A stretch of DNA of 64,000 bases from an uncultured Bacilli bacterium (GTDB taxonomy: Bacteria > Bacillota_I > Bacilli_A > RF39 > UBA660): contig CANRAF010000001.1 in assembly GCA_947628535.1 (NCBI GenBank), forward strand, positions 93,120-157,119. The letters are read 5' to 3'. Under the pieces are notes generated by a model. It was not told the DNA's origin and ran no database searches. It saw only the letters and a program-made list of their open reading frames with translations. This document shows, piece after piece, positions 1 to 64,000 of this stretch (positions are counted from its first letter, which is position 1; the number at the start of each line of letters is the position of its first letter). The position numbers and the translations under genes were made by a program.

Positions 1-380
1 ATCTCTACATCTCTTAAAGGGTCTACTGATCCTTCTACATGAGTTATTTCTTTATTTTCAAAGCATCTTACTACTTCGCAAATTGCATCTACTTCGCGAA
101 TATGAGATAAAAATTTATTGCCTAATCCTTCCCCTTCTGATGCTCCTTTTACTATACCCGCGATATCTACAAATTCAAAAGTTGCAGGTTTTACTTCTTT
201 GGGAACGTACATTTCTTCAAGTTTTTCTAATCTTTCGTCTGGAACACTTACTATTCCAACATTTGGATCTATAGTTGCAAAAGGATAATTAGCTATTAAG
301 ATATCTTTTTTTGTTATGGCATTGAAAAGTGTTGATTTTCCAACATTTGGAAGCCCTACTATGCCTGCTTTTAAACTCAT
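1..380 (-). CDS. ychF: Ribosome-binding ATPase YchF (Obg-family GTPase). N-terminal part only; the gene continues past the window start.
   Basis: Reverse-complement translation from the ATG at 380 gives [23 protein letters not shown]...[20 protein letters not shown], which carries the P-loop and G-motifs. The frame is open to position 1. Confidence 0.8.
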
Positions 381-392
381 TTTCTGCCTCCT

Positions 393-1988
393 TTATAATA
401 CTGGATAAACTCCTGGCCCAAGTGGTAATCCTATTAGATACCATAGTAATAAAATTGCTATCCAAGTAATTGATATTGCTAGTAAGTATGGAGTCATTAG
501 TTTAATTCCATCCCTTATTCCATATACTTTCTTTTCTTCTCTATTATAGATATTTAAGTATCCAATAAATACTACAAAGTATGCAAGTAAAGGTGTTACC
601 CCATTAGTCATTGATTCAGCGGCTCTAAATATAAATTGTGAATATTGTGGTGATAAGTTAATTTGCATCATCGTAGGTACTAAAACTGGTGATAATATCA
701 TCCATTTAGTTATAGTACTTGGAACAAATAAATTAGATACTCCAATAACGATGATAGCCACAATTATTAATAGTACTCCTGAAAGAGGCATTATTTTTAT
801 GATACTTGATAACCAAACTACAATCATTGTTCCAATTTCAGTTTCTTTAAATATAGCTATAAATTGAGCTGCGAAGAATATCATTACAAGAAGTATTCCT
901 AAATTGCTTAATTGTTTTGTTAATTTTTGGAAAAGTTCTTTATCATTTTTAATTGATTTTGCTCCTATAGCATAAGCAATTCCTGTTATAATCATAAATA
1001 GTGCTAACATATAGGTAAATCCAGATTCTAAATATGATGAACTTCCAAATAATTGATATGCATATGATGTTTCTGTTTTATCAAGTAGTGCTCCAGAGAA
1101 TGGAAGTCCTGGAATTATCATATAAATAAATATTGCTATTACTAAAATTGCTGCTATTAAAGCATATTTTAATCCTTTCTTTTCTCTTTCTTCATCTTTT
1201 ATTTTCTTTTGTTCTTCGTATTGAAGGTCTAAATATTCTATTTCTTTAGTATGATCTAACTCATCTTTGGTTTTGGAAACATATCTTCCGATTTTTTTAA
1301 CTATGTATTTTTCTGTAATTATTGTACCAACTATTGAAATTATAATTGCTGAGATAATCATTATAAATAAGTTAGATGTCATTCTAACATAAAATGATTC
1401 ATCTATTAAGTTAGCAGCACTCATTGTATATGGTATTAAGGACATATCTGTTGCTCCAACGAAGAAACTTACACTATAACCAAAAGCTACTCCTGCAAAG
1501 GATGTTGCTATTCCAGCGAGAGGATTTCTTCCGTTAAATAGAAATAAAAGTGCTCCGAGAGGTATTAAAACTGCATATCCTACTTCATTAACAATGCTTG
1601 AGAAAACTGCTGTTAAAAATAGTAAAAAAGTTATTATTTTTGGATTTATCTTAGCAAGTTTCCTTTTCATAAAGGTTTGAATTAATCCTGTTTCTTCTGC
1701 TACTGCTATTCCGATTAAAGTTATGATTAAAGTTGAAACAGTAGTAAAGCTTACAAAGTTTGTTGAAGCATTACTAATCATAGATTTTATTCCATCATAA
1801 CTTAGCATATTTTTAACTGTTACAATTGTTTGTTCAAGTTCTCCTGTATTTAAATTTACACTATCATAAGATGCTGAAATATTAAATAGTGATAAAATAG
1901 CACTTAGTACTACTGTTATCGCTATTAATATGATAAAACTAGTGACAGGATGAAGTTTTAATTTTTTATTTTTATTTTTTTTGGTCAT
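393..1988 (-). CDS. AbgT-family transporter (p-aminobenzoyl-glutamate / MtrF type)
   Basis: 531-aa polytopic membrane protein. The block GIAVAEETGLIQTFMKRK...GYAVLIPLGALLFLFNGRNPLAGIATSFAGVAFGYS matches the conserved AbgT core (GVAEKSGLI...GYVVLIPLGA...GRHPLAG). Confidence 0.8.
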   Translation of the reverse strand: MTKKNKNKKLKLHPVTSFIILIAITVVLSAILSLFNISASYDSVNLNTGELEQTIVTVKNMLSYDGIKSMISNASTNFVSFTTVSTLIITLIGIAVAEETGLIQTFMKRKLAKINPKIITFLLFLTAVFSSIVNEVGYAVLIPLGALLFLFNGRNPLAGIATSFAGVAFGYSVSFFVGATDMSLIPYTMSAANLIDESFYVRMTSNLFIMIISAIIISIVGTIITEKYIVKKIGRYVSKTKDELDHTKEIEYLDLQYEEQKKIKDEEREKKGLKYALIAAILVIAIFIYMIIPGLPFSGALLDKTETSYAYQLFGSSSYLESGFTYMLALFMIITGIAYAIGAKSIKNDKELFQKLTKQLSNLGILLVMIFFAAQFIAIFKETEIGTMIVVWLSSIIKIMPLSGVLLIIVAIIVIGVSNLFVPSTITKWMILSPVLVPTMMQINLSPQYSQFIFRAAESMTNGVTPLLAYFVVFIGYLNIYNREEKKVYGIRDGIKLMTPYLLAISITWIAILLLWYLIGLPLGPGVYPVL

Positions 1989-1991
1989 ATG

Positions 1992-2177
1992 CTACTCCTC
2001 TACTATTTTTTTTAATTTTTTGTTAAATTCTAAACGATCTAACATAACTGTTCTTCCACAATTTATGCATTTTAATTTTATATCTGCTCCGAGACGAATT
2101 ATTTCCCAGAGATTTGTTCCACATGGATGATTTTTTTTCATTATAACTTTAGTCCCTAAATTATATTTTTTATCCAT
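1992..2177 (-). CDS. Small conserved DUF951-like protein (61 aa, Cys-containing)
   Basis: Compact ORF tightly packed between MscS and the AbgT gene. It has CxxC-type residues (HPCGTN...CINCGR). Function unknown. Confidence 0.45.
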   Translation of the reverse strand: MDKKYNLGTKVIMKKNHPCGTNLWEIIRLGADIKLKCINCGRTVMLDRLEFNKKLKKIVEE

Positions 2178-2958
2178 TTTTTACCTCAATTATATTATAT
2201 GGAATAGAAAGCTTTTCTTTATCAAACTCTTCCTTTATTATTCTATTTATTTGCCTTTTTACTTTGAATTGTTCTTCTGGTTTTACTGGAACTTCTATTC
2301 TATATTCTAAATAAGAATCTACAAATTTATTAAGGCCCCATAAAGATACTTCTCCAGTTAATACATCTATTTCTTTTTTTATTCTATTTATTATATTTTC
2401 TACTACTTTATCTGCCTTTTCATTACTTATTTCATATGAAAATGGAATATCCATAATAACATTAGGATTTGTTTTAGAATAATTTGTAACTTCTGTTATA
2501 GTTCTATTAGCTATTATTTTTAAAACATTTTCGTAATTTAATATTTTTGTATTTTTTAATCCTAAATCTACAACTGTTCCTTCAAAATTATTTATAAGTA
2601 CATAATCCCCAATATCAAATTGATCTTCTAAAATTATAGAGATACCTACTAAAATATCTTTCATCATGTCTTGAAGTGCTAATCCTAAAACAACACTTGC
2701 TATTCCTAGTCCTGCGAGAATTGAAGTTATATTTACCCCAAGTATTCCTAAAACTTTTATAGCTATTAAAATCATAATTACATATTTAATTATATTTAAA
2801 AGCAATTTTTTTATTGTTTCTTGTCTTTTTTTTGTTTTTTTATTATTTTTTTTAGTTATAACATGTTTTATTATTTGATAAATTATTATACCTATAATTA
2901 TATAAATCAATAAGATATGAATATCTTTTTCTATTAGAAAGTTTAAAATATCTTTCAT
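2170..2958 (-). CDS. Small-conductance mechanosensitive channel (MscS family)
   Basis: N-terminal TM helices followed by LAGLGIASVVLGLALQDMMKDILVGISIILEDQFDIGDYV...GTVVDLGLKNTKI, the MscS pore and beta-domain signature. Confidence 0.75.
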   Translation of the reverse strand: MKDILNFLIEKDIHILLIYIIIGIIIYQIIKHVITKKNNKKTKKRQETIKKLLLNIIKYVIMILIAIKVLGILGVNITSILAGLGIASVVLGLALQDMMKDILVGISIILEDQFDIGDYVLINNFEGTVVDLGLKNTKILNYENVLKIIANRTITEVTNYSKTNPNVIMDIPFSYEISNEKADKVVENIINRIKKEIDVLTGEVSLWGLNKFVDSYLEYRIEVPVKPEEQFKVKRQINRIIKEEFDKEKLSIPYNIIEVKNG

Positions 2959-2966
2959 TTTACCAC

Positions 2967-3851
2967 CTACTTATTATAGTTTATTACTTCGAGTATTCTA
3001 TTTAAATCACTATCATTTACATAATTTATTTCTAATTTTTTTGGTTTTATTTTTACTTTTGTTCCAAGATAATCTGATAAATCTCTTTCTAAATGTTCAT
3101 ATTCGTTATTATATTTTCTTTGTACTTTTACTTTTTTTGGTGTATTTTCTTTACTTGTTTCTTCTTCGATTTGTCTTACATTTAGATTTTCTTTAACTAT
3201 TCTGTTTGCAAGAGTTATTATTTGATCTTTATTTTCAAGTTTTGATAGAACTCTAGCATGACTCATACTTAATGATCCTTGTTTTACTAGATTTTTTACT
3301 TCTTCAGGAAGAATAAGAAGTCCAAGCATATTTGTTATATAACTTCTACTTTTTCCTACTCTTTTAGCTAGTTCTTCTTGAGTTAAATTTAAATTTTGCA
3401 TAAGAGTTTGGTAAGCTGTTGCTTCTTCTATAGCATTTAAATTTTCTCTTTGAAGATTTTCAAGAACTGCTATTTCCATCATTTGTCTGTCAGTAAAATC
3501 TCTAATTATACAAGGAATTGTTTCCATTCCTGCGAGTTTTGAAGCTCTATATCTTCTTTCTCCTGCAACTATTTCATAGTCTTTTATACTTTTTTTAACA
3601 ATTATTGGTTGGATTACTCCATGTTCTTTTATAGAAGTTGCTAATTCTTTTATGGACTCTTCATTAAATGTTTTTCTTGGTTGATATGGATTTACTCTAA
3701 GTTTGTTTAATGGAAGATCTGTTACTTCTTCTTTTGTTGATGTTTCCATTATTTTTTCTTCTATTTTGTCATAGTTAATATCTTCAATGTTAAATAATTC
3801 TTCAAGCCCACGACCTAAAGCTCTTCTTTTATTTTGTTCCATTTCCTTCAA
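2967..3851 (-). CDS. parB: Chromosome partitioning protein ParB/Spo0J
   Basis: ParB box (VIQPIIVKK...YEIVAGERRYRASKLAG), HTH (LTQEELAKRVGKSRSYITNMLGLL) and a C-terminal dimerisation domain. Sits next to parA. Confidence 0.9.
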   Translation of the reverse strand: MKEMEQNKRRALGRGLEELFNIEDINYDKIEEKIMETSTKEEVTDLPLNKLRVNPYQPRKTFNEESIKELATSIKEHGVIQPIIVKKSIKDYEIVAGERRYRASKLAGMETIPCIIRDFTDRQMMEIAVLENLQRENLNAIEEATAYQTLMQNLNLTQEELAKRVGKSRSYITNMLGLLILPEEVKNLVKQGSLSMSHARVLSKLENKDQIITLANRIVKENLNVRQIEEETSKENTPKKVKVQRKYNNEYEHLERDLSDYLGTKVKIKPKKLEINYVNDSDLNRILEVINYNK

Positions 3852-4614
3852 TCACCTCTTTGGCTAAATTTAAATATGCTTCTGATCCGCGTGATGTTGG
3901 ATCATAAGCTACTATTGGTTTTCCATGTGATGGTGCTTCTGTTAATCTGATTAATCTTGGTATTATTGTGTTATATACTTTGTCTTTAAAGTAGCTTCTT
4001 ATTTCTTCAACTACTTCAAGACCTAAATTAGTTCTAGCATCAAGCATTGTTAGTAATACTCCTTCTATTGATAAATTGGGATTTAAGTTTGCTTGAGTAT
4101 ACATTATAGCTTTTAGAAGTTGAGTTATTCCTTCCAGTGCGAAGAATTCACATTGCACTGGAATAATTACTGAATCTGATGCTGTTAAGGCATTTGTTGT
4201 TATAATTCCCATTGATGGTGGACAATCCATTATTATATAATCAAATTTATCTTTTATTTTATCTATATGCATTTTTAGTATCTTTTTATTAGATACTGGT
4301 GAATTATGATTATTTTGTTCTAATTCAATATCTATTCCTGCGAGATTAATATTAGCTGGGAGAACGTATAAATTTTTATAGTTTGTTTTAACTATAGCTT
4401 CATTTATCTCTGCTGTTTCATTAAATACATTATAAATACTTTTTTCAATATCTCCTTTATTTAAACCAATTCCTGTTGTCGCATTACATTGTGGATCTAA
4501 ATCTATTAATAATACTTGTTTATCTAAAATTGCTAGAGAGGCTGCTAAATTAATACTTGTTGTTGTTTTCCCTACTCCACCTTTTTGATTTATTAGTGAA
4601 ATTACTTTTCCCAT
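3829..4614 (-). CDS. parA: Chromosome partitioning ATPase ParA/Soj
   Basis: Deviant Walker A (KGGVGKTTTSINLAASLA). Overlaps the parB start, as is typical. Confidence 0.9.
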   Translation of the reverse strand: MGKVISLINQKGGVGKTTTSINLAASLAILDKQVLLIDLDPQCNATTGIGLNKGDIEKSIYNVFNETAEINEAIVKTNYKNLYVLPANINLAGIDIELEQNNHNSPVSNKKILKMHIDKIKDKFDYIIMDCPPSMGIITTNALTASDSVIIPVQCEFFALEGITQLLKAIMYTQANLNPNLSIEGVLLTMLDARTNLGLEVVEEIRSYFKDKVYNTIIPRLIRLTEAPSHGKPIVAYDPTSRGSEAYLNLAKEVIEGNGTK

Positions 4615-4698
4615 TTTGTTACCACCTATTCCTTTTTGAGTTATTACTTTACTATTTTAGCAAATAATTAAGTTTTTTAAAAGGTTTTTTAGATAAAA

Positions 4699-4722
4699 AA
4701 AGCTCTTTTTGAGCTTTTAATT
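4699..4722 (-). terminator. Rho-independent terminator downstream of noc
   Basis: On the minus strand, the GCTCAAAAAGAGC hairpin is followed by a T-run (plus-strand sequence aaaaaagctctttttgagctttt). Confidence 0.5.
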
Positions 4723-6177
4723 TTTTTTATCTATTTCTATTACAATTTGGTACTTGTTTTCACTGTCATATTCATTAGATGTTACTTTAAATCCAAACTT
4801 TTCAGTATTTTGAATTGCTTGTCTAAAATTATTAATAGCAAATCTTAAGTCATAAACATCGTTAAATTGTTCTTGTTTTTCTTCTGGTTCTTCTTTTTCA
4901 TCAGATGGAACTCTAAATTGATCAAATATATTTGTTGGTTTAGAAACTTGTTTTGGTTCTTCTGTTTTTTCTATACTTGGAATTTGAATTATTTCATTTG
5001 CTGATTCTTCAATATTTTGAGAATCATTTATTTCAGGTTTATTTTGTTCTTCTTGATTATTTGCTTCAGATTCTGGTGCATTTTCTTCAGGAATATTAGT
5101 TTCATTTGGTAATGATTGACTCTCTTCATTTATATTAGTGCTTTCATTTACATTACTCTCTGGAATTGTAACATTATTTTGAACATTTTCTTGTGTTTGT
5201 TCTAGCTTATTCAAATTATTATTCATTGGAGATATATTGTTTAAAGGTTCATTACTGTTATTTACTTCTACATTTTTGTTTTCTACTGGTTTTTCTTCAG
5301 CTCTATTTGCATCAAGTGATTGTGAATTTTGTGGTGTTACTACTGGTTGTACAGAGTTTTCAATACTTTGATTACTTTTTTGTTCATCTATATTAGGTAA
5401 TAAATTATTTTCTGGTTTAGAAGGAATATTTGCCACTTGCTCTTGTTTATTTATGTTTTCTTCTGCTGATCCTTGACTTATAGTAGGTGCTATAACAGGA
5501 TTATTATTTTCATTCATATTTAAGTTTGAATTTTTATTTTCGGTTTCTTCAGGAGTTTCTATTACTTCAGGCATTTTTCCTGTTAGTTTCATTATTTCTT
5601 CATCTAACTGTCTTACTGTTAATTTTTCATTTATAATTCTTTTTAATAAATCTGTTTGCATTTGTGTATCTAAACTTAATAGACTCCTGGCATGCCTTTC
5701 TGAAATTTCAGAATTTAAAAGAGCTGTTTGGACTTCTTCTGCTAAAGTTAAAAGTCTTAATTTGTTAGCTATAGTTGATTGAGATTTACCTAAATTTTGA
5801 GCTAATTCTTCTTGAGTAATATTATCTAGTTTTAATATTGTTTGATATGTTTTTGCTTCTTCTATTGGTGTTAAATTACTTCTTTGAAGATTTTCTAGTA
5901 AAGCAATTTTTGCAGTTTCTCTATCATCTATATCTCTTACTAAGGCAGGAATTGTTTCTTTTCCTGCGAGTTGTGATGCACGGAATCTTCTTTCTCCTGC
6001 AATTATTTCGTATTTGTCCCCTACTTTTCTTACAATTATTGGTTGAATTACTCCATGTTCTCTTATTGACTGTGCTAATTCTTGTAAAGATGCATCATCG
6101 AACATTTCTCTTGGCTGAAATCTATTTGGAATAATATCTGTTAAAGATATTTCAAAAATCTCTTTTTCTAAATTCAT
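4717..6177 (-). CDS. noc: Nucleoid occlusion protein Noc (ParB family) with a long low-complexity insertion
   Basis: N-terminal 200 aa align with Noc (IPNRFQPR, GERRFRAS, GKSQSTIANKLRLL, ISERHAR). An N/Q/E/P-rich stretch of about 230 aa follows, then a conserved C-terminal domain (FRQAIQNTEKFGFKV...IVIEI). Confidence 0.8.
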   Translation of the reverse strand: MNLEKEIFEISLTDIIPNRFQPREMFDDASLQELAQSIREHGVIQPIIVRKVGDKYEIIAGERRFRASQLAGKETIPALVRDIDDRETAKIALLENLQRSNLTPIEEAKTYQTILKLDNITQEELAQNLGKSQSTIANKLRLLTLAEEVQTALLNSEISERHARSLLSLDTQMQTDLLKRIINEKLTVRQLDEEIMKLTGKMPEVIETPEETENKNSNLNMNENNNPVIAPTISQGSAEENINKQEQVANIPSKPENNLLPNIDEQKSNQSIENSVQPVVTPQNSQSLDANRAEEKPVENKNVEVNNSNEPLNNISPMNNNLNKLEQTQENVQNNVTIPESNVNESTNINEESQSLPNETNIPEENAPESEANNQEEQNKPEINDSQNIEESANEIIQIPSIEKTEEPKQVSKPTNIFDQFRVPSDEKEEPEEKQEQFNDVYDLRFAINNFRQAIQNTEKFGFKVTSNEYDSENKYQIVIEIDKKN

Positions 6178-6243
6178 ATTACATCCCTCTATTCTTTTTA
6201 CATACCTTTTCTATGATAACATTTTATAATAAAAAAAGAAATT

Positions 6244-6939
6244 TTACAATGGGTTTTGCTTGATTTTTGTAAAATTTCTTGGATACTTTTTATCTGCTTC
6301 TTTTAATTTTTTTATTTTTAAAATCGTTCTTTTACTGTTTTCTATAGGTAGAGTTAAGGTTTCTTTTGCTTCAAGTTTTAAATTTAAAATGTTTAAAGCT
6401 TTTTGTGATTCTTTTAATTCATCTTCTATATTTGCTTTTAATAATATAAAATATCCTCCTGATTTTAGAAGTTTTATTGATAGTTCTAATAAAATATTAG
6501 TTTTAGCAACGGCACGTGATGTTACTATATCAAATGTTTCGTCTTGGTAGTCTTCTATTCTGGAATGAACGGCTTTTATATCTTTTAAGTTTAATTTTTT
6601 TATTACTTGATTTAAAAAGTTTACCCTTTTATTAAGTGAATCTAAAAGAGTTATTTTTAAATTTGGAAATACTATTTTTAATACTATTCCTGGAAAACCT
6701 GCTCCTGTTCCAATATCAATTAAAGTTAAGTTTTGAGTTAAATCTATTACTTTTGCTATAGTTAGGCTATCATAAAAGTGTTTTAAGTAAACATCTTCCT
6801 TTTTAGTTATTCTAGTTAAATTTTGTTTTTGATTTTCTTCAATTAATAATTTATAGTAATTTTCTAGTTGCTCTTCTTGCTTTTTTGTTAAATTTATATT
6901 TAATTTATTTAATTCTTCTATAAACTTTTCTCTATTCAT
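6244..6939 (-). CDS. rsmG: 16S rRNA m7G527 methyltransferase RsmG (GidB)
   Basis: SAM-binding motif DIGTGAGFPGIVLKI. Conserved position next to mnmG. Confidence 0.9.
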   Translation of the reverse strand: MNREKFIEELNKLNINLTKKQEEQLENYYKLLIEENQKQNLTRITKKEDVYLKHFYDSLTIAKVIDLTQNLTLIDIGTGAGFPGIVLKIVFPNLKITLLDSLNKRVNFLNQVIKKLNLKDIKAVHSRIEDYQDETFDIVTSRAVAKTNILLELSIKLLKSGGYFILLKANIEDELKESQKALNILNLKLEAKETLTLPIENSKRTILKIKKLKEADKKYPRNFTKIKQNPL

Positions 6940-8785
6940 TTTTACCTCTTTTTAAATATATCATTAAAACTGCGATATCACTTGGATTTACTCCACTTAT
7001 ACGCATAGCTTGGCCTATTGATGTAGGTTTTATTTTTGTTAGTTTTTCACGGGCTTCAAGAGCGAGATTAGATATTTTTTGATAATCTATATTTTCACTT
7101 AGTTTAATATTTTCATATTCTTTTAGTTTTTTTGCTTCTTCTTCTTGCTTTTTTATATAACCTGAATATTTTACTATTATTTCTACTTCTTCAATTACTT
7201 CTTTATCATAATTATTTTTCAAAAATGGTTTTAAATTTTCTATTGTTACTTCTGGTCTTTTTAAAAGATTTTCTAATGTTGTTTTATCTATAATTTTGTT
7301 AATATTATTTTCTTTTAAAATGTTGTTTATTTCTTTTGTTGGAGTAATTTCTTTTGTTAACTCTTTAAGAAGTTTTTTTATGTTTTCTAATTTTATTTTA
7401 AATTTTTGATAATTTTCTTTAGTTACTAGTCCTATTTCATTACCATATTCAGTTAGTCTTAAATCAGCATTATCATCTCTTAAAAGGAGACGATATTCTG
7501 CACGAGATGTAAGAAGTCTGTAAGGCTCTTTTGTCCCTTTTGTTACTAAATCATCTATTAATACTCCAATATAGGCTTCATCTCTTCTTAATATTAATGG
7601 TTTTTTGCCTTTTAGTTTTTGATTTGCATTTATTGCTGCGATTAAACCTTGACATGCTGCTTCTTCATAACCACTTGTTCCATTTATTTGTCCTGCTGTA
7701 AAAAGATTTTCTATTATTTTTGTTTCTAATGTTCTTTTTAACTGAGTTGGATCTATTGCATCATATTCGATTGCATAAGCGTATTTTAAAATTTCTGCAT
7801 TTTCAAGTCCTGGAAGGGATTTTACCATTTCTTTTTGAACTTCTTTGGGCATGCTTGAGGAGAAACCTTGTATATAGATAGTATCTAAATTTTTGCTTTC
7901 TGGCTCTAAAAATAATTGATGGCGTTCTTTATCTTTGAATCTTACTATTTTATCTTCTATTGAGGGACAATAACGTGGCCCTATTCCTTCAGCGTATCCT
8001 CCGTACATAGCTGATTTTGTTAGATTTTTATTAATAATTTCATGTGTTTTTTTGTTTGTATAAATTAAATGACATAATTCTTGCTTTTCTGGGTCATAAT
8101 ATGGTTTATTTTCATAAGAAAAAGTTAAGATATCAGTGTCCCCGGGTTCTCTTTTTGTTTTAGTAAAATCTATTGTATCTTTTTTTATTCTAGGAGGTGT
8201 ACCTGTTTTTAATCTTTGAATAGTAAAACCTAATTCTTTTAAATGTTTGCTTAAATTTAGCTCTGTTTCTTCTCCGTGTGGTCCTTCTTTTTTCTTTGTA
8301 CTTCCTATTAAAATATTTGAATTTAAGTAGGTTCCTGTTGTTAAAATCACTGCTTTTGCTTTTATTTCTTCCTCTTTTGTTATAACTCCCTTTACAACAT
8401 TATTTTCAACTATTAGTTTTTTTACAAATGTCTCTTTTATATCAAGGTTCTTTGTGCTTTTTATAGTTTCTGTCATGTTTTTTTGATATTCTATTTTGTC
8501 TATTTGTGCACGAAGAGCCCAAACAGCTGGCCCTTTTCTGGTATTTAATTTCTTTATTTGAAGAATAGATTTATCAGTATTTTTAGCCATTTCACCTCCG
8601 AGAGCATCTATTTCTCTTACTACAATTCCTTTAGCTGGACCTCCAATTGAGGGATTACATGGAGCATCTGCTATATTATTTATATTTCCTGTTATTAAAA
8701 GAGTTTTATTGCCAAGTCTTGCACTTGCTAAAGCTGCTTCTGATCCTGCATGACCTCCCCCAACAACTATTATGTCATATTTCAT
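6932..8785 (-). CDS. mnmG: tRNA uridine-5-carboxymethylaminomethyl modification enzyme MnmG (GidA)
   Basis: FAD-binding MKYDIIVVGGGHAGSEAALASARLG. The real start is probably the internal ATG at 8785; the ORF track extends to 8842. Confidence 0.9.
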   Translation of the reverse strand: MKYDIIVVGGGHAGSEAALASARLGNKTLLITGNINNIADAPCNPSIGGPAKGIVVREIDALGGEMAKNTDKSILQIKKLNTRKGPAVWALRAQIDKIEYQKNMTETIKSTKNLDIKETFVKKLIVENNVVKGVITKEEEIKAKAVILTTGTYLNSNILIGSTKKKEGPHGEETELNLSKHLKELGFTIQRLKTGTPPRIKKDTIDFTKTKREPGDTDILTFSYENKPYYDPEKQELCHLIYTNKKTHEIINKNLTKSAMYGGYAEGIGPRYCPSIEDKIVRFKDKERHQLFLEPESKNLDTIYIQGFSSSMPKEVQKEMVKSLPGLENAEILKYAYAIEYDAIDPTQLKRTLETKIIENLFTAGQINGTSGYEEAACQGLIAAINANQKLKGKKPLILRRDEAYIGVLIDDLVTKGTKEPYRLLTSRAEYRLLLRDDNADLRLTEYGNEIGLVTKENYQKFKIKLENIKKLLKELTKEITPTKEINNILKENNINKIIDKTTLENLLKRPEVTIENLKPFLKNNYDKEVIEEVEIIVKYSGYIKKQEEEAKKLKEYENIKLSENIDYQKISNLALEAREKLTKIKPTSIGQAMRISGVNPSDIAVLMIYLKRGKNE

Positions 8786-8936
8786 TTTTATACACCTCTT
8801 TTTATGCGATTGTATTGTAGCATATTTTTTATATCTTCTCAAGTTTTATTCAAATTAAAAAGCCTATTTTTAGGCTCTTTTTTTTATTTTTAGTTTGTTA
8901 TAATTTGTTCTTGTGGTTTTAAAAATATTATTTTTA

Positions 8937-10286
8937 TTATTTTCCAACACAGAAGTTTTTAAATAGATTATCTAAAAGTTCTTCGGTGTATGATTCTCCA
9001 ATTACTTCTCCGAGAAGATTCCAGATATTTTTTAAATCTATTTCTAACATATCTATTGGAAGATTTTCTTTTAATCCTGTTTCTATATCTTTTACGCTTT
9101 CTTTAGCTTGTTCTATTTTATTTAGCTGTTCAATACTAGAAACATAAGAAAAATCATTTGTTTCTATTTTTTCAAGACTAAATAATTCTTTTATTTTATT
9201 TAAAAGATTTTCTATTCCTTCTTCTTTTTTAGTACTTGTATATACTATGTTTTCAAAATTTTGACTTAAATTTAAATTTTTCTTTAAGTCTGTTTTATTT
9301 ATTACAATTATTCTTGTTTTATTATTTGATATTTTAAGTAGTTCTTCATCCTCTTTTGTTAATTTTTCATTATTATTTAGTATTAGTAGAACTAAATCTG
9401 CTTTATTAAGGACATTTTTAGATTTTTCTACTCCTATTTTTTCTACTATATCTTCGGTTTCTCTAATTCCCGCAGTATCTATTAGATTTAAGGTTATACC
9501 CTCTAAAATTAGGGTTCCTTCGATAATATCTCTTGTTGTTCCAGGAACATTGGTAACTATTGCTTTTTCTTCTTCTATTAATTTGTTTAAAATACTACTC
9601 TTTCCGACATTTGGTCTTCCTATTATTGCTACGTTTATTCCTGATTTTATTATTTTACTGGTTTTAGAGTTTTCTATTATTTCATCTAAAGACCTTTTTA
9701 TTTCAGAAAGTTCTTTTTTTATTTTATCTATTGTTACTTTTTCTATATCTTGATATTCTGGATAATCAATATTTACTTCAATATTACTTATTATATTTAC
9801 TAATTTTTCTCTTAGGGTTCTTATTTTATTGGTTGTTGTTCCACGAAGATTATTGATAGATATTTTTCTCGCTTTATCACTTTTACTATTTATTAAATCC
9901 ATTACTGCCTCACTTTTAGTAAGGTCTATTCTTCCGTTTAAAAAGGCACGTTTTGTAAATTCTCCAGGTTCTGCTATTCTTATTCCTTGTTTTAATAAAA
10001 TACTTAATACTTTCTCTGTTGGTGCTATTCCACCATGACAATTTATTTCAATAGTATCTTCTGTTGTAAATGTTTTGGGACCTTTCATTATAGTTATTAG
10101 TACTTCATCTATTATTTCATCTTTATCTTTTATATATCCATATGAAATTGTATGTGTTTTTTTTGTTAATAAGTTTATATTTGTTATATTATTTACTTTT
10201 TCTATTGCATCTTTTCCGCTTACTCTTATTATGGATATAGCTCCAACACCTAGAGTTGTTGATATAGCAGCAATTGTATCATCCAT
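8937..10286 (-). CDS. mnmE: tRNA modification GTPase MnmE (TrmE)
   Basis: N-terminal MDDTIAAISTTLGVGAISIIRVSG, G-domain GRPNVGKSSILN, and the C-terminal CVGK motif. Confidence 0.9.
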   Translation of the reverse strand: MDDTIAAISTTLGVGAISIIRVSGKDAIEKVNNITNINLLTKKTHTISYGYIKDKDEIIDEVLITIMKGPKTFTTEDTIEINCHGGIAPTEKVLSILLKQGIRIAEPGEFTKRAFLNGRIDLTKSEAVMDLINSKSDKARKISINNLRGTTTNKIRTLREKLVNIISNIEVNIDYPEYQDIEKVTIDKIKKELSEIKRSLDEIIENSKTSKIIKSGINVAIIGRPNVGKSSILNKLIEEEKAIVTNVPGTTRDIIEGTLILEGITLNLIDTAGIRETEDIVEKIGVEKSKNVLNKADLVLLILNNNEKLTKEDEELLKISNNKTRIIVINKTDLKKNLNLSQNFENIVYTSTKKEEGIENLLNKIKELFSLEKIETNDFSYVSSIEQLNKIEQAKESVKDIETGLKENLPIDMLEIDLKNIWNLLGEVIGESYTEELLDNLFKNFCVGK

Positions 10287-10368
10287 TGATAGCCCTCCTT
10301 TTTAAAGCTAGTCTATTATAACACTTTTTTGTAAAAAAGAGAAGATCTTTTTGGCCTTTGATATTTTG

Positions 10369-11049
10369 TTACAAATTATATTTTTTTATTATTTTTAAAT
10401 TTTTATCTAATTCGTATATATATGGTTTCCCTGTTGCTATTTCTAAGTTCATTATATCTTCATCTTTTATGTTTTCAAAGTATTTTATAAATGCTCTTAT
10501 CGTATTTCCATGTGCTACTATAAGGATATCTTTATTTTCTTTTAATTTTGGCTTAATTTCTTTATCATAATATTTAATTACTCTTTTTATTACATCATTA
10601 AGATTTTCAGTTAATGGAAGTTCTTCTTCTGTTAAATTTTTATATTTTTCATCTTTTCCTGGATATCTTATATCGTCTTTTGTTAAAGCTGGAGGTTTTA
10701 CTATAGCACTTCTTCTCCATAAATGAACTTGCTCTTCTCCATATTTTTTCCTTGTTTCATCTTTATTTAATCCTTGAAGCGCACCATAATGTCTTTCGTT
10801 AAGCATCCAATTTTTATAAACCGGTATATCCTTTTTTGTTTCTTTTAAGATAAGATCTAAAGTTTTTATTGCTCTTTTTAAAACAGATGTGTATGCTATA
10901 TCAAAATTTATACTATTTTCTTTTAAAAGTTTTCCAGCGTTTTTTGCTTCTTTTATTCCTTTTTCTGTTAAATCTACATCTGTCCATCCAGTAAATTTAT
11001 TTTCATAATTCCAAATACTTTCTCCATGTCTTATTAAAATTAAATTCAT
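10369..11049 (-). CDS. gpmA: 2,3-bisphosphoglycerate-dependent phosphoglycerate mutase
   Basis: Catalytic RHGESIWNYENKFTGWTDVDLTEKG motif. Length 226 aa. Confidence 0.85.
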   Translation of the reverse strand: MNLILIRHGESIWNYENKFTGWTDVDLTEKGIKEAKNAGKLLKENSINFDIAYTSVLKRAIKTLDLILKETKKDIPVYKNWMLNERHYGALQGLNKDETRKKYGEEQVHLWRRSAIVKPPALTKDDIRYPGKDEKYKNLTEEELPLTENLNDVIKRVIKYYDKEIKPKLKENKDILIVAHGNTIRAFIKYFENIKDEDIMNLEIATGKPYIYELDKNLKIIKKYNL

Positions 11050-11086
11050 ATTTACCCTACTTTCTTTTTTATTTTAAAAAGAAGCT

Positions 11087-11707
11087 TTATTCTGCTTCTT
11101 TTGGTTTTATGACAACATGTCTTTCTTTGTTTTCTCCTTCACTTTCTGTATAAACATCTTTTGATTCAGATAAAATATTATGAACTATTCTTCTTTCAAA
11201 AGAATTCATAGGTTCTAGATGAGCCTCTACTTTAGTTCTAGCAACATCTTTAGCTGTATATTTTGCCATTTTTTCTATTCTAACTCTTCTCTTTGCTTTA
11301 TAATCATTAACGTCTATAATAAAACGATAATATGTATTTAATTCAGTATTTAACATTTGAGATGTAATATTTTGAAGAGCATCTATTGTTCGACCATTTT
11401 TGCCAATTAAAATTGAAACATCAGGTGCAATTAAGTTAAAAATAGGAGTTTCTTCTCTTGTTTTTGTTTCTATTTTGGCATTTATACCCATATTTTTTAC
11501 TATTTTTAAAATGTATTCTTTTATTTCTTTATTAAGTTCTTCTTTTGTTATAGCCTCTATTTCTGTTTTTTTATTAAATAGTGACTTTTTTATTTCTTTT
11601 TCAATTATTATTAATTCATCTTCTTTGGCATTTAAACCTTCTTTAGCATTTATTATTGCTTCTTCCTTTGTTTTTCCTGTAAATGTTTGTTTATTCATTT
11701 TTACCAC
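11087..11707 (-). CDS. khpB: Jag/KhpB RNA-binding protein (KH + R3H domains)
   Basis: C-terminal R3H motif (SFERRIVHNILSE). Conserved position downstream of yidC. Confidence 0.8.
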   Translation of the reverse strand: MVKMNKQTFTGKTKEEAIINAKEGLNAKEDELIIIEKEIKKSLFNKKTEIEAITKEELNKEIKEYILKIVKNMGINAKIETKTREETPIFNLIAPDVSILIGKNGRTIDALQNITSQMLNTELNTYYRFIIDVNDYKAKRRVRIEKMAKYTAKDVARTKVEAHLEPMNSFERRIVHNILSESKDVYTESEGENKERHVVIKPKEAE

Positions 11708-12620
11708 TCCTTTTTAAGGTGAAATTTTGGAATATTGTAAATAATGATGATGTTACCCAATAAAATGAAATTGCTGTTGGTAAAGTAAATGAGATAAATC
11801 CGATGAATACTGTCATTATTCTAGTCATTAATTTTTGTTGTTTTTCCATTTGCTCATTTGAAGCCATTGATGGATTTAATTTATAAGAGAAATAAGTAGC
11901 TGCAATTAGTATAACACATACAAATATATAATACCAATCACCTGCTGCCATAGCAGATCCTGGAGTTGTTCCCATATTTAATCCTATAAATGTTCCTTCA
12001 AAAATGGCTGGTACTCTATTTATTGCTTCCCAAAATGCCAAGAGAATTGGAAGTTGAATAAAAGCAAATAAGCAACCTGAAAGTGGTTTTATTTCGTATT
12101 TTTTATATACCAACATCATTTCCTGACCTTTTTTTGCCATTGATTCATTATCTGTTTTTCCTTCATATTTCTTTTCTATTCTATTAATTTCTGGTTGGGC
12201 TTTTTTCATATTTTCTGATTGAAGAAGAGTTTTTCTAGTCATAGGAAATAATGCAAATCTTATTATTAATGTAATTATTACTATTGATAAAGCTGGAGAT
12301 CCTACTAAAGATCCTATTTTTATTATGAAAAATGCTAAAGGTCTTACAAAAAATGTATTCCATAAGTTTTCATATTTGCCCACTATTTTCATATCATCGC
12401 AGTCTGGTAAGTCTTTAATATCTACTTTATTTTTTTCATATATTTTTAAAACATCTTTATCAGTTGGCTTACAAATTATGTTTTCTGTTATTGTTTGCCC
12501 TGTTTCTTCATTCTGAACTACTTTTCCATCTTTATCTTTTAATGTTTGAGTACATCCTGTTAAAGTTATTATAAGCATAAATATGACTAATACTTTTAAA
12601 ATTTTTGTTTTTTTATTCAT
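11691..12620 (-). CDS. yidC: Membrane protein insertase YidC/SpoIIIJ (lipoprotein form)
   Basis: Lipobox LTGC followed by the YidC TM core (PLSGCLFAFIQLPILLAFW...). Conserved position next to rnpA. Confidence 0.85.
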   Translation of the reverse strand: MNKKTKILKVLVIFMLIITLTGCTQTLKDKDGKVVQNEETGQTITENIICKPTDKDVLKIYEKNKVDIKDLPDCDDMKIVGKYENLWNTFFVRPLAFFIIKIGSLVGSPALSIVIITLIIRFALFPMTRKTLLQSENMKKAQPEINRIEKKYEGKTDNESMAKKGQEMMLVYKKYEIKPLSGCLFAFIQLPILLAFWEAINRVPAIFEGTFIGLNMGTTPGSAMAAGDWYYIFVCVILIAATYFSYKLNPSMASNEQMEKQQKLMTRIMTVFIGFISFTLPTAISFYWVTSSLFTIFQNFTLKRSGKNE

Positions 12621-12954
12621 TTTTATCTCCTTTTATTTTATTAAAAAGATATATTATCTCTTTTTCTAACTGTTTATAATCTAAATCAATAGTTTCTTTT
12701 TTACATATTATTATATATGTTTCATTTTGTTTATAAATATTTTCATTTTTATCTATTATATTTTTTATTCTTCTTTTTAATTTATTTCTTGTTACAGCAT
12801 TTGCTATGTTTTTGGCAAAAGTAATACCAAATTTTGGAATATTATCTTTATTTTGTTCTTTATTAATTATAAAATATTTACTACTATAGCCTTGTCTTTT
12901 TCTTATTATTCTATTGAAATCTTCTGATTTTTGGACGATATTTTTTTTTTTCAT
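12613..12954 (-). CDS. rnpA: RNase P protein component
   Basis: Basic 113-aa protein (MKKKNIVQKSEDFNRIIRKRQ...). Conserved position between rpmH and yidC. The likely start is the ATG at 12954, which lies inside an A11 run. Confidence 0.85.
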   Translation of the reverse strand: MKKKNIVQKSEDFNRIIRKRQGYSSKYFIINKEQNKDNIPKFGITFAKNIANAVTRNKLKRRIKNIIDKNENIYKQNETYIIICKKETIDLDYKQLEKEIIYLFNKIKGDKNE

Positions 12955-12998
12955 TTTTACCTCCATAATCAAAAATCCACTTTTGATAGTGGATTATT

Positions 12999-13124
12999 TT
13001 ATTTAGATAATCTTTTTCTTCCTTTTTTCCTTCTTTTATTTACTATTCCTGATTCCATACGAGAGAAGAAACCATGTTTTTTCTTCATTCTTCTATTATT
13101 TGGTTGATATGTACCTTTTTTCAC
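12999..13124 (-). CDS. rpmH: 50S ribosomal protein L34 (not in the ORF track; GTG start)
   Basis: Reverse-complement translation gives MKKGTYQPNNRRMKKKHGFFSRMESGIVNKRRKKGRKRLSK, which fits the L34 consensus. The RBS GGAGG lies 8 nt upstream. Confidence 0.85.
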   Translation of the reverse strand: MKKGTYQPNNRRMKKKHGFFSRMESGIVNKRRKKGRKRLSK

Positions 13125-13436
13125 TTCTTGCACCTCCAAACTTAATTAGTCGCTACTATTGTATATGAAAAGTAGGGTGGTTGTCAATATTTTTTTAGTT
13201 ATTAACAGAATAAACGTTAATTAACTTTTTTTATTTTAACAATTGTTAATAGTGTTATTAACTTTTTTCTTGAAATTTGTTAAAAACTATTTTATAGTAT
13301 GTATTTAAAGGAAAAAATATGTTGATAAGTTTGTTAATAAGTATGTTAATTAATATTTTAACTTTTCAAAAATTTAAAAATGTATTACAATTAAATTAAC
13401 TTGTTAATACTTTGTTTTTAGTGGGGAGATGGTATT
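13125..13436. promoter_or_regulatory. oriC, upstream DnaA-box cluster plus dnaA promoter region
   Basis: Repeated 9-mers TTATTAACA, or its reverse complement TGTTAATAA, at about 13199, 13245, 13255, 13332, 13345 and 13402. This is one mismatch from the canonical TTATNCACA box. The position between rpmH and dnaA is the standard oriC location. Confidence 0.6.
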
Positions 13437-14813
13437 ATGGATAATAATTTGTTATGGCAAAAAGTTTTAGATAATATTAGTAATATCGTTGACCCTTTGT
13501 CTTTTGATACTTGGTTCAAAAATATTGATTTTATAGATATCCAAAATCATTCAGTTAGATTAGTTATTCCAATAATGTGGTATAAAAGTCATATTGATAA
13601 TAATTATAAAGATATTATTTTAGAAAATTTTAATAATTTAATTAAAGATAATAATGTTGATAGTATTATATATATATTAAAAGATAATGTTGAAGATTTT
13701 TTAGAAAGTGAAAAGAGTAGTAATACTTCTTTGGAAGAAAAAAAAGAGAGTAATTATGTTAAAAATCATGTTTCTAATTTAAATAAAAATTATACTTTTG
13801 AAAGTTTTGTAGTAGGGGAGTCTAATAAATTTGCACAAGCTGCAGCTTTGGCAGTTGCTGAAAATCCTGGAACTATGTATAATCCTTTATTTATATATGG
13901 TAATAGTGGACTTGGTAAGACTCATTTGATGCATGCAATTGGAAATTATATTGAAAGTAAACTGCAAAAAAGAGTTTTATACGTTACTAGTGATGATTTT
14001 ATGAATGATTTTACAGGACTTGTTAGAAAAAATAGTAATGTTAATAACTTGGATTATGTTGATTTTTTCAAAAATAAGTATCGAAATATTGATGTTTTAC
14101 TTATAGATGATATCCAGTTTTTAGGAGGCGCAGAAAAATCACAACAAGAATTTTTCCATACTTTTAACAATTTATATAATGATAGTAAGCAAATTATTGT
14201 GTCATCTGATAGATCTCCTGAAGATTTAAAAGTTTTAGAAGATAGACTTAGAACACGTTTTGCCTGGGGTCTTCAGGTAGATATTAGTCCTCCTGATTAT
14301 AATTTAAAAGTTGCAATTATTAAGAATAAGTTAAAAAGAGAAGATATTGTTATAAATGAAGATGTTATATCTTTTATAGCTTCAAATATTGGTAATGATG
14401 TAAGACAACTTGAAGGTTCTATTACAAGACTTGTTGCTTATTCTGCAATCATGTGTGTTACTGATATTACACTTGATTTTGCAATGGAGGCATTAAAAGA
14501 TTTTACAAAGAAAGATAGTGTAACTGACCAAAATAATATAAGAAGAATTCAAAAAAGCGTTGCTAATTTCTATAAAATATCTTTTGAGGATATGAAATCA
14601 AAGAAAAGAACTCCAAATCTTGCTATTCCAAGGCAGGTTGCTATGTATTTATGCAGAAAACTTACTGATGAGTCATTTGAAAGAATAGGTATTGAGTTTT
14701 CTGGTAAAAATCATGCTACAGTAATACATGCTTGTAATAAAATTGAAAAAGAAATGAAAATAAATAAAGATCTAAATAATGCTATTGCTGATATTGAAAA
14801 GCAATTAACATAA
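13437..14813 (+). CDS. dnaA: Chromosomal replication initiator DnaA
   Basis: AAA+ Walker A (GNSGLGKTHLMHAIG) and a C-terminal DNA-binding domain. Confidence 0.95.
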   Translation: MDNNLLWQKVLDNISNIVDPLSFDTWFKNIDFIDIQNHSVRLVIPIMWYKSHIDNNYKDIILENFNNLIKDNNVDSIIYILKDNVEDFLESEKSSNTSLEEKKESNYVKNHVSNLNKNYTFESFVVGESNKFAQAAALAVAENPGTMYNPLFIYGNSGLGKTHLMHAIGNYIESKLQKRVLYVTSDDFMNDFTGLVRKNSNVNNLDYVDFFKNKYRNIDVLLIDDIQFLGGAEKSQQEFFHTFNNLYNDSKQIIVSSDRSPEDLKVLEDRLRTRFAWGLQVDISPPDYNLKVAIIKNKLKREDIVINEDVISFIASNIGNDVRQLEGSITRLVAYSAIMCVTDITLDFAMEALKDFTKKDSVTDQNNIRRIQKSVANFYKISFEDMKSKKRTPNLAIPRQVAMYLCRKLTDESFERIGIEFSGKNHATVIHACNKIEKEMKINKDLNNAIADIEKQLT

Positions 14814-14964
14814 ATTTGTTAAATCCGTTAATATAAATTAACAAATAAAAAAGATATTATCTGTTGATATTAAAGTATTTTTTTAGATATTAACAATGTT
14901 AACAGTAATAATATAAATAATAAATAATTATTAAAAAAATAAAATAAAGAAAGTAGGTAATAAA
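14814..14964. promoter_or_regulatory. oriC second part: dnaA-dnaN intergenic DnaA boxes plus AT-rich unwinding element
   Basis: TATTAACAA and TGTTAACAG at 14887-14905 and ATTAACAAA at 14836. An A/T-only stretch of about 27 nt (aaataataaataattattaaaaaaataaaataaa) lies upstream of dnaN. Confidence 0.5.
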
Positions 14965-16083
14965 ATGAAGTTAAAAATAAAAAGAACAATTTTGTTAGAA
15001 GCACTTAATAATGTATCTAAAGCTATATCTAGTAAAAATATTATTCCAATTTTATCTGGTATTAAATTTGAACTTTTTAAAGATAAGTTAGTTTTAACTG
15101 CTTCTGATAATGATATAACTATTCAAACAGTTATTAACAAAAATGATGATTTAGAAATAAATAGTACAGGTAGTATTGTCATAAAGGGTAAATATATATT
15201 AGATATAATTAGAAAATTAGAAACAGAATTTATTAATATAGAAATTGTTGATGATCATAAGATTATGATTTTTACTGATAATAGTGAATTTAATTTAAAT
15301 GGTGTTGATATTAAAGAATATCCAGATATTAACTTAGACCTATCAAATGATTACATTAAGATGAAAACAGGTGATTTTAAAACAATGATTTCACAAACAA
15401 ATTATGCATGTTCTTTAGATGAAGCTAGGGTAGTGTTAACAGGAGTTAATATAAAGATAAATAATAATAATTTAGAATGCAGTGCAACTGATTCTTATAG
15501 ACTTGCCCTTAGAAAATATCGTCTTAAGGAAAAAGTGAGTAATGATATTGATATTATTATTCCAAGTAAGAATTTAAGTGAACTTTTAAAAGTAATTGGT
15601 CCTGCTGATGATGAAGCAATAGAGGTTCATTTATTTAGTAATAAAGTAATTTTCAAATTTAAAGATATTATTTTTCAATCAAGACTTATAAATGGTACTT
15701 ATCCAAATACTAAAAATCTTATTCCAAATGAATCTTTATTTGATTTAACTGTTAATAATAATGAATTTTATAATATGGTTGATCGTGCAAGTATATTAAA
15801 TAATGATACAGATAATAATATAATTACTTTAGAACTTAAAAATAAAGTTTTAAAAATTACTTCTATGTCTCTTGAAATAGGTAAAGTAGAAGAAAAAATG
15901 AATGTTGATAGTAATGAAAATATAAAAATATCTTTTAGTGCTAAATATATGATGGATGCTCTTAGGACTATAAAAAGTGATAATGTTACATTAACATTTG
16001 TAGGTGAGATAAAACCAATTCTTTTAAAAAGCGATGAAAACGATGATTTAACTTGTTTAATTTTACCTATTAGAACATATTAA
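14965..16083 (+). CDS. dnaN: DNA polymerase III beta sliding clamp
   Basis: 372 aa with three-domain clamp architecture. Sits immediately downstream of dnaA. Confidence 0.95.
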   Translation: MKLKIKRTILLEALNNVSKAISSKNIIPILSGIKFELFKDKLVLTASDNDITIQTVINKNDDLEINSTGSIVIKGKYILDIIRKLETEFINIEIVDDHKIMIFTDNSEFNLNGVDIKEYPDINLDLSNDYIKMKTGDFKTMISQTNYACSLDEARVVLTGVNIKINNNNLECSATDSYRLALRKYRLKEKVSNDIDIIIPSKNLSELLKVIGPADDEAIEVHLFSNKVIFKFKDIIFQSRLINGTYPNTKNLIPNESLFDLTVNNNEFYNMVDRASILNNDTDNNIITLELKNKVLKITSMSLEIGKVEEKMNVDSNENIKISFSAKYMMDALRTIKSDNVTLTFVGEIKPILLKSDENDDLTCLILPIRTY

Positions 16084-16255
16084 TTTTAAAATATTATTAA
16101 TTATTTATATTGAAAGGTGTAAAATTTTATAGATTTTTACATCTTTTTTTTAATTTTTTATTTCTATCCTACAAATTTCTGTCTTTTTCGACTTTTGAAA
16201 GTGTTACTTTAAAAAGTGTAGTATTTTTTTTACTATAAATTTTATGTTGTAGGGG

Positions 16256-16720
16256 GTGATGTTGATGAAATATGAAATAAATGATGAAACTTTGGCTATT
16301 TTGTCATTTAATGATGGAAAAAGTAGGGTAATCGAAAATAGTGAAGAATATATTGTTGATGATAATCCTTATGCAGTTATGGAACATAGTTGTAAATATT
16401 TTGGTAGTAGTATTGAGGGCAGAATATCTGGTTCAAGAGATATTTTAGGTAGCATTTATAAAACTCCAGTAATTGTTGAGGAATCTTTAGGTTTAATATT
16501 TTTTCCTACTGAGGCTTTAGAATCTTTAAATGTTTCATGGATTTCATATAAAAATATTAAAAATGTAGAAAAAGATGGTAAAAAAACAAAAATAATTTTT
16601 AAAAATGGTAGTAATATCGTTGTTGATTGTCCATTTTTCTCTATAAAGAATCAAATATTTAGATGTAATATGTTAGAAGCAATTTCTAATAATAGAAAAA
16701 TTAGTAAAAAAAGCGATTAA
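16256..16720 (+). CDS. ComK-family protein (competence transcription factor family)
   Basis: HSCKYFGSSIEGRISGS...KTPVIVEESLGLIFFPTEA...VSWISYKNIKNVEK...IIFKNGSNIVVDCPFFSIKNQIFRCNMLEA aligns motif-for-motif with B. subtilis ComK (SCRFFGSS..GRKAG...KPPIMVDPSNQIFLFPT...GWISHVHVKEF...VTFSNGKTMELPISYNSFENQVYRTAWL). The likely start is the ATG at 16265. Confidence 0.65.
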   Translation: MMLMKYEINDETLAILSFNDGKSRVIENSEEYIVDDNPYAVMEHSCKYFGSSIEGRISGSRDILGSIYKTPVIVEESLGLIFFPTEALESLNVSWISYKNIKNVEKDGKKTKIIFKNGSNIVVDCPFFSIKNQIFRCNMLEAISNNRKISKKSD

Positions 16721-16834
16721 AATGATAAAAATCGTTTTTTTTATGGCTTTTTTATGGTATAATGTAATAGTAAGTACCAGAGTACTAGTCTTGGAGTTGA
16801 TGCAAATTTGATAGGAAAAATTTAAAATTTAGAT

Positions 16835-19856
<3,022 letters not shown>

Positions 19857-19865
19857 GAGGTTATT

Positions 19866-22316
19866 ATGGATCATAGTAGAGATAGATTAGAAGAAAATAA
19901 TATTGTTAATGAAATAGAAACATCATTTCTTGAATATTCAATGAGTGTAATTGTATCTAGGGCTCTTCCTGATTTAAGAGATGGTTTAAAACCTGTTCAT
20001 CGTAGAATTTTATATTCTATGTATGAATCTGGTTATACTCCTGATAAACCTCATAAAAAGAGTGCGAGAATAGTTGGGGATGTTATGGGTAAATATCATC
20101 CTCATGGTGATAGTTCAATTTATGAGGCTATGGTAAGAATGGCTCAGGATTTCAATTATCGTTATATGTTAGTTGATGGACATGGTAATTTTGGAAATAT
20201 TGAAGGTTATGGAGCTGCTGCTATGCGTTATACAGAATCTAGACTTTCAAAAATTTCATTAGAACTTTTAAGAGATATAAATAAAAATACAGTTGATTTT
20301 GATGATAATTTTGATGAATCTGAAAAGGAACCTTCGATTTTACCTAGTAGATTTCCTAATATTTTAGTTAATGGTACTATGGGAATTGCTGTTGGTATGG
20401 CAACAAATATTCCTCCACATAATTTGGGAGAAGTTATTGATGGTTGTGTTGCTTATATTGATAATAACGATATAACAGTCGATGAACTTATGGATTATAT
20501 AAAAGGTCCTGATTTTCCTACAGGTGCTGTTATTTTAGGTAATAGTGGCATTAGAAAGGCTTATGAAACAGGAAAAGGAACAATTACAATAAGAAGTAGG
20601 GCTAAAATTGAGGAAAAGGATGGCAAACATTGTATAATTATTGATGAAGTTCCATATGGAGTTAATACTTTGGAACTAAAAAACAAAGTAGCAGAACTTG
20701 TTCATAATAAGGTTATTGATGGTATTTCTGATTATCACACTGATTTAAAAGATGGTGTTAAGATTACTATTACTTTAAAAAGGGATGCAAATCCTCAGGT
20801 GATTTTGAATAATTTATATAAGCATACTCAATTTCAAACTAATTATGGGATAAACTTTTTGATGCTTGATAATGGTGTTCCAAAGAGTTTAGGACTTAAA
20901 GATATTATTTCTAAATATATTGATTACCAAAAGGAAATAATTATAAGAAGGACAAAGTTTGATTTAGATAAAGCTGAAAAGAGAGTACACATTTTAGAAG
21001 GACTTAAGATAGCACTTGATAATATTGATGAAATTATAAAACTTTTAAGAGCTGCAAGAGATGATGAGATTGCAAGAACTCAATTGATGGATAGATTTGA
21101 TTTAACTGAAGCTCAGGCTAATGCTATTTTGGAAATGAGACTTAGAAGACTTACTGGTCTTGAAAGAGAAAAAATTGAAAATGAACTTGCAGAACTTCTT
21201 AAGAAGATAGTTGAATATAAAGCTATTCTTGAATCTGAAGAAAAAGTTTTAGGTATAATTAAGGAAGAACTTCTTGAAATTAAAGAAAAATATGGTGATG
21301 AAAGACGTACAAGTATTGATATGACTGCTATTGATTATATTGAAGACGAATCTTTGATTCCAAATGAAAATATTATGATATCACTTACTAAAAACGGATA
21401 TATCAAACGTTTGTGCGTTGATACATACAGAACTCAAAATCGTGGTGGCGTTGGTATTAGAGGTATGTCTACGAATGAAGAAGATTATGTTGAATTATTA
21501 GTAACTTGTCTTTCACATGATTACTTATTATTCTTTAGTAATTTTGGAAAGGTTTATAGAATTAAGGGGTATGAATTACCAGAATTTGGCAGACAATCTA
21601 AGGGTGTTCCTATTGTTAATATCTTATCACTTGAAAAGGATGAAAGAATTAATACAATTATTTCTGTTAGTAAGGAAGAAGAATGTAGTAATTTAATGTT
21701 CTTTACTAAGAATGGTTTGGTTAAGAGAACAGATATTACTGAGTTTGATTCAATTAGAAAAAATGGAAAAATTGCAATTACACTTAAAACTGATGATGAG
21801 TTAATTAGTGTTAAAAAAACTAATGGTAATGATGAGGTAATTATGGCTTCAAATGCTGGACGTATGGTTAGATTTAATGAGAATGATGTCCGTGTTATGG
21901 GAAGAAGCGCTTCAGGTGTTAGAGGTATAGATTTAGGAGATGCTAAAGTAATTGGTGCGGAAATTGTTAATATCTCTCAATTAATCTTAGTCGTAACTGA
22001 AAAGGGTTATGGAAAGAAAACTTCTGTTGATGAATATCGTTTAACTCATCGTGGTAGTAAGGGGGTTAAAGCTCTTAATATTACTGATAAAAATGGTTTG
22101 ATTGTTGCGTTTAAAGCGGTTAATGGTGATGAGGATTTAATTATTTCTACTGATAGTGGAATTGTTATTAGGTTAGATGTTAATAAAATATCAACTTTAA
22201 GACGTAATACTCAAGGTGTTAGATTAATTAATTTAAAGGATAATCAAATTGTTACTTCTGTTACTGTTACTGAAAAAAATGAGGAAACAGAACAAGAAGA
22301 GGTAAATGAAAACTAA
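19866..22316 (+). CDS. gyrA: DNA gyrase subunit A
   Basis: Active-site region (AAMRYTE) and C-terminal beta-pinwheel repeats. Length 816 aa. Confidence 0.95.
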
Positions 22317-22343
22317 TGTTTCACGTGAAACATTAGTTTTTTT
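22313..22343 (+). terminator. gyrA intrinsic terminator formed by a 24-bp perfect palindrome
   Basis: CTAATGTTTCACGTGAAACATTAG starts inside the gyrA stop codon and is followed by TTTTTTT. Confidence 0.7.
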
Positions 22344-22396
22344 CTTTCATATATACAAATGTATAAAAGGTAAACTACATATATTATTAATATTCA

Positions 22397-22416
22397 TATG
22401 TTCCACGTGGAACATA
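22397..22416. repeat. Palindrome variant ATGTTCCACGTGGAACAT (CACGTG-core family)
   Basis: Perfect 18-20 bp palindrome, a two-position symmetric variant of the main repeat. Confidence 0.8.
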
Positions 22417-22439
22417 GTATGTTGTTTATTCTTTTTTTA

Positions 22440-22461
22440 TTATGTTTCACGTGAAACATAA
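22440..22461. repeat. Palindrome ATGTTTCACGTGAAACAT copy
   Basis: Perfect 18-bp palindrome, extended to TTATG...CATAA. Confidence 0.85.
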
Positions 22462-22563
22462 TAAAAATACTGATAATTAAATAGTTTTTTTATGCCACTA
22501 TTACTTAAAATAACATCATCTGTAGGAAAATTTTGATCTTTTATATAACAATTTGCTGTTTTT

Positions 22564-22607
22564 TTGTTAATAATTATTTAATTAAAATTATTTCCCGGGA
22601 AATAATT
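22564..22607. repeat. 44-bp direct repeat (copy 1) containing the 22-bp perfect palindrome AATTATTTCCCGGGAAATAATT
   Basis: ttgttaataattatttaattaaaattatttcccgggaaataatt recurs at 23325-23368 with one mismatch. It includes the DnaA-box-like TGTTAATAA and a CCCGGG core. Confidence 0.85.
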
Positions 22608-22644
22608 TATTAGTTATTAGGTTTAATTTATTTAAATAATAGAT

Positions 22645-22666
22645 CAATGTTTCACGTGAAACATTG
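22645..22666. repeat. Palindrome CAATGTTTCACGTGAAACATTG copy
   Basis: Perfect 22-bp palindrome, identical to the copy at 23249-23270. Confidence 0.85.
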
Positions 22667-22704
22667 TTTATTAAGTTGACTTTAAATAACATTTATACTA
22701 TTAT

Positions 22705-22790
22705 TGATATGTGCAACACATATGGTTGAACTAGGTCAGGATCGGAAGATAGCAGCCTTAAAATCCTCTATGTGTGTGCACTTTTTTTGG
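22705..22790 (+). ncRNA. ffs: Signal recognition particle RNA, short 4.5S type
   Basis: GGUCAGGAUCGGAAGAUAGCAGCC matches SRP domain IV (E. coli GGUCAGGUCCGGAAGGAAGCAGCC). It reproduces the same non-canonical pair pattern and GGAA tetraloop, with compensatory changes. A closing helix (GUGCAACACAUA / UAUGUGUGUGCAC) is followed by a U7 run. Confidence 0.75.
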
Positions 22791-22798
22791 AGGAAAGT

Positions 22799-23212
22799 AT
22801 GAATAAATATATGAATTTAGCTATAGAGGAAGCAAAAATTGCTGCTAAAGAGGGAAATGTTCCTGTGGGAGCGGTTATTGTTAATAACGATAAAATTATT
22901 TCAATAAAGCATAATACAAAAAATACTTCTAATATTGCTATAAACCATGCTGAAATACTTTGTATTATTGAGGCGTGTAATAAATTAAATTCATGGTATT
23001 TAAATGATTGCGATTTATATGTTACTTTAAAACCTTGTAATATGTGTATGGGTGCTATTGCGGAATCTAGGATAAAAAATGTTTATTATTTGTTAGATTC
23101 TACTTACTATGAAAATTATAATAATAAACAACATACAAATGTTTATAGAATTGAAGATAATAGTAATTATAAGGAATTAATAAGTAATTTTTTTATAAAT
23201 TTAAGAGACTGA
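22799..23212 (+). CDS. tadA: tRNA-specific adenosine deaminase (CDA fold)
   Basis: Zinc motifs HAE...PCNMCMGAI. RBS GGAGGAAAG precedes the ATG at 22799; the ORF track starts earlier at 22772. Confidence 0.85.
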   Translation: MNKYMNLAIEEAKIAAKEGNVPVGAVIVNNDKIISIKHNTKNTSNIAINHAEILCIIEACNKLNSWYLNDCDLYVTLKPCNMCMGAIAESRIKNVYYLLDSTYYENYNNKQHTNVYRIEDNSNYKELISNFFINLRD

Positions 23213-23229
23213 TGTTTCACGTGAAACAT
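23212..23229. repeat. Palindrome ATGTTTCACGTGAAACAT copy overlapping the tadA stop codon
   Basis: Starts at the last base of the TGA stop, the same geometry as at gyrA. Confidence 0.85.
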
Positions 23230-23248
23230 AATAGAGCAAGAAAAAATT

Positions 23249-23270
23249 CAATGTTTCACGTGAAACATTG
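23249..23270. repeat. Palindrome CAATGTTTCACGTGAAACATTG copy
   Basis: Perfect 22-bp palindrome. Confidence 0.85.
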
Positions 23271-23324
23271 AGAGGTATTTATAATTTTAGTTTCTTTTTT
23301 TATTGTTTAATATAATTTGTTATT

Positions 23325-23368
23325 TTGTTAATAAATATTTAATTAAAATTATTTCCCGGGAAATAATT
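23325..23368. repeat. 44-bp direct repeat (copy 2) with the AATTATTTCCCGGGAAATAATT palindrome
   Basis: See copy 1. Confidence 0.85.
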
Positions 23369-23402
23369 GTGTGATTTTTATTTTTTATTTATATTTATGA
23401 AA

Positions 23403-23428
23403 ATATATGTTTCACGTGAAACATATAT
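23403..23428. repeat. Palindrome ATATATGTTTCACGTGAAACATATAT copy
   Basis: Perfect 26-bp palindrome upstream of dnaX. Confidence 0.85.
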
Positions 23429-23496
23429 CATTTTCTTGGTTGTATTAAATTGATTTGTTATGATATAATAAATTTATCTTTTTTGGGGGTGTGACA

Positions 23497-25155
23497 ATGG
23501 AATATGTTGCATTATATAGAAAATATAGACCTAAAACATTAGAACAGGTTTATGGACAAAAATATATTGTTGATATCTTTAAAAATTCAATTATTAGTAA
23601 TAAGTTTTTTCATGCTTATTTATTATCTGGCCCAAGAGGTACTGGAAAAACGACAATTGCTAAGTTAATTGCTAAGATTGTTAATTGTGAAAAACTTGAT
23701 GGCGTTAATCCGTGTGATAATTGTAATAGTTGTAAGTTAATAAATGATCGTAGTAATCCTGATATTATTGAAATTGATGCTGCTTCTAATAATGGTGTTG
23801 ATGAAATTAGAGCAATTAGAGAAAAGGTCGTATTGATGCCAAGCGTTTCTAAATATAAAGTTTATATTATTGACGAAGTTCATATGCTTTCTGTTAGTGC
23901 TTTTAATGCATTGCTTAAGACTTTAGAGGAACCACCAAAACATGTAATATTTATTTTAGCTACTACTGAAATTGATAAGGTGCCTGAAACTATTGTTTCT
24001 AGATGTCAGTGCTATGATTTTAAAAGAATTAGTATTGATGATATTGTTAGTTGTTTATCTTATATATGTGAATGTGAAAATGTTTCTGTTGAAGAAGATG
24101 TTTTAAAGTTAATTGGTGATTATTGCAATGGCGGAATGAGAGATTCAATAGGACTTTTGGATAAATTACTTACATATTCTGACAATGTTGATAAGAAGTT
24201 GTTTTATGATGTTGTCGGTTTAGTTGATGATGATTTAATACATGATATTTTTGTTAATATCTGTGAGAAAAATACTAATGAGGTATTCGATATTATAGAA
24301 AAAATGGTAAATTCTGGTAAAAATTTAGAAATAGTGGTTGAACAATTATTAAATTTGATGAAGAAACTTAGTGTAAATGGTAAGTATCCTATATCGCAGG
24401 GTGATTTTATGAATGTTTTAGAGGGTGTTAGTAATATTTTATATAATATTAAGTTTGCTTCAAATCAGTTGTTATTTTTTGAAATAGAGATTTTAAAAAC
24501 TATTAATTTAATAAATATTAATAATATTGAAAATTCTAATAATGATACCTTAAATATTGTTAATAATGAGAATGATGATAATGATGATGAGGTTCAAAAA
24601 AATATTTCTACAAATTCTGATGTTAATAAATCTGATGATTCTAAAGATATTATTGATAACAAACAAACTTTCGCAAAAATTAATTTTGATCCTATTATTA
24701 ATAATGCTTTTGCTTTGGCAGATAAAAAAATAAAAGTTGATATTGTTAATAAGTGGAATAATTTTAATGAATATGTACATAATAAAGAATTTTCTTCAAT
24801 TGTTTCATATTTTTTAGATTCTACTATACAAGTTGCTGGTGAAAAAGACGTTATAATTTCTACAGATTATGAATCTATTGTTAATAATGCTGCTTCTAAT
24901 ATTACAAAACTTGAACTTTTGTTTAATTTAGTTATGGGTAAACATTTTAATATTGCATTTGTTTTGACTAAAGAATGGAATAAACTTAAAACTAAATATG
25001 TTAATGACCTTAAATCTGGTAAAAAATACAATTATATTGAACCAAAAGATCAAAAAGATGTTATAATTGAGGAGAGTGCTGATGAAATTGAATTGCCTGA
25101 TGTCATTAGTTCTGCTAAAAGTGTATTTGGTGATGATATTGTAGAAGTTAAATAA
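23497..25155 (+). CDS. dnaX: DNA polymerase III subunits tau/gamma
   Basis: Walker A (GPRGTGKTTIAKLIAK), Zn module (CDNCNSCK) and the SRC motif. RBS GGGGGTG precedes the ATG at 23497. Confidence 0.9.
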   Translation: MEYVALYRKYRPKTLEQVYGQKYIVDIFKNSIISNKFFHAYLLSGPRGTGKTTIAKLIAKIVNCEKLDGVNPCDNCNSCKLINDRSNPDIIEIDAASNNGVDEIRAIREKVVLMPSVSKYKVYIIDEVHMLSVSAFNALLKTLEEPPKHVIFILATTEIDKVPETIVSRCQCYDFKRISIDDIVSCLSYICECENVSVEEDVLKLIGDYCNGGMRDSIGLLDKLLTYSDNVDKKLFYDVVGLVDDDLIHDIFVNICEKNTNEVFDIIEKMVNSGKNLEIVVEQLLNLMKKLSVNGKYPISQGDFMNVLEGVSNILYNIKFASNQLLFFEIEILKTINLININNIENSNNDTLNIVNNENDDNDDEVQKNISTNSDVNKSDDSKDIIDNKQTFAKINFDPIINNAFALADKKIKVDIVNKWNNFNEYVHNKEFSSIVSYFLDSTIQVAGEKDVIISTDYESIVNNAASNITKLELLFNLVMGKHFNIAFVLTKEWNKLKTKYVNDLKSGKKYNYIEPKDQKDVIIEESADEIELPDVISSAKSVFGDDIVEVK

Positions 25156-25168
25156 GGAGGAATGTTTT

Positions 25169-25471
25169 ATGAATATGCAAGCTTTAATGAAACAAGCTCA
25201 AGCTATGCAAAGAGATATTACTAATATAAAAAAGGAAATAGATGAAACTACTTTTACTGGTTCTAGTTCGCTTGTACATGTAGAAGTAAAGGGAACTAAG
25301 GAAGTTGTTAAGGTTACTTTTGATGAAGGGGCTAAAGATCTTGTTAGTGAGGATGTTTCTATGCTTGAGGATATGGTTGTTTTAGCATTGAATGATGCTT
25401 TTTCAAAAGTTGATAAAACAATGAATGAAAAAATGGGAAAATATTCTAATATGATGCCTGGGATGATGTAA
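25169..25471 (+). CDS. ybaB: Nucleoid-associated protein YbaB/EbfC
   Basis: 100 aa (MNMQALMKQAQAMQRD...). Conserved dnaX-ybaB-recR order. Confidence 0.9.
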   Translation: MNMQALMKQAQAMQRDITNIKKEIDETTFTGSSSLVHVEVKGTKEVVKVTFDEGAKDLVSEDVSMLEDMVVLALNDAFSKVDKTMNEKMGKYSNMMPGMM

Positions 25472-25472
25472 T

Positions 25473-26075
25473 ATGTTTCCAAAATGTGTTGAAGAATTAA
25501 TAGATTGTTTTAAAAAATTTCCTGGGGTAGGACAAAAATCTGCAGAAAGAATGGCGTTTTCTGTTATTTATAATTTTGAGGATGAAGATGCAAATGTTTT
25601 TTCAAAGAGTATAATGAGTGTTAAAAATGATATTAAAAATTGTTCTATTTGTAATTGTATTACAGATAATGATTTGTGTTTTGTTTGTAGCGATAAAACA
25701 AGAAATCCTGATACTTTAATTGTTGTTGAAAATTCAAAAGATGTTTTTCTTCTTGAAAAAATGGGAGATTTTAATGGATACTATCATGTTTTAGGAGGAC
25801 TTATTTCTCCTTTTGATGATATAGGCCCTGAAGATATTAATTTAAATGGACTTGTTGATAGAGTAAAAAACGGAAATATTAAGGAAATTATTTTTGTTAC
25901 AAGATCTGGTATTGAAGCAGATACAACGGTTCTATATTTAAAAAAGACTTTAGAAAATTATGATGTTATAATTTCTAGAATTGCAAATGGAATTCCTGTA
26001 GGGGCTGATATGGAATACATAGATACACTTACTTTGGAATCTGCTCTTAAGAATAGAAAAGAAGTTTTAGAGTAA
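25473..26075 (+). CDS. recR: Recombination protein RecR
   Basis: HhH (FPGVGQKSAERMAF), C4 zinc finger (CSICNCITDNDLCFVC) and Toprim. Confidence 0.9.
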   Translation: MFPKCVEELIDCFKKFPGVGQKSAERMAFSVIYNFEDEDANVFSKSIMSVKNDIKNCSICNCITDNDLCFVCSDKTRNPDTLIVVENSKDVFLLEKMGDFNGYYHVLGGLISPFDDIGPEDINLNGLVDRVKNGNIKEIIFVTRSGIEADTTVLYLKKTLENYDVIISRIANGIPVGADMEYIDTLTLESALKNRKEVLE

Positions 26076-26096
26076 TTTGTTTTTTCATATATTTTT

Positions 26097-26297
26097 TTGA
26101 GGTGTTTGCCTTTGAAAAATATATTTAATTTTTTTAAACCTTTTTTGTTAGCACCATTTATTTTATATATATTTAATTTAATGGCTGTCGTTATTGATAT
26201 TTATATTCCAATTAATATTATTACTGTAATAATAGTTGGTCTTTTACAAATTCCAGGATTTATAATGCTTATTGTTTTTTCACTTTTTATGTTGTAG
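26097..26297 (+). CDS. bofA: BofA-like small membrane protein (pro-sigma-K processing inhibitor family). Start codon uncertain (TTG).
   Basis: IDIYIPINIITVIIVGLLQIPGFIMLIVF matches the BofA core (IHVPINLVTTAISGILGIPGIAALVV). Same position as bofA in B. subtilis, after recR. Confidence 0.45.
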   Translation: MRCLPLKNIFNFFKPFLLAPFILYIFNLMAVVIDIYIPINIITVIIVGLLQIPGFIMLIVFSLFML

Positions 26298-26308
26298 TGG
26301 GGTAAATT

Positions 26309-27205
26309 ATGTTAGAAAAATATAAAGATAATCAAAAAATGTTTTACAATTATTTTAAACTTAGTTTTGATAAAAATCGTATATCACATGCATATATGAT
26401 TGATACTAATAATGTTCCTTATGCTTTTAATTTGGCTTTAGATTTAGCTAAATTTTTTCTGTGTGAAGGAGAATTCGATGAAAAAATATGTAATTTGATT
26501 GATAATGATAATTATCCTAATTTAAAGGTTCTTAAAAATATTTCTAATATAAAAAAGGAAGAAATCATTTTTCTTAAAAGTGATTTTTCAAAAAGTTCAA
26601 TTGATAATAAGAAAAAAGTTTATATAATTATGGATGCAGAAAGAATGAATAAATCGTCTGCTAATAGTTTGCTTAAGTTTTTAGAAGAACCTGAGGGAGA
26701 TGTTATTGCAATTTTACTTTCTAATAACATAAGCGAAGTTTTACCTACAATATTGTCTCGCTGTCAAATTATCAATTTAATAAACGAAAATGATAGTTAT
26801 AAAAGTATATTTGCCTCTTTGTATGAAAAAAGTGAGTATGTGGGGGATTTTAATAGTTTTGTGGATGAACAAATGAAGAAATTTTTGGATATTTACTCTA
26901 ATTTTGAAAAGATAGGGGTAGATATTCTTTGTAATAACAGTTTTTATGAATTAAAATCATGTGTTAAAGAGTTTTTAGAGGTTGGTTATTATTTGTATTT
27001 TGACATTCTTAATTTGTCTTTAAAAAGAAATAAGAAGTATTTACCTTTTGATAGTGATTCTTTAAATATTTTCAAAAAAAATGATATTAGTGATATAATA
27101 TATAAAATTGATGTTATTAATAAATTTATTTATAATTTAAGATTTAATGTTAATGTTAATTTGTTTTTAGATAATTTTATTATTTCTTTGGGAGGTATAA
27201 AATGA
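26309..27205 (+). CDS. holB: DNA polymerase III delta-prime subunit
   Basis: AAA+ clamp-loader fold (ISHAYMIDTNN...ANSLLKFLEEP...SRCQ). Confidence 0.85.
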   Translation: MLEKYKDNQKMFYNYFKLSFDKNRISHAYMIDTNNVPYAFNLALDLAKFFLCEGEFDEKICNLIDNDNYPNLKVLKNISNIKKEEIIFLKSDFSKSSIDNKKKVYIIMDAERMNKSSANSLLKFLEEPEGDVIAILLSNNISEVLPTILSRCQIINLINENDSYKSIFASLYEKSEYVGDFNSFVDEQMKKFLDIYSNFEKIGVDILCNNSFYELKSCVKEFLEVGYYLYFDILNLSLKRNKKYLPFDSDSLNIFKKNDISDIIYKIDVINKFIYNLRFNVNVNLFLDNFIISLGGIK

Positions 27206-27990
27206 AAAAGGTAATAGGAGTTAATTTTAGTGATTCTAATAAGATATATTATTTTTTAAATAAAGATTTAGATTTGAAAAAGGGTGAATTTGTAATAACA
27301 GAAACAGAGAGAGGAGAACAATTTGGAAAGGTTGTTACTGATGTTATTGAAGTTGATGAAAAAAAACTTAATTCTCCTCTTAGAGATGTTATTAGAATTG
27401 CAACTTCAGAGGATAAGATAAAAAATGATAAAAATAAAAAAGATGAAGAAAAAGCTCTTAAAGATGCGAGAAAAATTGCTGAAGAAATGGAACTTGATAT
27501 GCAAATTTTAAGTGCTAGTTTTACATTTGATAGAAAACAACTTGTTTTTAATTTTATTGCGGATTTTAGAGTTGATTTTCGAAATCTTGCTAGAAAACTT
27601 GCAGGAATATATAAAACAAGAATTGAGCTTAGACAAATTGGTATTAGAGATAAGGCTAAGTGTGTTGGGGGCTATGGACAATGCGGAAAAAAACTTTGCT
27701 GTTCGTCATTTTTAAATGATCTTAGTAGTGTTTCAATAAATATGGCAAAGAATCAAAATTTAGCACTTAATCCTCAAAAAATAAATGGTGTTTGTGGAAG
27801 ACTTATGTGCTGCCTTGCTTATGAAAATGAAAATTATAATAATTATAAGAAGGGTCTTCCTAAAGTTGGTGCAAAAGTTAAAGTTGATGATGAAGAGGGA
27901 AAGGTTATTTCTGTTGATATTTTTTCCAGAACTTATAAGGTTGAAACTGCTGATTCTAAAGTGGTTGAATTAAGTGCAAAGGAGGATTGA
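27202..27990 (+). CDS. ricT: PSP1-domain protein RicT/YaaT
   Basis: PSP1 C-terminal domain with Cys cluster (CVGGYGQCGKKLCCSSFL...GVCGRLMCCLAYE). Conserved position after holB. Confidence 0.8.
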   Translation: MKKVIGVNFSDSNKIYYFLNKDLDLKKGEFVITETERGEQFGKVVTDVIEVDEKKLNSPLRDVIRIATSEDKIKNDKNKKDEEKALKDARKIAEEMELDMQILSASFTFDRKQLVFNFIADFRVDFRNLARKLAGIYKTRIELRQIGIRDKAKCVGGYGQCGKKLCCSSFLNDLSSVSINMAKNQNLALNPQKINGVCGRLMCCLAYENENYNNYKKGLPKVGAKVKVDDEEGKVISVDIFSRTYKVETADSKVVELSAKED

Positions 27991-27996
27991 TTTACT

Positions 27997-28551
27997 TTGA
28001 AGATGATTGTTGGTTTAGGTAATCCAGGTAAAGAGTATGAAAATACAAGACATAACATGGGTTTTATAGTTATTGATTATTTTGCAAAATGTCATGATTT
28101 AGAAATTAGTAAAAGTAAGTTTAATGGTCTTTATGCGAAAACTATGTTAGATGGAGAAAATGTTATTTTAGTTAAACCAATGTCATTTATGAATTTATCT
28201 GGAACAGTTGTTAAAGATTTTAGTGATTATTTTGATATTGATGTTTCTGATATTTTAGTTATAAGTGATGATTTGGATTTAGATTTTTTAGATTATAGAC
28301 TTAGACTTTTTGGATCTTCAGGTGGACATAATGGTCTTAAAGATATTGAGAGATGTTTAGGATCTAATAAGTTTAAAAGATTTAGGATAGGAATAGCTAA
28401 TAATAAAGATATTGATACTGTTTCATATGTTTTGGGGAAATTTTCTAAAGATGATATTTCTATGATAGAAAAATTTTTACCAAAAAGCACTGAAATATTA
28501 AATGGTTTTTGTAGTATGAGTTTTGAAAAAGTTATGAGTAAGTACAATTAG
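27997..28551 (+). CDS. pth: Peptidyl-tRNA hydrolase
   Basis: MKMIVGLGNPGKEYENTRHNMGF signature. Confidence 0.9.
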   Translation: MKMIVGLGNPGKEYENTRHNMGFIVIDYFAKCHDLEISKSKFNGLYAKTMLDGENVILVKPMSFMNLSGTVVKDFSDYFDIDVSDILVISDDLDLDFLDYRLRLFGSSGGHNGLKDIERCLGSNKFKRFRIGIANNKDIDTVSYVLGKFSKDDISMIEKFLPKSTEILNGFCSMSFEKVMSKYN

Positions 28552-28553
28552 GG

Positions 28554-31500
28554 GTGATACTTATGAATGTTTTTGATAAAATTATAGATGTAAATGTAAA
28601 AAATGACACGGGTCTAATAAATTTAACCGGTGGGTTTTTTGTGTGTTTTTTAAAAAAACTCTTTTCTACTTCCCAAAAATCTATATTAGTTGTTTCATCA
28701 AGTAATTATGAGGCTAGAAAAATTTATAATAAATTTAATAATGATTCTAATGTAGTACTTTTTGAAAGCGACGAATTTGATTTTAGTGATGATAGTTTTT
28801 TAAGTCCAGAACTTCGAATTGATAGAATAAATACTTTAAATGAACTTGTAAATGCCTCTAAAAAAGTAGTTTTAACAGACATGAGAGGATATTTAAAAAG
28901 ACTTCAAGATATATCTTCTTATAAAAAGAGAAATATAAATTTAAATAAAGGGGATAGTGTTTCTCGTGATGAAATAGTTTCAAAGTTTGAAGAATTTGGT
29001 TATAGTAGAAATTCAGTTGTTGAAAAGATGGGTGATTATGCTTTTCGCGGGTTTGTACTTGATATTTTTCCTGTTAATAGCGATAATCCTATCAGAATCG
29101 AGTTTTTTGGAGATGAAATAGACGATATCAAAGAGTTTGACTTAGATAGTCAAAGATCTACTAAGACTTTGGATAAGGCATTTATTTTACCTTTTAATGA
29201 AAAAAGAGAGGGAACTTCCTCTATTTATGAATATTTGAATAATCCTATTGTTATTTTTAAAGATTATAATCAAATTAAATTTTCTTATGAAAAAATGGTT
29301 TCTGATAGTTTAGAGGATAATATTTTAAAGTATTATTTTGATTTTGATAGTATTAAACCAGAGAAAAAACTTTACTATTTTAATGTTGATAGTCCTTTTG
29401 ATGATAATTTAAGTGAAATAAAAGATTATAGTACTTTTACAGTTCCTTTTTTTAGAGAAAATTTTAATGAGATAAATAAATATGTTAAAGAAATATCATC
29501 CAAAAAGACTGTTGTGATATGTACAGGAACTAATAATTTTAATGCATTTTTGGAAAAATTAGATTTTAGTTATGTTCTTACTAATTTTAATAATATATAT
29601 GAAGGAAAAATTAATATAGTAAGAGAGAAACTTGCAGAGGGTTTTGAAAATCAAGATTATGCTTTTTTAACAGATTATGAACTTTTTGGAAGAAGTATGG
29701 TGTCTACTAAAAAAAGTAGATTTAAAAATTCTTCTAAAATAAGAGATTTATCAAAAATTAAAATTGGAGATTATGTGGTGCATAGTCTATATGGAATTGG
29801 AATTTATAACGGAATAAAAGTGCTTAGTAAAAATGGATCTCTTTCTGATTATTTAGAAATTTTATATGCTAAGGGTGATAAACTTTATATTCCTGCATCA
29901 AAAATTGAACTTATAGGTAAATATAATGGTAAAGATGGTTATGTTCCAAAAATTAATGCTTTGAATAGTCTTAGTTGGTTTAAAGCAAAAAATCGTATTA
30001 GAGAAAAAATAAAGTATGAGGCTGAGAGGCTTATTAAAGTTCAGGCAGAACGTGAGGTTAAAAAGGGTTTTGCTTTTAGTAAAGATAGCCCAATGCAAAA
30101 TATGTTTGAAGATGAGTTTGTTTATGAAATAACTCCTGATCAAGATAGGGCAGTTAAGGAAATAAAAGAAGATATGGAAAATATTGTTCCAATGGATAGA
30201 ATTTTATGCGGTGATGTTGGTTATGGAAAGACAGAGGTTGCTTTTAGGGCAATGTTTAAGGCTGCTATGGATAGCAAACAAGTTCTTTATTTGTGTCCAA
30301 CTACTCTTCTTTGTAGACAACAATATGAAGTGGCTATAGAGAGATTTAAAAATTATCCTGTTAATATCGCAGTTTTAAATAGATTTGTATCTAATAAAGA
30401 GATAAAACGAACATTAGAAGATTTAAAAAATGGAAAAATTGATATAATTTTTGGGACTCATAGGGCTCTTAGTGATGATGTTATTTTTAGTGACTTAGGA
30501 CTTTTGGTGGTAGATGAAGAACAACGTTTTGGAGTCGCTCAAAAGGAAAAAATAAAAGAGATGAAATCTAATATTGATGTACTTACTTTAACTGCTACTC
30601 CAATTCCAAGAACACTTCAAATGGCAGTTTTAGGAATAAAAAATTTATCTTTAATTGAAACTCCCCCAAAAAACAGGAAATCGGTTGTTACTTATGTTAC
30701 GCCTTTTTCAAAGAAACTTATAAGAGAGGTTATTTATAAAGAAGTTTCAAGGAGCGGACAAGTATTCATTTTATATAATCGTGTAGAGGATATTGAAAGA
30801 AAGGCTTCTTTTATAAAAGAATTAGTTCCAGATGTTAGGGTTTGTTTTGCTCATGGACAAATGGATAAGAATTCTTTTGAGGAAGTTATGGATGATTTTG
30901 TAAGTAAAAAATATGATGTTTTAGTGTGTACAACAATAATCGAAACAGGAGTTGATATTCCTAATGTTAATAGTCTTATTATTTTTGATGCTGATAGATT
31001 TGGCCTTAGTCAACTTTATCAAATTAGAGGTAGAGTAGGTAGAAGTGATGTTTTATCTTATGCTTATTTAATGTATGAAAAAGGAAAAGTATTAACAGAA
31101 AAATCTCTTAAAAGGTTAAAGGTTATTAAAGATTTTACAGAACTTGGAAGTGGATTTGCTATTGCAACTAAAGATTTATCAATTCGTGGTGCAGGAGATA
31201 TTTTAGGTAGTGAACAAGCTGGATTTATTGATACTGTGGGAATGGATTTATATTTAAAAATGCTAAATGAAGAAGTGGAAAGATTAAAAGGAATGGATGT
31301 TCCTTTGGAAAAAGAAGAGGATAGTAATCTTACTATTAATGTTTCTTCACATATTAAGGATAGTTATGTTTCTGATGAAGATGTAAAAATTGAAATTCAT
31401 AAAATGATTAATAGTATCAAGGATGAGAAATCTTTAAATAGTGTTAAAAAGACAATAGAAGATAGATTTGGTCCTGTTGATGATGAACTTTTTATTTATA

Positions 31501-31763
31501 TGAATGAACAATTATTTGAAAATTTAACTAAAAACCTAGGAATTATTAAAGTTTTTGATAATAATAAATATAGAGAGATAACTTTTGATAAAGAAAAATC
31601 TTTAAATATTAATTATGAAGATTTCTTTGTTAAAGCTATTTCGATAAATAAAAATTTTAACTTTTCTTATAAAAATAAGTTTTTAAGTATAAAACTTTTA
31701 TATAGTGATAGTAAAAGGCATGTAGTATTTGATTTTAATAAATTATTAAAAGAACTTGAATAG
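28554..31763 (+). CDS. mfd: Transcription-repair coupling factor Mfd
   Basis: 1069 aa with a UvrB-like N-terminus, DEAD/DEAH helicase motifs (GDVGYGKTEVA, DEEQRFG) and a TRG motif. Confidence 0.95.
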   Translation: MILMNVFDKIIDVNVKNDTGLINLTGGFFVCFLKKLFSTSQKSILVVSSSNYEARKIYNKFNNDSNVVLFESDEFDFSDDSFLSPELRIDRINTLNELVNASKKVVLTDMRGYLKRLQDISSYKKRNINLNKGDSVSRDEIVSKFEEFGYSRNSVVEKMGDYAFRGFVLDIFPVNSDNPIRIEFFGDEIDDIKEFDLDSQRSTKTLDKAFILPFNEKREGTSSIYEYLNNPIVIFKDYNQIKFSYEKMVSDSLEDNILKYYFDFDSIKPEKKLYYFNVDSPFDDNLSEIKDYSTFTVPFFRENFNEINKYVKEISSKKTVVICTGTNNFNAFLEKLDFSYVLTNFNNIYEGKINIVREKLAEGFENQDYAFLTDYELFGRSMVSTKKSRFKNSSKIRDLSKIKIGDYVVHSLYGIGIYNGIKVLSKNGSLSDYLEILYAKGDKLYIPASKIELIGKYNGKDGYVPKINALNSLSWFKAKNRIREKIKYEAERLIKVQAEREVKKGFAFSKDSPMQNMFEDEFVYEITPDQDRAVKEIKEDMENIVPMDRILCGDVGYGKTEVAFRAMFKAAMDSKQVLYLCPTTLLCRQQYEVAIERFKNYPVNIAVLNRFVSNKEIKRTLEDLKNGKIDIIFGTHRALSDDVIFSDLGLLVVDEEQRFGVAQKEKIKEMKSNIDVLTLTATPIPRTLQMAVLGIKNLSLIETPPKNRKSVVTYVTPFSKKLIREVIYKEVSRSGQVFILYNRVEDIERKASFIKELVPDVRVCFAHGQMDKNSFEEVMDDFVSKKYDVLVCTTIIETGVDIPNVNSLIIFDADRFGLSQLYQIRGRVGRSDVLSYAYLMYEKGKVLTEKSLKRLKVIKDFTELGSGFAIATKDLSIRGAGDILGSEQAGFIDTVGMDLYLKMLNEEVERLKGMDVPLEKEEDSNLTINVSSHIKDSYVSDEDVKIEIHKMINSIKDEKSLNSVKKTIEDRFGPVDDELFIYMNEQLFENLTKNLGIIKVFDNNKYREITFDKEKSLNINYEDFFVKAISINKNFNFSYKNKFLSIKLLYSDSKRHVVFDFNKLLKELE

Positions 31764-31921
31764 TTCTTTTTTTATGCTATTTTTTAGAAAATAATTGGTA
31801 AAAATTACCATTTAAAATAGAGTGCTATAAATATTATACTATATATAGTAATAATTACTGAATTTGGGAATAATTTTTAATATTTGGTTAAAAATAATTG
31901 TAGTGAAAGTGAGGTTACTGA

Positions 31922-32449
31922 ATGAAAACTACTGGGGTTGTTCGAAGAATTGATGATTTAGGCAGAATAGTAATTCCTAAGGAAATTAGGAAAACTCTTA
32001 GAATAAAGGATGGGGAATCAGTTGAAATATTTTTAAATAGCGATAATATAGTTTTAAAAAAATACTCTCCTTTACAAGGATTACCTAGTTTTTATAAAGA
32101 TTATGTTGAGTCTATATATTCTGAAATTGGAAATAATATAATTATTGTTGATAGAGATAAAATTGTGGCAGTTTCTGGGGATTTAAAGAAAAAGTATTTA
32201 AATAAGAATATTTCTTCGGAATTAGATGAAATTATTCAAAATAGAACTATAGTTTCTTCAAAGACAAAAAATAAAGTATCTATTATAAATGAAAAGGCAG
32301 AAGATGCAAGTTATGTTATTGCTCCCATAATTACTAATGGTGATGCTGTTGGAGCAGTTATTATTTTATCTTTTGAAGAAGTAATTGATGAATTTATAAT
32401 AAAAACGGGAACAATAGCTGCTAAATTTTTAGGGAAATATATTGAATAG
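31922..32449 (+). CDS. spoVT: Stage V sporulation protein T (AbrB-type N-domain + GAF)
   Basis: MKTTGVVRRIDDLGRIVIPKEIRKTLRIKDGESVEIF is near-identical to the SpoVT N-terminus. The GAF-like C-terminus is also conserved. Confidence 0.85.
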   Translation: MKTTGVVRRIDDLGRIVIPKEIRKTLRIKDGESVEIFLNSDNIVLKKYSPLQGLPSFYKDYVESIYSEIGNNIIIVDRDKIVAVSGDLKKKYLNKNISSELDEIIQNRTIVSSKTKNKVSIINEKAEDASYVIAPIITNGDAVGAVIILSFEEVIDEFIIKTGTIAAKFLGKYIE

Positions 32450-32622
32450 AATTAGTTTTTGTGGTATAATCTCATTACTTAGTGTAATTGGCGATGAAAG
32501 AAAATATTTCTAGATTATACCTTTAAATGATTTGTATTATTTATTTTTTTGAAATAAGTACTGGAAATATTTTAAGACCAAAATATTTCTTTTTTTCATA
32601 TTATTGAATGAGGTGATTTGTA

Positions 32623-34134
32623 ATGAGCAAAAGTTTTTATATTAGTACTCCAATTTATTATCCAAGTGCTGATTTTCATATAGGGCACTGCTATACAACT
32701 ATTATAGCGGATGCTATTGCAAGATATAAAAGATTGTCCGGATATGATGTTTATTTTCAGACTGGAACTGATGAACATGGTCAAAAAATTGAAAATAAGG
32801 CTAAAGACGCTGGTGTTACTCCTAAAGAATATGTTGATAAAATTATAGAAAATGCAAAAGATTTATGGAAAAGTTTAGATATTAGCTATGATTATTTTAT
32901 TCGTACTACAGATGAGGATCATGTTAAAAGAGTGCAAAAGATATTTGAAAAATTATATAAATCTGGAGATATTTATAAAGGTGAATATTCAGGACTTTAT
33001 TGTACACCATGTGAATCATTTTGGACTGAGGCTCAACTTGTAGATGGAAAATGTCCTGATTGCTCAAGAGATGTTCATTTAATAAAAGAAGAAGCATATT
33101 TTTTTAAACTTTCAAAATATGCTGATAAACTTTTGAAATTTTATGATGAAAACCCTGATTTTTTACTTCCACTTTCTAGAAAAAATGAAATGATAAATAA
33201 CTTTATAAAACCAGGGCTTCAAGATTTATGTGTTTCCAGAACTAGTTTTGATTGGGGAATTCCTGTTACTTTTGATAAAAAACATGTTATTTATGTGTGG
33301 ATAGACGCACTTACTAACTATATTACTTCACTTGGATATCCAGATGAAGTAGGAGATAAATTTAATAAATACTGGCCTTGTGATCTTCATTTGGTTGGCA
33401 AAGAAATTGTAAGGTTTCATGCAATTATATGGCCTTGTATTTTAATGGCACTTAATCTTCCTTTACCAAAACAAGTTTTTGGGCATGGCTGGCTTATTAT
33501 AGATGGTGGAAAGATATCTAAATCTCTTGGTAATTATAAAGATCCAAGAGAATATATAAAACAATATGGGGTAGATGCTGTTAGATATTTTGCTTTAAGA
33601 GAAGTACCTTTTGGAAGTGATGGTAATTTTTCTGAAGAAGCTCTTATTACAAGAACTAATGGTGATCTTGCTAACGTTTTAGGTAATTTAGTTAATCGTT
33701 CTATTTCAATGGCTAATAAATACTTTGATGGAAAAGTTAGTAATAAAAAAGATTATCCAGAAGATAAAGAGTTTATTTCATGTTTAGAAAGTCTTAAAGA
33801 TGAAGTTGATAAGAAAATGAAGACTTATGAAGTTGGGGGAGCCCTTGCAAGTATATTTGATGTCCTTCGTAGAAGTAATAAGTATGTAGATGAAACAACT
33901 CCTTGGATATTATATAAAGAGGGTAATTTAGAAAGACTTGAAAAAGTAATTTATAATTTACTTGAAGCTGTTAGAATTTGTTCAATTCTTCTTCAACCTT
34001 TTATGCCAAGTACAACCGAAAAAATATTTAAACAACTTGGAGTTAGTGATACTTCATTTGCAGATATTTGCAAGAAAATAGATTTTTCAGTTAATAAACC
34101 AGAAGTGTTATTTGCGAGAATTGTCGAAAAATAG
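32623..34134 (+). CDS. metG: Methionyl-tRNA synthetase (short form, no C-terminal tRNA-binding domain)
   Basis: HIGH motif (SADFHIGH), Zn knuckle (CTPCESF...CPDCS) and KMSKS (KISKSLGN). An extended -10 (TGTGGTATAAT) lies at about 32468. Confidence 0.9.
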   Translation: MSKSFYISTPIYYPSADFHIGHCYTTIIADAIARYKRLSGYDVYFQTGTDEHGQKIENKAKDAGVTPKEYVDKIIENAKDLWKSLDISYDYFIRTTDEDHVKRVQKIFEKLYKSGDIYKGEYSGLYCTPCESFWTEAQLVDGKCPDCSRDVHLIKEEAYFFKLSKYADKLLKFYDENPDFLLPLSRKNEMINNFIKPGLQDLCVSRTSFDWGIPVTFDKKHVIYVWIDALTNYITSLGYPDEVGDKFNKYWPCDLHLVGKEIVRFHAIIWPCILMALNLPLPKQVFGHGWLIIDGGKISKSLGNYKDPREYIKQYGVDAVRYFALREVPFGSDGNFSEEALITRTNGDLANVLGNLVNRSISMANKYFDGKVSNKKDYPEDKEFISCLESLKDEVDKKMKTYEVGGALASIFDVLRRSNKYVDETTPWILYKEGNLERLEKVIYNLLEAVRICSILLQPFMPSTTEKIFKQLGVSDTSFADICKKIDFSVNKPEVLFARIVEK

Positions 34135-34385
34135 TAAAAAAGAGTGTAAACGCCTTATTTTATACTTCTTTTTTATTGTTTTTTTATTTATTCCTTCTTA
34201 TAATTAAAAGGCAGTTAAAAATAATAAGAAGGGAGCAAAATTTTAAAATGTCAGCAAACGATCACGCAATTGTTAATGCACTTATAGGAGTATTGTTTTT
34301 AACTATGATGGTTATTGAACCAACCATTCTTAATTTTTCATATTTTTTAGTATTGTTTTATTTTATGTGGAAAATTAAATAGTAA

Positions 34386-34418
34386 CAGATACATACCAAA
34401 TGTATCTTTTTTTTGTAT
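34386..34418 (+). terminator. Rho-independent terminator
   Basis: AGATACAT-ACCAA-ATGTATCT hairpin followed by T8. Confidence 0.7.
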
Positions 34419-34449
34419 TTTTTATTATAATTGGTATTGAGGTGAGATT

Positions 34450-35196
34450 ATGCTAATTGATACACATTTACATCTTTCAGAATATAAAGATATTTCAAAA
34501 GTTATTGATAGGGCTATTAAAAATGATGTTAAATATCTTATTGTAAGTGGTAGTGATTTTTCTGATAATAAATGGAATATGAGCCTTTTAGAGAAATATG
34601 ATAATATATTTTTAACGTGCGGGTATCATCCAGAATGTATAGATTATAAAGAAGATGATTTAAAATATTTAGAAGAGTGTATTAAGAATGATAGAGTAGT
34701 TGCTATTGGAGAGATTGGCCTTGATTATCATTATGGAAAAGATAATATGGAAAAGCAAAAGGAACTTTTTAAAAAACAACTTGATATTGCAGAAAAGTAT
34801 AATTTACCAGTAGTCATTCATACAAGGGATGCGTTTTTAGATACATATAATATTTTAAAAGAATATAATTTAAAAGGAGTTATTCACTGTTTTTCTGGTA
34901 GTTTAGAGGTAGCTCAAAAATACATTTCACTTGGTTATTATTTAGGTATTGGAGGAGTTATAACTTTCAAAAATAGTAATTTGAAAGATGTAGTTAAAAA
35001 AATAGGGGCTGACAAAATTTTGTTTGAAACAGATTCTCCTTATTTGTCTCCTTATAGGGGAATGGAAAATGAACCATGTAATGTAAAAGTTATATGTGAA
35101 TTTACTTCTGATATATTAGGAATTTCACCTTCAAAACTTTCAAAAATTACCAGTGATAATGCTATCAGATTATTTGACTTAGAGAGTAAAATATGA
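34450..35196 (+). CDS. tatD: TatD-family metal-dependent DNase (YabD)
   Basis: MLIDTHLHL...GEIGLDYHY...IHTRDA...ETDSPY motifs. Confidence 0.9.
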   Translation: MLIDTHLHLSEYKDISKVIDRAIKNDVKYLIVSGSDFSDNKWNMSLLEKYDNIFLTCGYHPECIDYKEDDLKYLEECIKNDRVVAIGEIGLDYHYGKDNMEKQKELFKKQLDIAEKYNLPVVIHTRDAFLDTYNILKEYNLKGVIHCFSGSLEVAQKYISLGYYLGIGGVITFKNSNLKDVVKKIGADKILFETDSPYLSPYRGMENEPCNVKVICEFTSDILGISPSKLSKITSDNAIRLFDLESKI

Positions 35197-35216
35197 TATT
35201 ATTTTAAACATGAGAG

Positions 35217-35843
35217 GTGACTATTTTGGCTAAAAAAAATAAAATAAAACGGAATACTGGTAAAAAGGTTTTATCTTGTATTTTGTATGTATTTGGTCTA
35301 ATTTTTATAGGTGCTGGAATAGTAGGGGTTATAAGTCTTGAAAATGATACATTCAAAGGTAGTCAAACACTTAATGATAATTTAGATAAATCAGTTTCTA
35401 CTAAGGAACTTGTTAATTCATTTCAAAAATTAGATAAAAAAAGCTTACAACCAGTTATGTATAGTAGTTTTGAAGATGCTGTTTATAATTCACAGTATTA
35501 TCCTACTAGTTTTGTAGGTAAATTAGTTCATTATGGGCCTGATTGCCCTTTATGTGGTGGCCATTTAGGATGTAATGGACAAGATGCAAGAAATGGTAAT
35601 ATTTATTATGATGATAGTGAATATGGAACTCTTAGAATAGTGGCAATGAGTTCAACTATTCCATGTGGAAGTATTATTAGAATCAATGTTGATGCTTATG
35701 ATCCAGATGGTATGTATGCGATTGTGCTTGATAGAGGAGTAAGCGGAAATATGGTAGATCTTTTAAAAACAAGTGCAAGAGCAAGTTCACCAGTGCAAAC
35801 TGTAAATGGAGTTACATTTGATATTGTAAGATATGGATATTAA
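35217..35843 (+). CDS. 3D-domain protein (YabE/MltA-like), membrane-anchored
   Basis: N-terminal TM helix. C-terminal 3D domain (IVAMSSTIPCGSIIRINVDAYDPDGMYAIVLDRGVSGNMVDL) plus a CPLCGGHLGC motif. The start may be the TTG at 35226. Confidence 0.7.
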   Translation: MTILAKKNKIKRNTGKKVLSCILYVFGLIFIGAGIVGVISLENDTFKGSQTLNDNLDKSVSTKELVNSFQKLDKKSLQPVMYSSFEDAVYNSQYYPTSFVGKLVHYGPDCPLCGGHLGCNGQDARNGNIYYDDSEYGTLRIVAMSSTIPCGSIIRINVDAYDPDGMYAIVLDRGVSGNMVDLLKTSARASSPVQTVNGVTFDIVRYGY

Positions 35844-35844
35844 A

Positions 35845-35868
35845 GACAAATATTTTGTCTTTTTTTCT
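35845..35868 (+). terminator. Rho-independent terminator
   Basis: AGACAAA-TATT-TTGTCT hairpin followed by T7. Confidence 0.65.
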
Positions 35869-35900
35869 GGGAAAATAATAGTAAAAAATTAGATAAAATA

Positions 35901-35929
35901 TTGATTTTTGCGTTTGAATATTGTACTAT
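35901..35929 (+). promoter_or_regulatory. Sigma-A-like promoter of TasA-like module 1
   Basis: TTGATT, 17 nt, TACTAT. The same promoter is duplicated at 37557-37585. Confidence 0.5.
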
Positions 35930-35956
35930 TTATATATATAGTAAAGGAGGCTAACA

Positions 35957-36640
35957 ATGGAAATTAAAGAGGATAATCAAAGAAAATTAATACTATCAGT
36001 TTTAGGAGTTGCAATATTAGTAGTTGCAGTAATTGGAATATCATTTGCAATATATCAAGCTACATTTAGTCAAAATGATGCTAATAGTATTCAAACAGGA
36101 ACTATTACTGTTAGTTATACAGAACCTAGTAATGCTATTAGTATTTCTGATGCAATGCCAATGGCTGAAAAAACAGCTCTAAAACAAGATAATAATAAAT
36201 TTGAATTTACTGTTACTACTGGTGCAAGCGGAAGCCTTACAGTACCATATGATATTAGTATTACGAAAATTGAAGAAAGTGATAATAATTTGAATGATGA
36301 AAATGTTAGAGTTTATTTAACAAAAGAGGATGAAACCCCAGTTGACTTAAGTACAAAAGAAGAGTCAAATGCTTTATACAAATCGTCAAATTCAAAATCA
36401 AGGCTTATTTCTGAATTAAATGAATATAGTGGGCGTAAGGAAGAAAAAGCAAAACTTTTATATAGCGCACAAGATGTGTTTAATGGTGATAATTCTGAAA
36501 CAACAAAATCTACAAAGTATGTTCTTAGAATGTGGGTAGATAAGAATTATCCAATGGATAATGGTACTGTTTCAAAAACATATAAAGCTAAAGTAAATGT
36601 TGATTCAGTAGTAACTCCACTTGGAACAAAAACAGAATAA
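35957..36640 (+). CDS. TasA/camelysin-family secreted protein, subtype A, copy 1 (SipW-cognate signal)
   Basis: Signal: K-rich n-region, h-region, then GISFA|IYQ. The mature N-terminus (DANSIQTGTITVSYTEPSNAISISDAMP) aligns with TasA (DATFASGTLDLSAKENSASVNLSNLKP). The C-terminal motif is YVLRMWVDKNY...KTYKAKVNVD. Confidence 0.75.
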   Translation: MEIKEDNQRKLILSVLGVAILVVAVIGISFAIYQATFSQNDANSIQTGTITVSYTEPSNAISISDAMPMAEKTALKQDNNKFEFTVTTGASGSLTVPYDISITKIEESDNNLNDENVRVYLTKEDETPVDLSTKEESNALYKSSNSKSRLISELNEYSGRKEEKAKLLYSAQDVFNGDNSETTKSTKYVLRMWVDKNYPMDNGTVSKTYKAKVNVDSVVTPLGTKTE

Positions 36641-36670
36641 TAGATAATAATGTTATGGAAGGAGAAAACT

Positions 36671-37435
36671 ATGGAAAATAATATAAATGACGATAACAAT
36701 AAAAAAACATTAATATTATCAATTTTGGGAATACTTGTTTTGATAATTGCTGTAGTTGGTGTTTCATTTGCAATGTACAAATTTACAGGAACAGGGACTC
36801 AAGAAAATGTAATTACAACAGGTACTGTCAATATGAGTTTTGATAATGAAGAAGGTAATAATATTTCTCTTACTAACGAATATCCCATGACTGATGAATA
36901 TGCAATACAAAGTAAGGATACTCATAAATCAGAATTTACTATAACTGCTAATTTGTCTGTAGAATCATCAGTTGCTATAGCTTATAGTATAGGAATTGAT
37001 GATCAAAATATAGAAGAAGGGGAAACTTTAAAGAAAGAATATATCAAAATAGCTTTACTTGATGACGATAATAATATATTAGTTGGGACTCCAAATGGAC
37101 TAGATAGTCAAGAATTAACAGGAGGAACTTTAATATCTGAACTTGAATCTCAACAAGATAATTTAATAAATAAATATATGCTTGCTCATAAACTTATTAC
37201 AGGAAGTAATACTTCGGATAAATATACTCTTTATGCATGGGTTGCAGACACTTATAATTTACCTACTGGTAATGACAATAAAGATTCAACTCTTGATGAA
37301 AATGTTATTAAGACTGAAGAAGATGATAAAACAAAGCAAGAAAAGACAACAAAATCTGAAACTTTTAAATTTAAATTAATAGTAAAAGCAAAGCAATTAC
37401 TTGATGAAGAAGAATATGAAGAATATCAACAATAA
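36671..37435 (+). CDS. TasA/camelysin-family secreted protein, subtype B, copy 1
   Basis: Signal ...GVSFA|MYKFTGTG. C-terminal motif YTLYAWVADTYN...ETFKFKLIVKAKQ resembles TasA FSFEATQ. The RBS-supported start is at 36671; the ORF track starts at 36650. Confidence 0.75.
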   Translation: MENNINDDNNKKTLILSILGILVLIIAVVGVSFAMYKFTGTGTQENVITTGTVNMSFDNEEGNNISLTNEYPMTDEYAIQSKDTHKSEFTITANLSVESSVAIAYSIGIDDQNIEEGETLKKEYIKIALLDDDNNILVGTPNGLDSQELTGGTLISELESQQDNLINKYMLAHKLITGSNTSDKYTLYAWVADTYNLPTGNDNKDSTLDENVIKTEEDDKTKQEKTTKSETFKFKLIVKAKQLLDEEEYEEYQQ

Positions 37436-37556
37436 GGAACATTTTTATATTTTAATAAAAAGTAGATAAAGTGAATATTATTTTTTACTTTATACTTCTT
37501 TTTTTATTAATAATTTTAGTATTATTGAAATTGTAAGGTTAAAAAAATATAAAATA

Positions 37557-37585
37557 TTGATTTTTATTCATTTATATTGTACTAT
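37557..37585 (+). promoter_or_regulatory. Sigma-A-like promoter of TasA-like module 2 (duplicate)
   Basis: TTGATT, 17 nt, TACTAT. The flanking sequence is near-identical to the module-1 promoter. Confidence 0.5.
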
Positions 37586-37607
37586 TGGTATAGTAAGGAG
37601 AATAGTG

Positions 37608-38267
37608 ATGGAAATAAAAGAAAATGGTCAAAAAAAATTATTGTTATCAATTTTGGGAGTGGCTATATTAGTTATTGCGGTAATTGGGATATCATTTGCA
37701 ATATATCAAACTACGTTTGATCAAGCAACTGCTAATAGCATTAAAACAGGGACTATTACTGTTAGTTATACAGAACCAAGTAATGCAATTGATATTGAAG
37801 ATGCAATGCCTATGAGTGAAAAAACAGCTTTAGAGACATTAAAGACAAGTAATAAAACATTTGATTTTACAGTTACTACTAAAGCAAGTGGGGAATTGAC
37901 TGTACCATATGAAATTAGCATTACAAAAGTGAGTGGTAGTTCAACTTTAGATGAGCAATATGTAAGAGTTTATTTAGAAAAAAATAATGGACCTGTTACT
38001 CTAATTGGTGAAAACGCAGTTCAAAAGGAAGGATTATATTCGAATCTCATTTCTAATTTAAAGGATTCAACGAAACGTCAAGATGGAACTAAACTTTTAT
38101 ATAGCACTAGTGATACTTTTGATAGTGAAAATAGTACAGCAATAAATACTACATATAAACTTATAATGTGGTTGGATGAAAACTATCAAATGGACAATGA
38201 GACTCAAACAAAAACATATAAAGCCAAGGTAAATGTTGATTCGGCTGTAACTCCAATCGCACAATAA
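37608..38267 (+). CDS. TasA/camelysin-family secreted protein, subtype A, copy 2
   Basis: Paralog of 35957-36640, with the same signal and GISFA|IYQ site. Start at 37608 after RBS GGAG. The ORF-track start at 37557 falls inside the promoter. Confidence 0.75.
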   Translation: MEIKENGQKKLLLSILGVAILVIAVIGISFAIYQTTFDQATANSIKTGTITVSYTEPSNAIDIEDAMPMSEKTALETLKTSNKTFDFTVTTKASGELTVPYEISITKVSGSSTLDEQYVRVYLEKNNGPVTLIGENAVQKEGLYSNLISNLKDSTKRQDGTKLLYSTSDTFDSENSTAINTTYKLIMWLDENYQMDNETQTKTYKAKVNVDSAVTPIAQ

Positions 38268-38305
38268 TAAAAAAATTTTTAAATATATGATGAAAGGAGA
38301 TAAGT

Positions 38306-39046
38306 ATGGAGAATAGTAATAATAAGAAAGTATTAATGTTGTCAATTTTAGGAATAATTGTGTTAATAATTGCAATTGTTGGTGTTTCATTTGCAATGTA
38401 TACTTTTTCGGGAACTGGAACTAAGACAAATGTAATTACAACTGGAACAGTGAATATGAGCTTTGAAAATGGTAAAAATGTTATTAATGTTGATAATCAA
38501 TATCCTATGGAAGATTCAGTGGCAATAACAAAAGAAGAAAATCAAACAAAATTTAGTGTTACTGCAAATTGGGGTTCTGCTCCATTAGCTATAAAATATG
38601 ATATTGGGATTTTGACCCCTTTTACTGAAGGAGATACTTTAAAGGAAAAACATATCAAGATAGCTTTGGTGGATGGTTCAGGGAACATATTGGTCGGGAC
38701 TCAAGAACCAGCTAAAGAAATAGAAGCAGAAAAGCATAATTTGACAGGTGGAACTTTGATGTCAGAACTTAAAAGCCAAAGTGGAGATTTAATAAAAGAA
38801 TATTGGCTTGCTAACGGACTTATTACAAATAGTGGACAAAAGGATGAATATACCCTTTATGCGTGGGTAGATAAGGATTATAATTTGCCTTATGGAGAAA
38901 GCAATGATGATTCTAGTGCTAATGTAGAAGCTCCTAGTACTACTGATGGAAATGATCAAAGTGTTAAACACGAAAAGACTACAAAAAGTGAAACTTTTAG
39001 TTTTAAAATTAAAGTGCAAGCTGAACAATTAATTGACGAAGACTAA
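38306..39046 (+). CDS. TasA/camelysin-family secreted protein, subtype B, copy 2
   Basis: Paralog of 36671-37435 with GVSFA|MYTFSGTG and a C-terminal ETFSFKIKVQAEQ. Confidence 0.75.
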   Translation: MENSNNKKVLMLSILGIIVLIIAIVGVSFAMYTFSGTGTKTNVITTGTVNMSFENGKNVINVDNQYPMEDSVAITKEENQTKFSVTANWGSAPLAIKYDIGILTPFTEGDTLKEKHIKIALVDGSGNILVGTQEPAKEIEAEKHNLTGGTLMSELKSQSGDLIKEYWLANGLITNSGQKDEYTLYAWVDKDYNLPYGESNDDSSANVEAPSTTDGNDQSVKHEKTTKSETFSFKIKVQAEQLIDED

Positions 39047-39199
39047 TAATAGTTTATATTTATAAAAAGTAGATAGAAAAAACATTATGAAAAATTTCGA
39101 TCTACTTTTTTTTAAATAATAATTAATGTCTAATTTTTCCTTTTAAAATATATTATTTTGTGGTAATATATTATTATAAGTTTATAGTAGGTGTTGCTT

Positions 39200-40297
39200 A
39201 TGAATGATGATAAAGAAGAATTAAATATTCAAGAAGAGAAAATAGCAGATGAAGTAGCGGATGAAATACTAACTGTTGAGAATGATGAATATGAACAAAG
39301 ATCTTTTTGGTTTATTGTTTTATTTCTTTTTTGTTTGATATTTTTAGTTTCATCTCTTTCATTTGCAGTGTTTGATACTTATTATAATGGTGAAAGTAAC
39401 AATGTGATTACTGTTGACGTTGATGAAAATGTAACTCAATGTGACAAGAACTGTGATACAGATAATGATGGTATATGTAATTATAACTGTGATATGAATA
39501 ATGATGGTATATGCGATAAAAATTGTGACAATGATAGTGATGGAAAGTGTGACGAAAATTGTGATGATTCTTATAAAAAACCTAGCAATAATTATTATAG
39601 TGTTTGTAAAACTAATTGTGATGTAAATAATAATGGTATATGTAATTATAATTGTGATACAAATAACGATGGTAACTGTGATAAAAACTGCGATACCAAC
39701 AATGATGGAGTATGTGATAAACATTGTGATAGCTCATTTCAAAAGCCAGAATATCCTAATAATCAAGATGGGAATGGTGATGAAGGAAATGATGTGGAAT
39801 CTGGTACTAAGCCACAACCAAGTGAATCAGAAAAACCTGCTTCAGGATCAATATTATTTTCGTTTAATGAAGAATCAAATTATATAAATATGACTGGTGT
39901 ATATCCTACTTCTGATACTATTGGTAAGAAGCTTGTTGGGGATAGACAATATTTTGATTTTAGTATTTCTGCTTCAATGAATAAAAATAAAGGAAATTTA
40001 GTATATGAAATTTCACTTGTACCAATTAGTGAAAATACAATTCCTGAAAATATGGTTAGGGTTTATTTGACTGAAAATGGAAAGGATGTTTCGATACTTG
40101 ATAAAACTATAAATAATTATAGTGAATTACCTAATAGTAAATATAGAAATGGTGGTAAGGTAATTTATAGCAAAAAAATAAGTAAAAATTATAATGGAGA
40201 ATATGTATTTAGAATGTGGCTTTCTTCAAAAGCGCCTGTTTATAATTCTTCAAAGAAATTTGGTGTAAAAATAGCTGTTAATGCATACTACAAATAG
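39200..40297 (+). CDS. Chimeric secreted protein: acidic N-tail, SipW-type signal, two blocks of Cys-containing TSP3-like Ca-binding repeats, and a TasA-like C-terminal half
   Basis: Signal ...SSLSFA|VFDTYY. About seven 12-aa repeats (NYNCDTNNDGNC / DKNCDTNNDGVC; D-x-[DN]-x-D-G loops with two Cys each) at nt 39437-39730. The C-terminus (MVRVYLTENGKDVS...YVFRMWLSSKAP...KKFGVKIAVNA) is paralogous to the TasA-like proteins. Confidence 0.7.
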   Translation: MNDDKEELNIQEEKIADEVADEILTVENDEYEQRSFWFIVLFLFCLIFLVSSLSFAVFDTYYNGESNNVITVDVDENVTQCDKNCDTDNDGICNYNCDMNNDGICDKNCDNDSDGKCDENCDDSYKKPSNNYYSVCKTNCDVNNNGICNYNCDTNNDGNCDKNCDTNNDGVCDKHCDSSFQKPEYPNNQDGNGDEGNDVESGTKPQPSESEKPASGSILFSFNEESNYINMTGVYPTSDTIGKKLVGDRQYFDFSISASMNKNKGNLVYEISLVPISENTIPENMVRVYLTENGKDVSILDKTINNYSELPNSKYRNGGKVIYSKKISKNYNGEYVFRMWLSSKAPVYNSSKKFGVKIAVNAYYK

Positions 40298-40300
40298 TTA

Positions 40301-40954
40301 TTGAAAGGATTGGTTGGTGTGAAAAACATAATTAATAGAATTTTTAAGATTATTTCATCTGCTATTTTTGTTTTGTTAGTGCTTCTAATTATATTAATTA
40401 TTTTTTATATTGTTCGAGTAAATTTTATGGCTAGTAATGACAAATTAGGCGATGTTAGAATCAACTTTTATACTATTTTAACTCAAAGTATGTATCCCAC
40501 TATTAAAGCGGGAGATATAGTTATTACTTATAAATCATTAGATGGAAAATATAATAATGGGGATGTTATCACTTTTGTTTCAGATAATAATGGAGGTATA
40601 ACTGTAACCCATAGAATTGTTGAAGTTTTTAATGTTAATAACAATTATTCTTATAAGACTAAGGGAGATAATAATAATGCTCCTGATAATGATGTTATTT
40701 CTGAAGATCATGTACTGGGGAAAGTTGTTATGAAAATTCCTAAGGTTGGGTATATACAACAATTTTTAGTTAGTAAAACTGGATGGATTGCTGCTGTTAT
40801 ATTACCATGTTTAGGAATAGTTATTTATGATATACTTAAATTGTTTAGACTTGCTGCGAGAAAAGGTAAGAATCTTATTGTTCAAGATAAAAGAACAGAA
40901 GATGCTAGAAAAAGATTAAAAGAGGTGTATGAAGATGAAAGTGAGGAAGAGTGA
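40301..40954 (+). CDS. sipW: Signal peptidase I, SipW type (S26B, archaeal/ER-type)
   Basis: Catalytic Ser box (TILTQSMYPTIKAGDIV) and His box (VTHRIVEV) with a single N-terminal TM helix. The likely start is the GTG at 40319, after RBS AAAGGA. Confidence 0.8.
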   Translation: MKGLVGVKNIINRIFKIISSAIFVLLVLLIILIIFYIVRVNFMASNDKLGDVRINFYTILTQSMYPTIKAGDIVITYKSLDGKYNNGDVITFVSDNNGGITVTHRIVEVFNVNNNYSYKTKGDNNNAPDNDVISEDHVLGKVVMKIPKVGYIQQFLVSKTGWIAAVILPCLGIVIYDILKLFRLAARKGKNLIVQDKRTEDARKRLKEVYEDESEEE

Positions 40955-41570
40955 TTTTGATGTTAGTACAGATGATTTAATGTTTAAGGAAGAAGTTCCA
41001 GAGGGAGATCTTTATAGCAAAGTTAATGTAGATGATAGAATTTTTGAAGATAAGGCCGTTAGGAAGAAGAGAACAACATATTTAATTGTTTTAGCTATTA
41101 TTTTAATTATTTGTTCTATTCTTTGTGCTATTTTTGGGTTTATTTATTTAGATAAACAACTTAAAGATAGAATAAATAATCCAGTGGTAGAAAAATATGA
41201 TTTGTTTGTTGGTCATTCTAATAGTACTTATGGTGGAGAAATTTCTTCATTTGCTAAATATAATAGTGAAAACAGTGCTTTTTCATATAATTTTTATGTA
41301 AGCAATAACAATCCAGTTGATCTTGATTACTCTATTTTACTTGCTAATTTGGATTATGATAATAGTAAAATTGATATGACACTTATACAGTATAGTTTAC
41401 TAAAAGATAATGAAGTAGTAAAAACAGGTTATTTAGAAGATGAAAAAGATAATTTGTTATATGAAGATACTATTAAATCTAATTTTACTGATAATTATAC
41501 TGTTAAACTATGGAGTGATAAACTTTCTAAAAACAACAAATTTAACTTTAAAATCAATATAGGGGTATAA
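40929..41570 (+). CDS. Membrane/secreted protein with a 48-aa cytoplasmic N-tail, SipW-like cleavage motif and a TasA-like C-terminal motif
   Basis: Overlaps the sipW 3' end (translational coupling). TM/signal ...SILCA|IFGF. C-terminal YTVKLWSDKLSKNNKFNFKINIGV resembles the Y.L..W.D...K motif of the paralogs. Confidence 0.6.
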   Translation: MKMKVRKSDFDVSTDDLMFKEEVPEGDLYSKVNVDDRIFEDKAVRKKRTTYLIVLAIILIICSILCAIFGFIYLDKQLKDRINNPVVEKYDLFVGHSNSTYGGEISSFAKYNSENSAFSYNFYVSNNNPVDLDYSILLANLDYDNSKIDMTLIQYSLLKDNEVVKTGYLEDEKDNLLYEDTIKSNFTDNYTVKLWSDKLSKNNKFNFKINIGV

Positions 41571-41581
41571 GGAGGAAAAAT

Positions 41582-42268
41582 ATGAAGGCATTTTTTATAG
41601 ATTTTTTAACATTATTAGCTAATTGTATTTTAATAGTTTGTCTTTCTCTTATGTCGTTTTTCCTTATCGCAAATTTATATCATGCTAGAGAGATTTCTTA
41701 TGGATATAGTGCTGATTTAAAAAATGATTCTAAGTATAAAGACTATAAAAAAACAATAAATGATTCATTTAATAAGATGAAAAATATTAATTATGATAAT
41801 CGTAAGAATGAATTAACTGCTAAACCTATATATCAATATTACTCTGATTGTGTGGAATCACTTAATAATGGTACATTTGCCAATTTTGAAAATGATGATA
41901 ATATTACAGCATTAGATATTTACAATGCTAATAATGAGATTTTAAATGATTATAATAACAAATGTATTTTTTATCTTCCTTATAGTATAGAAACTATTTA
42001 TAAAGATAAAAAGCAAAATGTTTCGTTTAATAATGTTTTATCTTTAGTTGAGGAAAGAGGTAATATTATTTCATCAAATGCTAAGTATTTGACAGACTCA
42101 GAACTTGGCAATAGTTCTTATACATTTACTACCGATACTTCGAGAGTTAGTATTTACAATAAAATTAAAGGTGAACTTGATCTTACTATGAATAATTATG
42201 AATTGATATCATTGATTCTTAGTGATATATCGGATTGGTATGTTTTAGAGTTTGGAGGAAATAATTAA
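41582..42268 (+). CDS. Hypothetical secreted/membrane-anchored protein (228 aa)
   Basis: N-terminal hydrophobic segment (LANCILIVCLSLMSFFLIANLYHA). RBS GGAGGAAAAATATG. No recognisable domain. Confidence 0.5.
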   Translation: MKAFFIDFLTLLANCILIVCLSLMSFFLIANLYHAREISYGYSADLKNDSKYKDYKKTINDSFNKMKNINYDNRKNELTAKPIYQYYSDCVESLNNGTFANFENDDNITALDIYNANNEILNDYNNKCIFYLPYSIETIYKDKKQNVSFNNVLSLVEERGNIISSNAKYLTDSELGNSSYTFTTDTSRVSIYNKIKGELDLTMNNYELISLILSDISDWYVLEFGGNN

Positions 42269-42879
42269 TGAAAGATATTTTATGTAAAATTTTGGGATTT
42301 TTAAAATATATTCTGTTAATTGCTGCTTTTGGATTAGTATTTTATGGAATAATTGTAACATATGGTAGACTTGAAAAGCCTTTAGTGGAATCTATACCAG
42401 TATTTATCCCTTTTGGAGTTGTTTTTCTACTTTTTATAATTACTTTAATAATGAGAGCAAAAACAGTTAGTAAGAATTTACTTTTTAATTTTGTTTCAGT
42501 ATTTGTATTTGTAGTAACTATTATAATATGTTTAAGAGCTATGTTCGATACTAATATGATTTTGTTTCATAAATATTCTATAAATTATAATCCCGCATTT
42601 TTTTCTGATAATTTATCTGCTATAGAGGCTATGATATATATGCTTGGAGTTGCAAATTTAATTTTGTTGGTTTGTGATTTGCTTAATAAGGATAATAAGA
42701 GCAGAAAAAATAATTCTAAAAGTACGGTTTCTTACAATGACAATAAAACTTATGCTAAACAGGAAAAAAAAGAAAAGAATAATGATAAAGATTTTTTTGA
42801 AAAGAAGAAAGATATTTTAGAAGATAATAATATTGATAAGGATACAGAAGAAGTTTTAGAAACAAAAGATAAGGATTGA
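42268..42879 (+). CDS. Hypothetical polytopic membrane protein with a K/E-rich C-terminal tail
   Basis: Start overlaps the upstream stop (TAATG). Four predicted TM helices. Tail KNNSKSTVSYNDNKTYAKQEKKEKNNDKDFFEKKKD. Confidence 0.5.
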   Translation: MKDILCKILGFLKYILLIAAFGLVFYGIIVTYGRLEKPLVESIPVFIPFGVVFLLFIITLIMRAKTVSKNLLFNFVSVFVFVVTIIICLRAMFDTNMILFHKYSINYNPAFFSDNLSAIEAMIYMLGVANLILLVCDLLNKDNKSRKNNSKSTVSYNDNKTYAKQEKKEKNNDKDFFEKKKDILEDNNIDKDTEEVLETKDKD

Positions 42880-42900
42880 TTTTCTTATCTTTTATTATTT
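42866..42900 (+). terminator. Putative terminator ending the sipW operon
   Basis: AAGATAAGG-(10 nt loop)-CTTATCTT inverted repeat followed by a T-rich tract. Confidence 0.4.
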
Positions 42901-42942
42901 GTAATTATAATATTTTTTTGTTAAACTAATGTTGGTGATTTA

Positions 42943-43734
42943 ATGAGTGACTTTAGATTTAAAAAGAAATATGGACAAAATTTTTTAATTGATAAAAATA
43001 TTGTTAATAAAATCGTTTCTACTATAGATGTTTCTTCAAAATCATTAGTAATTGAGATAGGCTGTGGAGATGGAAAACTTACTGAAGTTTTAGGGAGTCA
43101 TTTTAATAATGTTTTGGGATATGAAATTGATACAGAACTTAAAGATAAACTTAATAGTAATTTAAAAAATTATTCTAATGTTAATATCATATTTGATGAT
43201 TTCTTGAGAAGAGATATTAAGAATGATTTAAAAAAATATGATTATGATGGACTTTATATAGTTTCTAATTTACCATATTATATAACCACTCCAATTATTG
43301 AAAAAATAATAAATTCAAATTTAGACATAAAATTAATTAGAATTATGGTACAAAAGGAAGTGGGAGAAAGATTTTGTGCAAAAGTTGGTACTAAAGAATA
43401 TGGCTCTATTACAGTTTATTTAAATTATAATTATAAAATAGTTAAAGACTTTATTGTAAGTAAAAATTCTTTTTATCCGAAACCTAATGTTGATAGCATG
43501 ATTGTTTCTTTTTATCCTAAAGAAAAGATATTTGTTAAAAATCAAGAATTTTTTTATAAACTTGTAAGAGATAGCTTTAAATATAAAAGAAAAACCCTTA
43601 GAAATAATTTAAAAGGTTATGACCTTGAGAAAATAGAAATGGTTCTAAAAAGATATGGTTTTGATTTATCTGTTAGAGCAGAAAGATTAGACGTTAACAT
43701 TTTTTGTGAAATTTCAAATGAACTTAGCATATAA
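42943..43734 (+). CDS. rsmA: 16S rRNA (adenine1518/1519-N6) dimethyltransferase RsmA/KsgA
   Basis: KKKYGQNFLIDKNIVNKIV...EIGCGDGKLT SAM motif. Confidence 0.9.
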   Translation: MSDFRFKKKYGQNFLIDKNIVNKIVSTIDVSSKSLVIEIGCGDGKLTEVLGSHFNNVLGYEIDTELKDKLNSNLKNYSNVNIIFDDFLRRDIKNDLKKYDYDGLYIVSNLPYYITTPIIEKIINSNLDIKLIRIMVQKEVGERFCAKVGTKEYGSITVYLNYNYKIVKDFIVSKNSFYPKPNVDSMIVSFYPKEKIFVKNQEFFYKLVRDSFKYKRKTLRNNLKGYDLEKIEMVLKRYGFDLSVRAERLDVNIFCEISNELSI

Positions 43735-43752
43735 TTAGTTGGAGATGATTAT

Positions 43753-44547
43753 ATGCTTTTTAATATTGGTGATTTTGTTACAAGAAAATCTCACAATAAT
43801 GATATGGTATTTAAAATAATGGATTTATCTTCTGATACTGCTATTTTAGAGGGAGTTAATGTAAGACTTATTGCTGATGCAAGTATAGATGATTTAGAGA
43901 TATGTGAAGATTGTTTTGATGATATAACTAAAGAAGATAGAACGCTTTTGAAAAATATGGAAGAAGTTTTGGACCTTAATAGGGACCATTATTTTTATCT
44001 TCCGGGAAAAGTTTTGCATATTGATAGTGATAGAGATTATTTGGATAGATGTATTAAATTTTATAAGGATATGAATATAGTATGTTATGGAATTGTATGC
44101 TCTGAGGATAAAATTCATCTTAAATTAAAGGATTATTTAGAAGAAGTTAGGCCAGATGTTTTAGTAATTACAGGACATGATGCTTATTATGATAGTGGTG
44201 GTAATGATTATAAGGAAGTATCTAATTATAAAAATAGTAAGAATTTTATAAAGGCAGTTAATGTTGCACGTAGTTATGAAAAAGATCATGAAAAACTCAT
44301 TATAATTGCAGGAGCTTGTCAGTCAGATTATGAAGAGTTAATAAAGGCTGGATCTAATTTTGCTTCAAGTCCAAGAAGAATTAATATTCATGCTCTTGAT
44401 CCTGCAATTGTGGCATCTTCTGTTTGTTTGTCAAATAAAAACGAACCAATTGATCTTATAAAAATACTTAGTCGTACAAAATATGGAAAAGATGGAATAG
44501 GGGGAATTATTACAAATGGAACTATGTATGTGGGGTATCCTAGATGA
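43753..44547 (+). CDS. yabG: Sporulation-specific protease YabG
   Basis: 264 aa in the ksgA-yabG-veg synteny. Conserved LVITGHDAYY...IIAGACQSDYE core. Confidence 0.7.
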   Translation: MLFNIGDFVTRKSHNNDMVFKIMDLSSDTAILEGVNVRLIADASIDDLEICEDCFDDITKEDRTLLKNMEEVLDLNRDHYFYLPGKVLHIDSDRDYLDRCIKFYKDMNIVCYGIVCSEDKIHLKLKDYLEEVRPDVLVITGHDAYYDSGGNDYKEVSNYKNSKNFIKAVNVARSYEKDHEKLIIIAGACQSDYEELIKAGSNFASSPRRINIHALDPAIVASSVCLSNKNEPIDLIKILSRTKYGKDGIGGIITNGTMYVGYPR

Positions 44548-44750
44548 TTGAAAATGTAAAAAAACGTGTGGAAGAATTTAAAGGTGAAAAAATTAAATTT
44601 AGATATAATGGGAGTCGCAATCAAACAGAGGAATTTGATGGTGTTATAACCAATTGTTATAATTATGTATTTAAAATCGATACAGGAAGTATTAACAAAT
44701 CTTTTTCGTATTCTGATGTATTAATAGGTGTTTTAGAGCTAAATATTTAA
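44544..44750 (+). CDS. veg: Veg protein
   Basis: MIENVKKRVEEFKGEKIKFRYNGSRNQTEEFDGVITNCYNYVFKID is typical of Veg. Confidence 0.85.
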   Translation: MIENVKKRVEEFKGEKIKFRYNGSRNQTEEFDGVITNCYNYVFKIDTGSINKSFSYSDVLIGVLELNI

Positions 44751-44790
44751 AATATTTGTCTTTTTTAAGTGTAAATGTTGTGAAATCTAT

Positions 44791-44820
44791 TGACATTTTT
44801 GTTTTTGTTAATATAAAATT
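44791..44820 (+). promoter_or_regulatory. Sigma-A promoter upstream of spoVG
   Basis: TTGACA, about 16 nt, TATAAAAT. Confidence 0.45.
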
Positions 44821-44860
44821 GTTGTAGAAAGCAGTTTGCTTTTAAAAAGGAGGATTGTAG

Positions 44861-45121
44861 ATGAAGATTACATCAGTAAATGTACGTAAGATTGAAAAGG
44901 AAGGCTCACGTATGAAAGGAATTGCATCAGTCCTAATTGATGATTGTTTTGCAGTTCATGATATTCGTATAATTGAAGGAGATAATGGATTATTTATCGC
45001 TATGCCTAGTAGAAAAACAGCTACTGGAGGTTATCGTGATATAGCACATCCAATTAATCCTGAAACACGTACATTATTCGAAGAAGCTATTTTAGAAGCA
45101 TATAATACTGCTGAGGAATAG
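44861..45121 (+). CDS. spoVG: Septation protein SpoVG
   Basis: [52 protein letters not shown] is near-invariant SpoVG sequence. Confidence 0.95.
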
Positions 45122-45125
45122 AAAA

Positions 45126-45150
45126 ATAACACCTTTGGGTGTTTTTTTAT
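45126..45150 (+). terminator. Rho-independent terminator after spoVG
   Basis: AACACC-TTTG-GGTGTT hairpin followed by T7. Confidence 0.7.
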
Positions 45151-45195
45151 GCATAATTTTAAAACTTTAACATATTTTTTATTGGGAGGAAATAT

Positions 45196-45483
45196 ATGGA
45201 AAAGTTTGCAGAAAATATAAGTTATAATCATGGTATTAGTATTAATGAAAGAAAGATTGTATATATTACAGGAGTTTTAAAAATAGAAAGTTTTGATGAA
45301 GAAGAGTTTCTTCTTGAAACTAATATGGGATATTTGGCAATAAAAGGAAGTGGGCTTGAAATTGTAAGGCTTGATACAAAAGATGGAATTGTTTCTATAA
45401 AAGGTACAGTAGATAGTTTTGCATATTTTGAAAATATTAAAAAGGGATCTAAAACATCAGTTTTTGATAAGTTATTTAAATGA
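45196..45483 (+). CDS. yabP: Sporulation protein YabP
   Basis: 95 aa (ITGVLKIESFDEEEFLLETNMGYLAIKGSGLEIVRLD) in the yabP-yabQ-divIC synteny. Confidence 0.8.
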   Translation: MEKFAENISYNHGISINERKIVYITGVLKIESFDEEEFLLETNMGYLAIKGSGLEIVRLDTKDGIVSIKGTVDSFAYFENIKKGSKTSVFDKLFK

Positions 45484-45752
45484 TATTAAGTGAACAAGTT
45501 ATCTCTTTTGTTTTTTGTTTTATCTGGGGGTTTATATACTACTTTTTATTTTATAAATTTAAGAGAATTTTAGTTTATTCAAAATATAAAGTTTTTACTA
45601 ACATTATTTATAATTTTATAATGAGTATTTGCTTTTTTATCGGTATTTTAAATATAAATGGAGGGGTTCTTCATATTTATTTTTTATTTTTCTTTGTTTT
45701 AGGCTTTATTTTATCAATGATTATATTTGGACACAAAAAGTGTAAAATATAA
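45480..45752 (+). CDS. yabQ: Spore cortex protein YabQ (small membrane protein)
   Basis: 90-aa two-TM protein, translationally coupled to yabP. Confidence 0.6.
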   Translation: MILSEQVISFVFCFIWGFIYYFLFYKFKRILVYSKYKVFTNIIYNFIMSICFFIGILNINGGVLHIYFLFFFVLGFILSMIIFGHKKCKI

Positions 45753-45831
45753 TCTTTTTTTGTCAAGTTTATTGAAAAAAAAACTTGCTTTTGCTATCCT
45801 TTAATAAGAAAATAGTGAAGGTGGTGATATA

Positions 45832-46137
45832 GTGGCAAGGTCTAAAACTTATAAAAGACTTAGACGAAAAAGGGTAAAACGAATTATTTTAGTTACTCTT
45901 ATTTGTCTTGGAATTAATTCCTATGTCCTATATTCTGTTGGCACTATTTTAAGTGATGTATATGATATGAAAAATGAAAATAAAAAGTTATCAGTTAAAC
46001 TTAATGAAATGAAAGAGGAAGAAGAAGTTTTAAAATCTGAAGTTAATAAACTTAAAGATCCTATATACATCGCAAAGTATGCCAGGGAAAAATTCCTATA
46101 TTCAGGTGATAATGAATATATTATTAGAATGAAATAA
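45832..46137 (+). CDS. divIC: Septum formation initiator, DivIC/FtsB family
   Basis: N-terminal basic region, one TM helix, and a coiled coil (LSVKLNEMKEEEEVLKSEVNKLKDPIYIAKYAREKF). Confidence 0.75.
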   Translation: MARSKTYKRLRRKRVKRIILVTLICLGINSYVLYSVGTILSDVYDMKNENKKLSVKLNEMKEEEEVLKSEVNKLKDPIYIAKYAREKFLYSGDNEYIIRMK

Positions 46138-46214
46138 CAAAGAATTGTTATTTTTTTTCTCTTGCATCTTAGTTTTTTTTATTATATTATAGTTTTTTAG
46201 TAAGTGGTGAAATT

Positions 46215-47534
46215 ATGGAAAGAGTAAATGATTATTTGTTACAAATTTTAAGTGATGGGGATGTCATTGTTTTAGGATGCTCTGGAGGTCCTGATTCTAT
46301 GGCACTTATGGATATATTACTTAAAATAAGAAAGAATATGAACATATCTATCATTTGTGCTCATGTTAATCATAAACTTCGTGTTGAAAGTGATGACGAA
46401 ATGGTTTGGCTTGAGAAATTTTGTAAGAAACATAATGTTATTTTTGAAAAAATGATTATTAATAATTATGGTGATGATAATTTTCATAATGAAGCACGAA
46501 ATATTAGATATAACTTTTTTGAAGATCTTGTTCGTAAATATAATGCTAAATTTATAATGACTGCTCATCATGGAGATGATTTAATTGAAACTATTTTGAT
46601 GCGAATTGTTAGAGGTTCTACTTTAACAGGTTATGCAGGATTTAATAAGTTTACTTTAAAAGATGGCTATAGTATAGTAAGACCTTTAGTATACGTTACT
46701 AAGGAAGATATTCTAGAATACAATAAAAAGCATAAAATAGATTATGCAATTGATAAATCTAATTTTTCTGATAAATATACAAGAAATAGATATAGAAAAG
46801 TAGTTTTACCATTTCTTAAAAATGAAGATAAAAATGTTCATTTGAAATTTTTAAAATATAGTAATTGTCTTGTAGATTGTGATTTTTATTTAGAAAAAGA
46901 AACAGAAAAATTATTTAAAACTTTATATAATGATAAATATATTGATATTACTAAATTTAAAGAACTTGATTCAGTTATTCAAAATAAAATAATTAATAAT
47001 TTACTTAAGAATTATTATGAGGAAGATTTAATTTTAATATCAGATGTACATACAGATTTAATTAAAAGTTTAGTTTATTCTAATCGTTCTAATAGTAGTA
47101 TTTATTTACCTAATAGTGTAAAAGTTATAAAAAGTTACGATAAATTATATTTTGAAAGAGAAACAGAACAAATTGATAGTTATGAAATAGAACTTGAAGA
47201 TTATGCTAATTTACCTAATGGTAAAAATATAAAACTAATAGATTCTAGTGATGTTAATGATAATTTTTATTGTAGACTTGATAGTAAAGATGTGGTTTTA
47301 CCACTTCATGTTAGAACTAGAAAATCAGGCGATAGAATGAAAGTTAAAGGACTTAATGGCTCTAAAAAAGTGAAAGATATTTTTATTGATTCAAAGGTAC
47401 CTATTAGTCAAAGAGATTTATGGCCAGTAGTAGTTGATTCAAAAGAAAATATTGTTTGGCTTCCGGGGCTTAAAAAATCTAAGTTTGATGTTCCAAAAAA
47501 TAAAAAGTGTGATATAATACTTAAGTATTATTAG
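46215..47534 (+). CDS. tilS: tRNA(Ile)-lysidine synthetase
   Basis: PP-loop (VLGCSGGPDSMAL). Conserved position before ftsH. Confidence 0.9.
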   Translation: MERVNDYLLQILSDGDVIVLGCSGGPDSMALMDILLKIRKNMNISIICAHVNHKLRVESDDEMVWLEKFCKKHNVIFEKMIINNYGDDNFHNEARNIRYNFFEDLVRKYNAKFIMTAHHGDDLIETILMRIVRGSTLTGYAGFNKFTLKDGYSIVRPLVYVTKEDILEYNKKHKIDYAIDKSNFSDKYTRNRYRKVVLPFLKNEDKNVHLKFLKYSNCLVDCDFYLEKETEKLFKTLYNDKYIDITKFKELDSVIQNKIINNLLKNYYEEDLILISDVHTDLIKSLVYSNRSNSSIYLPNSVKVIKSYDKLYFERETEQIDSYEIELEDYANLPNGKNIKLIDSSDVNDNFYCRLDSKDVVLPLHVRTRKSGDRMKVKGLNGSKKVKDIFIDSKVPISQRDLWPVVVDSKENIVWLPGLKKSKFDVPKNKKCDIILKYY

Positions 47535-47545
47535 AAGGAGGAATT

Positions 47546-49519
47546 ATGAATAAAAAAAATAATAAGAAGAATTTCCTATCATATGGATTAATTTTATGCT
47601 TTTTTATTCTTGTAATACTAATGCTTGGATCATTTGGAAACAAGGAAAATAAATTAACATATGATGAGTTTATGAAAAATTTAAATAACGGTAATGTTAC
47701 TGAACTTAGTTTAACTCCTAAACAATCTTCAGCAATTTATGAAATTACTGGTAAACTTAAAGATTATAAAAGTAATGAAAGTTTTACTATTAGAATACCT
47801 TATTCAGATAGCATTGTTTCAGAAATTATGCATGCTTCTGATTCTAAAGAGTTAAAAGTCGATGTTAATAAGGATCCTGAAAGTAATTCTATTTTAAGAG
47901 TTATTGTTAATTTCTTACCATTTGTTCTACTTATTGGTTTTGCTTTTTATTTTTTAACTAGACAAGTTGGTGGCGCTAATAAGTCATTTGATTTTGGTAA
48001 GAGTAAGGCAAAACTTCATTCAGATAAGGATAAAGTAACATTTGAAAATGTAGCAGGACTTGTGGAAGAAAAGTATGAAGTTAAAGAACTTATTGATTTT
48101 CTTAAAAATCCTAAAAAGTTTCAAAAACTTGGTGCTAGGATACCTAAAGGTGTTTTATTAGTTGGTCCTCCAGGAACAGGTAAGACTTTACTTGCTAAAG
48201 CAGTTGCTGGGGAAGCAAACGTACCATTTTATTATATAAGTGGTAGTGATTTTGTAGAACTTTTTGTAGGTGTTGGAGCAAGTCGTGTAAGAGATATGTT
48301 TAAACAAGCTAAACAAACTGCACCTTGTTTAATATTTATAGATGAAATTGATGCTGTTGGTCGTCAAAGAGGTACAGGACTTGGTGGAGGACATGATGAA
48401 AGAGAACAAACTTTAAATCAACTTCTTACAGAAATGGATGGCTTTGGAGCAAATGAAGGAATAATTATTATTGCTGCTACAAATAGACCTGATGTTCTTG
48501 ATCCTGCACTTTTAAGACCAGGAAGATTCGATAGACAAGTTACTGTATCACTTCCTGATACTAAAGAAAGAGAAGCAATTTTAAAAGTTCATGCTAAAAA
48601 CAAGATTTTAGCTAGTGATGTAACTTTAAAATATTTAGCTAAGAGAACTTCTGGGTTTAGTGGTGCAGATCTTGAAAATTTACTTAATGAAGCAGCTTTA
48701 CTTGCTGTAAGACGTGATAAAAATGAAATTACTATGAGTGAAATTGATGAAGCTCATGATAGAGTATTAATGGGACCTGCTAAAAGAAGTAGAACTATTA
48801 GTGAAAAAGATAAGAAAATTACAGCTTACCATGAAGCAGGACATGTTGTTGTAGGTATGAAACTTGAAAATTCTAATGTAGTTCAAAAGGTTACTATAAT
48901 ACCACGTGGTATGGCTGGAGGTTATACTAATATTCAAAGTGATGAAGAGAAAATGCATACAACTAAAAATGAACTTACTGAAACTATTTGTACTCTTCTT
49001 GCAGGTCGTGTAGCAGAACAACTTACATTTGATGATATAACAACTGGGGCTGAAAATGATATTGAAAGAGCTACGAAAATTGCTCGTGCTATGGTTTGTG
49101 AATATGGTATGAGTGAACTTGGTCCTGTTCAATTAGAACAAAGTGAATCAAGTGTATTCTTAGGAAGAGATTATAATAAATCACGTAATTTTTCTGATCA
49201 AGTTGCATTTGAAATTGATAAAGAAATTAGAAAAATTATAGAAAAATGTTATAAAAAAACAGAAGAACTACTTAAAAATAATAAGGAACTTCTAGATTTA
49301 ATAGCAGTAAATTTAGCTAAATATGAAACATTAACTAAAGAACAAATTGAATATTTAGTTGAACATGGACATGTAAAAGAAGAAGAGATAGATAAAGAGC
49401 TTGAACTCTCTGTTTCTGAACTTAAGGAAATAGCTAAAGAAAAGAAAATCAAAGGTTATTCAAAGATGAATAAAGATGAGCTTATTGATGCTATAGATGC
49501 TGTAAATAAAAAGGACTAG
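47546..49519 (+). CDS. ftsH: ATP-dependent zinc metalloprotease FtsH with a C-terminal Rho_N-like extension
   Basis: Walker A ([17 protein letters not shown]), SRH, and HEAGH zinc site. The extra C-terminus [27 protein letters not shown] resembles the Rho N-terminal helical motif. Confidence 0.9.
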
Positions 49520-49543
49520 GAGTAGTCCTTTTTTAAACTTTAC
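49511..49543 (+). terminator. Rho-independent terminator after ftsH
   Basis: AGGACTA-GGAG-TAGTCCT hairpin followed by T6. Confidence 0.65.
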
Positions 49544-49558
49544 ATATTATACTAAGAG

Positions 49559-50080
49559 GTGATAGTTATGATTAATAAACAAAATTTAAATGGAACCACT
49601 TTATCATGGCCTGCTCCTGAAGTGTTTAAAGGAGAAAATGATGGTTTATTTTGTAAAGTTGTTATTGATGATTGTTATTTTGATAATAATGGTTTTATTA
49701 AGGATGATTTTTTAAAAACTATTTCTAATAGGCTTGATATCAATAAAGATAAATTGAAAATGATTAACATAAATGGTGAAATAGATAATAATTTTTGTTA
49801 TAAATATGATTTTAATGATGGAGTATTAAATTTATATTTTATGCCAATATTTGTTTCTGGATATGATAATAGTTTTTTTGAAATTACAACAGGTACTGAA
49901 GTTCTTCCTTGTAATATGGGGAACAACATAGTGGCAAAAGGACTTCTTGAAATCAATATGGAAGAGTTTAATAATTTTTTGAAATATATAGATGATGAAA
50001 AAAATAAAGAAGAATGCGATTTGTATATGGATAGCATTATTAATCTTAAAAAGAAAAATAAAATTAGAAATAGAAAATAA
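49559..50080 (+). CDS. Hypothetical protein (173 aa, acidic, several Cys)
   Basis: Compact ORF with RBS AGAGGTGA. No recognisable motif. Confidence 0.45.
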   Translation: MIVMINKQNLNGTTLSWPAPEVFKGENDGLFCKVVIDDCYFDNNGFIKDDFLKTISNRLDINKDKLKMININGEIDNNFCYKYDFNDGVLNLYFMPIFVSGYDNSFFEITTGTEVLPCNMGNNIVAKGLLEINMEEFNNFLKYIDDEKNKEECDLYMDSIINLKKKNKIRNRK

Positions 50081-50349
50081 AGTAGATGTTAAAGTAATAA
50101 AATGAAATACAGAAAGTTTTGTTTAAGAGATAAAAAATCTAAAACAATTTTATGATTTATTATCTCTTTTTGATTTTTATATAAAATTGGTAAAATTTAC
50201 CATATTTTTGAATGTTATTTTTATAAAATAAAGTAAAGAAATTAATATAGAATTAAATTAATTATGAATTATATTTGTAGTTAGATTGTTGACTTTTTTT
50301 CTAGTAAAATGTAATATATTGTTGATTTTGAATATTGAAGGGAGTATTT

Positions 50350-51330
50350 ATGTTTAAGATAGGAAATGTAGCTATAAAAAATAATATTGTTTTAGCCCCT
50401 ATGGCTGGTGTTTCAAATGCAGCATATATGAAAATTTGTGAAGAAATGGGACTTGGATATGCTGTTACTGAACTTATAAGTGCTGAAGCAATTGTGCGCG
50501 GGAATGAAAAAACTTTTGATATGTTAAAAGGACTTGATAGTCTTAAAATTCCTTTTGGTATTCAACTTTTTGGGGAAAATGAGAATGTTCTTACTAAGGC
50601 TGCTAAATATGTTGAACAGCATTTTAATCCAAGTGTTATTGATATTAATATGGGATGTCCTGTTCCTAAAGTTGCACTAAAAAGTGGTGCAGGTAGTGCA
50701 CTTCTTAAGGATCCTGAGAAAGTATATAGAATAGTTGAAAAGGTTAGTAGTAGTGTTAAAACTCCTGTAACTGTAAAAATAAGAAGTGGATGGGATTGTG
50801 ATAATATTAATGCTGTTGATATTGCTAAACAATGTGAAAAAGCAGGTGCTAAAGCAATAGCTGTTCATGCTAGAACAAGATCTCAAGGTTATAGTGGGAT
50901 AGCTGATTGGAATGTTATAAAGGAAGTTAAAAGTGCTGTTTCTATGCCTGTTATTGGAAATGGTGATGTTAAAACTTGTAAAGATGCTCTTAAAATGATT
51001 AAAGAAACCTCCTGTGACGCTGTGATGATTGGACGTGCAGCTTTAGGTAATCCTTGGCTTATAAAGGAGTGCATTTCTTATGTTGAAATAGGGGAAACTT
51101 TGGAAAAACCTAACATTAAAGATAGAATTGATATGATAAAAAAACATTATTTACTTTTGAAAAAATATAATAATGAAAAAAAAGCTCTTCTTGATATTCG
51201 TTCGCATGCCCTTTGGTATTTAAAAGGTATTAACGGAATGAAGAAGTATAAAAATGAAATTACTTCTTGTATATCTGAAAAGGATTTTTTTGCTGTTTTA
51301 GATAAAATTGTAGAAGACTTTACTATTTAA
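50350..51330 (+). CDS. dusB: tRNA-dihydrouridine synthase (DusB-like)
   Basis: LAPMAGVSNAAYMKICEEMGLGYAVTELISAEAIV...NMGCPVPKV TIM-barrel flavoenzyme motifs. RBS GAAGGGAG precedes the ATG at 50350. Confidence 0.85.
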   Translation: MFKIGNVAIKNNIVLAPMAGVSNAAYMKICEEMGLGYAVTELISAEAIVRGNEKTFDMLKGLDSLKIPFGIQLFGENENVLTKAAKYVEQHFNPSVIDINMGCPVPKVALKSGAGSALLKDPEKVYRIVEKVSSSVKTPVTVKIRSGWDCDNINAVDIAKQCEKAGAKAIAVHARTRSQGYSGIADWNVIKEVKSAVSMPVIGNGDVKTCKDALKMIKETSCDAVMIGRAALGNPWLIKECISYVEIGETLEKPNIKDRIDMIKKHYLLLKKYNNEKKALLDIRSHALWYLKGINGMKKYKNEITSCISEKDFFAVLDKIVEDFTI

Positions 51331-51379
51331 ACAAAAATAATAAAAGGTTTACCTTGACAAATAATATTTAAAATGATAA

Positions 51380-53128
<1,749 letters not shown>

Positions 53129-53219
53129 TATGATATTTTTTAAAAATTGGTTAATTTTTACAGTTTTTTCTTTATTTTTTTTTCTAAAAGTGCAATAATT
53201 ATATTAGGAGGTAAGAAAA

Positions 53220-54778
53220 TGAAGAAGAACAATTTATTTAAAGCTGTGGGAATAGTAATTCTAGTTTATATCCTGATGTCTTGGATTGTACCTGTTATTT
53301 ACAATCTTACAGGGGCTGAAGGAGATGTTTCATATCAAATAGGACTTGTTTCTATATTTTCAGTTATTTTAGAAACTTTTTCTGGATTTGGAACAGTTGT
53401 ATTATATGTTCTTTTAGTTGGAGCATTCTATGGAGTGCTTAAAGTAACAGGAGCATATGATAAAGCAATGGGTCTTTTATCAAGTAAGGCAAAAGGTAGA
53501 GAAAAATTAACTCTTATCAGTATAATTATTGGTATGGCAGTTATCTCTTCAGTATCTGGACTTGATCTTGGACTTCTTATTGTTTATCCTATTTTAATCG
53601 GTTTAATAGTTAAAATTGGATATGATAAGTTAGTTGCTCTTAGTGCTACTTTTGGTGCTACTATCGTAGGTATGTATGGTGCTACTTTTGCAGGAACTCT
53701 ATATGGAGTTAATAGTACTATACTAAACCTTGAAACATTTAGCCAAATTTGGGCAAAAATTCTTTTCTTTGTACTAGGTGTGGCAGGACTTATTATTTTA
53801 GTTCTTACATATTCTAAAAAGAATAAACTTGGTACTAAGAAAGTTGTTAAGGCTGATGCAAAAAAGGCTACTACTGTTAAAAAAGAAACAAAGGCAAGTA
53901 GTTCTAAAACAAGTAGTAAAAAAACAAGTTCTAGTAAAACTACAAAAAAAGCAGCTACTAAATCTAGTGCTAAAAATGCAAAACCTGCTAAGGTTAGCGA
54001 AGATGTAAGTACTAGCAAAAAAACTGCTAAAAAAGAAGGTAGTGGAGTTGCTGCACTAATTGTTATTGGAATTTTATTCTTATTAATGTTCTTAGGAACA
54101 ACAAGTTGGGAAAGTATTTTTGGTTCTAATTTATTTGCAACTTTCCATGATAAATGGACTGCATTTACAATAGGTGGATTTGATGTTTTCAATAAGCTAT
54201 TTGGTGGACTTGGAGCATTTGGTACATGGACTGACCCAATGAGATTCCAAACTTATTCAATGCTCTTAATTTTTGCTATGATTGCAATTGCAATTATTTA
54301 TAGAACAAAAATTGCTGATTGTTTTGAAGGTTTTGTTGATGGAATTAAATCATTTGTTGTTCCAGCAATTTTAACTATTCTTGCATGCAGCGTATTTGTA
54401 TTTATTTACTATAACCCAGTAATAACTCCAGTTACAACATTGTTACTTGAAGCAACTGATAAATTTAATGTTGCACTATCTGGAATTTATACTATTATTA
54501 ATAGTGTATTCTATGTTGATTACTATTATTTAGCATATTCAACACTTGCAGGAATGCCTTCATTATATGAAGATGCATCAATTCTATCAATTATTAGTGT
54601 AATGTTTACTAACTTATATTCATTAGTAATGTTAGTTGCTCCAACAAGTGTATTATTACTTGTATCACTTTCTATTAGTGAAGTTAAGTACACTGACTGG
54701 TTTAAATTTATTTGGAAACTTGCTTTAGCATTATTAGTTATTTCATTTATTGTTTTCACTATAATGTTATTAGTATAG
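53220..54778 (+). CDS. YfcC/AbgT-superfamily membrane transporter with a Lys/Ser/Thr-rich low-complexity insertion
   Basis: GTVVLYVLLVGAFYGVLKVTGAYDKAMGLL resembles the YfcC core (GTAVGIIMFMLVIGGAFGIVMRTGTIDNGILAL). Central insert KKVVKADAKKATTVKKETKASSSKTSSKKTSSSKTTKKAATKSSAKNAKPAK. RBS AGGAGGT precedes the ATG at 53220. Confidence 0.5.
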
Positions 54779-54794
54779 TAGACTTAGAAAAAGG

Positions 54795-54822
54795 CACATG
54801 TAGTTGTGCTTTTTTTGTGCTT
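54795..54822 (+). terminator. Rho-independent terminator
   Basis: GCACA-TGTAGT-TGTGC hairpin followed by T7. Confidence 0.6.
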
Positions 54823-54881
54823 TACTAAGAAAAAGAAATGAGTTATAATAAATGTATAAGAAACTAAAGGAGTGAGTCCAA

Positions 54882-57846
54882 ATGAAGAAAATAATGTCTG
54901 GGGGGGGGGTTATATAAAAGAAAAATAAAATATATAACATCTCTAATAATAACAGTAGTAGGACTACTGTCTTTAATGGTGGGAACAAGTTATGCAATAT
55001 TAAAAGGAGAAGCAGAAAGTAAAGAACAGCAAGTAATAAAAGCAGGAAGTGTAGAGTTAGAACTAAAAGAATATTATGAAAGTATGAATAAAGGAATAGA
55101 AGTAAAAGAAGATAAAGATGGATTACTTGGAGAACCATATAAATTTAGTATAAAGAACATAGGAAGTGAAGTAGCAAAATATGATGTAAAACTAGTTAAT
55201 GAAGCAACAGAAAATAAAATACTAGATAAATATATAAAGATAGGTCTAGAAGTCAATGGAGAAGAAATGGGACCAATGAATATAGAAGAAGTAAAGAAAA
55301 TAATAGATAGTAATATAATAAATGAGAAAGAGATAATAAACTATAGTTTAAGGATATGGTTAGATAAGGAACATGAAGAAGAGATATTAAAAATAGAAGA
55401 TGGAAAAGCAATATTGAAAATAGAGGTAGAAGCGAAACAAAGAGAATATGAAGAGAACTTAGATAAAAGTGGGGCAAATAAACCAGTGTTATCAGATTCA
55501 ATGATACCAGTATATTATGATAGTAAGAAAGATGTATGGAAGAAAGCAGACAAAGAAAATAAAGATTATGAATACAAATGGTATGATTACAATAATAAGA
55601 TGTGGGCGAATAGTGTAACATATGATCATACAAAGTTAGCAAATGAAAGCAAAACAAAAATAGAAGGAAAGACATTCAATGGAACAAGTGATTATATAAA
55701 TATGGGATATGCAAATAAAGAATTAGGAAATCAAATAACACTAGTTGCAAGATTTAAGGCAAAGGAAATTAAGAATGCAGTAATAGTTGGAAATGTACAA
55801 CATGCAGGAAGTAATATATATTTAGATAACAATAATTACATAAAGTTTGATATATATTCACAAGAGAATGAACATTATGTTGGAGCAGATTCAAAAATAG
55901 TAGCGGAACCAGACAAATGGTATACAGTGGTAGGAACATATGATGGAGTAACTATGAAGTTATATGTTAATGGAGAATTAAAAGGAACAAAAGAAACAAC
56001 AGATAAAATAAAACCATCACCAATGCCAATAACAATAGGAGCAAATCCAGAGACTAATAATAAATATACAGATTATTTCAGTGGAACAATAAGTGATGCA
56101 TTAGTAATAAAAGATGCAATAGATGAAAATACAATAAAGAAGAATTATTCAGGAGAAGTAAATCATATAGATAACAAAAATCAATTATTCTATTCAAAAT
56201 TTGATAATAAAATAGGAAATATAAATGAAGCACAATATACAAATGAGGGAATGACATTTGATGGAGAAAATGACTATGTAAATGTAGGACTTGCTAATTA
56301 TGACTTTGGAAATAATATAACCCTTGCAGCAAGATTTAAAACAAATTTGTCAAACAATACTTCAAGTCAAGATATAATATCAAACATAGATTCATCAGGA
56401 GCATATATAAATGTGAATTCAAGCAATGTTATAGATTTTGCAGTATATTCACAAATAGAACAAAAATATATCCATACTGATATTACAAAGAAAGCAGATA
56501 AAAATGAGTGGTACACAGTAGTAGGAACATATGACGGAAAAAACATGAGAATATATGTAAATGGAGAGTTAGAAGGTACAGCAGAACTAACAGATGCGAT
56601 AAAGAAAACATATATTCAATATTTAATAGGGGCAAATCCGAATAGAGATAAACATGGAGAATACTTTAACGGAACAATAAGTGATGCATTGATAATGAAG
56701 AATGCATTAACAGACGATGAGGCAATTAAATTAAGTAGAGAAGATAATTTTGATGATTATTCAAAAGATGAAAATACGCTTGTATATAATAATTTAAGAA
56801 GTTACGAATCAAGAGCAAATGGAACAGAAATGCCAATGGATATGATATCAACTATGCAGGTGTGGATACCAAGATTTAATGCAATAACTCCATCAAATTA
56901 TAATGGAGGAACTACGGATAATCCAGGACCAATAAATGTAACATTAAAGAATTCAAATCAAAAATCTTTAGATGCCTTTAACTTTGGAGGAAAAGAACTT
57001 TCTGGATTTTGGGTAGGAAAATTTGAAAATAGCGCACCAAATATCCCAACAAAAGAAGATAATACAGAACAAATAGTAATAGTAAAACCAGATGTACAAT
57101 CATGGCATTGGAGCAATATAAAAACATTCTTTAATTCAATGCAACATATGACTAGTACTGGTAATATATATGGCTTTGATAAAAATACAAGTACAGCCTT
57201 AGATACCCATATGATGAAGAATAGAGAATGGGGAGCAGTAGCATATTTAACGCATAGTAAATATGGATTGTGTAAAAATGCAAAATGTAAAGAAATATAT
57301 AAAAATAATAGTGGTGTTAATTATAATGTTAATAGTAACATTATTAACATAAATCCTCCTTATACAGGAAGAAGTAGTGGAGCACCATCAACAGATAATG
57401 ATTATACTCAATATGGGACATATTCATATGATGGATATAAATTAAATGGCAATAATAAAACATCAGAAAGAGACATAAGTAAAGTAGCAAGTACAACAGG
57501 GAATATATATGGAATATATGATATGAGTGGTGGTTTATGGGAATTTGTAATGGGTAACTATAATAATACAATAGGGCAATCAGGATTTACAGAAGAAGAG
57601 TATAATAGTATAAAAGAAAAATATGTAGATGTATATACTGGAACATCATATGATGGTCATGCTTTAAGTGAAACCGCTGGTTGGTATAATGACTATAAGA
57701 AATTCGTTATCTCTAATTATTCTTGGTTTAATCGTGGTGGCGCATATGTAAATAATAATATAGTTGGTTTGTTTTTCTTTTCTAACATTGGTGGAAATGC
57801 TCACAGGTATGGTGCCTCCCGGCTAATTATCTCAAATATAAAATAA
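54882..57846 (+). CDS. Large secreted surface protein: SipW-type signal, TasA-like N-domain, two LamG/ConA-like domains and an FGE-sulfatase (SUMF1)-like C-domain. Frame-shifted at a poly-G tract (phase-OFF as sequenced).
   Basis: The ATG at 54882 with RBS AAAGGAGTG encodes MKKIMS-(G10). With 9 or 12 G it fuses to the 54976 ORF, giving MKKIMSGGGLYKRKIKYITSLIITVVGLLSLMVGTSYA|ILKGE. TasA-like motif YSLRIWLDKEHEE...ILKIEVEAKQ. LamG blocks at about 55670-56160 and 56250-56730 (WYTVVGTYDG...LYVNGEL). FGE-like motifs REWGAVAYL and IYDMSGGLWEF lie toward the C-terminus (about 57220-57545). Confidence 0.7.
54900..54909 (+). repeat. Homopolymeric G10 tract (candidate slipped-strand phase-variation switch)
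   Basis: Ten consecutive G in a roughly 27% GC window. It lies between the signal-peptide start codon and the body of the 956-aa ORF. A -1 or +2 change in length restores the frame. Confidence 0.85.
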
Positions 57847-57918
57847 TAGGTATTTTTGTTGTTTAAAAATATCTTTTTTTTCTCATTATATGAATAGAAT
57901 AGTAATGGGAGGATAAAT

Positions 57919-60201
57919 ATGTTTTCAAAATTTGATGAAGAAGCAAAGAAAGTACTTATTAATATGCAAAAAGAAATGGTTAGTTTGAAACATCCTTATA
58001 TTGGTAGTGAACATTTACTTTTATCACTATTAAAATATGGAAATAGTGATTATATAAAAAAGTTTAAAAATGTTGGTGTTACATATGATGTGTTTAGAAA
58101 TGAACTTATAAAAGTTGTTGGAATAGGAAAAAGTAAGAATGATTTTTACTTGTACACTCCTCTTCTTAGAAATATTTTAGAGGCTGCGAGTATTGATTCA
58201 AGTGATAAAGGCAAAAAATATGTTGATACAAGTGACCTTTTTTTGGCGCTTTTTGAAGAAGGAGAAGGAGTTGCCATTCGCATTCTCGTAGGAATGGATA
58301 TTGATGTAGATAGTTTATATGACGATTTTTATGTTTCGAAAAAAACAAAAAATGTTAAACTTACTGCTCTTAATTTTGGAACAGATTTAAATAAAAAAAG
58401 TTTAAGTGGAGAAATTGATCCAGTTGTTGGACGAGAAAAGGAAATTTCAAGACTTATGGAGATTTTATCTAGAAGAACTAAAAATAACCCTTTACTTCTC
58501 GGAGAAGCAGGAGTAGGGAAAACTGCTATTGTTGAGGAACTTGCAAGAATGCTTGAAAATTCTAATGTTCCTTCGAAACTTTTAGGAAAAAGAATTATTT
58601 CTGTTTCTATGGCAAGTTTAGTTGCAGGTACTAAATATCGTGGAGAGTTTGAAGAAAGACTTGAAAAAATGATAAGAGAACTTGAAGAGAGTGATGAAGT
58701 AATTTTGTTTATAGATGAAATACATACTTTAGTGGGAGCAGGAGGGGCCGAAGGAGCTATTGATGCTTCAAATATATTAAAACCTGCTTTAGCTAGAGGT
58801 AAAATTAAGCTTATTGGGGCAACAACGACTGCAGAATACAAAGAATTTATTGAAAACGACAGAGCACTTTCTCGCCGATTTCAAACTGTAGTCATAGAAG
58901 AACCTAGTAAAGAGGAGACTAAAGATATCTTAAATAAATTAAGACCAATTTATGAAGAATATCATAAAGTTAAAATAAGTGATGAAGTTATTGATAATAT
59001 AGTTTTGCTTTCGGATAAATATATTTATGATAGAAAAATGCCTGATAAAGCAATTGATGTAATGGATGAAGTTTGTTCAAGAGTATCTGTAACACTTTAT
59101 AAAAAGGATAATATTAATGAAATAATTGATAAATTGTCAGAAGTTAAAAATTTAAAAAATGAATCAATTATAAACAATAATTTTACGGAAGCTTTTTTGT
59201 ATAAAAAAACAGAGATGATTCTTGAAGATAAAAAGAATAAAATGGAACTTAAAAGCGTAAATAAAAATTATAAGAAAGTTAAGATAAGTGATGTACTTAA
59301 AATAATTGAAGAAAAAAGTAAGATACCACTTTATAAAGATAATATAAAAATTACAGAGAAGTTTAAAAATCATGTTTCTAATTTAATTTTGGGGCAAAAT
59401 GATGCTATAAATACTTTGTGTGATGTATTTAAGAAAAGAAATTATTCTACTAAATTTAATAAACCAATGTCATTTTTATTTGTTGGACCTACAGGGGTTG
59501 GAAAAACTTTGCTTGCTAAAGAATATGGAAAATATTTTTATGGAGATAATGTTATAAGAGTTGATATGAGTGAATATAGAGAAGGACACTCTATTAGTAA
59601 AATGATAGGTTCTCCTCCGGGATATGTTGGGTATTCTGATAATAAAAATATTTTTGAATTAGTAAAAGATAATCCATATAGTTTAATTATTTTAGATGAG
59701 ATTGAAAAAGGTAGTAGAGAGGTTATTAATTTATTTTTACAAGTGCTTGATGAAGGAGTTGCTAAAAACAGTAAAGGTGAAAAGGTTAATTTTTCTAATA
59801 CTACAATTATTATGACTTCTAATTTAGGGTGTGATAAGAGTAGTATAGGCTTTAATAATAATGTTAACTATGAGGATATCAATAAATTTTTTGGAATAGA
59901 ATTTGTTAATCGAATAGGAAATATTGTTAAATTTAATAAAATTGGTTTGGACACTTGTAAAAAACTTATTAATAGTAAACTTAATAATATTAGAAAGTTT
60001 TATAAAACTAAAGGAATTGCATGTAGTTTTTCAAATAATTTAATGTCTGAAATTTCTGATCTTTGTGAATATGAAAAATATGGTGCAAGGAAAATAGATG
60101 GAATTATTAGTGAAAAAATAGAGGGAGAAATTATTGATAAAATACTACTTGGGAATGATAAAATTAGAATAGATAACGTTTCAAACGAATTAAAAATTTA
60201 A
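57919..60201 (+). CDS. clpC: ATP-dependent Clp protease ATP-binding subunit ClpC
   Basis: Two Clp_N repeats, AAA-1 (GEAGVGKTAIVEELA) and AAA-2 (GPTGVGKTLLAKE). Length 760 aa. Confidence 0.9.
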   Translation: MFSKFDEEAKKVLINMQKEMVSLKHPYIGSEHLLLSLLKYGNSDYIKKFKNVGVTYDVFRNELIKVVGIGKSKNDFYLYTPLLRNILEAASIDSSDKGKKYVDTSDLFLALFEEGEGVAIRILVGMDIDVDSLYDDFYVSKKTKNVKLTALNFGTDLNKKSLSGEIDPVVGREKEISRLMEILSRRTKNNPLLLGEAGVGKTAIVEELARMLENSNVPSKLLGKRIISVSMASLVAGTKYRGEFEERLEKMIRELEESDEVILFIDEIHTLVGAGGAEGAIDASNILKPALARGKIKLIGATTTAEYKEFIENDRALSRRFQTVVIEEPSKEETKDILNKLRPIYEEYHKVKISDEVIDNIVLLSDKYIYDRKMPDKAIDVMDEVCSRVSVTLYKKDNINEIIDKLSEVKNLKNESIINNNFTEAFLYKKTEMILEDKKNKMELKSVNKNYKKVKISDVLKIIEEKSKIPLYKDNIKITEKFKNHVSNLILGQNDAINTLCDVFKKRNYSTKFNKPMSFLFVGPTGVGKTLLAKEYGKYFYGDNVIRVDMSEYREGHSISKMIGSPPGYVGYSDNKNIFELVKDNPYSLIILDEIEKGSREVINLFLQVLDEGVAKNSKGEKVNFSNTTIIMTSNLGCDKSSIGFNNNVNYEDINKFFGIEFVNRIGNIVKFNKIGLDTCKKLINSKLNNIRKFYKTKGIACSFSNNLMSEISDLCEYEKYGARKIDGIISEKIEGEIIDKILLGNDKIRIDNVSNELKI

Positions 60202-60239
60202 TTAATTTTTTATAATTTTAATATAATTTATATAGATAG

Positions 60240-60268
60240 AAAGGTTATTGTAAACCTTTCTTTTTTTT
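60240..60268 (+). terminator. Rho-independent terminator after clpC
   Basis: GAAAGGTT-ATTGTA-AACCTTTC hairpin followed by T8. Confidence 0.7.
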
Positions 60269-60293
60269 GATATAATACAGGCAGGTGATTTAT

Positions 60294-61724
60294 ATGGAAA
60301 AAACAAGAACTAGATTTGCTCCGAGTCCTACAGGATTTATGCATATTGGAAATTTACGTACTGCTATATTTGAATATTTAATCGCTAAAAAAGATAATGG
60401 TGATTTTATACTTAGAATTGAGGATACTGATCAAGAAAGAAAAGTTGAGGGAGCAGTTGATTTTATATATAATACTCTTAATTTATGTGGTTTTAAAATA
60501 GATGAGGGGCCTAATAACGAGGGAAATTATGGGCCTTATATTCAAAGTGAAAGGCTTGATATTTATAAAGAATATGCTTTAAAACTTGTGGATATGGGAA
60601 AAGCTTATTTTTGTTTTTGTTCAGAAGATAGACTTAACGAATTACGTGAAGTTGCTAGTTTAAATAAAGTTCCTTTTATGTATGATGGAAAATGTAAAAG
60701 TATAAGTAAGGAAGAGGCTTTAAAAAGAATTGAACAAGGTGAAAAATATGTAATAAGACAAGCTATGCCTAAAGAGGGCGAAACTATAATTGAGGATATG
60801 GTTTATGGCAAAGTAGTTATTGATAATAGCGTCTTAGAAGATCAAATACTTATCAAATCAGATGGATATCCAACTTATAATTTTGCTAATGTAATAGATG
60901 ATTATTTAATGAAAATTACACATGTAGTTAGAGGAAAGGAATATTTAGACCAAACAGCTAAATATAATTTACTATATGAAGCATTTGGATTTCCTAAACC
61001 AAAATATATTCATGTTGCTATGGTTTTAGGAGAAGATGGGACAAAACTTAGTAAAAGAAATGGTGATGCTTCATTTATGGATCTTTACAAAGATGGTTAT
61101 TTACCTGAAGCAATTGTTAATTATTTAGTTCTTTTGGGATGGAGTCCTAATAGTAATCAGGAAATATTTACTCTTGATGAACTTATTAAAGAGTTTGATC
61201 CAAAACGAATTAGTAAATCTTCAAGTACATATGATGAGAAAAAACTTAAATGGTTTAATGCTCATTATATAAAAGAAATGAAAGATGAAGATTATTTAAA
61301 TTTTGTTAAACCTTTTTTGAGTGATGCTTATGATTTAAGTCAAAAAAGTGATGATTTTATAAGTCATTTAGCACTTATTTATAAAAATCATATTAGTTAT
61401 GGAAAAGAAATAGTAGATGAAGTAAAACTTTTCTTTGAGGATGAAATTTCTTTAAATGATGAATGTAAGGAATTTATGAAAGATTGTTCTATTCCTAATA
61501 CTATAAAGTCATTTAAAGAAGAATTAGAGGGAATGAGTGATTGGAGTGTTTCAAACATTAATGATGCAATAAATAAGGTAAAAGAAAAAACAGGGGCAAA
61601 AGGGAAGATGCTTTATATGCCTATTAGAATTAAGGTATCTGGCAGAATGCATGGGCCAGAACTTGGAGATACTATTTATTTAATTGGTAAAGAAAAAGTG
61701 TTAGAACGATTAAGTAAGGAGTGA
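60294..61724 (+). CDS. gltX: Glutamyl-tRNA synthetase
   Basis: HIGH (MHIGNLRTAIF) and KMSKS-type (KLSKRNG) motifs. RBS AGGTGA precedes the ATG at 60294. Confidence 0.9.
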   Translation: MEKTRTRFAPSPTGFMHIGNLRTAIFEYLIAKKDNGDFILRIEDTDQERKVEGAVDFIYNTLNLCGFKIDEGPNNEGNYGPYIQSERLDIYKEYALKLVDMGKAYFCFCSEDRLNELREVASLNKVPFMYDGKCKSISKEEALKRIEQGEKYVIRQAMPKEGETIIEDMVYGKVVIDNSVLEDQILIKSDGYPTYNFANVIDDYLMKITHVVRGKEYLDQTAKYNLLYEAFGFPKPKYIHVAMVLGEDGTKLSKRNGDASFMDLYKDGYLPEAIVNYLVLLGWSPNSNQEIFTLDELIKEFDPKRISKSSSTYDEKKLKWFNAHYIKEMKDEDYLNFVKPFLSDAYDLSQKSDDFISHLALIYKNHISYGKEIVDEVKLFFEDEISLNDECKEFMKDCSIPNTIKSFKEELEGMSDWSVSNINDAINKVKEKTGAKGKMLYMPIRIKVSGRMHGPELGDTIYLIGKEKVLERLSKE

Positions 61725-63118
61725 TAGTTTTGAGAATATATAATACATTAACTCGTCAAATTGAAGATTTTGTTCCTTATAATGAGGGTGAAGTTAAGAT
61801 GTATACATGTGGGCCTACTGTATATCATTATGCTCATATTGGAAATTTACGTTCTTATATAATGGAAGATGTACTTGAAAAATCACTTAAATTTTTGGGA
61901 TATAATGTTAAAAGAGTTATGAATATCACAGATGTTGGACATCTTTCTAGTGATGCTGACACTGGTGATGATAAGATGGTTAAAGGTGCAAAAAGGGAAA
62001 ACAAAACAGTTGCAGATATTGCTAAATTTTATACAGATGCTTTTTTTGAAGATTTTAAAAAACTTAATATAAAAAAGCCAGAAATAGTTGTTCCTGCAAC
62101 TACATTAATTGATGAATATATTAAAATGATTGAGGTACTTTTAGAAAAAGGATTTGCTTATAAATCTGGAGATAATATTTATTTTGATACCTCAAAACTT
62201 GAAGATTATTATGTTCTTACTAATCACACTAGTGAGGATTTGTATGTTGGTGTTAGAGATGATGTTTATTTGGATGAGGCAAAGAAAAATAAAACTGATT
62301 TTGTTTTGTGGTTTACTAAATCAAAATTTGAAAATCAAGAACTTAAATGGGAAAGTCCTTGGGGACTAGGTTATCCAGGTTGGCATATTGAATGTTCATG
62401 TATATCGCTTAAATATTTAGGGGAATACTTAGATATTCATTGTGGTGGTGTTGATAACATTTTTCCACATCATACTAATGAGATTGCGCAATCAGAAGCT
62501 TATATAGGACATCCTTGGTGTAAATATTGGTTCCATGTTGAACATCTTAATGATAAAGATGGAAAAATGAGTAAAAGCAAGGGAGACTTTTTAACTATTT
62601 CTCTTTTAATGGAAAAGGGATATAATCCACTTGCCTATAGAATGTTTTGCCTTTCATCACATTACAGAAAGCAATTAGAATTTTCTTATGATAATTTAGA
62701 TGGTTTTCAAAAGACTTATGATAAATTAAAAAGAAGAATTGCTAGTTTAAAAACCGAAGGAGATATTTCTTCAGTGGATAAGTATATTAATATGTTTAAA
62801 GAGAATATTAATAATGATCTTAATACTTCAATGATGTTAACAACAGTTTATGATGTACTTAAAGCAGATGATTTAAATGATGCTTCAAAAAGATATTTAA
62901 TTGAAAAATTTGATGAAGTGTTAGGACTTAATCTTTTAACAGAAGATTCAAAGGTTTCAACTCTTGATGAAGAGTTTATTTTAGAAAAAATTAAAGAAAG
63001 AAATAATGCTAAAGAAAACAAAGATTATGTTTTAGCAGATAAAATTAGAGATGAACTTTCATCTTTAGGGGTTAAACTTATTGATACAAAAGATGGAACG
63101 GTATATGAAATTATCTAG
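61721..63118 (+). CDS. cysS: Cysteinyl-tRNA synthetase
   Basis: HIGH (YHYAHIGNLRSY), Zn-binding Cys residues, and KMSKS. The start may be the TTG at 61730 (MRIYNTLTRQ), after GGAG. Confidence 0.9.
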   Translation: MIVLRIYNTLTRQIEDFVPYNEGEVKMYTCGPTVYHYAHIGNLRSYIMEDVLEKSLKFLGYNVKRVMNITDVGHLSSDADTGDDKMVKGAKRENKTVADIAKFYTDAFFEDFKKLNIKKPEIVVPATTLIDEYIKMIEVLLEKGFAYKSGDNIYFDTSKLEDYYVLTNHTSEDLYVGVRDDVYLDEAKKNKTDFVLWFTKSKFENQELKWESPWGLGYPGWHIECSCISLKYLGEYLDIHCGGVDNIFPHHTNEIAQSEAYIGHPWCKYWFHVEHLNDKDGKMSKSKGDFLTISLLMEKGYNPLAYRMFCLSSHYRKQLEFSYDNLDGFQKTYDKLKRRIASLKTEGDISSVDKYINMFKENINNDLNTSMMLTTVYDVLKADDLNDASKRYLIEKFDEVLGLNLLTEDSKVSTLDEEFILEKIKERNNAKENKDYVLADKIRDELSSLGVKLIDTKDGTVYEII

Positions 63119-63129
63119 GAGGAGTTAAG

Positions 63130-63801
63130 ATGTATATATATTTAATGTTAATTATTTCAATTGTTATAACATTATGGGCTCAAATACTTATAAGTTCAAG
63201 ATATAGCAAGTATTCAAAAGTTTTTAATAAACGTGATATTTCTGGATGTGAGGTTGCTCAGGAAATATTAAAAAGAAATGGGCTTGAACATGTTTATGTA
63301 GTGGAAACTAAAGGATATTTAACAGATCATTATGATCCAGGTGCTAATGTAGTTAGACTTTCAAGTGCTGTTTTTCATGGGAAAACCATTAGTTCTGCTG
63401 CAATAGCGGCTCATGAAGTTGGACATGCTATACAACATAAAGAAGGTAATTTCTTTATAAAACTTAGAAAGTTTATATTTCCTGTAGTTAGTATTTGTTC
63501 TAAGTTTGGGTATATTGCAATTATTATTGGACTTATTTTTGGTTCTTTAGATCTTTTCTATATAGGTATTATCATGCTTTTTGCTATTTTGTTTTTTCAA
63601 CTTATTACATTGCCTGTTGAGTTTGATGCTTCAAAAAGGGCTATGGTAAATTTAGAAAAGTATTCTATTTTAGAGAAAAGTGAAAGAAAGGGTGCTTCTA
63701 AGGTATTAGTCGCTGCAGCACTTACTTATGTAGCGGGACTTGTAACTACACTTCTTGAAATTGCAAGACTATTACTTATGGTAGCAAACAATAGAGATTA
63801 A
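63130..63801 (+). CDS. Membrane zinc metallopeptidase (YugP-like, HExxH)
   Basis: HEVGHAIQH zinc motif plus multiple TM helices. Confidence 0.7.
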   Translation: MYIYLMLIISIVITLWAQILISSRYSKYSKVFNKRDISGCEVAQEILKRNGLEHVYVVETKGYLTDHYDPGANVVRLSSAVFHGKTISSAAIAAHEVGHAIQHKEGNFFIKLRKFIFPVVSICSKFGYIAIIIGLIFGSLDLFYIGIIMLFAILFFQLITLPVEFDASKRAMVNLEKYSILEKSERKGASKVLVAAALTYVAGLVTTLLEIARLLLMVANNRD

Positions 63802-64000
63802 TGACCCTTTATCAACTGTCTTTTTTAGGAGATGCTGTTTTTGAACTTATGGTGAGAGAGCATTTAATATCTAAAAATATAGTTAAACTTAATGATTTAC
63901 AAAAATTTACACTTGATTTTGTAACTGCTAAAAGACAAGCTTATTTTGTTGATATGCTTACGTCTTCTAAAATTTTAACATTTGAAGAAGAAGAGATAAT
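63801..64000 (+). CDS. mrnC: Mini-ribonuclease 3 (N-terminal fragment; continues beyond the window)
   Basis: MTLYQLSFLGDAVFELMVREHL matches the Mini-III signature (ALAYLGDAV-type). The ATG overlaps the upstream stop (TAATG). Position after cysS is conserved in Bacillus. Confidence 0.7.
   Translation, partial: MTLYQLSFLGDAVFELMVREHLISKNIVKLNDLQKFTLDFVTAKRQAYFVDMLTSSKILTFEEEEI

Follow-up and report, generated by a model that had tools for sequence, protein, structure and literature searches.

The genes around the replication origin of Bacillus and other Firmicutes follow the canonical order dnaA-dnaN-yaaA(rlbA)-recF-remB(yaaB)-gyrB-gyrA, and comK of Bacillus subtilis, whose product is the master activator of the late competence genes and of the K-state, maps far from the origin. 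To our knowledge, the only documented role of the ComK family is activation of competence, or the K-state, that is, of DNA-uptake and recombination genes. In B. subtilis, five sites in the comK promoter bind Spo0A~P directly, one of them overlapping the -35 element (PMC3297582), and the ComK protein is targeted to MecA/ClpCP through a C-terminal degron, FMLYPK... (PMC8138137, citing Prepiak and Dubnau 2007). In Streptococcus pneumoniae, the competence genes comCDE are origin-proximal, and replication stress raises their gene dosage and triggers competence (PMC8394987).

Here, we analysed a 64-kb stretch of DNA from an uncultured Bacilli bacterium (the window), in which a comK gene lies between dnaN and recF. 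The RF39/RFN20-like 'Tenericutes' are prevalent in human and animal guts, with no cultured representatives in the sources searched and no genetic tools. The ComK family itself is already known, and NCBI labels proteins of this kind from metagenome-assembled genomes (MAGs) as ComK. The literature searched contained no report of a universal dnaN-comK-recF placement, of a short, degron-less subfamily linked to it or of a conserved Spo0A-type array. Searches for ComK together with RF39, or for dnaN-comK-recF, returned nothing relevant, and the supplement of PMC10868615 holds no com-gene data.

A short-form comK gene

The plus-strand open reading frame (ORF) at 16256..16720 would encode 154 aa if read from its GTG codon. 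The likely start is the ATG at 16265, because it stands 8 nt past a Shine-Dalgarno run (GGGGG, 16252-16256) and homologues have their N-termini, MKYEINDETLAI, at the same point; the gene then spans 16265..16720 and encodes 151 aa plus a stop codon. The Shine-Dalgarno element as read from the sequence, GGGGGTGA, occupies 16252..16259 on the plus strand. Across the aligned relatives, one G of the run is invariant and a neighbouring G is nearly so.

The initial annotation had assigned the product to the ComK family by matching it block by block, and a profile search bore this out. Pfam ComK (PF06338) matched the product end to end, at profile positions 3-150 of 152 (E-value 5.2e-35; 120.9 bits, cut-off 22.3), and the same domain was present in 113 of 113 close homologues; NCBIfam contained no model matching the window protein. 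The blocks listed in that annotation were also seen in the pairwise alignment with B. subtilis ComK, which showed 30% identity over 146 aa (E-value 7e-24), and the database protein P0215 was matched at 30% identity (E-value 2e-23). The B. subtilis sequence used here is corroborated by a 56% full-length (192 aa) match to P0215 and by the published degron string. The motifs SC.YFGSS..GR, KxP.IV, IFFPT, WIS, F.NG and NQ..R correspond to nearly invariant columns of the ComK family alignment. Specifically, C43 and P68 were invariant across 46 diverse ComK members, including canonical 190-aa forms, and Y3, T9, G47, S48, G52, R53, K66, I69, F80, P81, W92, Q130 and L137 were at least 90% conserved in these members. 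All of these residues are carried by the window protein save at column 69, where a conservative valine stands instead of isoleucine. Like B. subtilis ComK, the window protein has the full-length domain with the conserved motifs of the family.

The dN/dS of comK was 0.06-0.10 in close, unsaturated pairs, which points to purifying selection on the window gene, and the ORF was intact at every locus examined. The AlphaFold2 model of the protein is a confident single domain, with a mean pLDDT of 92.5. A chance ORF or a decaying pseudogene can be dismissed almost with certainty: both are ruled out by the full-length Pfam match, the intact loci, the low dN/dS, the confident fold and the conserved Shine-Dalgarno element and promoter, and nothing was found in their favour. 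Searches of the PDB by sequence and by profile matched no ComK structure. A fold search with Foldseek returned a weak likeness to the LytTR DNA-binding domains of AgrA/ComE, with a probability of up to 1.0, TM scores of 0.55-0.60 on target length and E-values of 0.04-0.3.

A clade profile, searched against 1.84 billion proteins, yielded 1763 family cluster representatives, mostly of 145-157 aa, and reached the canonical ComK forms of ~190 aa at an E-value of ~1e-33. B. subtilis ComK has 192 aa and bears the FMLYPK... degron, whereas the window protein has 151 aa and lacks it. In the pairwise alignment, the C-terminus of the window protein falls at about residue 157 of B. subtilis ComK, before the MecA-binding region, and the many short representatives (145-157 aa) also lack the C-terminal extension of ~35 residues. 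The window protein comprises only the ComK domain, as a short-form family member without the MecA/ClpCP tail. ClpC, a component of the B. subtilis ComK system, is encoded in the same window (57919-60201). With no MecA degron, ComK would be controlled mainly at transcription or at the mRNA level. A natural minimal form of this kind would help structural and functional studies of a family that, according to the PDB searches, is without a solved structure.

Organization of the origin region

The cluster is encoded on the plus strand in the order dnaA (13437-14813), dnaN (DNA polymerase III beta clamp; 14965..16083), comK, recF (16835..17938), gyrB (17919..19856) and gyrA (19866-22316). The dnaN and recF assignments are based on their ORFs and on Pfam matches in related loci, namely DNA_pol3_beta on the identical or near-identical gene of L018-L020 and SMC_N/AAA_23 on the identical gene of L018. 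The gyrB gene was assigned from its ORF and the Pfam labels of its orthologues, and dnaA and gyrA were taken from the ORF list; relatives carry Pfam labels on the corresponding genes of the cluster.

The order and orientation of dnaA, dnaN, recF, gyrB and gyrA are those of the canonical Firmicute cluster, as is the context, with rpmH-rnpA-yidC-jag upstream and SRP RNA-dnaX-ybaB-recR downstream. Unlike in that cluster, comK occupies the yaaA slot, and a remB-type gene is missing. The ORF coordinates agree with the initial annotation, which had placed the gene between dnaN and recF and had reported the S4-like yaaA/rlbA gene as absent from this slot and the DUF370 gene (remB) as missing between recF and gyrB. 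The slot holds comK instead, and neither there nor in the remaining intergenic gaps across the 64-kb window was an S4-type small ORF found. The end of recF overlaps gyrB, and therefore no DUF370/remB-type gene lies between them.

The wider context of the window is that of a textbook Firmicute origin region. The minus strand carries genes for AbgT and MscS, spo0J/soj, a second ParB-like gene, rsmG, mnmG, mnmE, jag, yidC, rnpA and rpmH. The plus strand carries SRP RNA, tadA, dnaX, ybaB, recR, holB, yaaT, pth, mfd, spoVT, metS and tatD, followed further along by ksgA, yabG, veg, spoVG, yabP, divIC, tilS and ftsH, and then by clpC, gltX and cysS. In the ~1.8 kb just past the right-hand end of the window, the short contig L083 carries mrnC, rlmB and a sigH-like gene; extension past the left-hand end yielded nothing.

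Whereas B. subtilis comK is far from the origin, comK of the window starts 1.45 kb past the end of dnaA, and its distance to the origin regions flanking dnaA is about 1.5-3 kb. AT-rich, DnaA-box-like repeats are present around dnaA; these TGTTAATAA/TTATTAACA repeats look like the DnaA boxes of this organism.

Conservation of the dnaN-comK-recF arrangement

The order dnaA-dnaN-comK-recF-gyrB-gyrA was found in all 17 related species-level genomes, at ComK identities down to 40%. These 17 genomes are those that were found with the protein, and they are MAGs labelled as uncultured Tenericutes, Mycoplasma, Bacilli or Erysipelotrichaceae. Seven of seven more distant ComK lineages, whose proteins share roughly 31-46% identity with that of the window, repeat this order, and the neighbouring genes in these lineages are Pfam-annotated. 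One distant ComK lineage is very common in gut metagenomes, and the NCBI name 'competence protein ComK' is used for it in Ca. Faecisoma and Acholeplasma sp. MAGs.

The metagenomes were scanned with RecF so as not to seed on ComK, the broad family alignments A3 and A4 being too diverse for a metagenome locus scan. Of the clade loci obtained, 40 reached 600 nt or more beyond the start of recF, and comK was immediately upstream of recF in 38 of them; in the other two, an accessory ORF was inserted and the contig ended before comK could be reached. Two outgroup loci (RecF identity 30%) had no comK, with dnaN followed directly by recF, and carried an ORF of ~105 aa between recF and gyrB.

These counts indicate an ancestral dnaN-comK-recF placement that is fixed throughout a deep clade of uncultured gut Bacilli with small genomes; the MAGs of this clade bear the labels Tenericutes, Mycoplasma, Acholeplasma or Ca. 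Faecisoma. As far as sampled, the placement also appears to characterise the short-form ComK subfamily. The initial annotation had called the location unusual, which is right with respect to model organisms but not within the lineage, where it is ancient and universal among the loci compared.

There is slightly less than an even chance that the gene is an ordinary comK in a frozen location: it would have inserted by chance into the block of Firmicute chromosomes that most resists rearrangement, or have replaced yaaA there, and have been carried along ever since, and its origin proximity would carry no regulatory meaning. The rnpA-rpmH / dnaA-dnaN-...-gyrA block is collinear at every locus, and the outgroups keep this block without comK. 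The conserved position may only mirror the stability of the dnaA-gyrA block. However, the slot is not inert, since several genomes show insertions to either side of comK, which was never displaced from it. A regulatory meaning is also suggested by the origin-proximal competence regulators of pneumococcus, which sense replication stress via dosage (PMC8394987). A frozen location would be compatible with a competence role of the gene except on the point of dosage.

Transcription unit of comK

The intergenic region upstream of comK is 74 to 214 nt in length, which is long for these genomes. In the window, a hairpin with a U-run resembling an intrinsic terminator (16112..16150, plus strand) would end the dnaN transcript, with a folding energy of -11.1 kcal/mol (z = -4.1; 0 of 200 shuffles as good); a simple terminator scan missed it because of its AT-rich stem. 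A second terminator-like hairpin, with a U8 tract, is located at 16704..16745 on the plus strand, its left arm being in the last comK codons (-11.9 kcal/mol, z = -4.8; 0 of 200 shuffles as good). The AAAATCG-T8 sequence of this hairpin is kept in the related loci L001-L013.

The alignment predicts an extended -10 element, TGT-TACTTT, at 16202..16210 on the plus strand, 11 nt downstream of the proximal box described below, and relatives have TGnTATAAG or TATTAT at the same distance from the box. An alternative promoter, TTGAAA-18-TAGTAT at 16195-16224, was returned by a consensus promoter scan. The predicted 5' UTR contains a small hairpin, UGUAGUA-U7-UACUAUA (16217..16237, plus strand), which recurs in many relatives at the same position after the -10 element with differing arm sequences. 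In the window, its folding was not significant (z = -0.34), and the MAFFT alignment was of too low a quality to count covarying pairs. Placed between two terminator hairpins and equipped with a conserved Shine-Dalgarno element and -10 element, comK appears to form an independent monocistronic unit.

Downstream of comK, the recF promoter has a conserved extended -10 element, TGG-TATAAT (16755..16763, plus strand), which reads TGnTATAAT in all relatives inspected. It is followed by a highly conserved recF leader at 16764..16815 on the plus strand, with the pattern GTAY-N4-RTAC / AGGAG (GTACCAGAGTAC in the window). Within L001-L013 this leader hardly varies, and distant lineages still retain its core; its folding gave no thermodynamic signal (z = +0.5). 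Rfam, at gathering and at permissive thresholds, identified no family in the comK or recF leaders.

Phased TTCGACA boxes upstream of comK

In relatives, two to three direct repeats of TTCGACA lie on the coding strand upstream of comK at intervals of 10 bp, or of 20 bp where the middle copy is degenerate, and the array ends 11-12 nt before the extended -10 element (TGnTATAAG or TATTAT). The comK promoter would combine a weak or absent -35 element with two to three helically phased boxes abutting the -10 element. An exact coding-strand TTCGNCA, within -45 to -92, was present in 29 of 54 unique comK upstream regions. In ~630 kb of related sequence, both strands included, the 14 exact tandem pairs (spacing 10 or 20 bp) were all upstream of comK, as were 44 of ~155 single boxes. 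Three boxes in exact 10-bp phase were found at L060, L074 and L084, the ComK of L084 being 36% identical to that of the window.

The window's own array (16167..16193, plus strand, read from the sequence) is degenerate. Its distal box, TCCTACA (16167-16173), matches TTCGACA at five of seven positions, its middle box, TTCTGTC (16177-16183), at three of seven, and its proximal box, TTCGACT (16187-16193), at six of seven. Some lineages, for example L021 (Ca. Faecisoma), have TTTGACA-like copies only.

TTCGACA is the exact reverse complement of TGTCGAA, the Spo0A box consensus, and tandem boxes in 10-bp phase are a known binding mode of Spo0A, for example at the abrB promoter. Since the boxes match this consensus on the other strand, the most likely gate on comK transcription would be Spo0A~P or a response regulator like it. 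The arrangement expected of a Spo0A-type promoter, tandem TGNCGAA in 10-bp phase near -35, was found clade-wide, with degenerate copies in the window. As in the Spo0A-regulated promoters of abrB, spoIIG and B. subtilis comK, the boxes of the clade are 7-bp TGTCGAA elements placed head to tail in 10-bp phase, upstream of or over the -35 position; unlike in those promoters, the window's own copies are degenerate, and the boxes of the clade are candidates read from sequence. One candidate box of the clade comK promoter is next to or over the -35 position, which resembles the promoter of B. subtilis comK (PMC3297582). Moreover, spo0A and many sporulation genes are reported to be retained in part of the members of RF39, RFN20 and ML615J-28 (PMC10868615). 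The window genes for SpoVT, YabG, SpoVG and YabP, together with the nearby sigH-like gene, were counted as context for Spo0A.

Several other identities of the TTCGACA box were considered and rejected. DnaA boxes do not fit, as there was no enrichment of the canonical TTATCCACA and the dnaA-flanking repeats, which are TGTTAATAA/TTATTAACA-like, are unlike TTCGACA. A -35 hexamer would be too close to the -10 element, at 11 nt. The CtsR heptad TTTGACC fits worse, with two mismatches in seven, and the consensuses of CodY, LexA, Rex and the streptococcal cin-box do not fit.

It is possible, though in our view doubtful, that the array belongs not to Spo0A but to the ComK subfamily itself, as an autoregulatory site, or to another response regulator of the quorum-sensing or LytTR type. 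Self-activation of the comK promoter by ComK in B. subtilis (PMC3297582) is a precedent for an autoregulatory array. The ComK model has a weak LytTR likeness, and LytTR domains bind phased direct repeats; in addition, box-like repeats are kept in lineages labelled Acholeplasma or Ca. Faecisoma. Against this stand the exact match of the 7-mer to the Spo0A consensus and its 10-bp phasing, which is that of the tandem 0A boxes of abrB, as well as the poorer fit of CtsR and the difference between the array and the AT-rich repeats flanking dnaA. The lack of other tandem copies in ~630 kb is uninformative for ComK targets, whose genes lie elsewhere. We infer that the protein binding the boxes is most likely Spo0A or a close functional analogue, which would gate comK as cells pass into stationary phase or sporulation.

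Predicted role of ComK in competence

The initial annotation had called the product a competence-regulator homologue. The ComK family membership is confirmed by PF06338, but competence is so far the family label, and no uptake genes are present in the 64-kb window. Specifically, the late competence genes comG, comE, comF, dprA and coiA were all absent from the window and from ~1.8 kb beyond its right end (L083). At two mismatches, the counts of ComK-box dyads (A4N5T4 twice, with a spacing of 8 or 18 bp) were 12 and 8, with 5.4 expected in each case, which is no meaningful enrichment, in AT-rich DNA that weakens the test. Unlike in B. subtilis, no such dyads were detected in the comK promoter of the window, and the match at 16706-16740 is the terminator.

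We consider it reasonably probable, for the reading taken as a whole, that the gene encodes a ComK-type transcription factor that is gated at transcription and drives a competence or K-state programme; our confidence in the ComK identity and in the dnaN-recF synteny is much higher. ComK would switch on DNA-uptake and recombination genes elsewhere in the genome. The conservation of comK and the selection on it suggest possible natural transformability, or at least a retained K-state programme. Transformability would be relevant to horizontal gene flow among gut bacteria and to genetic work on these lineages in the future.

An unlikely alternative function is that of a repurposed housekeeping factor, a protein of the ComK fold that does not control uptake and serves replication, recombination or repair, for example through recF-gyrBA or other DNA-metabolism genes. 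Such a role would explain universal retention inside the replication cluster, and comK does keep its fixed position among replication genes even at ~31-36% identity. It was retained throughout the clade sampled, and the initial annotation had named broad conservation in relatives as part of what would speak against a competence regulator. The uptake genes missing from the window, the absence of the MecA degron, through which ComK of B. subtilis is linked to the competence switch, and the unusual conservation of the neighbouring recF promoter and leader point the same way. However, the sole activity that we know to be documented for the family is activation of competence or the K-state. Moreover, terminators insulate comK from its neighbours and a regulated promoter of its own precedes it, an arrangement that one would not expect of a constitutive housekeeping factor. 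In some genomes, accessory genes and an IS are inserted between comK and recF with both genes left undisrupted, which argues against obligatory co-expression.

With regard to a competence regulator at this location, origin proximity would raise the copy number of comK when replication forks stall. As with pneumococcal comCDE, the regulator gene of the window is within a few kb of oriC, and stalled forks with continued initiation would raise its copies. Unlike comCDE, which comprises a two-component system and a peptide, the window has a single factor of the ComK fold; the proteins are unrelated. A gene-dosage effect on the origin-proximal comK is plausible, and an adaptive meaning of this proximity and frozen synteny are about evenly balanced. 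If adaptive, the location together with the Spo0A-type array would link replication status, stationary-phase signalling and competence, in parallel with the pneumococcal gene-dosage mechanism.

A stronger version, which we regard as improbable, is that the short-form ComK constitutes a distinct subfamily of origin-embedded checkpoint regulators, in which the dosage signal of stalled forks and Spo0A~P input would lead to DNA uptake, recombination or growth arrest. Such a circuit would be the ComK-based counterpart of 'competence as SOS' in pneumococcus, and the RF39-like gut lineages would be naturally transformable. Even as a frozen accident only, the dnaN-comK-recF placement would still provide a clean synteny marker for the clade.

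Conserved promoter and leader of recF

The spacer between comK and recF contains a promoter (TGnTATAAT) and a leader of approximately 50 nt (window 16755-16815), which were conserved across relatives and, in the window and loci L001-L017, L021-L028 and L084 of related genomes and metagenomes, better conserved than the flanking proteins. In the leader, a GTAY-N4-RTAC element surrounds AGGAG, the window version being GTACCAGAGTAC, and this core was still kept where ComK identity falls to ~36%. The leader had no match in Rfam, and no thermodynamic signal was seen in its folding. Possible roles are an operator across the start of transcription or an SD-like element that stabilises the 5' end.

The spacers adjacent to comK were also insertion hot spots (L001, 6463-7435; L005, 6457-8487; L032, 1-817; L034, 1-694; L025, 5634-6965; L044, 2586-3442). 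In some relatives, the comK-recF gap carried inserted, mutually related uncharacterised proteins of 257-289 aa with a common motif (...SGYV.FS.F...LGYSM), alongside which the segment comprising terminator and promoter was duplicated. One genome had an HTH_38 transposase-like gene in this gap, and one had ~860 bp extra in the dnaN-comK gap. comK itself was never displaced.

Predicted structure of ComK

The AlphaFold2 model of the window ComK (m6f63158b8122; 16265-16717) was confident and had no strong match among PDB structures. The best consistent matches were LytTR DNA-binding domains (AgrA and ComE), with a probability of up to 1.0, a TM-score of ~0.55-0.60 on target length and E-values of 0.04-0.3. 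These matches are a hint at a possible distant resemblance of the ComK fold to LytTR.

Candidate DnaA boxes and chromosome-partitioning genes

Many repeats resembling TGTTAATAA/TTATTAACA were found in the dnaA flanks (13188-13440 and 14810-14910), and the perfect TTATCCACA box was absent from the whole 64-kb window. The DnaA-box consensus of the lineage seems to be shifted toward an AT-rich variant. Adjoining soj/spo0J is a second ParB-type protein of 486 aa (4717-6177) with ParB_N and HTH_ParB domains; its position is Noc-like, and its C-terminal extension of ~290 aa had no Pfam match. The mnmE-jag-yidC-rnpA block was canonical, except that a His_Phos_1 histidine-phosphatase gene (10369-11049) was inserted between jag and mnmE.

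Sporulation-associated and candidate surface genes

The sporulation-associated genes spoVT (31922-32449), yabG (43753-44547), spoVG (44861-45118) and yabP (45196-45480), together with a yabQ-like membrane ORF (45480-45749), showed Bacillus-like synteny; MAGs of this lineage carry the labels Tenericutes or Mycoplasma. This gene set agrees with the published prediction that sporulation is partly retained in RF39-like orders (PMC10868615).

Between tatD and ksgA (35217-42879), ten consecutive ORFs had no Pfam matches. Five of them (at 35957, 36650, 37557, 38306 and 39191) are paralogues (24-61% identity) with a membrane or signal anchor at the N-terminus, and the SMYPT motif in ORF 40301-40954 recalls type I signal peptidases. 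The group could encode a cluster of secreted or surface proteins. The 956-aa protein encoded directly upstream of clpC (54976-57846) has two concanavalin-like Laminin_G_3 domains plus a weak FGE-sulfatase-like one, and may likewise act at the surface or in adhesion. Additionally, FtsH (47546-49519) has a Rho_N-like domain at its C-terminus (residues 621-650; E 1.4e-8), an unusual appendage for this protease.

Follow-up and report, generated by a model that had tools for sequence, protein, structure and literature searches.

The spacers between gyrA, ffs, tadA and dnaX in the stretch of bacterial DNA analysed here (64 kb, referred to as the window) carry a dense array of perfect palindromes with CACGTG or CCCGGG cores, and the question was which cellular system these sites serve. 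Three readings had been offered in a preliminary description, namely operator control of ffs, tadA and dnaX, structured RNA hairpins, and a small repeated palindromic element. On the basis of consensus identity, of cognate genes with matching specificity residues, of an origin-proximal position and of site type and position conserved across many lineages, the array is very probably a bacterial centromere region, in which seven predicted parS sites are interleaved with two predicted NBS sites, some 9 kb away from dnaA with its putative oriC, and in which some of the parS sites appear to have been lengthened into terminators.

Palindromic sites between gyrA and dnaX

The window was searched for the exact 18-mer ATGTTTCACGTGAAACAT, which occurred six times (starts 22316, 22442, 22647, 23212, 23251 and 23407), for its symmetric variant ATGTTCCACGTGGAACAT (one copy, start 22398) and for AATTATTTCCCGGGAAATAATT (two copies, starts 22586 and 23347), all at the positions reported before and with no occurrences in shuffled sequences. 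When up to two mismatches were allowed, ATGTTTCACGTGAAACAT had 7 matches in the window versus 0 in 100 shuffles, and a mismatch-tolerant search for ATGTTTCACGTGAAACAT, ATGTTCCACGTGGAACAT and AATTATTTCCCGGGAAATAATT yielded no copies in the rest of the 64 kb window. The seven parS sites lie within 1.1 kb, corresponding to about one site per 160 bp. The features of the array are as follows, with palindromic sites given without strand and site names denoting predicted sites:

22316–22333: parS-1; exact 18-mer within a 32-nt perfect palindrome (22309–22340), followed by T7; begins on the final base of the gyrA stop codon
22398–22415: parS-2; symmetric variant ATGTTCCACGTGGAACAT, with GTTCCAC half-sites inside the known parS degeneracy tGTTNCACGTGAAACa
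22442–22459: parS-3; exact, within a 34-nt perfect palindrome (22434–22467)
22557–22608, + strand: 52-nt segment near-identical to 23318–23369; contains a TGTTAATAA box and an NBS
22585–22608: NBS-1; AAATTATTTCCCGGGAAATAATTT, a 24-nt perfect palindrome that fits the extended NBS consensus of the clade
22647–22664: parS-4; exact, just ahead of the predicted promoter of ffs (TTGACT at 22676)
22700–22797, + strand: ffs, small SRP RNA; inside the array, no part of the binding-site system
22799–23212, + strand: tadA, tRNA adenosine deaminase; probable ATG at 22799, inside the array
23212–23229: parS-5; exact, begins on the final A of the tadA TGA, an overlap also present in the relative L014
23251–23268: parS-6; exact, within the palindrome 23248–23271
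23346–23368: NBS-2; AAATTATTTCCCGGGAAATAATT
23407–23424: parS-7; exact, within the palindrome 23403–23428, upstream of dnaX

Most of the properties that had drawn attention to the locus were reproduced. The array holds 7 of the 9 CACGTG and 2 of the 3 CCCGGG hexamers of the window, together with 9 of its 12 perfect palindromes of at least 16 nt, and the last base of the stop codons of both gyrA (TAA, 22314–22316) and tadA (TGA, 23210–23212) is the first base of a ATGTTTCACGTGAAACAT copy. The copies are indeed extended into longer perfect palindromes, with lengths not restricted to the 22–26 bp given earlier (32, 20, 34, 22, 18, 24 and 26 nt for the CACGTG copies, 24 and 22 nt for the CCCGGG copies). 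Similarly, the 44-bp direct repeat is present twice, with 43 of 44 positions identical and as part of the longer 52-nt segment. The two similar modules that had been recognised, built of symmetric sites predicted to bind dimeric proteins, are paralogous copies. Conserved motifs in the 52-nt segment beyond the NBS were sought and rejected, as sequence logos of the clade are empty past ±13 nt of the NBS centre; for this reason the segment, its TGTTAATAA box excepted, marks a module that was duplicated or gene-converted locally. The TGTTAATAA box alone is not special to the array, since the window has 17 copies of it on the + strand.

Predicted parS and NBS sites and their cognate proteins

The 18-mer ATGTTTCACGTGAAACAT is identical to the parS probe core and TATTTCCCGGGAAATA to the NBS probe core of the Noc/ParB papers. 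TGTTTCACGTGAAACA is the consensus parS, the loading site of ParB/Spo0J (PMC7022226, PMC8429893), and TATTTCCCGGGAAATA the consensus NBS, the loading site of Noc (PMC7383237, PMC8429893), the two differing at two bases per half-site. Comparison with the 16-bp parS palindrome tGTTNCACGTGAAACa gave six exact TGTTTCACGTGAAACA and one TGTTCCACGTGGAACA, and comparison with the NBS palindrome tATTTCCCGGGAAATa gave two exact 16-mers that are extended to 22–24 nt. Moreover, ATGTTTCACGTGAAACAT was present in at least 120 genome stretches over many phyla, including Streptomyces, Alphaproteobacteria and Clostridia, often with 2–7 copies per 8 kb, as fits a near-universal parS.

The genes for the corresponding proteins are located in the gene run rsmG/noc-like/parA/parB about 17 kb upstream of the array, in the order known from B. 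subtilis:

2967–3851, − strand: parB/spo0J; N-terminal ParA-stimulating peptide ALGRGLEELF, GERRYR CTP motif, parS-type specificity residues R/M/I/S
3829–4614, − strand: parA/soj, the cognate ParA-family ATPase
4717–6177, − strand: noc-like gene adjoining rsmG; NBS-type residues Q/K/T/R, no N-terminal amphipathic helix, low-complexity linker of about 230 aa
12973–13436, no strand: rnpA–dnaA spacer, putative oriC, with nine TGTTAATAA-type boxes at one mismatch or less

The encoded ParB has R at the 173-equivalent position and no K among its specificity residues, its best solved relative is Spo0J (6sdk), and it carries the CTP motif and parS-type residues that are to be expected of a protein cognate to the seven sites. 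The window also contains dnaA-dnaN-recF-gyrB-gyrA, with dnaA at 13437–14813 behind the box-rich spacer, and the array begins 8.9 kb downstream. A Pfam scan of the ORFs at 31.9–41 kb assigned SpoVT, MetRS and TatD and left seven ORFs without a family; none of these bears on the array.

Both synteny and specificity residues (Q173/K179/K184/R201 in Noc) relate the second ParB-family protein to Noc, whose structures 7ng0, 7nfu and 7ol9 are its best solved relatives. Its residues are Q, K, T and R, with T instead of K at the 184-equivalent position; one K, at 179 or 184, is enough for NBS specificity (PMC7383237). The protein scored 296.3 bits and is below the cutoff of 315 of the NCBIfam model TIGR04285. 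The N-terminal amphipathic membrane-targeting helix (aa 1–10), which is essential for the function of B. subtilis Noc and has been reported in all Noc proteins examined (PMC4331003), is absent: the protein starts with MNLEKEIF, 16 aa before PNRFQPR, and an in-frame stop is located 11 codons upstream of this start. None of the 120 closest homologues has the helix either, nor do 142 of the 149 representatives at 50% identity. Owing to the score below the cutoff, the T at the 184-equivalent position and the missing helix, the protein is not a canonical Noc. The Noc orthologue of the clade has a long disordered linker and no ParA-stimulating peptide. A relocated membrane or partner peptide within this linker (NIFDxLRV) was considered and is not general, being confined to close relatives (7 of the 149 representatives).

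Arrays in relatives and the alternative readings

The comparison with relatives proposed in the preliminary description revealed interleaved parS/NBS arrays at the corresponding place in the gyrA–ffs–tadA–dnaX region on at least 120 metagenomic contigs of low-GC Bacilli, and arrays of this kind recur in many uncultured Bacilli of gut and rumen; 114 of 120 arrays are located at most 1 kb from gyrA, tadA or dnaX, and the position is also held in L014, L101, L105 and L245-L248. The arrays of the relatives contain 471 parS and 355 NBS, versus 0 parS and 18 NBS in 686 kb outside the arrays, so that 18 of 373 NBS (about one per 38 kb) lie outside; both NBS of the 64 kb window are inside its array. 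The number of sites per array ranges from 2 to 18, and the arrays often grow as tandem parS+NBS units, as in L192 with 5.5 copies of a 106-bp unit. Fixed parS–NBS spacing or helical phasing was rejected, because the centre-to-centre distances are broadly distributed between 25 and 75 bp with no sharp peak; the two instances of 58–59 bp in the window do not reflect a general rule. The clade prefers a parS form of 18 bp (A-T-GTTTCACGTGAAAC-A-T). The core of 16–18 nt is identical in at least 64 diverged lineages and across phyla and the flanks vary, and a constant core with variable flanks is what a protein-binding site predicts.

The palindromes fold well as RNA, as is true of any palindrome. 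With respect to termination, seven terminator-like sites were found versus 0.2 expected in shuffles, and the gyrA copy, earlier described as a terminator, has a 15-bp stem (hairpin 22308–22341) followed by T7 (−16.3 kcal/mol, z = −5.7) and with it the features of an intrinsic terminator, which most of the other copies lack. The site parS-1 is probably a gyrA terminator as well. Among the clade parS, about 22% have at least 4 extra complementary flank pairs of variable sequence, versus 2.4% in controls, and extended copies more often have a T tail on the sense strand (21–29% versus 7%). These data would also suit the view that the palindromes are mainly RNA hairpins, at which transcripts of gyrA, ffs and tadA would be terminated or processed, with an incidental match to parS and NBS, but this view is very unlikely to be correct. 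The core never covaries, and its invariance across lineages and phyla argues against RNA structure as the main constraint; most clade parS copies (215 of 342) are extended by at most one pair and lack a T tail; the copy following gyrA in L014 is not followed by a T run; the hairpins of the NBS are weak (z −0.5 to −1.6); and genes for a cognate ParB and a Noc-like protein with matching specificity residues are present. Of the earlier hairpin reading, only a subsidiary function of some of the copies holds, and a main role has to be given up.

Similarly improbable is a role of the sites as operators at which a dimeric transcription factor would co-regulate ffs, tadA and dnaX. Copies are indeed located directly upstream of the predicted ffs promoter and upstream of dnaX, and in both P. 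aeruginosa and S. pneumoniae ParB on parS is able to repress neighbouring genes. However, copies are also found at the 3′-ends of genes, where they overlap stop codons, and neither the number (2–18 per array) nor the spacing (25–75 bp, with no fixed promoter register) is constrained between relatives. Furthermore, the motifs are consensus sites of ParB and Noc, for which the known primary role is not promoter control and for which CTP-dependent clamp loading in chromosome segregation and organisation would be expected; operator control as first suggested is accordingly not retained.

Hardly any credence can be given to a dispersed REP- or MITE-like element or to leftovers of restriction-site palindromes (CACGTG, CCCGGG), and the small repeated palindromic element of the preliminary description is rejected with them. 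The sites are multi-copy perfect palindromes in intergenic DNA, and some arrays are tandem repeats (such as that of L192). However, the mismatch-tolerant search found nothing in the remainder of the window, the counts in relatives revealed no parS in the 686 kb flanking their arrays, 114 of 120 contigs have the array at the same locus, and conservation spans 16–24 bp and thus more than a hexamer.

Proposed mechanism and comparison with known systems

For the centromere region, the mode of action is inferred from what is established for ParABS and Noc. Dimers of ParB would nucleate on each parS and bind CTP, upon which the CTP-bound ParB would close into sliding clamps and spread over adjacent DNA; ParA would move the resulting partition complex, which would also load SMC. 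The Noc-like paralogue would act likewise from the NBS sites, and a subset of the parS sites, including the copy after gyrA, would have been lengthened into hairpin-plus-T-tract terminators.

A further proposal is put forward only tentatively and may well be wrong: the centromere of the clade could be composite, with sites for ParB and for a 'headless' Noc interleaved 25–75 bp apart in tandem parS+NBS units at one locus, and with the Noc orthologue working at the partition complex and not as a membrane-tethering nucleoid-occlusion factor. Conceivable tasks of the orthologue at the partition complex are co-condensation, the bounding of ParB spreading or a link to DnaA. The arrangement could be a surviving intermediate on the way from ParB to Noc, in which the change of DNA specificity preceded the acquisition of the membrane helix, or the result of a secondary repurposing. 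Both the clustering of parS sites and the descent of Noc from ParB are listed in reviews as unexplained. In this clade, parS and NBS occur naturally side by side in tandem units together with an NBS-type Noc orthologue lacking the membrane helix, which makes the order of events in ParB/Noc neofunctionalisation, the behaviour of two clamp species on one DNA track and the action of a helix-less Noc accessible to testing. The site types themselves are already known and ordinary, and the region can simply be annotated as a parS cluster with NBS sites, a centromere-type region about 9 kb from oriC. The arrangement is possibly new: a limited literature search for a helix-less Noc or for interleaved parS/NBS arrays returned nothing relevant, and interleaved arrays at a conserved locus in combination with a helix-less Noc orthologue appear to be undescribed.

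Compared with the parS/Spo0J/Soj systems of B. subtilis and other bacteria, the 16-bp consensus, the origin-proximal position and the presence of parA and parB near oriC are shared, as are the GERRxR CTP motif, the N-terminal ParA-stimulating peptide and the R173-type recognition helix of Spo0J (ParB). In B. subtilis the parS sites are dispersed over hundreds of kb, whereas here all seven sites are located within 1.1 kb, and the clade prefers the 18-bp form. Clusters of several consensus parS near oriC are also found in P. aeruginosa (parS1-4) and in Streptomyces coelicolor and Listeria innocua (20–23 sites); the cluster described here differs in being interleaved with the sites of a second ParB-family protein and in often growing by tandem parS+NBS duplication. 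With the Noc/NBS systems of B. subtilis and S. aureus it has in common the NBS core ATTTCCCGGGAAAT, a paralogue encoded between gidB and soj, the residues Q173, K179 and R201, a ParB N domain with GERRFR and a Noc-type C-terminal domain. However, canonical NBS are scattered across the origin-proximal part of the chromosome and missing from the terminus (about 70 sites in B. subtilis, 41 in S. aureus), whereas those of the clade show a more than 100-fold concentration within the parS array, and the Noc-like protein lacks the N-terminal amphipathic membrane helix and has a long low-complexity linker. Finally, the gyrA-proximal copy resembles Rho-independent terminators in its GC-containing stem followed by a T tract, and the extended copies are enriched in sense T tails, but the core of the stem is a fixed, predicted protein-binding sequence and most copies have no T tract.

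Palindromes and gene neighbourhood of the array

The palindromic sequences between gyrA and dnaX were located together with the genes around the putative origin, and the following features were recorded:

Starts at 22316, 22442, 22647, 23212, 23251 and 23407: ATGTTTCACGTGAAACAT (reading of 22100-23700 and whole-window search)
Start at 22398: variant ATGTTCCACGTGGAACAT (window search)
Starts at 22586 and 23347: AATTATTTCCCGGGAAATAATT (window search)
22565-22573 and 23326-23334: TGTTAATAA box in the array
22700-22797: SRP RNA (ffs)
13437-14813, plus strand: dnaA
6244-6939, minus strand: rsmG
4717-6177, minus strand: ParB-family (Noc-like) gene
3829-4614, minus strand: parA
2967-3851, minus strand: parB
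Minus strand, in descending coordinate order: rnpA, yidC, jag, mnmE, mnmG, rsmG, ParB-family gene, parA, parB
Plus strand, in order: dnaA, dnaN, comK-like ORF, recF, gyrB, gyrA, array (ffs, tadA), dnaX, ybaB, recR

All coordinates of the preliminary description were confirmed, as was its observation that the last bases of the gyrA and tadA stop codons are each part of a palindrome copy; the palindrome lengths reported there were too short, the longest perfect palindromes, at 22309-22340 and 22434-22467, measuring 32 and 34 nt. The array contained 9 of the 12 perfect palindromes of at least 16 nt in the window, as well as seven of its nine CACGTG and two of its three CCCGGG hexamers. No extra copies of either motif were found in the 64-kb window with up to 2-3 mismatches, and neither motif occurred in dinucleotide-preserving shuffles of the window.

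TGTTTCACGTGAAACA is the consensus parS, the nucleation site of chromosomal ParB/Spo0J, and TATTTCCCGGGAAATA is the consensus NBS, the site of the ParB paralogue Noc. The published probes of Jalal et al., GGATGTTTCACGTGAAACATCC (parS) and GGATATTTCCCGGGAAATATCC (NBS), have exactly the window motifs as their cores; as described there and in related papers, parS and NBS differ in two bases per half-site (TGTTTCAC versus TATTTCCC). An 18-mer scan of one genome per species matched at least 120 stretches from very diverse phyla (GC 25-71%), and 2-7 parS-like sites lay within 8 kb in 71 of the 120 stretches listed. Multiple sites across many phyla are expected of the near-universal parS. Judged by sequence, the whole feature is a cluster of parS close to the origin, with NBS sites interleaved. 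The earlier proposal of sites for a dimeric protein was right in spirit, parS and NBS both being protein sites, and their identity is that of ParB and Noc sites.

The gene order from dnaA to gyrA places the start of the array 8.9 kb from dnaA and from the putative oriC, the spacer between rnpA and dnaA with its many boxes. The order rsmG, ParB-family gene, parA, parB equals gidB-noc-soj-spo0J of B. subtilis. A ComK-family ORF (Pfam PF06338, 121 bits) is located at 16256-16720 on the plus strand between dnaN and recF, and is kept at this position in the relatives' loci L124, L143, L163, L175, L185, L189, L218 and L245-L248. Seven consecutive plus-strand ORFs of 208-368 aa without a Pfam family (E up to 1e-5) were found at 35217-40954, just downstream of SpoVT-like (31922-32449), MetRS and TatD genes.

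Predicted readers of parS and NBS

Four positions set the specificity (R173/T179/A184/G201 in ParB, Q173/K179/K184/R201 in Noc), and one K, at 179 or 184, suffices to permit NBS reading (Jalal et al., PMC7383237). The ParB of the window (294 aa; GKSRSYITNMLGLLI…SMSHAR) has R, M, I and S as specificity residues, has B. subtilis Spo0J (6sdk) as its best relative of solved structure, and carries a ParA-stimulating N-terminal peptide (RRALGRGLEELF) and the GERRYR CTP motif. The Noc-like protein (486 aa; GKSQSTIANKLRLLT…SERHAR) has Q, K, T and R, and its best relatives of solved structure are the three Noc structures 7ng0, 7nfu and 7ol9. Going by the specificity residues and solved relatives of both proteins, parS and NBS thus each have a predicted reader that suits them, encoded ~17 kb away.

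The N-terminus of the Noc-like protein (MNLEKEIF) begins just 16 residues ahead of the PNRFQPR motif, the start is preceded at a distance of 11 codons by an in-frame stop, and residue 4 aligned with residue 27 of B. subtilis Noc; therefore, the amphipathic helix (aa 1-10) is absent. This N-terminal helix was conserved in every Noc examined by Adams et al. (PMC4331003) and was needed for membrane binding and function. The 120 closest homologues have 14-18 residues ahead of the motif and the specificity residues Q-K-(T/N/S)-R, and the helix-less form, common to a large family, was also seen among the best representatives at 50% identity (142 of 149). The latter have a median length of 500 aa due to long Q/N/P/E-rich linkers, downstream of which a Noc-type C-terminal domain is conserved; the linker of the window protein is ~230 aa long, of low complexity and N/E/Q/P-rich. 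Its NCBIfam Noc score of 296 bits is below the cutoff of 315. The predicted NBS reader is Noc-like in DNA recognition. It does not show one of the features by which the Noc family is defined, it cannot be classed as a canonical Noc, and nucleoid occlusion cannot be assumed as its cellular role.

Extended palindromes and candidate terminators

Logos of the clade, i.e. uncultured low-GC Bacilli with mixed parS/NBS arrays, gave a preferred parS of 18 bp, with A (94%) and T (89%) around the 14-mer and weak C/A further out, and a preferred NBS of ~24 bp (AAAwTATTTCCCGGGAAATAwTTT). These lengths explain why the NBS palindromes measure 22-24 nt, and they explain the parS extensions in part. In 22% of the exact parS copies, at least four more positions of the two flanks, which vary in sequence, were complementary, versus 2.4% when left and right flanks were combined at random. 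Quasi-palindrome template switching would be an alternative, neutral source of such flanks. A T-rich tail (at least six T in eight) in the gyrA-to-dnaX direction was found in 21-29% of extended parS copies versus 7%, and no matching increase in A-runs was seen upstream of these copies. The copy 3′ of gyrA has a 15-bp stem and T7 (-16.3 kcal/mol, z = -5.7). Due to the variable palindromic flanks and the sense-strand T tails, extended parS copies appear to have been co-opted as terminators, and our conclusion is that some parS copies also serve as predicted intrinsic terminators. This role is secondary, because most copies lack it, the post-gyrA copy of the related locus L014 has no T run and the core never covaries. 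The hairpin or terminator proposal thus holds for a subset that includes the gyrA copy and fails for most copies. Long, covariation-like perfect flanks of variable sequence occur, for example, at L124 12223-12660, L101 3480-3700 and window positions 22309-22340 and 22434-22467.

Arrays in relatives and comparison with known systems

The comparison with relatives proposed earlier revealed arrays at orthologous gyrA-dnaX loci. Three of these loci, with gyrA at ~70% nucleotide identity, were obtained from the parS scan. L014 has the order gyrA, parS, ffs, tadA, four NBS-like sites (30-bp period), parS, NBS, parS, dnaX, and its tadA TGA overlaps a parS just like that of the window; L101 has five parS 3′ of gyrA, and L105 seven parS without NBS. 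Three of the four NBS-like sites of L014 (2987-3092, period 29-31 bp) carry CCAGG for CCGGG (TATTTCCCAGGAAATA), so this array includes degenerate, asymmetric NBS variants. The L105 contig (CAYOWI010000005.1), labelled 'uncultured Muribaculaceae', has a GC content of 27.5% and the Bacilli-type synteny gyrA-ffs-parS-tadA-dnaX, and has probably been mislabelled or assigned to the wrong bin.

At least 120 metagenomic contigs were matched by a scan for ATTTCCCGGGAAAT and GTTTCACGTGAAAC 25-55 nt apart. All those listed carry mixed arrays, e.g. PNPNPNPNP (P, parS; N, NBS), their presence being given by construction, since one NBS-parS pair was demanded of each contig; this selection does not account for the common locus, the additional sites or the empty flanks. 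The listed contigs have a GC content of 22-34% (median 26.4%) and form 110 clusters at 95% and 64 at 80% nucleotide identity. Homologues of gyrA, tadA or dnaX are found no more than 1 kb from the array in 114 of the 120 listed, and identity to the window proteins is 57-80% for GyrA and 33-65% for DnaX. Their arrays (81.5 kb in total) contain 471 parS and 355 NBS, and the 686 kb outside them 0 parS and 18 NBS; together with the lack of further copies in the window, this shows the idea of a REP-like repeated element to be wrong. Unlike neighbours (PN, 497) outnumber like ones (PP, 159; NN, 68), and spacing in these arrays is broad (25-75 bp) without a sharp phase. Within 21 kb, four more relatives (L245-L248; DnaA 82-87% identical) have 9-11 sites each, all of them between gyrA and dnaX; one of the four was sampled from a Hadza human gut, and another is labelled 'Bacilli bacterium'.

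Exact extended NBS (AAATTATTTCCCGGGAAATAATTT) were also observed within the dnaX coding region of nearer relatives (L130 1643, L154 3448, L203 1157, L222 6517, L228 11518), and the window dnaX has none. In the human-gut relatives L245 (2719-6205) and L246 (802-6142), genes for a TraG/T4SS coupling protein, an AraC-type regulator and others lie close to oriC between mnmG and mnmE, where the window carries none of them; they may represent an integrated mobile element.

The two-module layout described earlier, with one parS…NBS…parS module 5′ of ffs and one 5′ of dnaX, was borne out by an alignment at 79% identity with a near-identical 52-nt core (22557-22608 and 23318-23369). This identity and the same doubled modules flanking tadA in close relatives point to local duplication or gene conversion. 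In L192, an NBS+parS unit is repeated in tandem (2090-2674, 106 bp x 5.5, 92% identity; 3304-3566, 104 bp x 2.5), which shows by example how arrays grow. TGTTAATAA, termed DnaA-box-like in the preliminary description, is the box that recurs in the rnpA-dnaA spacer (13199-13410; 9 matches with at most one mismatch in 464 bp), and the canonical TTATCCACA was found nowhere in the 64-kb window. After masking of parS, NBS, genes and ffs, ATTGTTAATA was the most over-represented word in the clade arrays (34 observed versus 1.6 expected, 15 loci). The density of exact TGTTAATAA/TTATTAACA boxes is 0.87 per kb in arrays versus 0.26 per kb overall, and in L124 four parS copies with diverged spacers are each preceded by a box at a constant 14 nt. 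TGTTAATAA may be a clade-specific DnaA box within the centromere array.

By analogy with ParABS models, the seven parS would be loading points for ParB-CTP clamps, which would then slide outwards, and spreading ParB would form a partition complex that is moved by ParA and loads SMC. Following Noc models, the Noc-like clamp would load at the two NBS in the same 1.1 kb. The interleaving may be functional, or it may simply result from adjacent sites having been duplicated in tandem; mixed complexes, mutual roadblocks or a link to initiation are possible functions. In a limited literature search, no description of parS-interleaved NBS or of a Noc orthologue without the helix was found. Clustering of parS near oriC is well documented (P. 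aeruginosa, Streptomyces, Listeria), and scattered NBS are known from B. subtilis (~70) and S. aureus (41). The site types are already known; both their arrangement and the predicted NBS reader are variants on a known theme.

Follow-up and report, generated by a model that had tools for sequence, protein, structure and literature searches.

Nine genes, all on the + strand, fill positions 35957-42879 of the window (the whole 64 kb stretch of uncultured Bacilli DNA analysed here), and raise the question of what their products build. An earlier note on this DNA proposed a multi-subunit extracellular structure, which is a plausible reading. We consider it somewhat probable that the locus specifies a heteropolymeric fibre or fibrous matrix at the cell surface, dependent on SipW but not on a sortase and working in the manner of TasA/CalY, and we lean modestly towards the view that its subunits are small beta-sandwich proteins of a family that had no name before.

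Layout and chromosomal setting of the locus

The flanking synteny described earlier was borne out: the interval is bordered by tatD (PF01026), a yabE-like gene named from its position only, ksgA (PF00398), yabG (PF05582), veg and spoVG, with spoVT and yabP also among the neighbours, and the interval between the yabE-like gene and ksgA contains no rnmV-like gene, as had been noted. The cluster had been taken for an accessory insertion between yabE and ksgA. This is ruled out by its identical placement, between metS-tatD-(yabE) and ksgA-yabG, in 55 related gut genomes (uncultured Bacilli or "Tenericutes"), where it carries one to seven subunit genes per locus; its GC content is also that of the flanks. 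The 55 loci are those with both flanks captured and were retrieved by similarity to A, so their uniformity is no proof that the cluster is universal in the lineage; within this sampling, its placement marks the cluster as ancestral and lineage-wide.

Two promoter–A–B–terminator modules that have diverged from each other come first, and a compact operon of C, sipW, D, E and F lies behind them (Table 1). A1 and B1 lie 30 nt apart with no terminator in between, and the corrected start of B1 is an ATG 6 nt past the GGAAGGAG ribosome-binding site. In this third unit the five reading frames overlap or almost touch (gaps of 3, -26, 11 and -1 nt, in that order), in agreement with the operon first proposed.

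Table 1. Features of the locus and of the large family member downstream (window coordinates; the bar in leader sequences marks the cleavage site)
Feature	Position	Strand	Description	Basis
P1	35901..35929	+	promoter of A1-B1 unit: TTGATT (35901-35906), 17-nt spacer, TACTAT (35924-35929)	sequence reading
A1	35957..36640	+	227 aa, subunit type A; TM leader residues 11-29, predicted cleavage GISFA|IYQ, then beta-sandwich	
B1	36671..37435	+	254 aa, subunit type B, leader GVSFA|MYK	start corrected
T1	37452..37510	+	terminator hairpin with U-run	RNA fold -14.4 kcal/mol, z = -3.59
P2	37557..37585	+	promoter of A2-B2 unit: TTGATT-17-TACTAT	sequence reading and module match
A2	37608..38267	+	219 aa	start corrected to ATG 37608
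B2	38306..39046	+	246 aa	
T2	39059..39115	+	terminator hairpin with U-run	inverted repeat I15; fold -15.2 kcal/mol, z = -3.77
P3	39141..39169	+	putative promoter of C-sipW-D-E-F, extended -10 TGgTAATAT at 39161-39169	sequence reading
C	39200..40297	+	365 aa	BLAST vs A1 E = 2e-10; C-subfamily alignment
C linker repeats	39449..39721	+	six 12-aa N-C-D-x-[DN]-[NS]-[DN]-G-x-C-x-x repeats in two blocks	repeat family D2 and regular expression
SipW	40301..40954	+	217 aa, ER/archaeal-type signal peptidase I; start codon provisional	
D	40929..41570	+	213 aa, divergent family member, site SILCA|IFG	overlaps sipW by 26 nt
E	41582..42268	+	228 aa, single-pass membrane protein, extracytoplasmic helical bundle	
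F	42268..42879	+	203 aa, four-TM membrane protein	alignment and TM prediction
Large family member	54882..57846	+	leader VGTSYA|ILK; outside the reported interval	Pfam, hhalign, frame analysis

Each bicistronic A-B unit is predicted to be driven by a conserved sigma-A-like promoter and closed by a hairpin terminator. The two promoters had been called near-identical; their hexamers and 17-nt spacing are indeed identical, but the surrounding 52-nt blocks (35885-35936 and 37541-37592) are just 77% identical. P1 agrees with the consensus at only 8 of 12 positions and was for that reason unlisted by the consensus scan. The element ATATTGATTTTT-N-ATATTGTACTAT-TGTTATAGTAAAGGAGG recurs 5' of the first subunit gene in loci L001-L008, L014 and L053, the promoter element being kept among species whose MetS proteins are 60-84% identical. 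A block in the P3 region, cttttaaa...tttgtggta(a/g)tata, is kept 5' of C in L001-L014 and L053, and we infer that it acts as a promoter. Both modules end, as first noticed, in a hairpin of the AAAAGTAGAT... sequence followed by a U-run (folding z about -3.6 and -3.8). The modules, which had been read as a recent tandem duplication, share DNA blocks 71-82% identical and spaced about 1.61-1.66 kb apart. Since A1 and A2 share just 61% protein identity, and B1 and B2 just 54%, the duplication is instead judged to be old.

The leader-bearing family and its relation to TasA

By sequence comparison, A1, A2, B1, B2, C, D and the N-terminus of a 987-aa protein encoded outside the cluster form one homologous family of leader-bearing beta-sandwich proteins. 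The first four genes alternate between two subtypes, as had been observed. A and B proteins are 27-33% identical (BLAST E = 1e-24 to 1e-28), keep their N- and C-terminal parts around a variable middle, and diverge at a higher rate than do SipW, F and the products of the neighbouring housekeeping genes; between A1 and A2 the ends are 70-90% conserved, while the middle has diverged to 30-50%. In the AF2 model of A1 (pLDDT 78), residues 30-46 are disordered and eight strands follow.

An N-terminal hydrophobic leader is present in A, B, C, D and the 987-aa protein. In A, B and C it ends in small -3/-1 residues and an aromatic P2'; the 987-aa protein has the small residues but Leu at P2'. According to PMC10269814, an aromatic P2' is the reason that TasA requires SipW and not a LepB-type peptidase. 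When all 64 kb are translated in six frames, S-[FYC]-A-[IMV]-[YFL] is seen six times, always at the end of a family leader, which upholds most of the cleavage context proposed as common to the family; D is the exception, its L-C-A|I-F breaking S-x-A. Within the window, the sites SFA|IY, SFA|MY and SFA|VF fit the SipW type, with small residues at -3 and -1 and aromatic ones at -2 and P2', whereas the LCA|IF of D does not. Among 176 relatives the leader consensus is V-A-V-V-G-V-S-F-A|A-F-S-Y-S-K-T-G-x-K-V-N-T-I-T-T-G-T-I-T-M-S-Y, with SFA|AF in 103 members and F or Y at P2' in 149. The first ~25 mature residues, disordered in the monomer model, are the best conserved stretch of the family. None of 10 proteins carries an LPxTG motif (LP.[TSA]G), and no sortase-like Pfam match was found within 35.2-42.9 kb; related uncultured orders have been reported to lack sortases (PMC10868615).

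Three members depart from the A/B plan. C begins with a 38-aa cytoplasmic N-region containing a VADxVADEIL motif, followed by a TM segment (residues 39-57) and the SLSFA|VFD site; past this site come what may be an N-terminal strand, then a long linker and, at about residues 215-362, the family beta-domain. The repeats in this linker, possibly calcium-binding and disulfide-rich, occur in no aligned C homologue and had no match in a Pfam search. D has a 45-aa cytoplasmic N-extension and a TM segment at residues 52-70; the D and A alignments match by hhalign with 97.8% probability (E = 6.5e-13, 168 columns), and the protein probably stays uncleaved in the membrane, where it may serve as an anchor. 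The large family member reaches 987 aa only if a G10 tract (54900-54909) were G9, and combines a family N-domain (hhalign to the A family: probability 70%, E = 4e-5) with Laminin_G_3 and FGE-sulfatase-like domains. Its poly-G tract suggests phase variation and makes it a candidate phase-variable adhesin. Fusions of the family domain to lectins, with poly-G tracts, were found in two genomes, with A-like genes next downstream.

The earlier note had assigned a TasA domain to these proteins, naming their placement outside the TasA/camelysin family by profile searches as the result that would speak against it. At the level of curated profiles, outside is where they fall: PF12389 (Peptidase_M73) and NF046066 gave no match to A1, A2, B1, B2, C or D at E <= 1, and among 54 relatives gave sub-threshold matches in 5 (best E 0.037) and 9 (best E 0.0027), respectively. 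PDB profile searches did not recover TasA, and Foldseek returned nothing at E <= 0.001, its weak matches including carbohydrate-binding modules and viral jelly rolls; the TasA fibre form is the best structural match. Compared by hhalign with a 38-sequence, Bacillaceae-only TasA alignment, the family with its leader scored 29% probability (P = 5.7e-4, 65 columns), and a 408-sequence family profile scored 24% (P = 8e-4, 78 columns). Most of this score comes from the leader; the mature parts alone scored 20.6 (P = 0.03), against a maximum of 14.5 in 20 column-shuffled controls. The leader and first strands are in register with TasA (P = 6e-4 to 8e-4), whose leader reads GGTWA|AFND...FASGTLDLS with the mature chain starting at A28, and the alignment is co-linear from the cleavage site through the N..[AT]G[TS][LI].[LM] and F.[FL].N.G motifs. 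Residues 28-38 of TasA mediate its polymerisation (PMC9674648). On these comparisons the resemblance of the family to TasA appears faint and marginal.

SipW and the membrane proteins E and F

The identification of sipW was confirmed. Its product scores 103.7 bits against TIGR02228 (cut-off 51.85), and its catalytic boxes, Ser63 (SMYPT), His104 (THRI) and Asp123/Asp129 (KGDNNNAPD), align with those of human SEC11A/SEC11C; one TM segment is N-terminal and one C-terminal. Against the Bacillus SipW equivalog NF046067 it reaches 106 bits, below the cut-off of 190. Judged by these profiles, it is a genuine ER/archaeal-type signal peptidase and not a close orthologue of Bacillus SipW.

E matched generic helical bundles only, with no DUF4047 match; its residues N31, H34 and C128 are invariant, and at least 90% of sequences keep C90 and W219. 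F, present in just 86 clusters among 1.84 billion representatives, conserves R34, K37, P48, R90, D94 and Y124 and has a variable charged tail. Where sipW is present, sipW, E and F are kept together, and E is followed by F in every sipW-holding locus but one.

Candidate functions and related systems

We propose a model whereby SipW cuts A, B and C after S-F-A, freeing a highly conserved N-terminal segment of ~15 residues, disordered in the monomer model. As happens in TasA, this segment would be donated as a strand to the beta-sandwich of the following subunit, and an A/B heteropolymer would result. The major subunits would be A and B, and the specialised ones C and D. C, in which the same N-terminal segment is separated from the body by a long acidic, Cys-rich linker, could be a tip, initiator or cross-linker; D, whose cleavage site would have been lost in this lineage and a cytoplasmic extension gained, would remain membrane-bound as the anchor of the fibre. 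E, with its TM segment and helical bundle, and F, with four TM segments and conserved residues predicted by hydropathy to face outward, may be lineage-specific membrane assembly or anchoring factors, analogous but not homologous to B. subtilis TapA and B. cereus CapP.

An alternative that we regard as unlikely is that the family comprises SipW-processed but non-polymerising surface proteins, monomeric or wall- or membrane-associated (glycan-binding adhesins or a surface coat, for example), the paralogs then being a source of diversity in antigens or ligands, not of subunits for a fibre. The inclusion of CBM32 and other carbohydrate-binding jelly rolls among the weak Foldseek matches, the lectin-like Laminin_G_3 domains of the large family member, and the variable middle regions and copy number are consistent with such proteins; moreover, the TasA similarity is marginal and polymerisation is deduced indirectly. 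However, a conserved mature N-terminus that is disordered in the model would be odd in a monomeric lectin and is expected of a strand that links subunits. A fibre form, that of TasA, gives the best structural match, no conserved ligand-site signature was seen, and the fixed A-B bicistronic pairing with dedicated D, E and F across the clade suggests an assembly machine.

TasA was first described as spore-associated, and a coat layer or appendage of the spore would suit a neighbourhood containing spoVT, spoVG, yabP and yabG, the last of which belongs to a spore-coat protease family; faint matches to the Enas endospore-appendage family (PF13157) in 7 of 54 relatives point the same way. We find this improbable: those matches (E 0.12 or worse; 0.67 for A1) lie far below threshold, and the neighbourhood is simply the order in which Bacillota keep their genes close to the replication origin, an order also present on the B. 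subtilis map without this cluster. The promoter, with its TTGATT -35 and 17-nt spacer, is sigma-A-like and displays no recognisable forespore or mother-cell sigma pattern, a weak argument, and the phase-variable adhesin fusions suit vegetative host interaction better. It is also scarcely probable that the family is unrelated to TasA, with convergent SipW processing and any polymer assembled otherwise through E and F, for example by a membrane-embedded platform: the P value of the mature domains, the lack of recognition by Pfam and NCBIfam, and the conservation of E and F, which have no counterpart in TasA, CalY or archaeal Abp systems, would allow it, but the in-register alignment from the cleavage site through both motifs and the shared association with SipW argue against it.

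The proposed SipW-dependent fibre can be compared with several known systems. Like tapA-sipW-tasA of B. subtilis, the locus places the gene of a dedicated ER/archaeal-type signal peptidase beside those of its proposed substrates, which share the small -3/-1 residues and aromatic P2', the N..[AT]G[TS][LI].[LM] motif past the cleavage site and a beta-sandwich body. Unlike B. subtilis, which has one major subunit, this system has four to seven paralogs; these are missed by PF12389/NF046066, are accompanied by the two extra conserved membrane proteins E and F with no TapA, and hold a fixed yabE–ksgA position across a clade; sinR/sinI were not noticed nearby in an unsystematic inspection. The B. 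cereus sipW-tasA/capP (bc1280)/calY locus likewise has two paralogous subunits, proposed to form heteropili, a lineage-specific accessory factor predicted to be largely alpha-helical, and separate transcription units (bioRxiv 10.1101/2024.02.27.582368). It differs in that its subunits belong to PF12389 and CapP is secreted, whereas E is membrane-anchored and lacks the DUF4047 match, and F is polytopic.

The archaeal AbpA/AbpB, cannulae and AbpX proteins are divergent TasA-like jelly-roll subunits joined by donor-strand complementation, which is only predicted here; a larger partner protein has been proposed as initiator or adhesin, and calcium is involved in some relatives (PMC9245690). AbpA reaches 97% in HHpred against PF12389, as opposed to the 24-29% of the present family against the Bacillaceae TasA alignment, and the Abp loci lack a dedicated signal peptidase (PMC9245690). 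A SipW-linked Clostridium matrix protein, from the C. perfringens biofilm, is treated in a paper that discusses SipW extensively; its secretion is reported to be associated with type IV pili, and it is reported to use isopeptide bonds between molecules (PMC11580942). Chaperone-usher pili (FimG, CS20), whose pilins are among the weak structural matches, are a mechanistic analogue, as beta-sandwiches joined by N-terminal donor strands; they are Gram-negative, depend on a periplasmic chaperone and outer-membrane usher for which no genes exist here, and share no homology. Sortase-assembled Gram-positive pili differ from the locus, which has no LPxTG on its subunits and no sortase gene. The variability of the A/B middle regions, the variation in copy number between species and the poly-G tracts of the large fusion proteins would point to an exposed structure under pressure from phages or the immune system.

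A gene cluster at a fixed genomic address

Gene calling filled the 35.9-42.9 kb interval with nine plus-strand genes (see table), and the starts of B1, A2 and C were corrected from ribosome-binding sites. The cluster is preceded by recR, holB, PSP1, pth, mfd, spoVT, metS, tatD and a yabE-like gene, labeled by position alone because no Pfam model matches it, and is followed by ksgA, yabG, veg, spoVG and yabP. This order is the conserved Bacillota arrangement near the replication origin. An Rfam search of the locus returned no RNA family, and the sole match in the window is to the bacterial small SRP RNA (RF00169, 61.8 bits).

Features of the cluster and of the window (window positions)
Feature	Position	Strand	Remark
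A1	35957-36640	+
B1	36671-37435	+	start corrected
A2	37608-38267	+	start corrected
B2	38306-39046	+
C	39200-40297	+	start corrected
C residues 1-38	39200-39315
C residues 84-174	39449-39721		linker repeats
sipW	40301-40954	+	start codon uncertain
D	40929-41570	+
E	41582-42268	+
F	42268-42879	+
F-ksgA gap	42880-42942		63 nt
Large family protein	54882-57846		987 aa in G9 frame
G10 tract	54900-54909
Small SRP RNA	22700-22797		RF00169

A scan of species-representative genomes recovered 79 related loci, which were selected through the A family and do not imply lineage-wide universality. They derive from uncultured gut Bacilli, "Tenericutes", "Mycoplasma sp. CAG:611", "Clostridium sp. CAG:451" and Candidatus Onthousia, with human, chicken, rabbit, goat and rumen samples represented; CAG-611 and CAG-451 we take to belong to the GTDB order RF39. 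The cluster lies between metS-tatD-(yabE) and ksgA-yabG-veg-spoVG in every locus with both flanks captured (55/55), and its GC content in the window (26-31%) is similar to that of its surroundings. The earlier note, largely right in its observations of the sequence, had described the genes as inserted into this interval, a description that the shared site and composition contradict; a horizontal-transfer island was rejected because of this GC content and the conserved synteny. In loci with sipW, E and F accompany it, and in most a D-like family gene follows sipW. One to seven subunit genes precede sipW in these loci. C-type genes occur in 15 loci. Evolution is faster in A, B, D and E (~45-55% identity to their closest relatives) than in SipW (69-77%), F (59-71%) and YabG (80-85%). 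In the complete chromosome OZ006970.1 (locus L028, 11358-16061), ~4.7 kb of other DNA separates two A-like genes of the cluster.

One protein family and its comparison with TasA

Sequence and profile comparisons unite the subunits with D and with a large protein encoded elsewhere in the window. The C-terminal domain of C matches A1 (BLAST, E = 2e-10), the D-homologue profile matches the A profile over 168 columns (97.8% probability, E = 6.5e-13), and the N-terminus of the large protein, which also holds Laminin_G_3 and FGE-sulfatase-like domains (Pfam), matches the A family with 70% probability (E = 4e-5). Roughly 320 clusters of A1 homologues in the databases have neither a Pfam domain nor an informative name, two being labeled "hypothetical protein", and the window's own family proteins are unnamed in NCBI and ENA. 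None of the proteins A to F exceeds a curated cut-off in Pfam or NCBIfam; a match of F to DUF6057 is sub-threshold (23.7 bits, cut-off 29.8).

Each of the seven family proteins of the window has one N-terminal hydrophobic segment, and none has an LPxTG motif. A survey of the related uncultured orders RFN20 and ML615J-28 reported them to be without sortases and infers reduced surface-protein display (PMC10868615). The cleavage motif proposed in the earlier note as common to all seven proteins has six occurrences when the whole window is translated in all six frames, each of them in a family leader; D deviates from it (L-C-A↓I-F, the arrow marking the cleavage site). Among 176 relatives the leader consensus is ...V-V-G-V-S-F-A↓A-F-S-Y-S-K-T-G-x-K-V-N-T-I-T-T-G-T-I-T-M-S-Y, with SFA↓AF in 103 and an aromatic P2' residue in 149. 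This consensus (V-S-F-A↓A-F-S-Y) strongly resembles the TasA leader, GGTWA↓AFND, and a TasA study attributes the SipW requirement of TasA to its aromatic P2' (PMC10269814).

Classification within the TasA/camelysin family was not borne out: no window protein matches PF12389 or NF046066, and relatives give sub-threshold traces. A TasA-family alignment was examined by profile-profile comparison, having been built from a TasA sequence checked against PDB entry 8aur. It matched the family with 24-29% probability (P = 6e-4 to 8e-4) over the leader and first 50-80 mature residues only, in the expected register through the cleavage site, N..[AT]G[TS][LI].[LM], a P-containing turn and F.[FL].N.G. Removal of the leader lowered the score to 20.6 (P = 0.03), the maximum of 20 shuffled controls being 14.5. 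The archaeal protein AbpA has been reported to match PF12389 at 97% HHpred probability (PMC9245690). From these alignments, remote homology to TasA is possible, short of demonstrated, and the proteins fall outside the family as curated. Searches with A1 against the PDB by Foldseek found no match at E <= 0.001, and sequence profiles from the A, D and C alignments drew only chance matches from the PDB.

In TasA, the first 11 mature residues form the donor strand joining subunits (PMC9674648); the equivalent segment of the family is among its most conserved, yet is disordered in the monomer model. The locus most likely encodes a SipW-dependent heteropolymeric surface fiber working like TasA/CalY, a reading to which we give somewhat better than even credence. 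Non-polymeric surface proteins, against which the conservation of that segment speaks, are a distinctly less probable account. A convergent, non-TasA assembly system is improbable, and a spore-associated structure is equally so.

Transcription units and accessory proteins

A1 and A2 are 61% identical and B1 and B2 54%, against 27-33% between A and B proteins. The two A-B modules align as a series of blocks of 71-82% DNA identity at a spacing of ~1.61-1.66 kb. A TTGATT-17 nt-TACTAT element lies 5' of both, within a 52-nt block 77% identical between the copies, and a AAAAGTAGAT... hairpin with a U-run lies 3' of each (z = -3.6 and -3.8 against shuffled controls in RNA folding), while the 30-38 nt A-to-B gap contains no terminator. 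The earlier note had seen here a recent tandem duplication of a whole transcription unit. Judged from the sequence, the duplication is real but not recent, because the identity of the paralogs barely exceeds the 54-57% found with the nearest other species, A1 and A2 being mutual best matches. Divergence between the copies is mainly mid-protein (30-50% identity), the first ~100 residues and last strands retaining 70-90%.

A consensus scan missed both promoters (8/12 positions) and both terminators, whose stems are too AT-rich, so the evidence for these elements comes from their conservation across species and from the z-scores of RNA folding. The A promoter (ATATTGATTTTT-N-ATATTGTACTAT-TGTTATAGTAAAGGAGG) is kept in species with MetS identity of 60-84%, as is the block 5' of C. 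No motif could be defined from an RBS-anchored position profile of 187 upstream regions, since variable spacing blurs it. In more distant loci (e.g. L015-L079) a AAAGTGTCTAATCTCTGACACTTTTTT hairpin recurs in ~80 of 237 regions 5' of subunit genes, between A-like genes, which suggests single-gene transcription units there, in contrast to the paired A and B genes in the sub-clade of the window.

The downstream genes are tightly spaced: C and sipW are 3 nt apart, sipW and D overlap by 26 nt, D and E are 11 nt apart, and E and F overlap by 1 nt. The F-ksgA gap has no hairpin terminator, folding no better than shuffles, so the C-sipW-D-E-F unit may read into ksgA-yabG. SipW scores 103.7 bits with the curated archaeal/ER-type signal peptidase model, above its cut-off of 51.85, and aligns to human SEC11A/SEC11C over the SM.P, HR[IV] and KGDNN..D boxes, corresponding to Ser63, His104, Asp123 and Asp129. 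The D proteins of the window's sub-clade carry a cytoplasmic extension of 45 residues and, at -3, a large residue instead of a small one; D probably remains membrane-anchored. F has four TM segments and, besides its start Met, six invariant residues, four of them charged; its family is small, comprising 86 of 1.84 billion cluster representatives. TapA and CapP provide precedents for such lineage-specific helpers, although the accessory proteins of the window lack homology to either.

The long linker of C sits exactly between the conserved N-terminal mature segment and the first core strand, and more distant C homologues are without it. It carries six 12-residue N-C-D-x-[DN]-[NS]-[DN]-G-x-C-x-x repeats in two blocks that arose by internal duplication (~129 nt); these resemble DxDxDG-type calcium loops with paired cysteines, match no Pfam model and are absent from all 11 aligned C homologues. 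Ahead of the TM segment, within residues 1-38 of C and in its homologues (L001-L074), is a nearly invariant cytoplasmic VADxVADEIL motif, whose conservation is unexpected if SipW cleaves C, since that part would then be discarded.

Poly-G tracts and the surface of uncultured gut Bacilli

The only run of at least seven G or C residues in the window (~25% GC) is the G10 tract in the 5' part of the coding sequence of the large family protein. The G10 frame reaches a stop after 11 codons, whereas G9 would leave it uninterrupted from the ATG. The tract is a candidate slipped-strand phase switch or, alternatively, a homopolymer assembly error, and the same choice applies to tracts in the related genome CANQWY01 ('Lapin-012 bin84'). 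There, ten G8-G10 tracts (contigs L027, L034, L037, L042, L046, L058, L060 and L078) all fall in leader-coding sequence of ~550-aa paralogs of the large protein. Nine share one conserved context, ...LILTIVLM-GGG-VTYA↓KYSKS..., in which G8 or G11 places the frame on; of the three in this context whose leader start is present, G9 and G10 are off and G8 is on. Where such a gene is complete (L042), an A-like gene of ~200 aa lies directly 3', and CANQWY01 has more than 10 scattered family genes. The tracts of both genomes would fit phase-variable adhesin-plus-subunit cassettes.

Human and animal guts commonly contain orders of uncultured Bacilli akin to Mycoplasmatales; no cultured members of these orders are known, and their surfaces are scarcely described. 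The cluster offers a concrete candidate for their main surface structure: an unannotated family whose genes keep one genomic address and a conserved promoter, together with two uncharacterized membrane partners and apparent phase variation. If assembly follows the TasA route, SipW-dependent donor-strand fibers would reach well beyond PF12389, and the family proteins would be natural targets for host-interaction or phage-receptor studies. Taken jointly, and as a speculative proposal that we consider unlikely, these features would describe a new type of surface filament in Gram-positive bacteria, confined to uncultured reduced-genome gut Bacilli once filed as 'Tenericutes': a SipW-cleaved A/B heteropolymer of a family outside TasA, built on a dedicated membrane platform (D as uncleaved anchor, E as helical-bundle factor, F with four TM segments), capped by poly-G-switched, phase-variable lectin-fusion subunits and serving as the principal organelle of adhesion in a lineage from which sortases are reported missing.

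Some relatives have additional large genes with the family domain in the veg-spoVG interval (L024, 16007-17656; L033, 7931-8671), a neighborhood that appears to attract family members.

Follow-up and report, generated by a model that had tools for sequence, protein, structure and literature searches.

A twelve-residue cysteine repeat inserted into a putative minor subunit of a SipW-associated gene cluster from an uncultured Bacilli bacterium

In loci of the TasA superfamily, genes for major, minor, tip, and anchor subunits commonly accompany that of a type I signal peptidase (bioRxiv 10.64898/2026.01.04.697558). In TasA the donor strand comprises residues 28-38 and the hinge residues 39-47 (PMC9674648). 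In B. subtilis the stop codon of tapA overlaps the start of sipW, and the connector of the TapA protein holds a single disulfide, C58-C68 (PMC10151520).

The window analysed here is a stretch of 64,000 nt from an uncultured Bacilli bacterium (GC content 26.9%). It contains a sipW gene and, directly upstream of it, an open reading frame with an array of 12-residue repeats, referred to below as the target. This open reading frame probably encodes a minor subunit of the SipW operon that bears the repeats as an insertion.

The gene cluster around sipW

The following features of the cluster are all located on the forward strand.

35957..36640, + strand: paralogous subunit 1 (227 aa), SFA/IY signal and unbroken family module
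36650..37435, + strand: paralogous subunit 2 (261 aa; E 1e-56)
37605..38267, + strand: paralogous subunit 3 (220 aa from ATG 37605; E 1e-67)
38306..39046, + strand: paralogous subunit 4 (246 aa; E 3e-56)
39189..39193, + strand: Shine-Dalgarno-like sequence AGGTG, 6 nt ahead of ATG 39200
39200..40297, + strand: target open reading frame (365 aa plus stop; 231 homologues)
40301..40954, + strand: SipW/archaeal-type signal peptidase I, opening 4 nt past the target stop codon (40295-40297)
40929..41570, + strand: sixth, divergent member of the family (213 aa), which has a long N-tail and a transmembrane segment of its own; weak HMM match (E 5e-5)
41582..42879, + strand: conserved membrane proteins of 228 and 203 aa, the last two of the cluster ahead of rsmA/ksgA

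The product of 40301-40954 scored 103.7 bits against TIGR02228 (cut-off 51.85) and 106 bits against the SipW model (E 1.7e-30). A target-type gene directly upstream of sipW is also present in syntenic loci, as is the gene at 40929-41570, whose product gave no significant BLASTP match to the family. The C-terminal half of the target matched upstream genes by BLASTP with E-values of 8e-9 and 2e-6, which confirms its paralogy to the neighbouring proteins as proposed in the preliminary description. A scan for promoters and terminators, uninformative in such AT-rich DNA, returned 52 promoter-like sites (61 expected) and zero terminators.

ATG 39200 is the likely start of the target since the alternative GTG 39191 falls within the Shine-Dalgarno-like AGGTG; the homologues begin with M-x-[ED]-x-K. 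The protein is divided as follows.

39200..39298, + strand: acidic N-tail, predicted to be cytoplasmic (aa 1-33; 14 D/E versus 2 K/R)
39299..39367, + strand: hydrophobic signal or anchor segment by hydropathy (aa 34-56), terminating in S-F-A
39368..39415, + strand: conserved segment behind the predicted cleavage site (aa 57-72, VFDTYYNGESNNVITV), the donor-strand-like N-terminal segment of the family
39416..39841, + strand: 142-aa insertion relative to the family module (aa 73-214), with the Cys repeats and a Pro/Ser/Glu-rich tail
39842..40294, + strand: C-terminal core, predicted to be a β-sandwich (aa 215-365), paralogous to the four upstream subunits

Positions 5-49 of the family HMM matched aa 28-72 (E 5e-9), a stretch including SFA-x-F...G...N-x-I-T that resembles the donor-strand segment of the major subunits, and positions 49-200 matched aa 215-363 (E 2e-45). 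Because the match splits at position 49, the repeats sit inside a 142-aa insertion, with the signal/donor-strand-like segment on one side and the predicted β-sandwich core on the other. In most orthologues this site is a hypervariable acidic linker of 10-90 aa, rich in D/N/K/S and free of repeats; 115 of the 120 homologues listed (231 matches overall) have only a D/N/K/S-rich linker there. Homologue P0002 carries 5.5 units at the insertion site, and P0061, P0063, and P0068 carry 1.5 units each.

As the preliminary description had stated, an acidic, presumably cytoplasmic tail precedes a hydrophobic segment of the SipW signal type. The tail contains the motif A16-D17-x-V19-A20-D-E-I-L24-T-V, in which A16, D17, V19, A20, and L24 are invariant in 76 homologues. 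The AF2 model shows a helix at aa 10-24 with moderate confidence and a single long helix over aa 30-62. S54, F55, A56, and F58 vary little or not at all among the homologues, and cleavage by SipW is predicted after A56 (SFA/VF; compare TWA/AF in TasA). Further downstream T60, Y61, N63, G64, N68, and V72 are nearly invariant; a low-confidence β-strand is modelled at aa 69-72.

This N-terminal region could also be read differently. The target could be an uncleaved type II membrane protein whose ADEVADEILTV sequence engages a cytoplasmic partner, so that the protein would act as a base, an assembly platform, or a signalling element. Five residues of its tail are invariant, its n-region is long and acidic, unlike that of classical signal peptides, the large repeat proteins described below and the product of the gene at 40929 likewise have long conserved N-tails, and the single long helix of the AF2 model would fit an anchor. 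An invariant cytoplasmic motif would indeed be unexpected in a signal peptide that is merely discarded, and this counts against a cleaved subunit. However, S-F-A/x-F is no less conserved than in the neighbours with short tails and aligns with the verified cleavage site of TasA, and the reading frame of a dedicated SipW opens 4 nt downstream. We therefore regard the uncleaved membrane protein as rather unlikely and prefer a subunit that is cleaved by SipW.

The relation to TasA itself was assessed by profile comparison. hhalign aligned the family with TasA at a probability of 22-50% (E 1e-3 to 1.6e-4) over the signal, the cleavage site, and the first strands only, pairing SFA/xF with the verified TasA site TWA/AF and TGTIxMSY with SGTLDLSA. 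The best structural match of one paralogue is the TasA fibre. Neither the target, its C-domain, nor the neighbours matched Peptidase_M73 (PF12389), and the TIGR04088 model gave no match. Among the 149 representatives of the family, three had sub-threshold M73 matches (best E 6.5e-4), and a subunit from the related L023 locus reached 20.1 bits, below the gathering score of 22.5. The TasA-like half claimed earlier is on these data only tentative. TapA (PDB 6HQC/6QAY) was not matched at E<=10 when profiles A1 and A2 were compared with all PDB sequences.

In the same database the best hits of the six-paralogue profile were archaeal type IV pilins (8tib, 6nav, 8fjs, and 6w8x; E 0.012-2.9), which would suggest pilin-like proteins that keep their N-terminal hydrophobic helix instead of TasA-like donor-strand fibres. 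These E-values are not significant, and the nine cluster proteins include no prepilin peptidase motif and no pilus-assembly ATPase or platform protein. We consider a pilin identity hardly credible and rejected it.

The repeat array

The array consists of two blocks of 48 residues, each composed of three full and one half 12-residue unit.

39440..39583, + strand: repeat block 1 (aa 81-128), with CDKNCDTDNDGI, CNYNCDMNNDGI, and CDKNCDNDSDGK as full units and CDENCDDSYKKP as half unit
39584..39604, + strand: spacer SNNYYSV separating blocks 1 and 2
39605..39748, + strand: repeat block 2 (aa 136-183), with CKTNCDVNNNGI, CNYNCDTNNDGN, CDKNCDTNNDGV, and CDKHCDSSFQKP

A full unit of the target reads C-x3-C-D-x-[DN]-x-[DN]-G-x and the terminal half unit CDxxCD[DS]S[YF][KQ]KP. 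The 16 cysteines of the ectodomain are spaced 4,8,4,8,4,8,4 in each block, with 15 between the blocks. TRF detected a period of 36 nt at 39439-39565 (3.5 copies, 74% matches), and a repeat search found four copies in register, spaced 36, 93, and 36 nt apart. The two blocks represent a higher-order duplication at a lag of 165 nt with 74% nucleotide identity. At a lag of 36 nt the DNA identity is 0.647, compared with 0.421±0.028 in 5000 codon shuffles (z=8.1, reached in 0/5000); at a lag of 12 residues the protein identity is 0.477, compared with 0.138±0.035 in the shuffles (z=9.6, again reached in 0/5000). The preliminary description of a 36-bp tandem repeat that encodes 12-residue units, each with two Cys and an Asp-rich loop motif, is confirmed; the array is in frame, and the motif reads D-x-[DN]-x-[DN]-G. 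The span given there, 39437-39730, covers the same array, ends slightly short at the 3' side, and uses a unit register other than the present one.

The units of the target are 44-83% identical to one another at the nucleotide level, the longest exact repeats being 19 and 16 nt. At the residues that are kept, synonymous changes occur: TGT/TGC, GAT/GAC, AAT/AAC, and GGT/GGA. The retention of the conserved residues through synonymous changes, despite this nucleotide divergence, indicates selection on the repeat peptide.

It had further been proposed that the nucleotide repeats give the gene scope for variation in repeat number. The limited identity of the units and the shortness of the exact repeats speak against a high potential for slippage, and in the only two other assemblies in which it occurs (ENA contigs; ERZ27249519 and ERZ27249530) the target gene is identical over 1098 nt, so that a comparison of repeat numbers across these assemblies revealed no variation. 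No exact match to a flanking 38-mer turned up in a scan of JGI metagenomes. The copy number of the unit differs among species and is constant across the three assemblies seen.

The unit was compared with the calcium loop D-x-D-x-D-G-x-x-D-x-x-D. Loop positions 1, 3, 5, 6, and 9 are present (D6, [DN]8, D10, G11, and D2'), position 11 is a conserved Asn, and position 12 is Cys or Ile. The repeats had been compared with thrombospondin type-3 or OmpA-like repeats, a membership that the profile searches do not support. TSP_3 and TSP3_bac gave zero matches at E<=10 for the repeat regions of the target and P0002, and zero matches at E<=1 in arrays of up to ~50 units and in the Flavobacteriaceae proteins described below. 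Pfam, NCBIfam, and the PDB sequences did not recognise the unit, and no meaningful PDB relative was found with the repeat, a long Cys-free/Cys array, or profiles A1, A2, and A3; the NCBIfam matches of the repeat are compositional only (Ser-Asp stalks). Since pLDDT is <50 over aa 77-211 in the AF2 model of the target, the putative calcium sites and disulfides receive no structural support from it.

Distribution of the unit and role of the cysteine pair

With a degenerate DNA pattern scan the 12-residue unit was found in at least 120 genome stretches, mostly metagenome-assembled genomes of gut Bacilli, with up to 99 units per open reading frame, and also in T9SS adhesins of Flavobacteriaceae. 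The consensus is C-D-L-N-C-D-T-[ND]-G-D-G-K with D2, N4, D6, [DN]8, D10, and G11 fixed. Lone unit matches in high-GC genomes (Microbispora, Gemmatimonas, Polyangiales, and Verrucomicrobia) were set aside as unrelated, since the frames concerned are short or consist of GC-rich, low-complexity sequence.

Repeat-containing frames are co-oriented with a SipW homologue in 37 of 37 loci, and in 26 of these sipW begins 38-400 nt downstream. The repeats adjoin a transmembrane or signal segment, a dockerin (L027), or, in Flavobacteriaceae, a T9SS CHU_C domain; these neighbours are anchors, and the arrangement is therefore consistent with a stalk. An architecture of N-tail, transmembrane segment, repeats, and β-domain, encoded directly upstream of sipW, is common in related gut Bacilli. 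The suggestion that the target is a new kind of matrix component is not supported, because its unit is a widespread module in a common architecture. hhalign revealed no significant relation (probability 0.7%) between the C-domain family of the target and the C-domains of 'PGWTG' type in the large repeat proteins; hence homology of the two C-domain types is not established, and what they have in common is architecture and gene position only. Orthology of the target to the repeat proteins of loci L006 and L086 was rejected; metG is shared at 79% identity, but the genes behind metG differ from those in the window.

Positions 1 and 5 of the unit covary. Among 2,982 units both are Cys in 1602, neither is Cys in 1357, and only 23 are mixed. 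The C...C pair is swapped as a pair for P...[IVL], even inside the same arrays, and lone CDLNC units occur amid Cys-free units. This behaviour bears on two alternatives to a calcium-binding, disulfide-stapled stalk.

First, the insertion could be a loose, fast-evolving linker of low complexity, its cysteine periodicity being a by-product of the duplication of one short unit with neither specific calcium nor disulfide chemistry. Tracts rich in N/D/K/Y would expand by duplication in a genome of 27% GC, the insertion site is hypervariable with repeat-free orthologues, the carriers of Cys units are not monophyletic in a neighbour-joining tree of the C-domain, and the NCBIfam matches are compositional, as stated above. 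It is difficult to reconcile such a linker with a 12-residue pattern with strictly paired C1/C5 that recurs in about 3,000 units from two phyla, or with the synonymous changes at conserved residues, which indicate selection on the peptide. We consider this explanation unlikely.

Second, the C-x3-C pairs could bind a transition metal (Zn, Fe, or Cu) or stay reduced thiols, making the stalk metal-binding or redox-sensitive. From the titles of the metagenome-assembled genomes, the bacterium appears to be an anaerobe of the gut, and it is uncertain whether disulfides would form extracellularly in such an organism, a point that counts against a stapled stalk. Moreover, C-x3-C-x7-C-x3-C offers four thiols per 1.5 units, and the smallest version of the insertion (P0061/63/68) has exactly four Cys. 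Yet no metal-site family was matched, and both the pairwise replacement and the isolated CDLNC units favour a self-contained staple or core position over an obligatory Cys4 site. A metal-binding or thiol stalk therefore appears quite improbable to us.

Proposed role and comparison with known systems

Our preferred explanation, to which we give about even chances, is that the target is a minor, TapA-like subunit of a SipW-dependent system of TasA-like surface fibres and carries a calcium-binding stalk. The position of the gene directly upstream of sipW and the similar layout of the protein point to a TapA-like role as initiator or anchor. In a tentative alignment the 142-aa insertion maps to the hinge between donor strand and core (TasA residues 39-47). 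Each unit would form one calcium loop of the D-x-D-x-D-G type, and its C-x3-C pair would staple the loop as a disulfide. Loops and staples together could produce a stiff, acidic stalk and thus a longer tether from the donor strand to the core, and the target may then serve as the low-copy initiator or anchor of fibres made from the four upstream paralogues. A wider proposal is that the unit is a new, cross-phylum stalk repeat, calcium-dependent and stapled by cysteines, which in the target forms a donor-strand hinge insert and creates a 'long-tether' TapA-like initiator or anchor, stiffened by calcium and with its reach set by the repeat number. This proposal is possible, with our judgement leaning against it.

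Uncultured gut Bacilli harbour a large unannotated family of TasA-like surface modules associated with SipW, to which the finding gives access. Clustering of this family, that of the target, at 50% identity yields 1,370 groups, and many of these carry LRR, Ig-like, LysM, or DUF285 domains as fused passengers. The unit is repeated thousands of times and is annotated in none of Pfam, NCBIfam, and PDB. Should the units bind calcium, they would constitute a compact new class within the DxDxDG repertoire and would account for how the length and stiffness of surface stalks are set in these bacteria. An insertion in the hinge that joins the donor strand to the core would provide a concrete model of how an initiator or anchor of fibres is built; the minor subunits of the TasA superfamily are poorly understood.

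With thrombospondin type-3, EF-hand-like, dockerin, and Excalibur repeats the unit shares one contiguous D-x-[DN]-x-[DN]-G-x-x-[DN] loop per unit, flanking cysteines, a predicted extracellular location, and tandem arrangement. It differs from these and other DxDxDG loops in lacking an HMM or PDB sequence match, in its strict 12-residue period, in having Cys or Ile instead of an acidic residue at loop position 12, and in the C-x3-C pair within the unit that is exchangeable for P...I. As in the SD repeat stalks of the staphylococcal MSCRAMMs (ClfA/B, SdrC/D), an acidic repeat of variable length lies between a cell-proximal anchor and a β-domain. SD repeats, in contrast, are dipeptides with neither Cys nor DxDxDG loops, and the MSCRAMM anchor is a C-terminal LPXTG.

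TasA/camelysin as well as AbpA, AbpX, and Tafi resemble the present system in the adjacent type I signal peptidase, the β-sandwich core (predicted here), and the multi-subunit locus. Unlike TasA/camelysin, the target family is unannotated and falls below the Pfam threshold everywhere. AbpX binds calcium at the strand-groove interface, whereas the putative calcium sites of the target lie in the repeat stalk.

A close parallel is TapA (YqxM), which serves the TasA fibres of B. subtilis as accessory or initiator protein. Both genes lie immediately upstream of sipW with the stop codon abutting its start, and major subunits are encoded within the same cluster. Both proteins, the target by prediction, combine a SipW-type signal, a short N-terminal strand as in the major subunit, a Cys-containing connector, and a β-sandwich domain (PMC10151520; PMC9674648). 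The connector of the target, however, comprises 142 aa and has 16 Cys in a periodic DxDxDG repeat, compared with the single C58-C68 disulfide of TapA. Its β-domain is paralogous to the putative major subunits of the cluster and not a V-set Ig domain, and the target, unlike TapA, has a long acidic N-tail that is predicted to be cytoplasmic. Finally, the major subunits are encoded upstream of sipW here and downstream of it in the tapA operon. The locus is thus a variant inside a recognisable system and not a new mechanism.

The repeat array and its copy number

The features on which the following depends are these:

39200-40297, + strand: target open reading frame; likely start ATG 39200, 6 nt after AGGTG
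aa 81-128 of its product: repeat block 1
SNNYYSV: spacer between repeat blocks 1 and 2
aa 136-183 of its product: repeat block 2

A GTG at 39191 lies inside the AGGTG ribosome-binding site, and consequently ATG 39200 is the likelier start. The preliminary description had claimed an array of 36-bp, 12-residue repeats at 39437-39730. The periodicity was borne out: Tandem Repeats Finder reported a 36-nt period over 39439-39565, a repeat search of the target found four in-register copies (spacings 36, 93, and 36 nt), and neither the DNA identity at lag 36 (0.647 versus 0.421±0.028 shuffled; z 8.1) nor the protein identity at lag 12 (0.477 versus 0.138±0.035; z 9.6) was equalled in any of 5000 codon shuffles. 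The array is present, but its 3' boundary is at 39748 and not at 39730. In each block three full units C-x3-C-D-x-[DN]-x-[DN]-G-x are followed by one half unit, CDxxCD[DS]S[YF][KQ]KP, and the two blocks form a 165-nt duplication with 74% nucleotide identity. At the DNA level the units share 44-83% identity; no exact repeat is longer than 19 nt (lag 165), and at lag 36 the longest is 16 nt. The ectodomain contains 16 cysteines with a spacing of 4, 8, 4, 8 and so on. An antisense open reading frame across the repeat (39359-39724, - strand, 121 aa, I/T/V-rich, MFITYSIIVGIAVFITV...) is probably not a gene but a consequence of the periodicity on the sense strand.

The number of units per protein differs by species (0, 1.5, 5.5, 7), and the carriers of Cys units are not monophyletic in a neighbour-joining tree without support values. 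The target gene is identical in two other assemblies (0/1098 mismatches); an exact-match scan of JGI metagenomes with the target flank gave no match. The variation in repeat number that was seen is evolutionary and was found between species, not among strains as represented by the target and the two other assemblies. In L001, a contig of ENA ERZ27249519 that is the same as the window over the whole target, we observed a 26-nt deletion and clustered substitutions at 38326-38378, in the signal-peptide region of the paralogue 38306-39046, which is called 30 aa shorter there. A difference between strains, pseudogenisation, and an artefact of assembly are all conceivable causes.

The module and its insertion point

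Pfam and NCBIfam recognised neither the repeat nor the C-terminal half of the target. This half is, as had been proposed, paralogous to the neighbours 35957-36640 (E 8e-9) and 38306-39046 (E 2e-6), and the open reading frame 40301-40954 encodes a SipW/archaeal-type signal peptidase I scoring above the curated cut-off. In relatives the order paralogous subunits, target, sipW, divergent paralogue, two membrane proteins is kept, the locus being flanked by tatD/yabE-like genes on one side and rsmA/yabG on the other. The gene after sipW (40929-41570, + strand) has a long charged N-tail and a transmembrane segment and matches the HMM of the module family weakly (E 5e-5); counted with it, the cluster has six paralogues, two with long cytoplasmic tails. 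Elsewhere in the window a bacterial small SRP RNA was found at 22700-22797 (+ strand, 61.8 bits), and the orientation of all open reading frames of at least 200 aa changes from - to + at about 12620-13437, as would be consistent with a replication origin in the vicinity.

A search of 5.8 billion proteins returned 231 homologues of the target. Four parts are conserved in this family: a cytoplasmic motif A16-D-x-V-A-D-E-I-L-T-V, a hydrophobic segment with an S-F-A end, the sequence F-x-T-Y-x-N-G...N-V-I-x-V, and a C-domain of ~150 aa. Among the best 120 of the 231 homologues, 115 are 238-296 aa long and have a D/N/K/S-rich linker of variable length, without Cys units, at the insertion site; Cys units occur only in the proteins P0002 (5.5, one block) and P0061, P0063, and P0068 (1.5). 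A conserved acidic cytoplasmic motif is unusual for a signal-peptide n-region. The target could be an uncleaved membrane anchor using this invariant motif, a reading that we consider less likely than a cleaved subunit. Acidic motifs before SipW-type signals are of two kinds, ADEVADEILTV in the target family (target aa 10-26) and [DE]EQY[KQ]ELL[AE]EEK in large repeat proteins (N-termini in the loci L011, L020, L022, and L057).

A profile of the five window ectodomains retrieved 1,370 representative clusters from 1.84 billion proteins at E<=1e-3. Most members have ~200-230 aa, with the domain beginning at aa 41-50, and many longer ones carry C-terminal LRR_5, Big_2, DUF285, LysM, Flg_new, or cadherin-like passengers of up to 1,561 aa. 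The window subunit module is the N-terminal domain of this very large unannotated family (representatives P0241-P0389), and its general role may be the SipW-dependent attachment of adhesins. The family HMM, built from 136 representatives with the signal region included, matched the target in two pieces, positions 5-49 with aa 28-72 (E 5e-9) and positions 49-200 with aa 215-363 (E 2e-45). Consequently, aa 73-214, including both repeat blocks, are an insertion in an otherwise contiguous module, situated between '...N-x-I-T' and 'T-G-x-I-x-[MF]-S-[YF]'.

AF2 predicted a β-sandwich for the C-domain (pLDDT >90). The repeat region (pLDDT <50) is not interpretable; the short helical turn drawn there over x-N-C of four units would place C(i) next to C(i+4), but at too low a confidence to carry weight. 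With hhalign the family matched B. subtilis TasA (query checked against 8aur/5of1) at 22-50% probability over ~60 columns, comprising the signal peptide, the cleavage site (SFA/xF versus TWA/AF), and the first strands. Pfam Peptidase_M73 matched just below threshold in 3 of 149 family representatives and in one subunit of the locus L023. Taken together, these three observations suggest that the module is probably a distant member of the TasA superfamily, and the "TasA-like" half of the earlier proposal is weakly supported; the sub-threshold matches fall short of formal family membership. On the hhalign register the target insertion would tentatively fall between TasA A40 and S41, within residues 39-47, which in the fibre bridge donor strand (28-38) and core and reach towards the next subunit (PMC9674648). 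A type IV-pilin-like reading of the cluster was rejected: the best PDB matches of the six-paralogue profile A1 were archaeal type IV pilins (8tib, 6nav, 8fjs, 6w8x) but were non-significant, and we suspect that the hydrophobic helix drives them.

Spread of the repeat unit

The genomes of 185,579 species were searched with a degenerate 54-nt pattern that encodes C-x3-C-D-x-[DN]-x-[DN]-G-x-C-x3-C-[DN] and for which, by a rough estimate, less than one chance match is expected. The pattern was found in at least 120 genome stretches, with up to 99 units per open reading frame. About 50 of the 80 matches listed by title are uncultured gut 'Bacilli bacterium' MAGs; other titles among them are Clostridium sp. 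CAG:524, Ca. Ventrenecus, Erysipelotrichaceae, and 'Tenericutes' or 'Mycoplasma' bins. The usual Bacilli MAG protein has an acidic N-tail, a transmembrane segment with G-A-T-F-A-Y-like motifs, a long array of alternating Cys (CDLNCDTDGDGK) and Cys-free (PDINIDTDGDGK) units, and a C-terminal β-rich domain of ~110 aa. Four bins labelled Muribaculaceae (L014, L016, L024, L034) contain repeat proteins of the Bacilli type, followed directly in L024 and L034 by a SipW homologue; these could be Bacilli contigs that were binned wrongly, and not Bacteroidota.

The unit also occurs in other architectures. L027 (uncultured Bacilli MAG MGBC164908) encodes a protein, 1,960 aa long or longer, that has many repeated cadherin-like β-domains and ends in a type I dockerin (Pfam 1.2e-12); six Cys units lie between the last β-domain and the dockerin, where the context of the repeat stalk is cellulosome-like. 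In Flavobacteriaceae and related MAGs (L064, L087, L098, L111) Cys units (CDLNCDTDGDGD) and Cys-free units (PDVNIDTDGDGT) lie between Invasin_D3/Big_1 and a T9SS CHU_C sorting domain, adjoining TSP3-looking DTDGDGIPDYLD repeats; the presence in these adhesins makes the unit cross-phylum. Sequence searches of Pfam, NCBIfam, and PDB recognised the unit in none of the Bacilli, L027, or Flavobacteriaceae contexts. The repeat always stands beside the protein end that attaches to the cell or to a scaffold, as would suit a spacer or stalk.

Of 2,982 units in 112 proteins, 1602 have Cys at both position 1 and position 5, 1357 have it at neither, and only 23 are mixed; the cysteines therefore make up a self-contained C-x3-C pair within the unit. 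The pair is replaced as a pair by P...[IVL], and D2, N4, D6, [DN]8, D10, and G11 are near-fixed in both kinds of unit. That the cysteines are transition-metal ligands or free thiols in an anaerobe is possible but unlikely, as the pairwise exchange for P/I favours a structural staple. The insertion aa 73-214 could also be an inert low-complexity linker, a reading that the hypervariability of its site favours; the conservation of the repeat pattern across phyla and synonymous variation at the conserved repeat residues make this unlikely.

Of the repeat loci, inspected as 8-kb stretches, 37 contain a SipW homologue (27-41% identity), co-oriented with the repeat gene in every case. In 26 of these 37 the start of sipW lies 38-400 nt past the end of the repeat gene, the same gene position as in the target. 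The C-domains of the target and of the large repeat proteins have no significant similarity (hhalign probability 0.7%); architecture and gene position are in common, not proven orthology.

We give about even chances to the target being a TasA-like, SipW-associated minor subunit with a widespread, unannotated stalk repeat of predicted Ca-loops and Cys pairs at the donor-strand hinge. Repeat, C-terminal paralogy, and acidic N-tail before a SipW-type signal in the preliminary description stand, but the unit is widespread and not peculiar to this protein. What the target gene gives access to, a family of repeats and a large family of unannotated modules, is of more value than the gene alone.

Comparison with TapA and a possible mechanism

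TasA-superfamily loci commonly encode an SPase I together with subunits of the major, minor, tip, and anchor kinds, and in one clade Ca2+ induces polymerisation (bioRxiv 10.64898/2026.01.04.697558). Given this locus make-up and a TapA-like layout and gene position, the target may by analogy be a low-copy initiator or anchor subunit. SipW would cleave it at the predicted site between A56 and V57, and its putative donor-strand tether would be lengthened by a stalk of seven D-x-D-x-D-G-type predicted Ca2+ loops, each stapled by a C-x3-C pair as a putative disulfide; fibres could then form with the target as initiator or anchor. TapA consists of a signal (aa 1-43), an N-terminal unit that is essential (aa 44-57), a connector bearing the C58-C68 disulfide, and an Ig domain, and the tapA stop overlaps the sipW start (PMC10151520). 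TapA donates its N-terminal strand and so starts TasA fibres (PMC9674648). The target resembles it in layout, its signal and conserved N-terminal strand segment being followed by a Cys-containing connector and then by a β-domain, and in that its gene abuts sipW.
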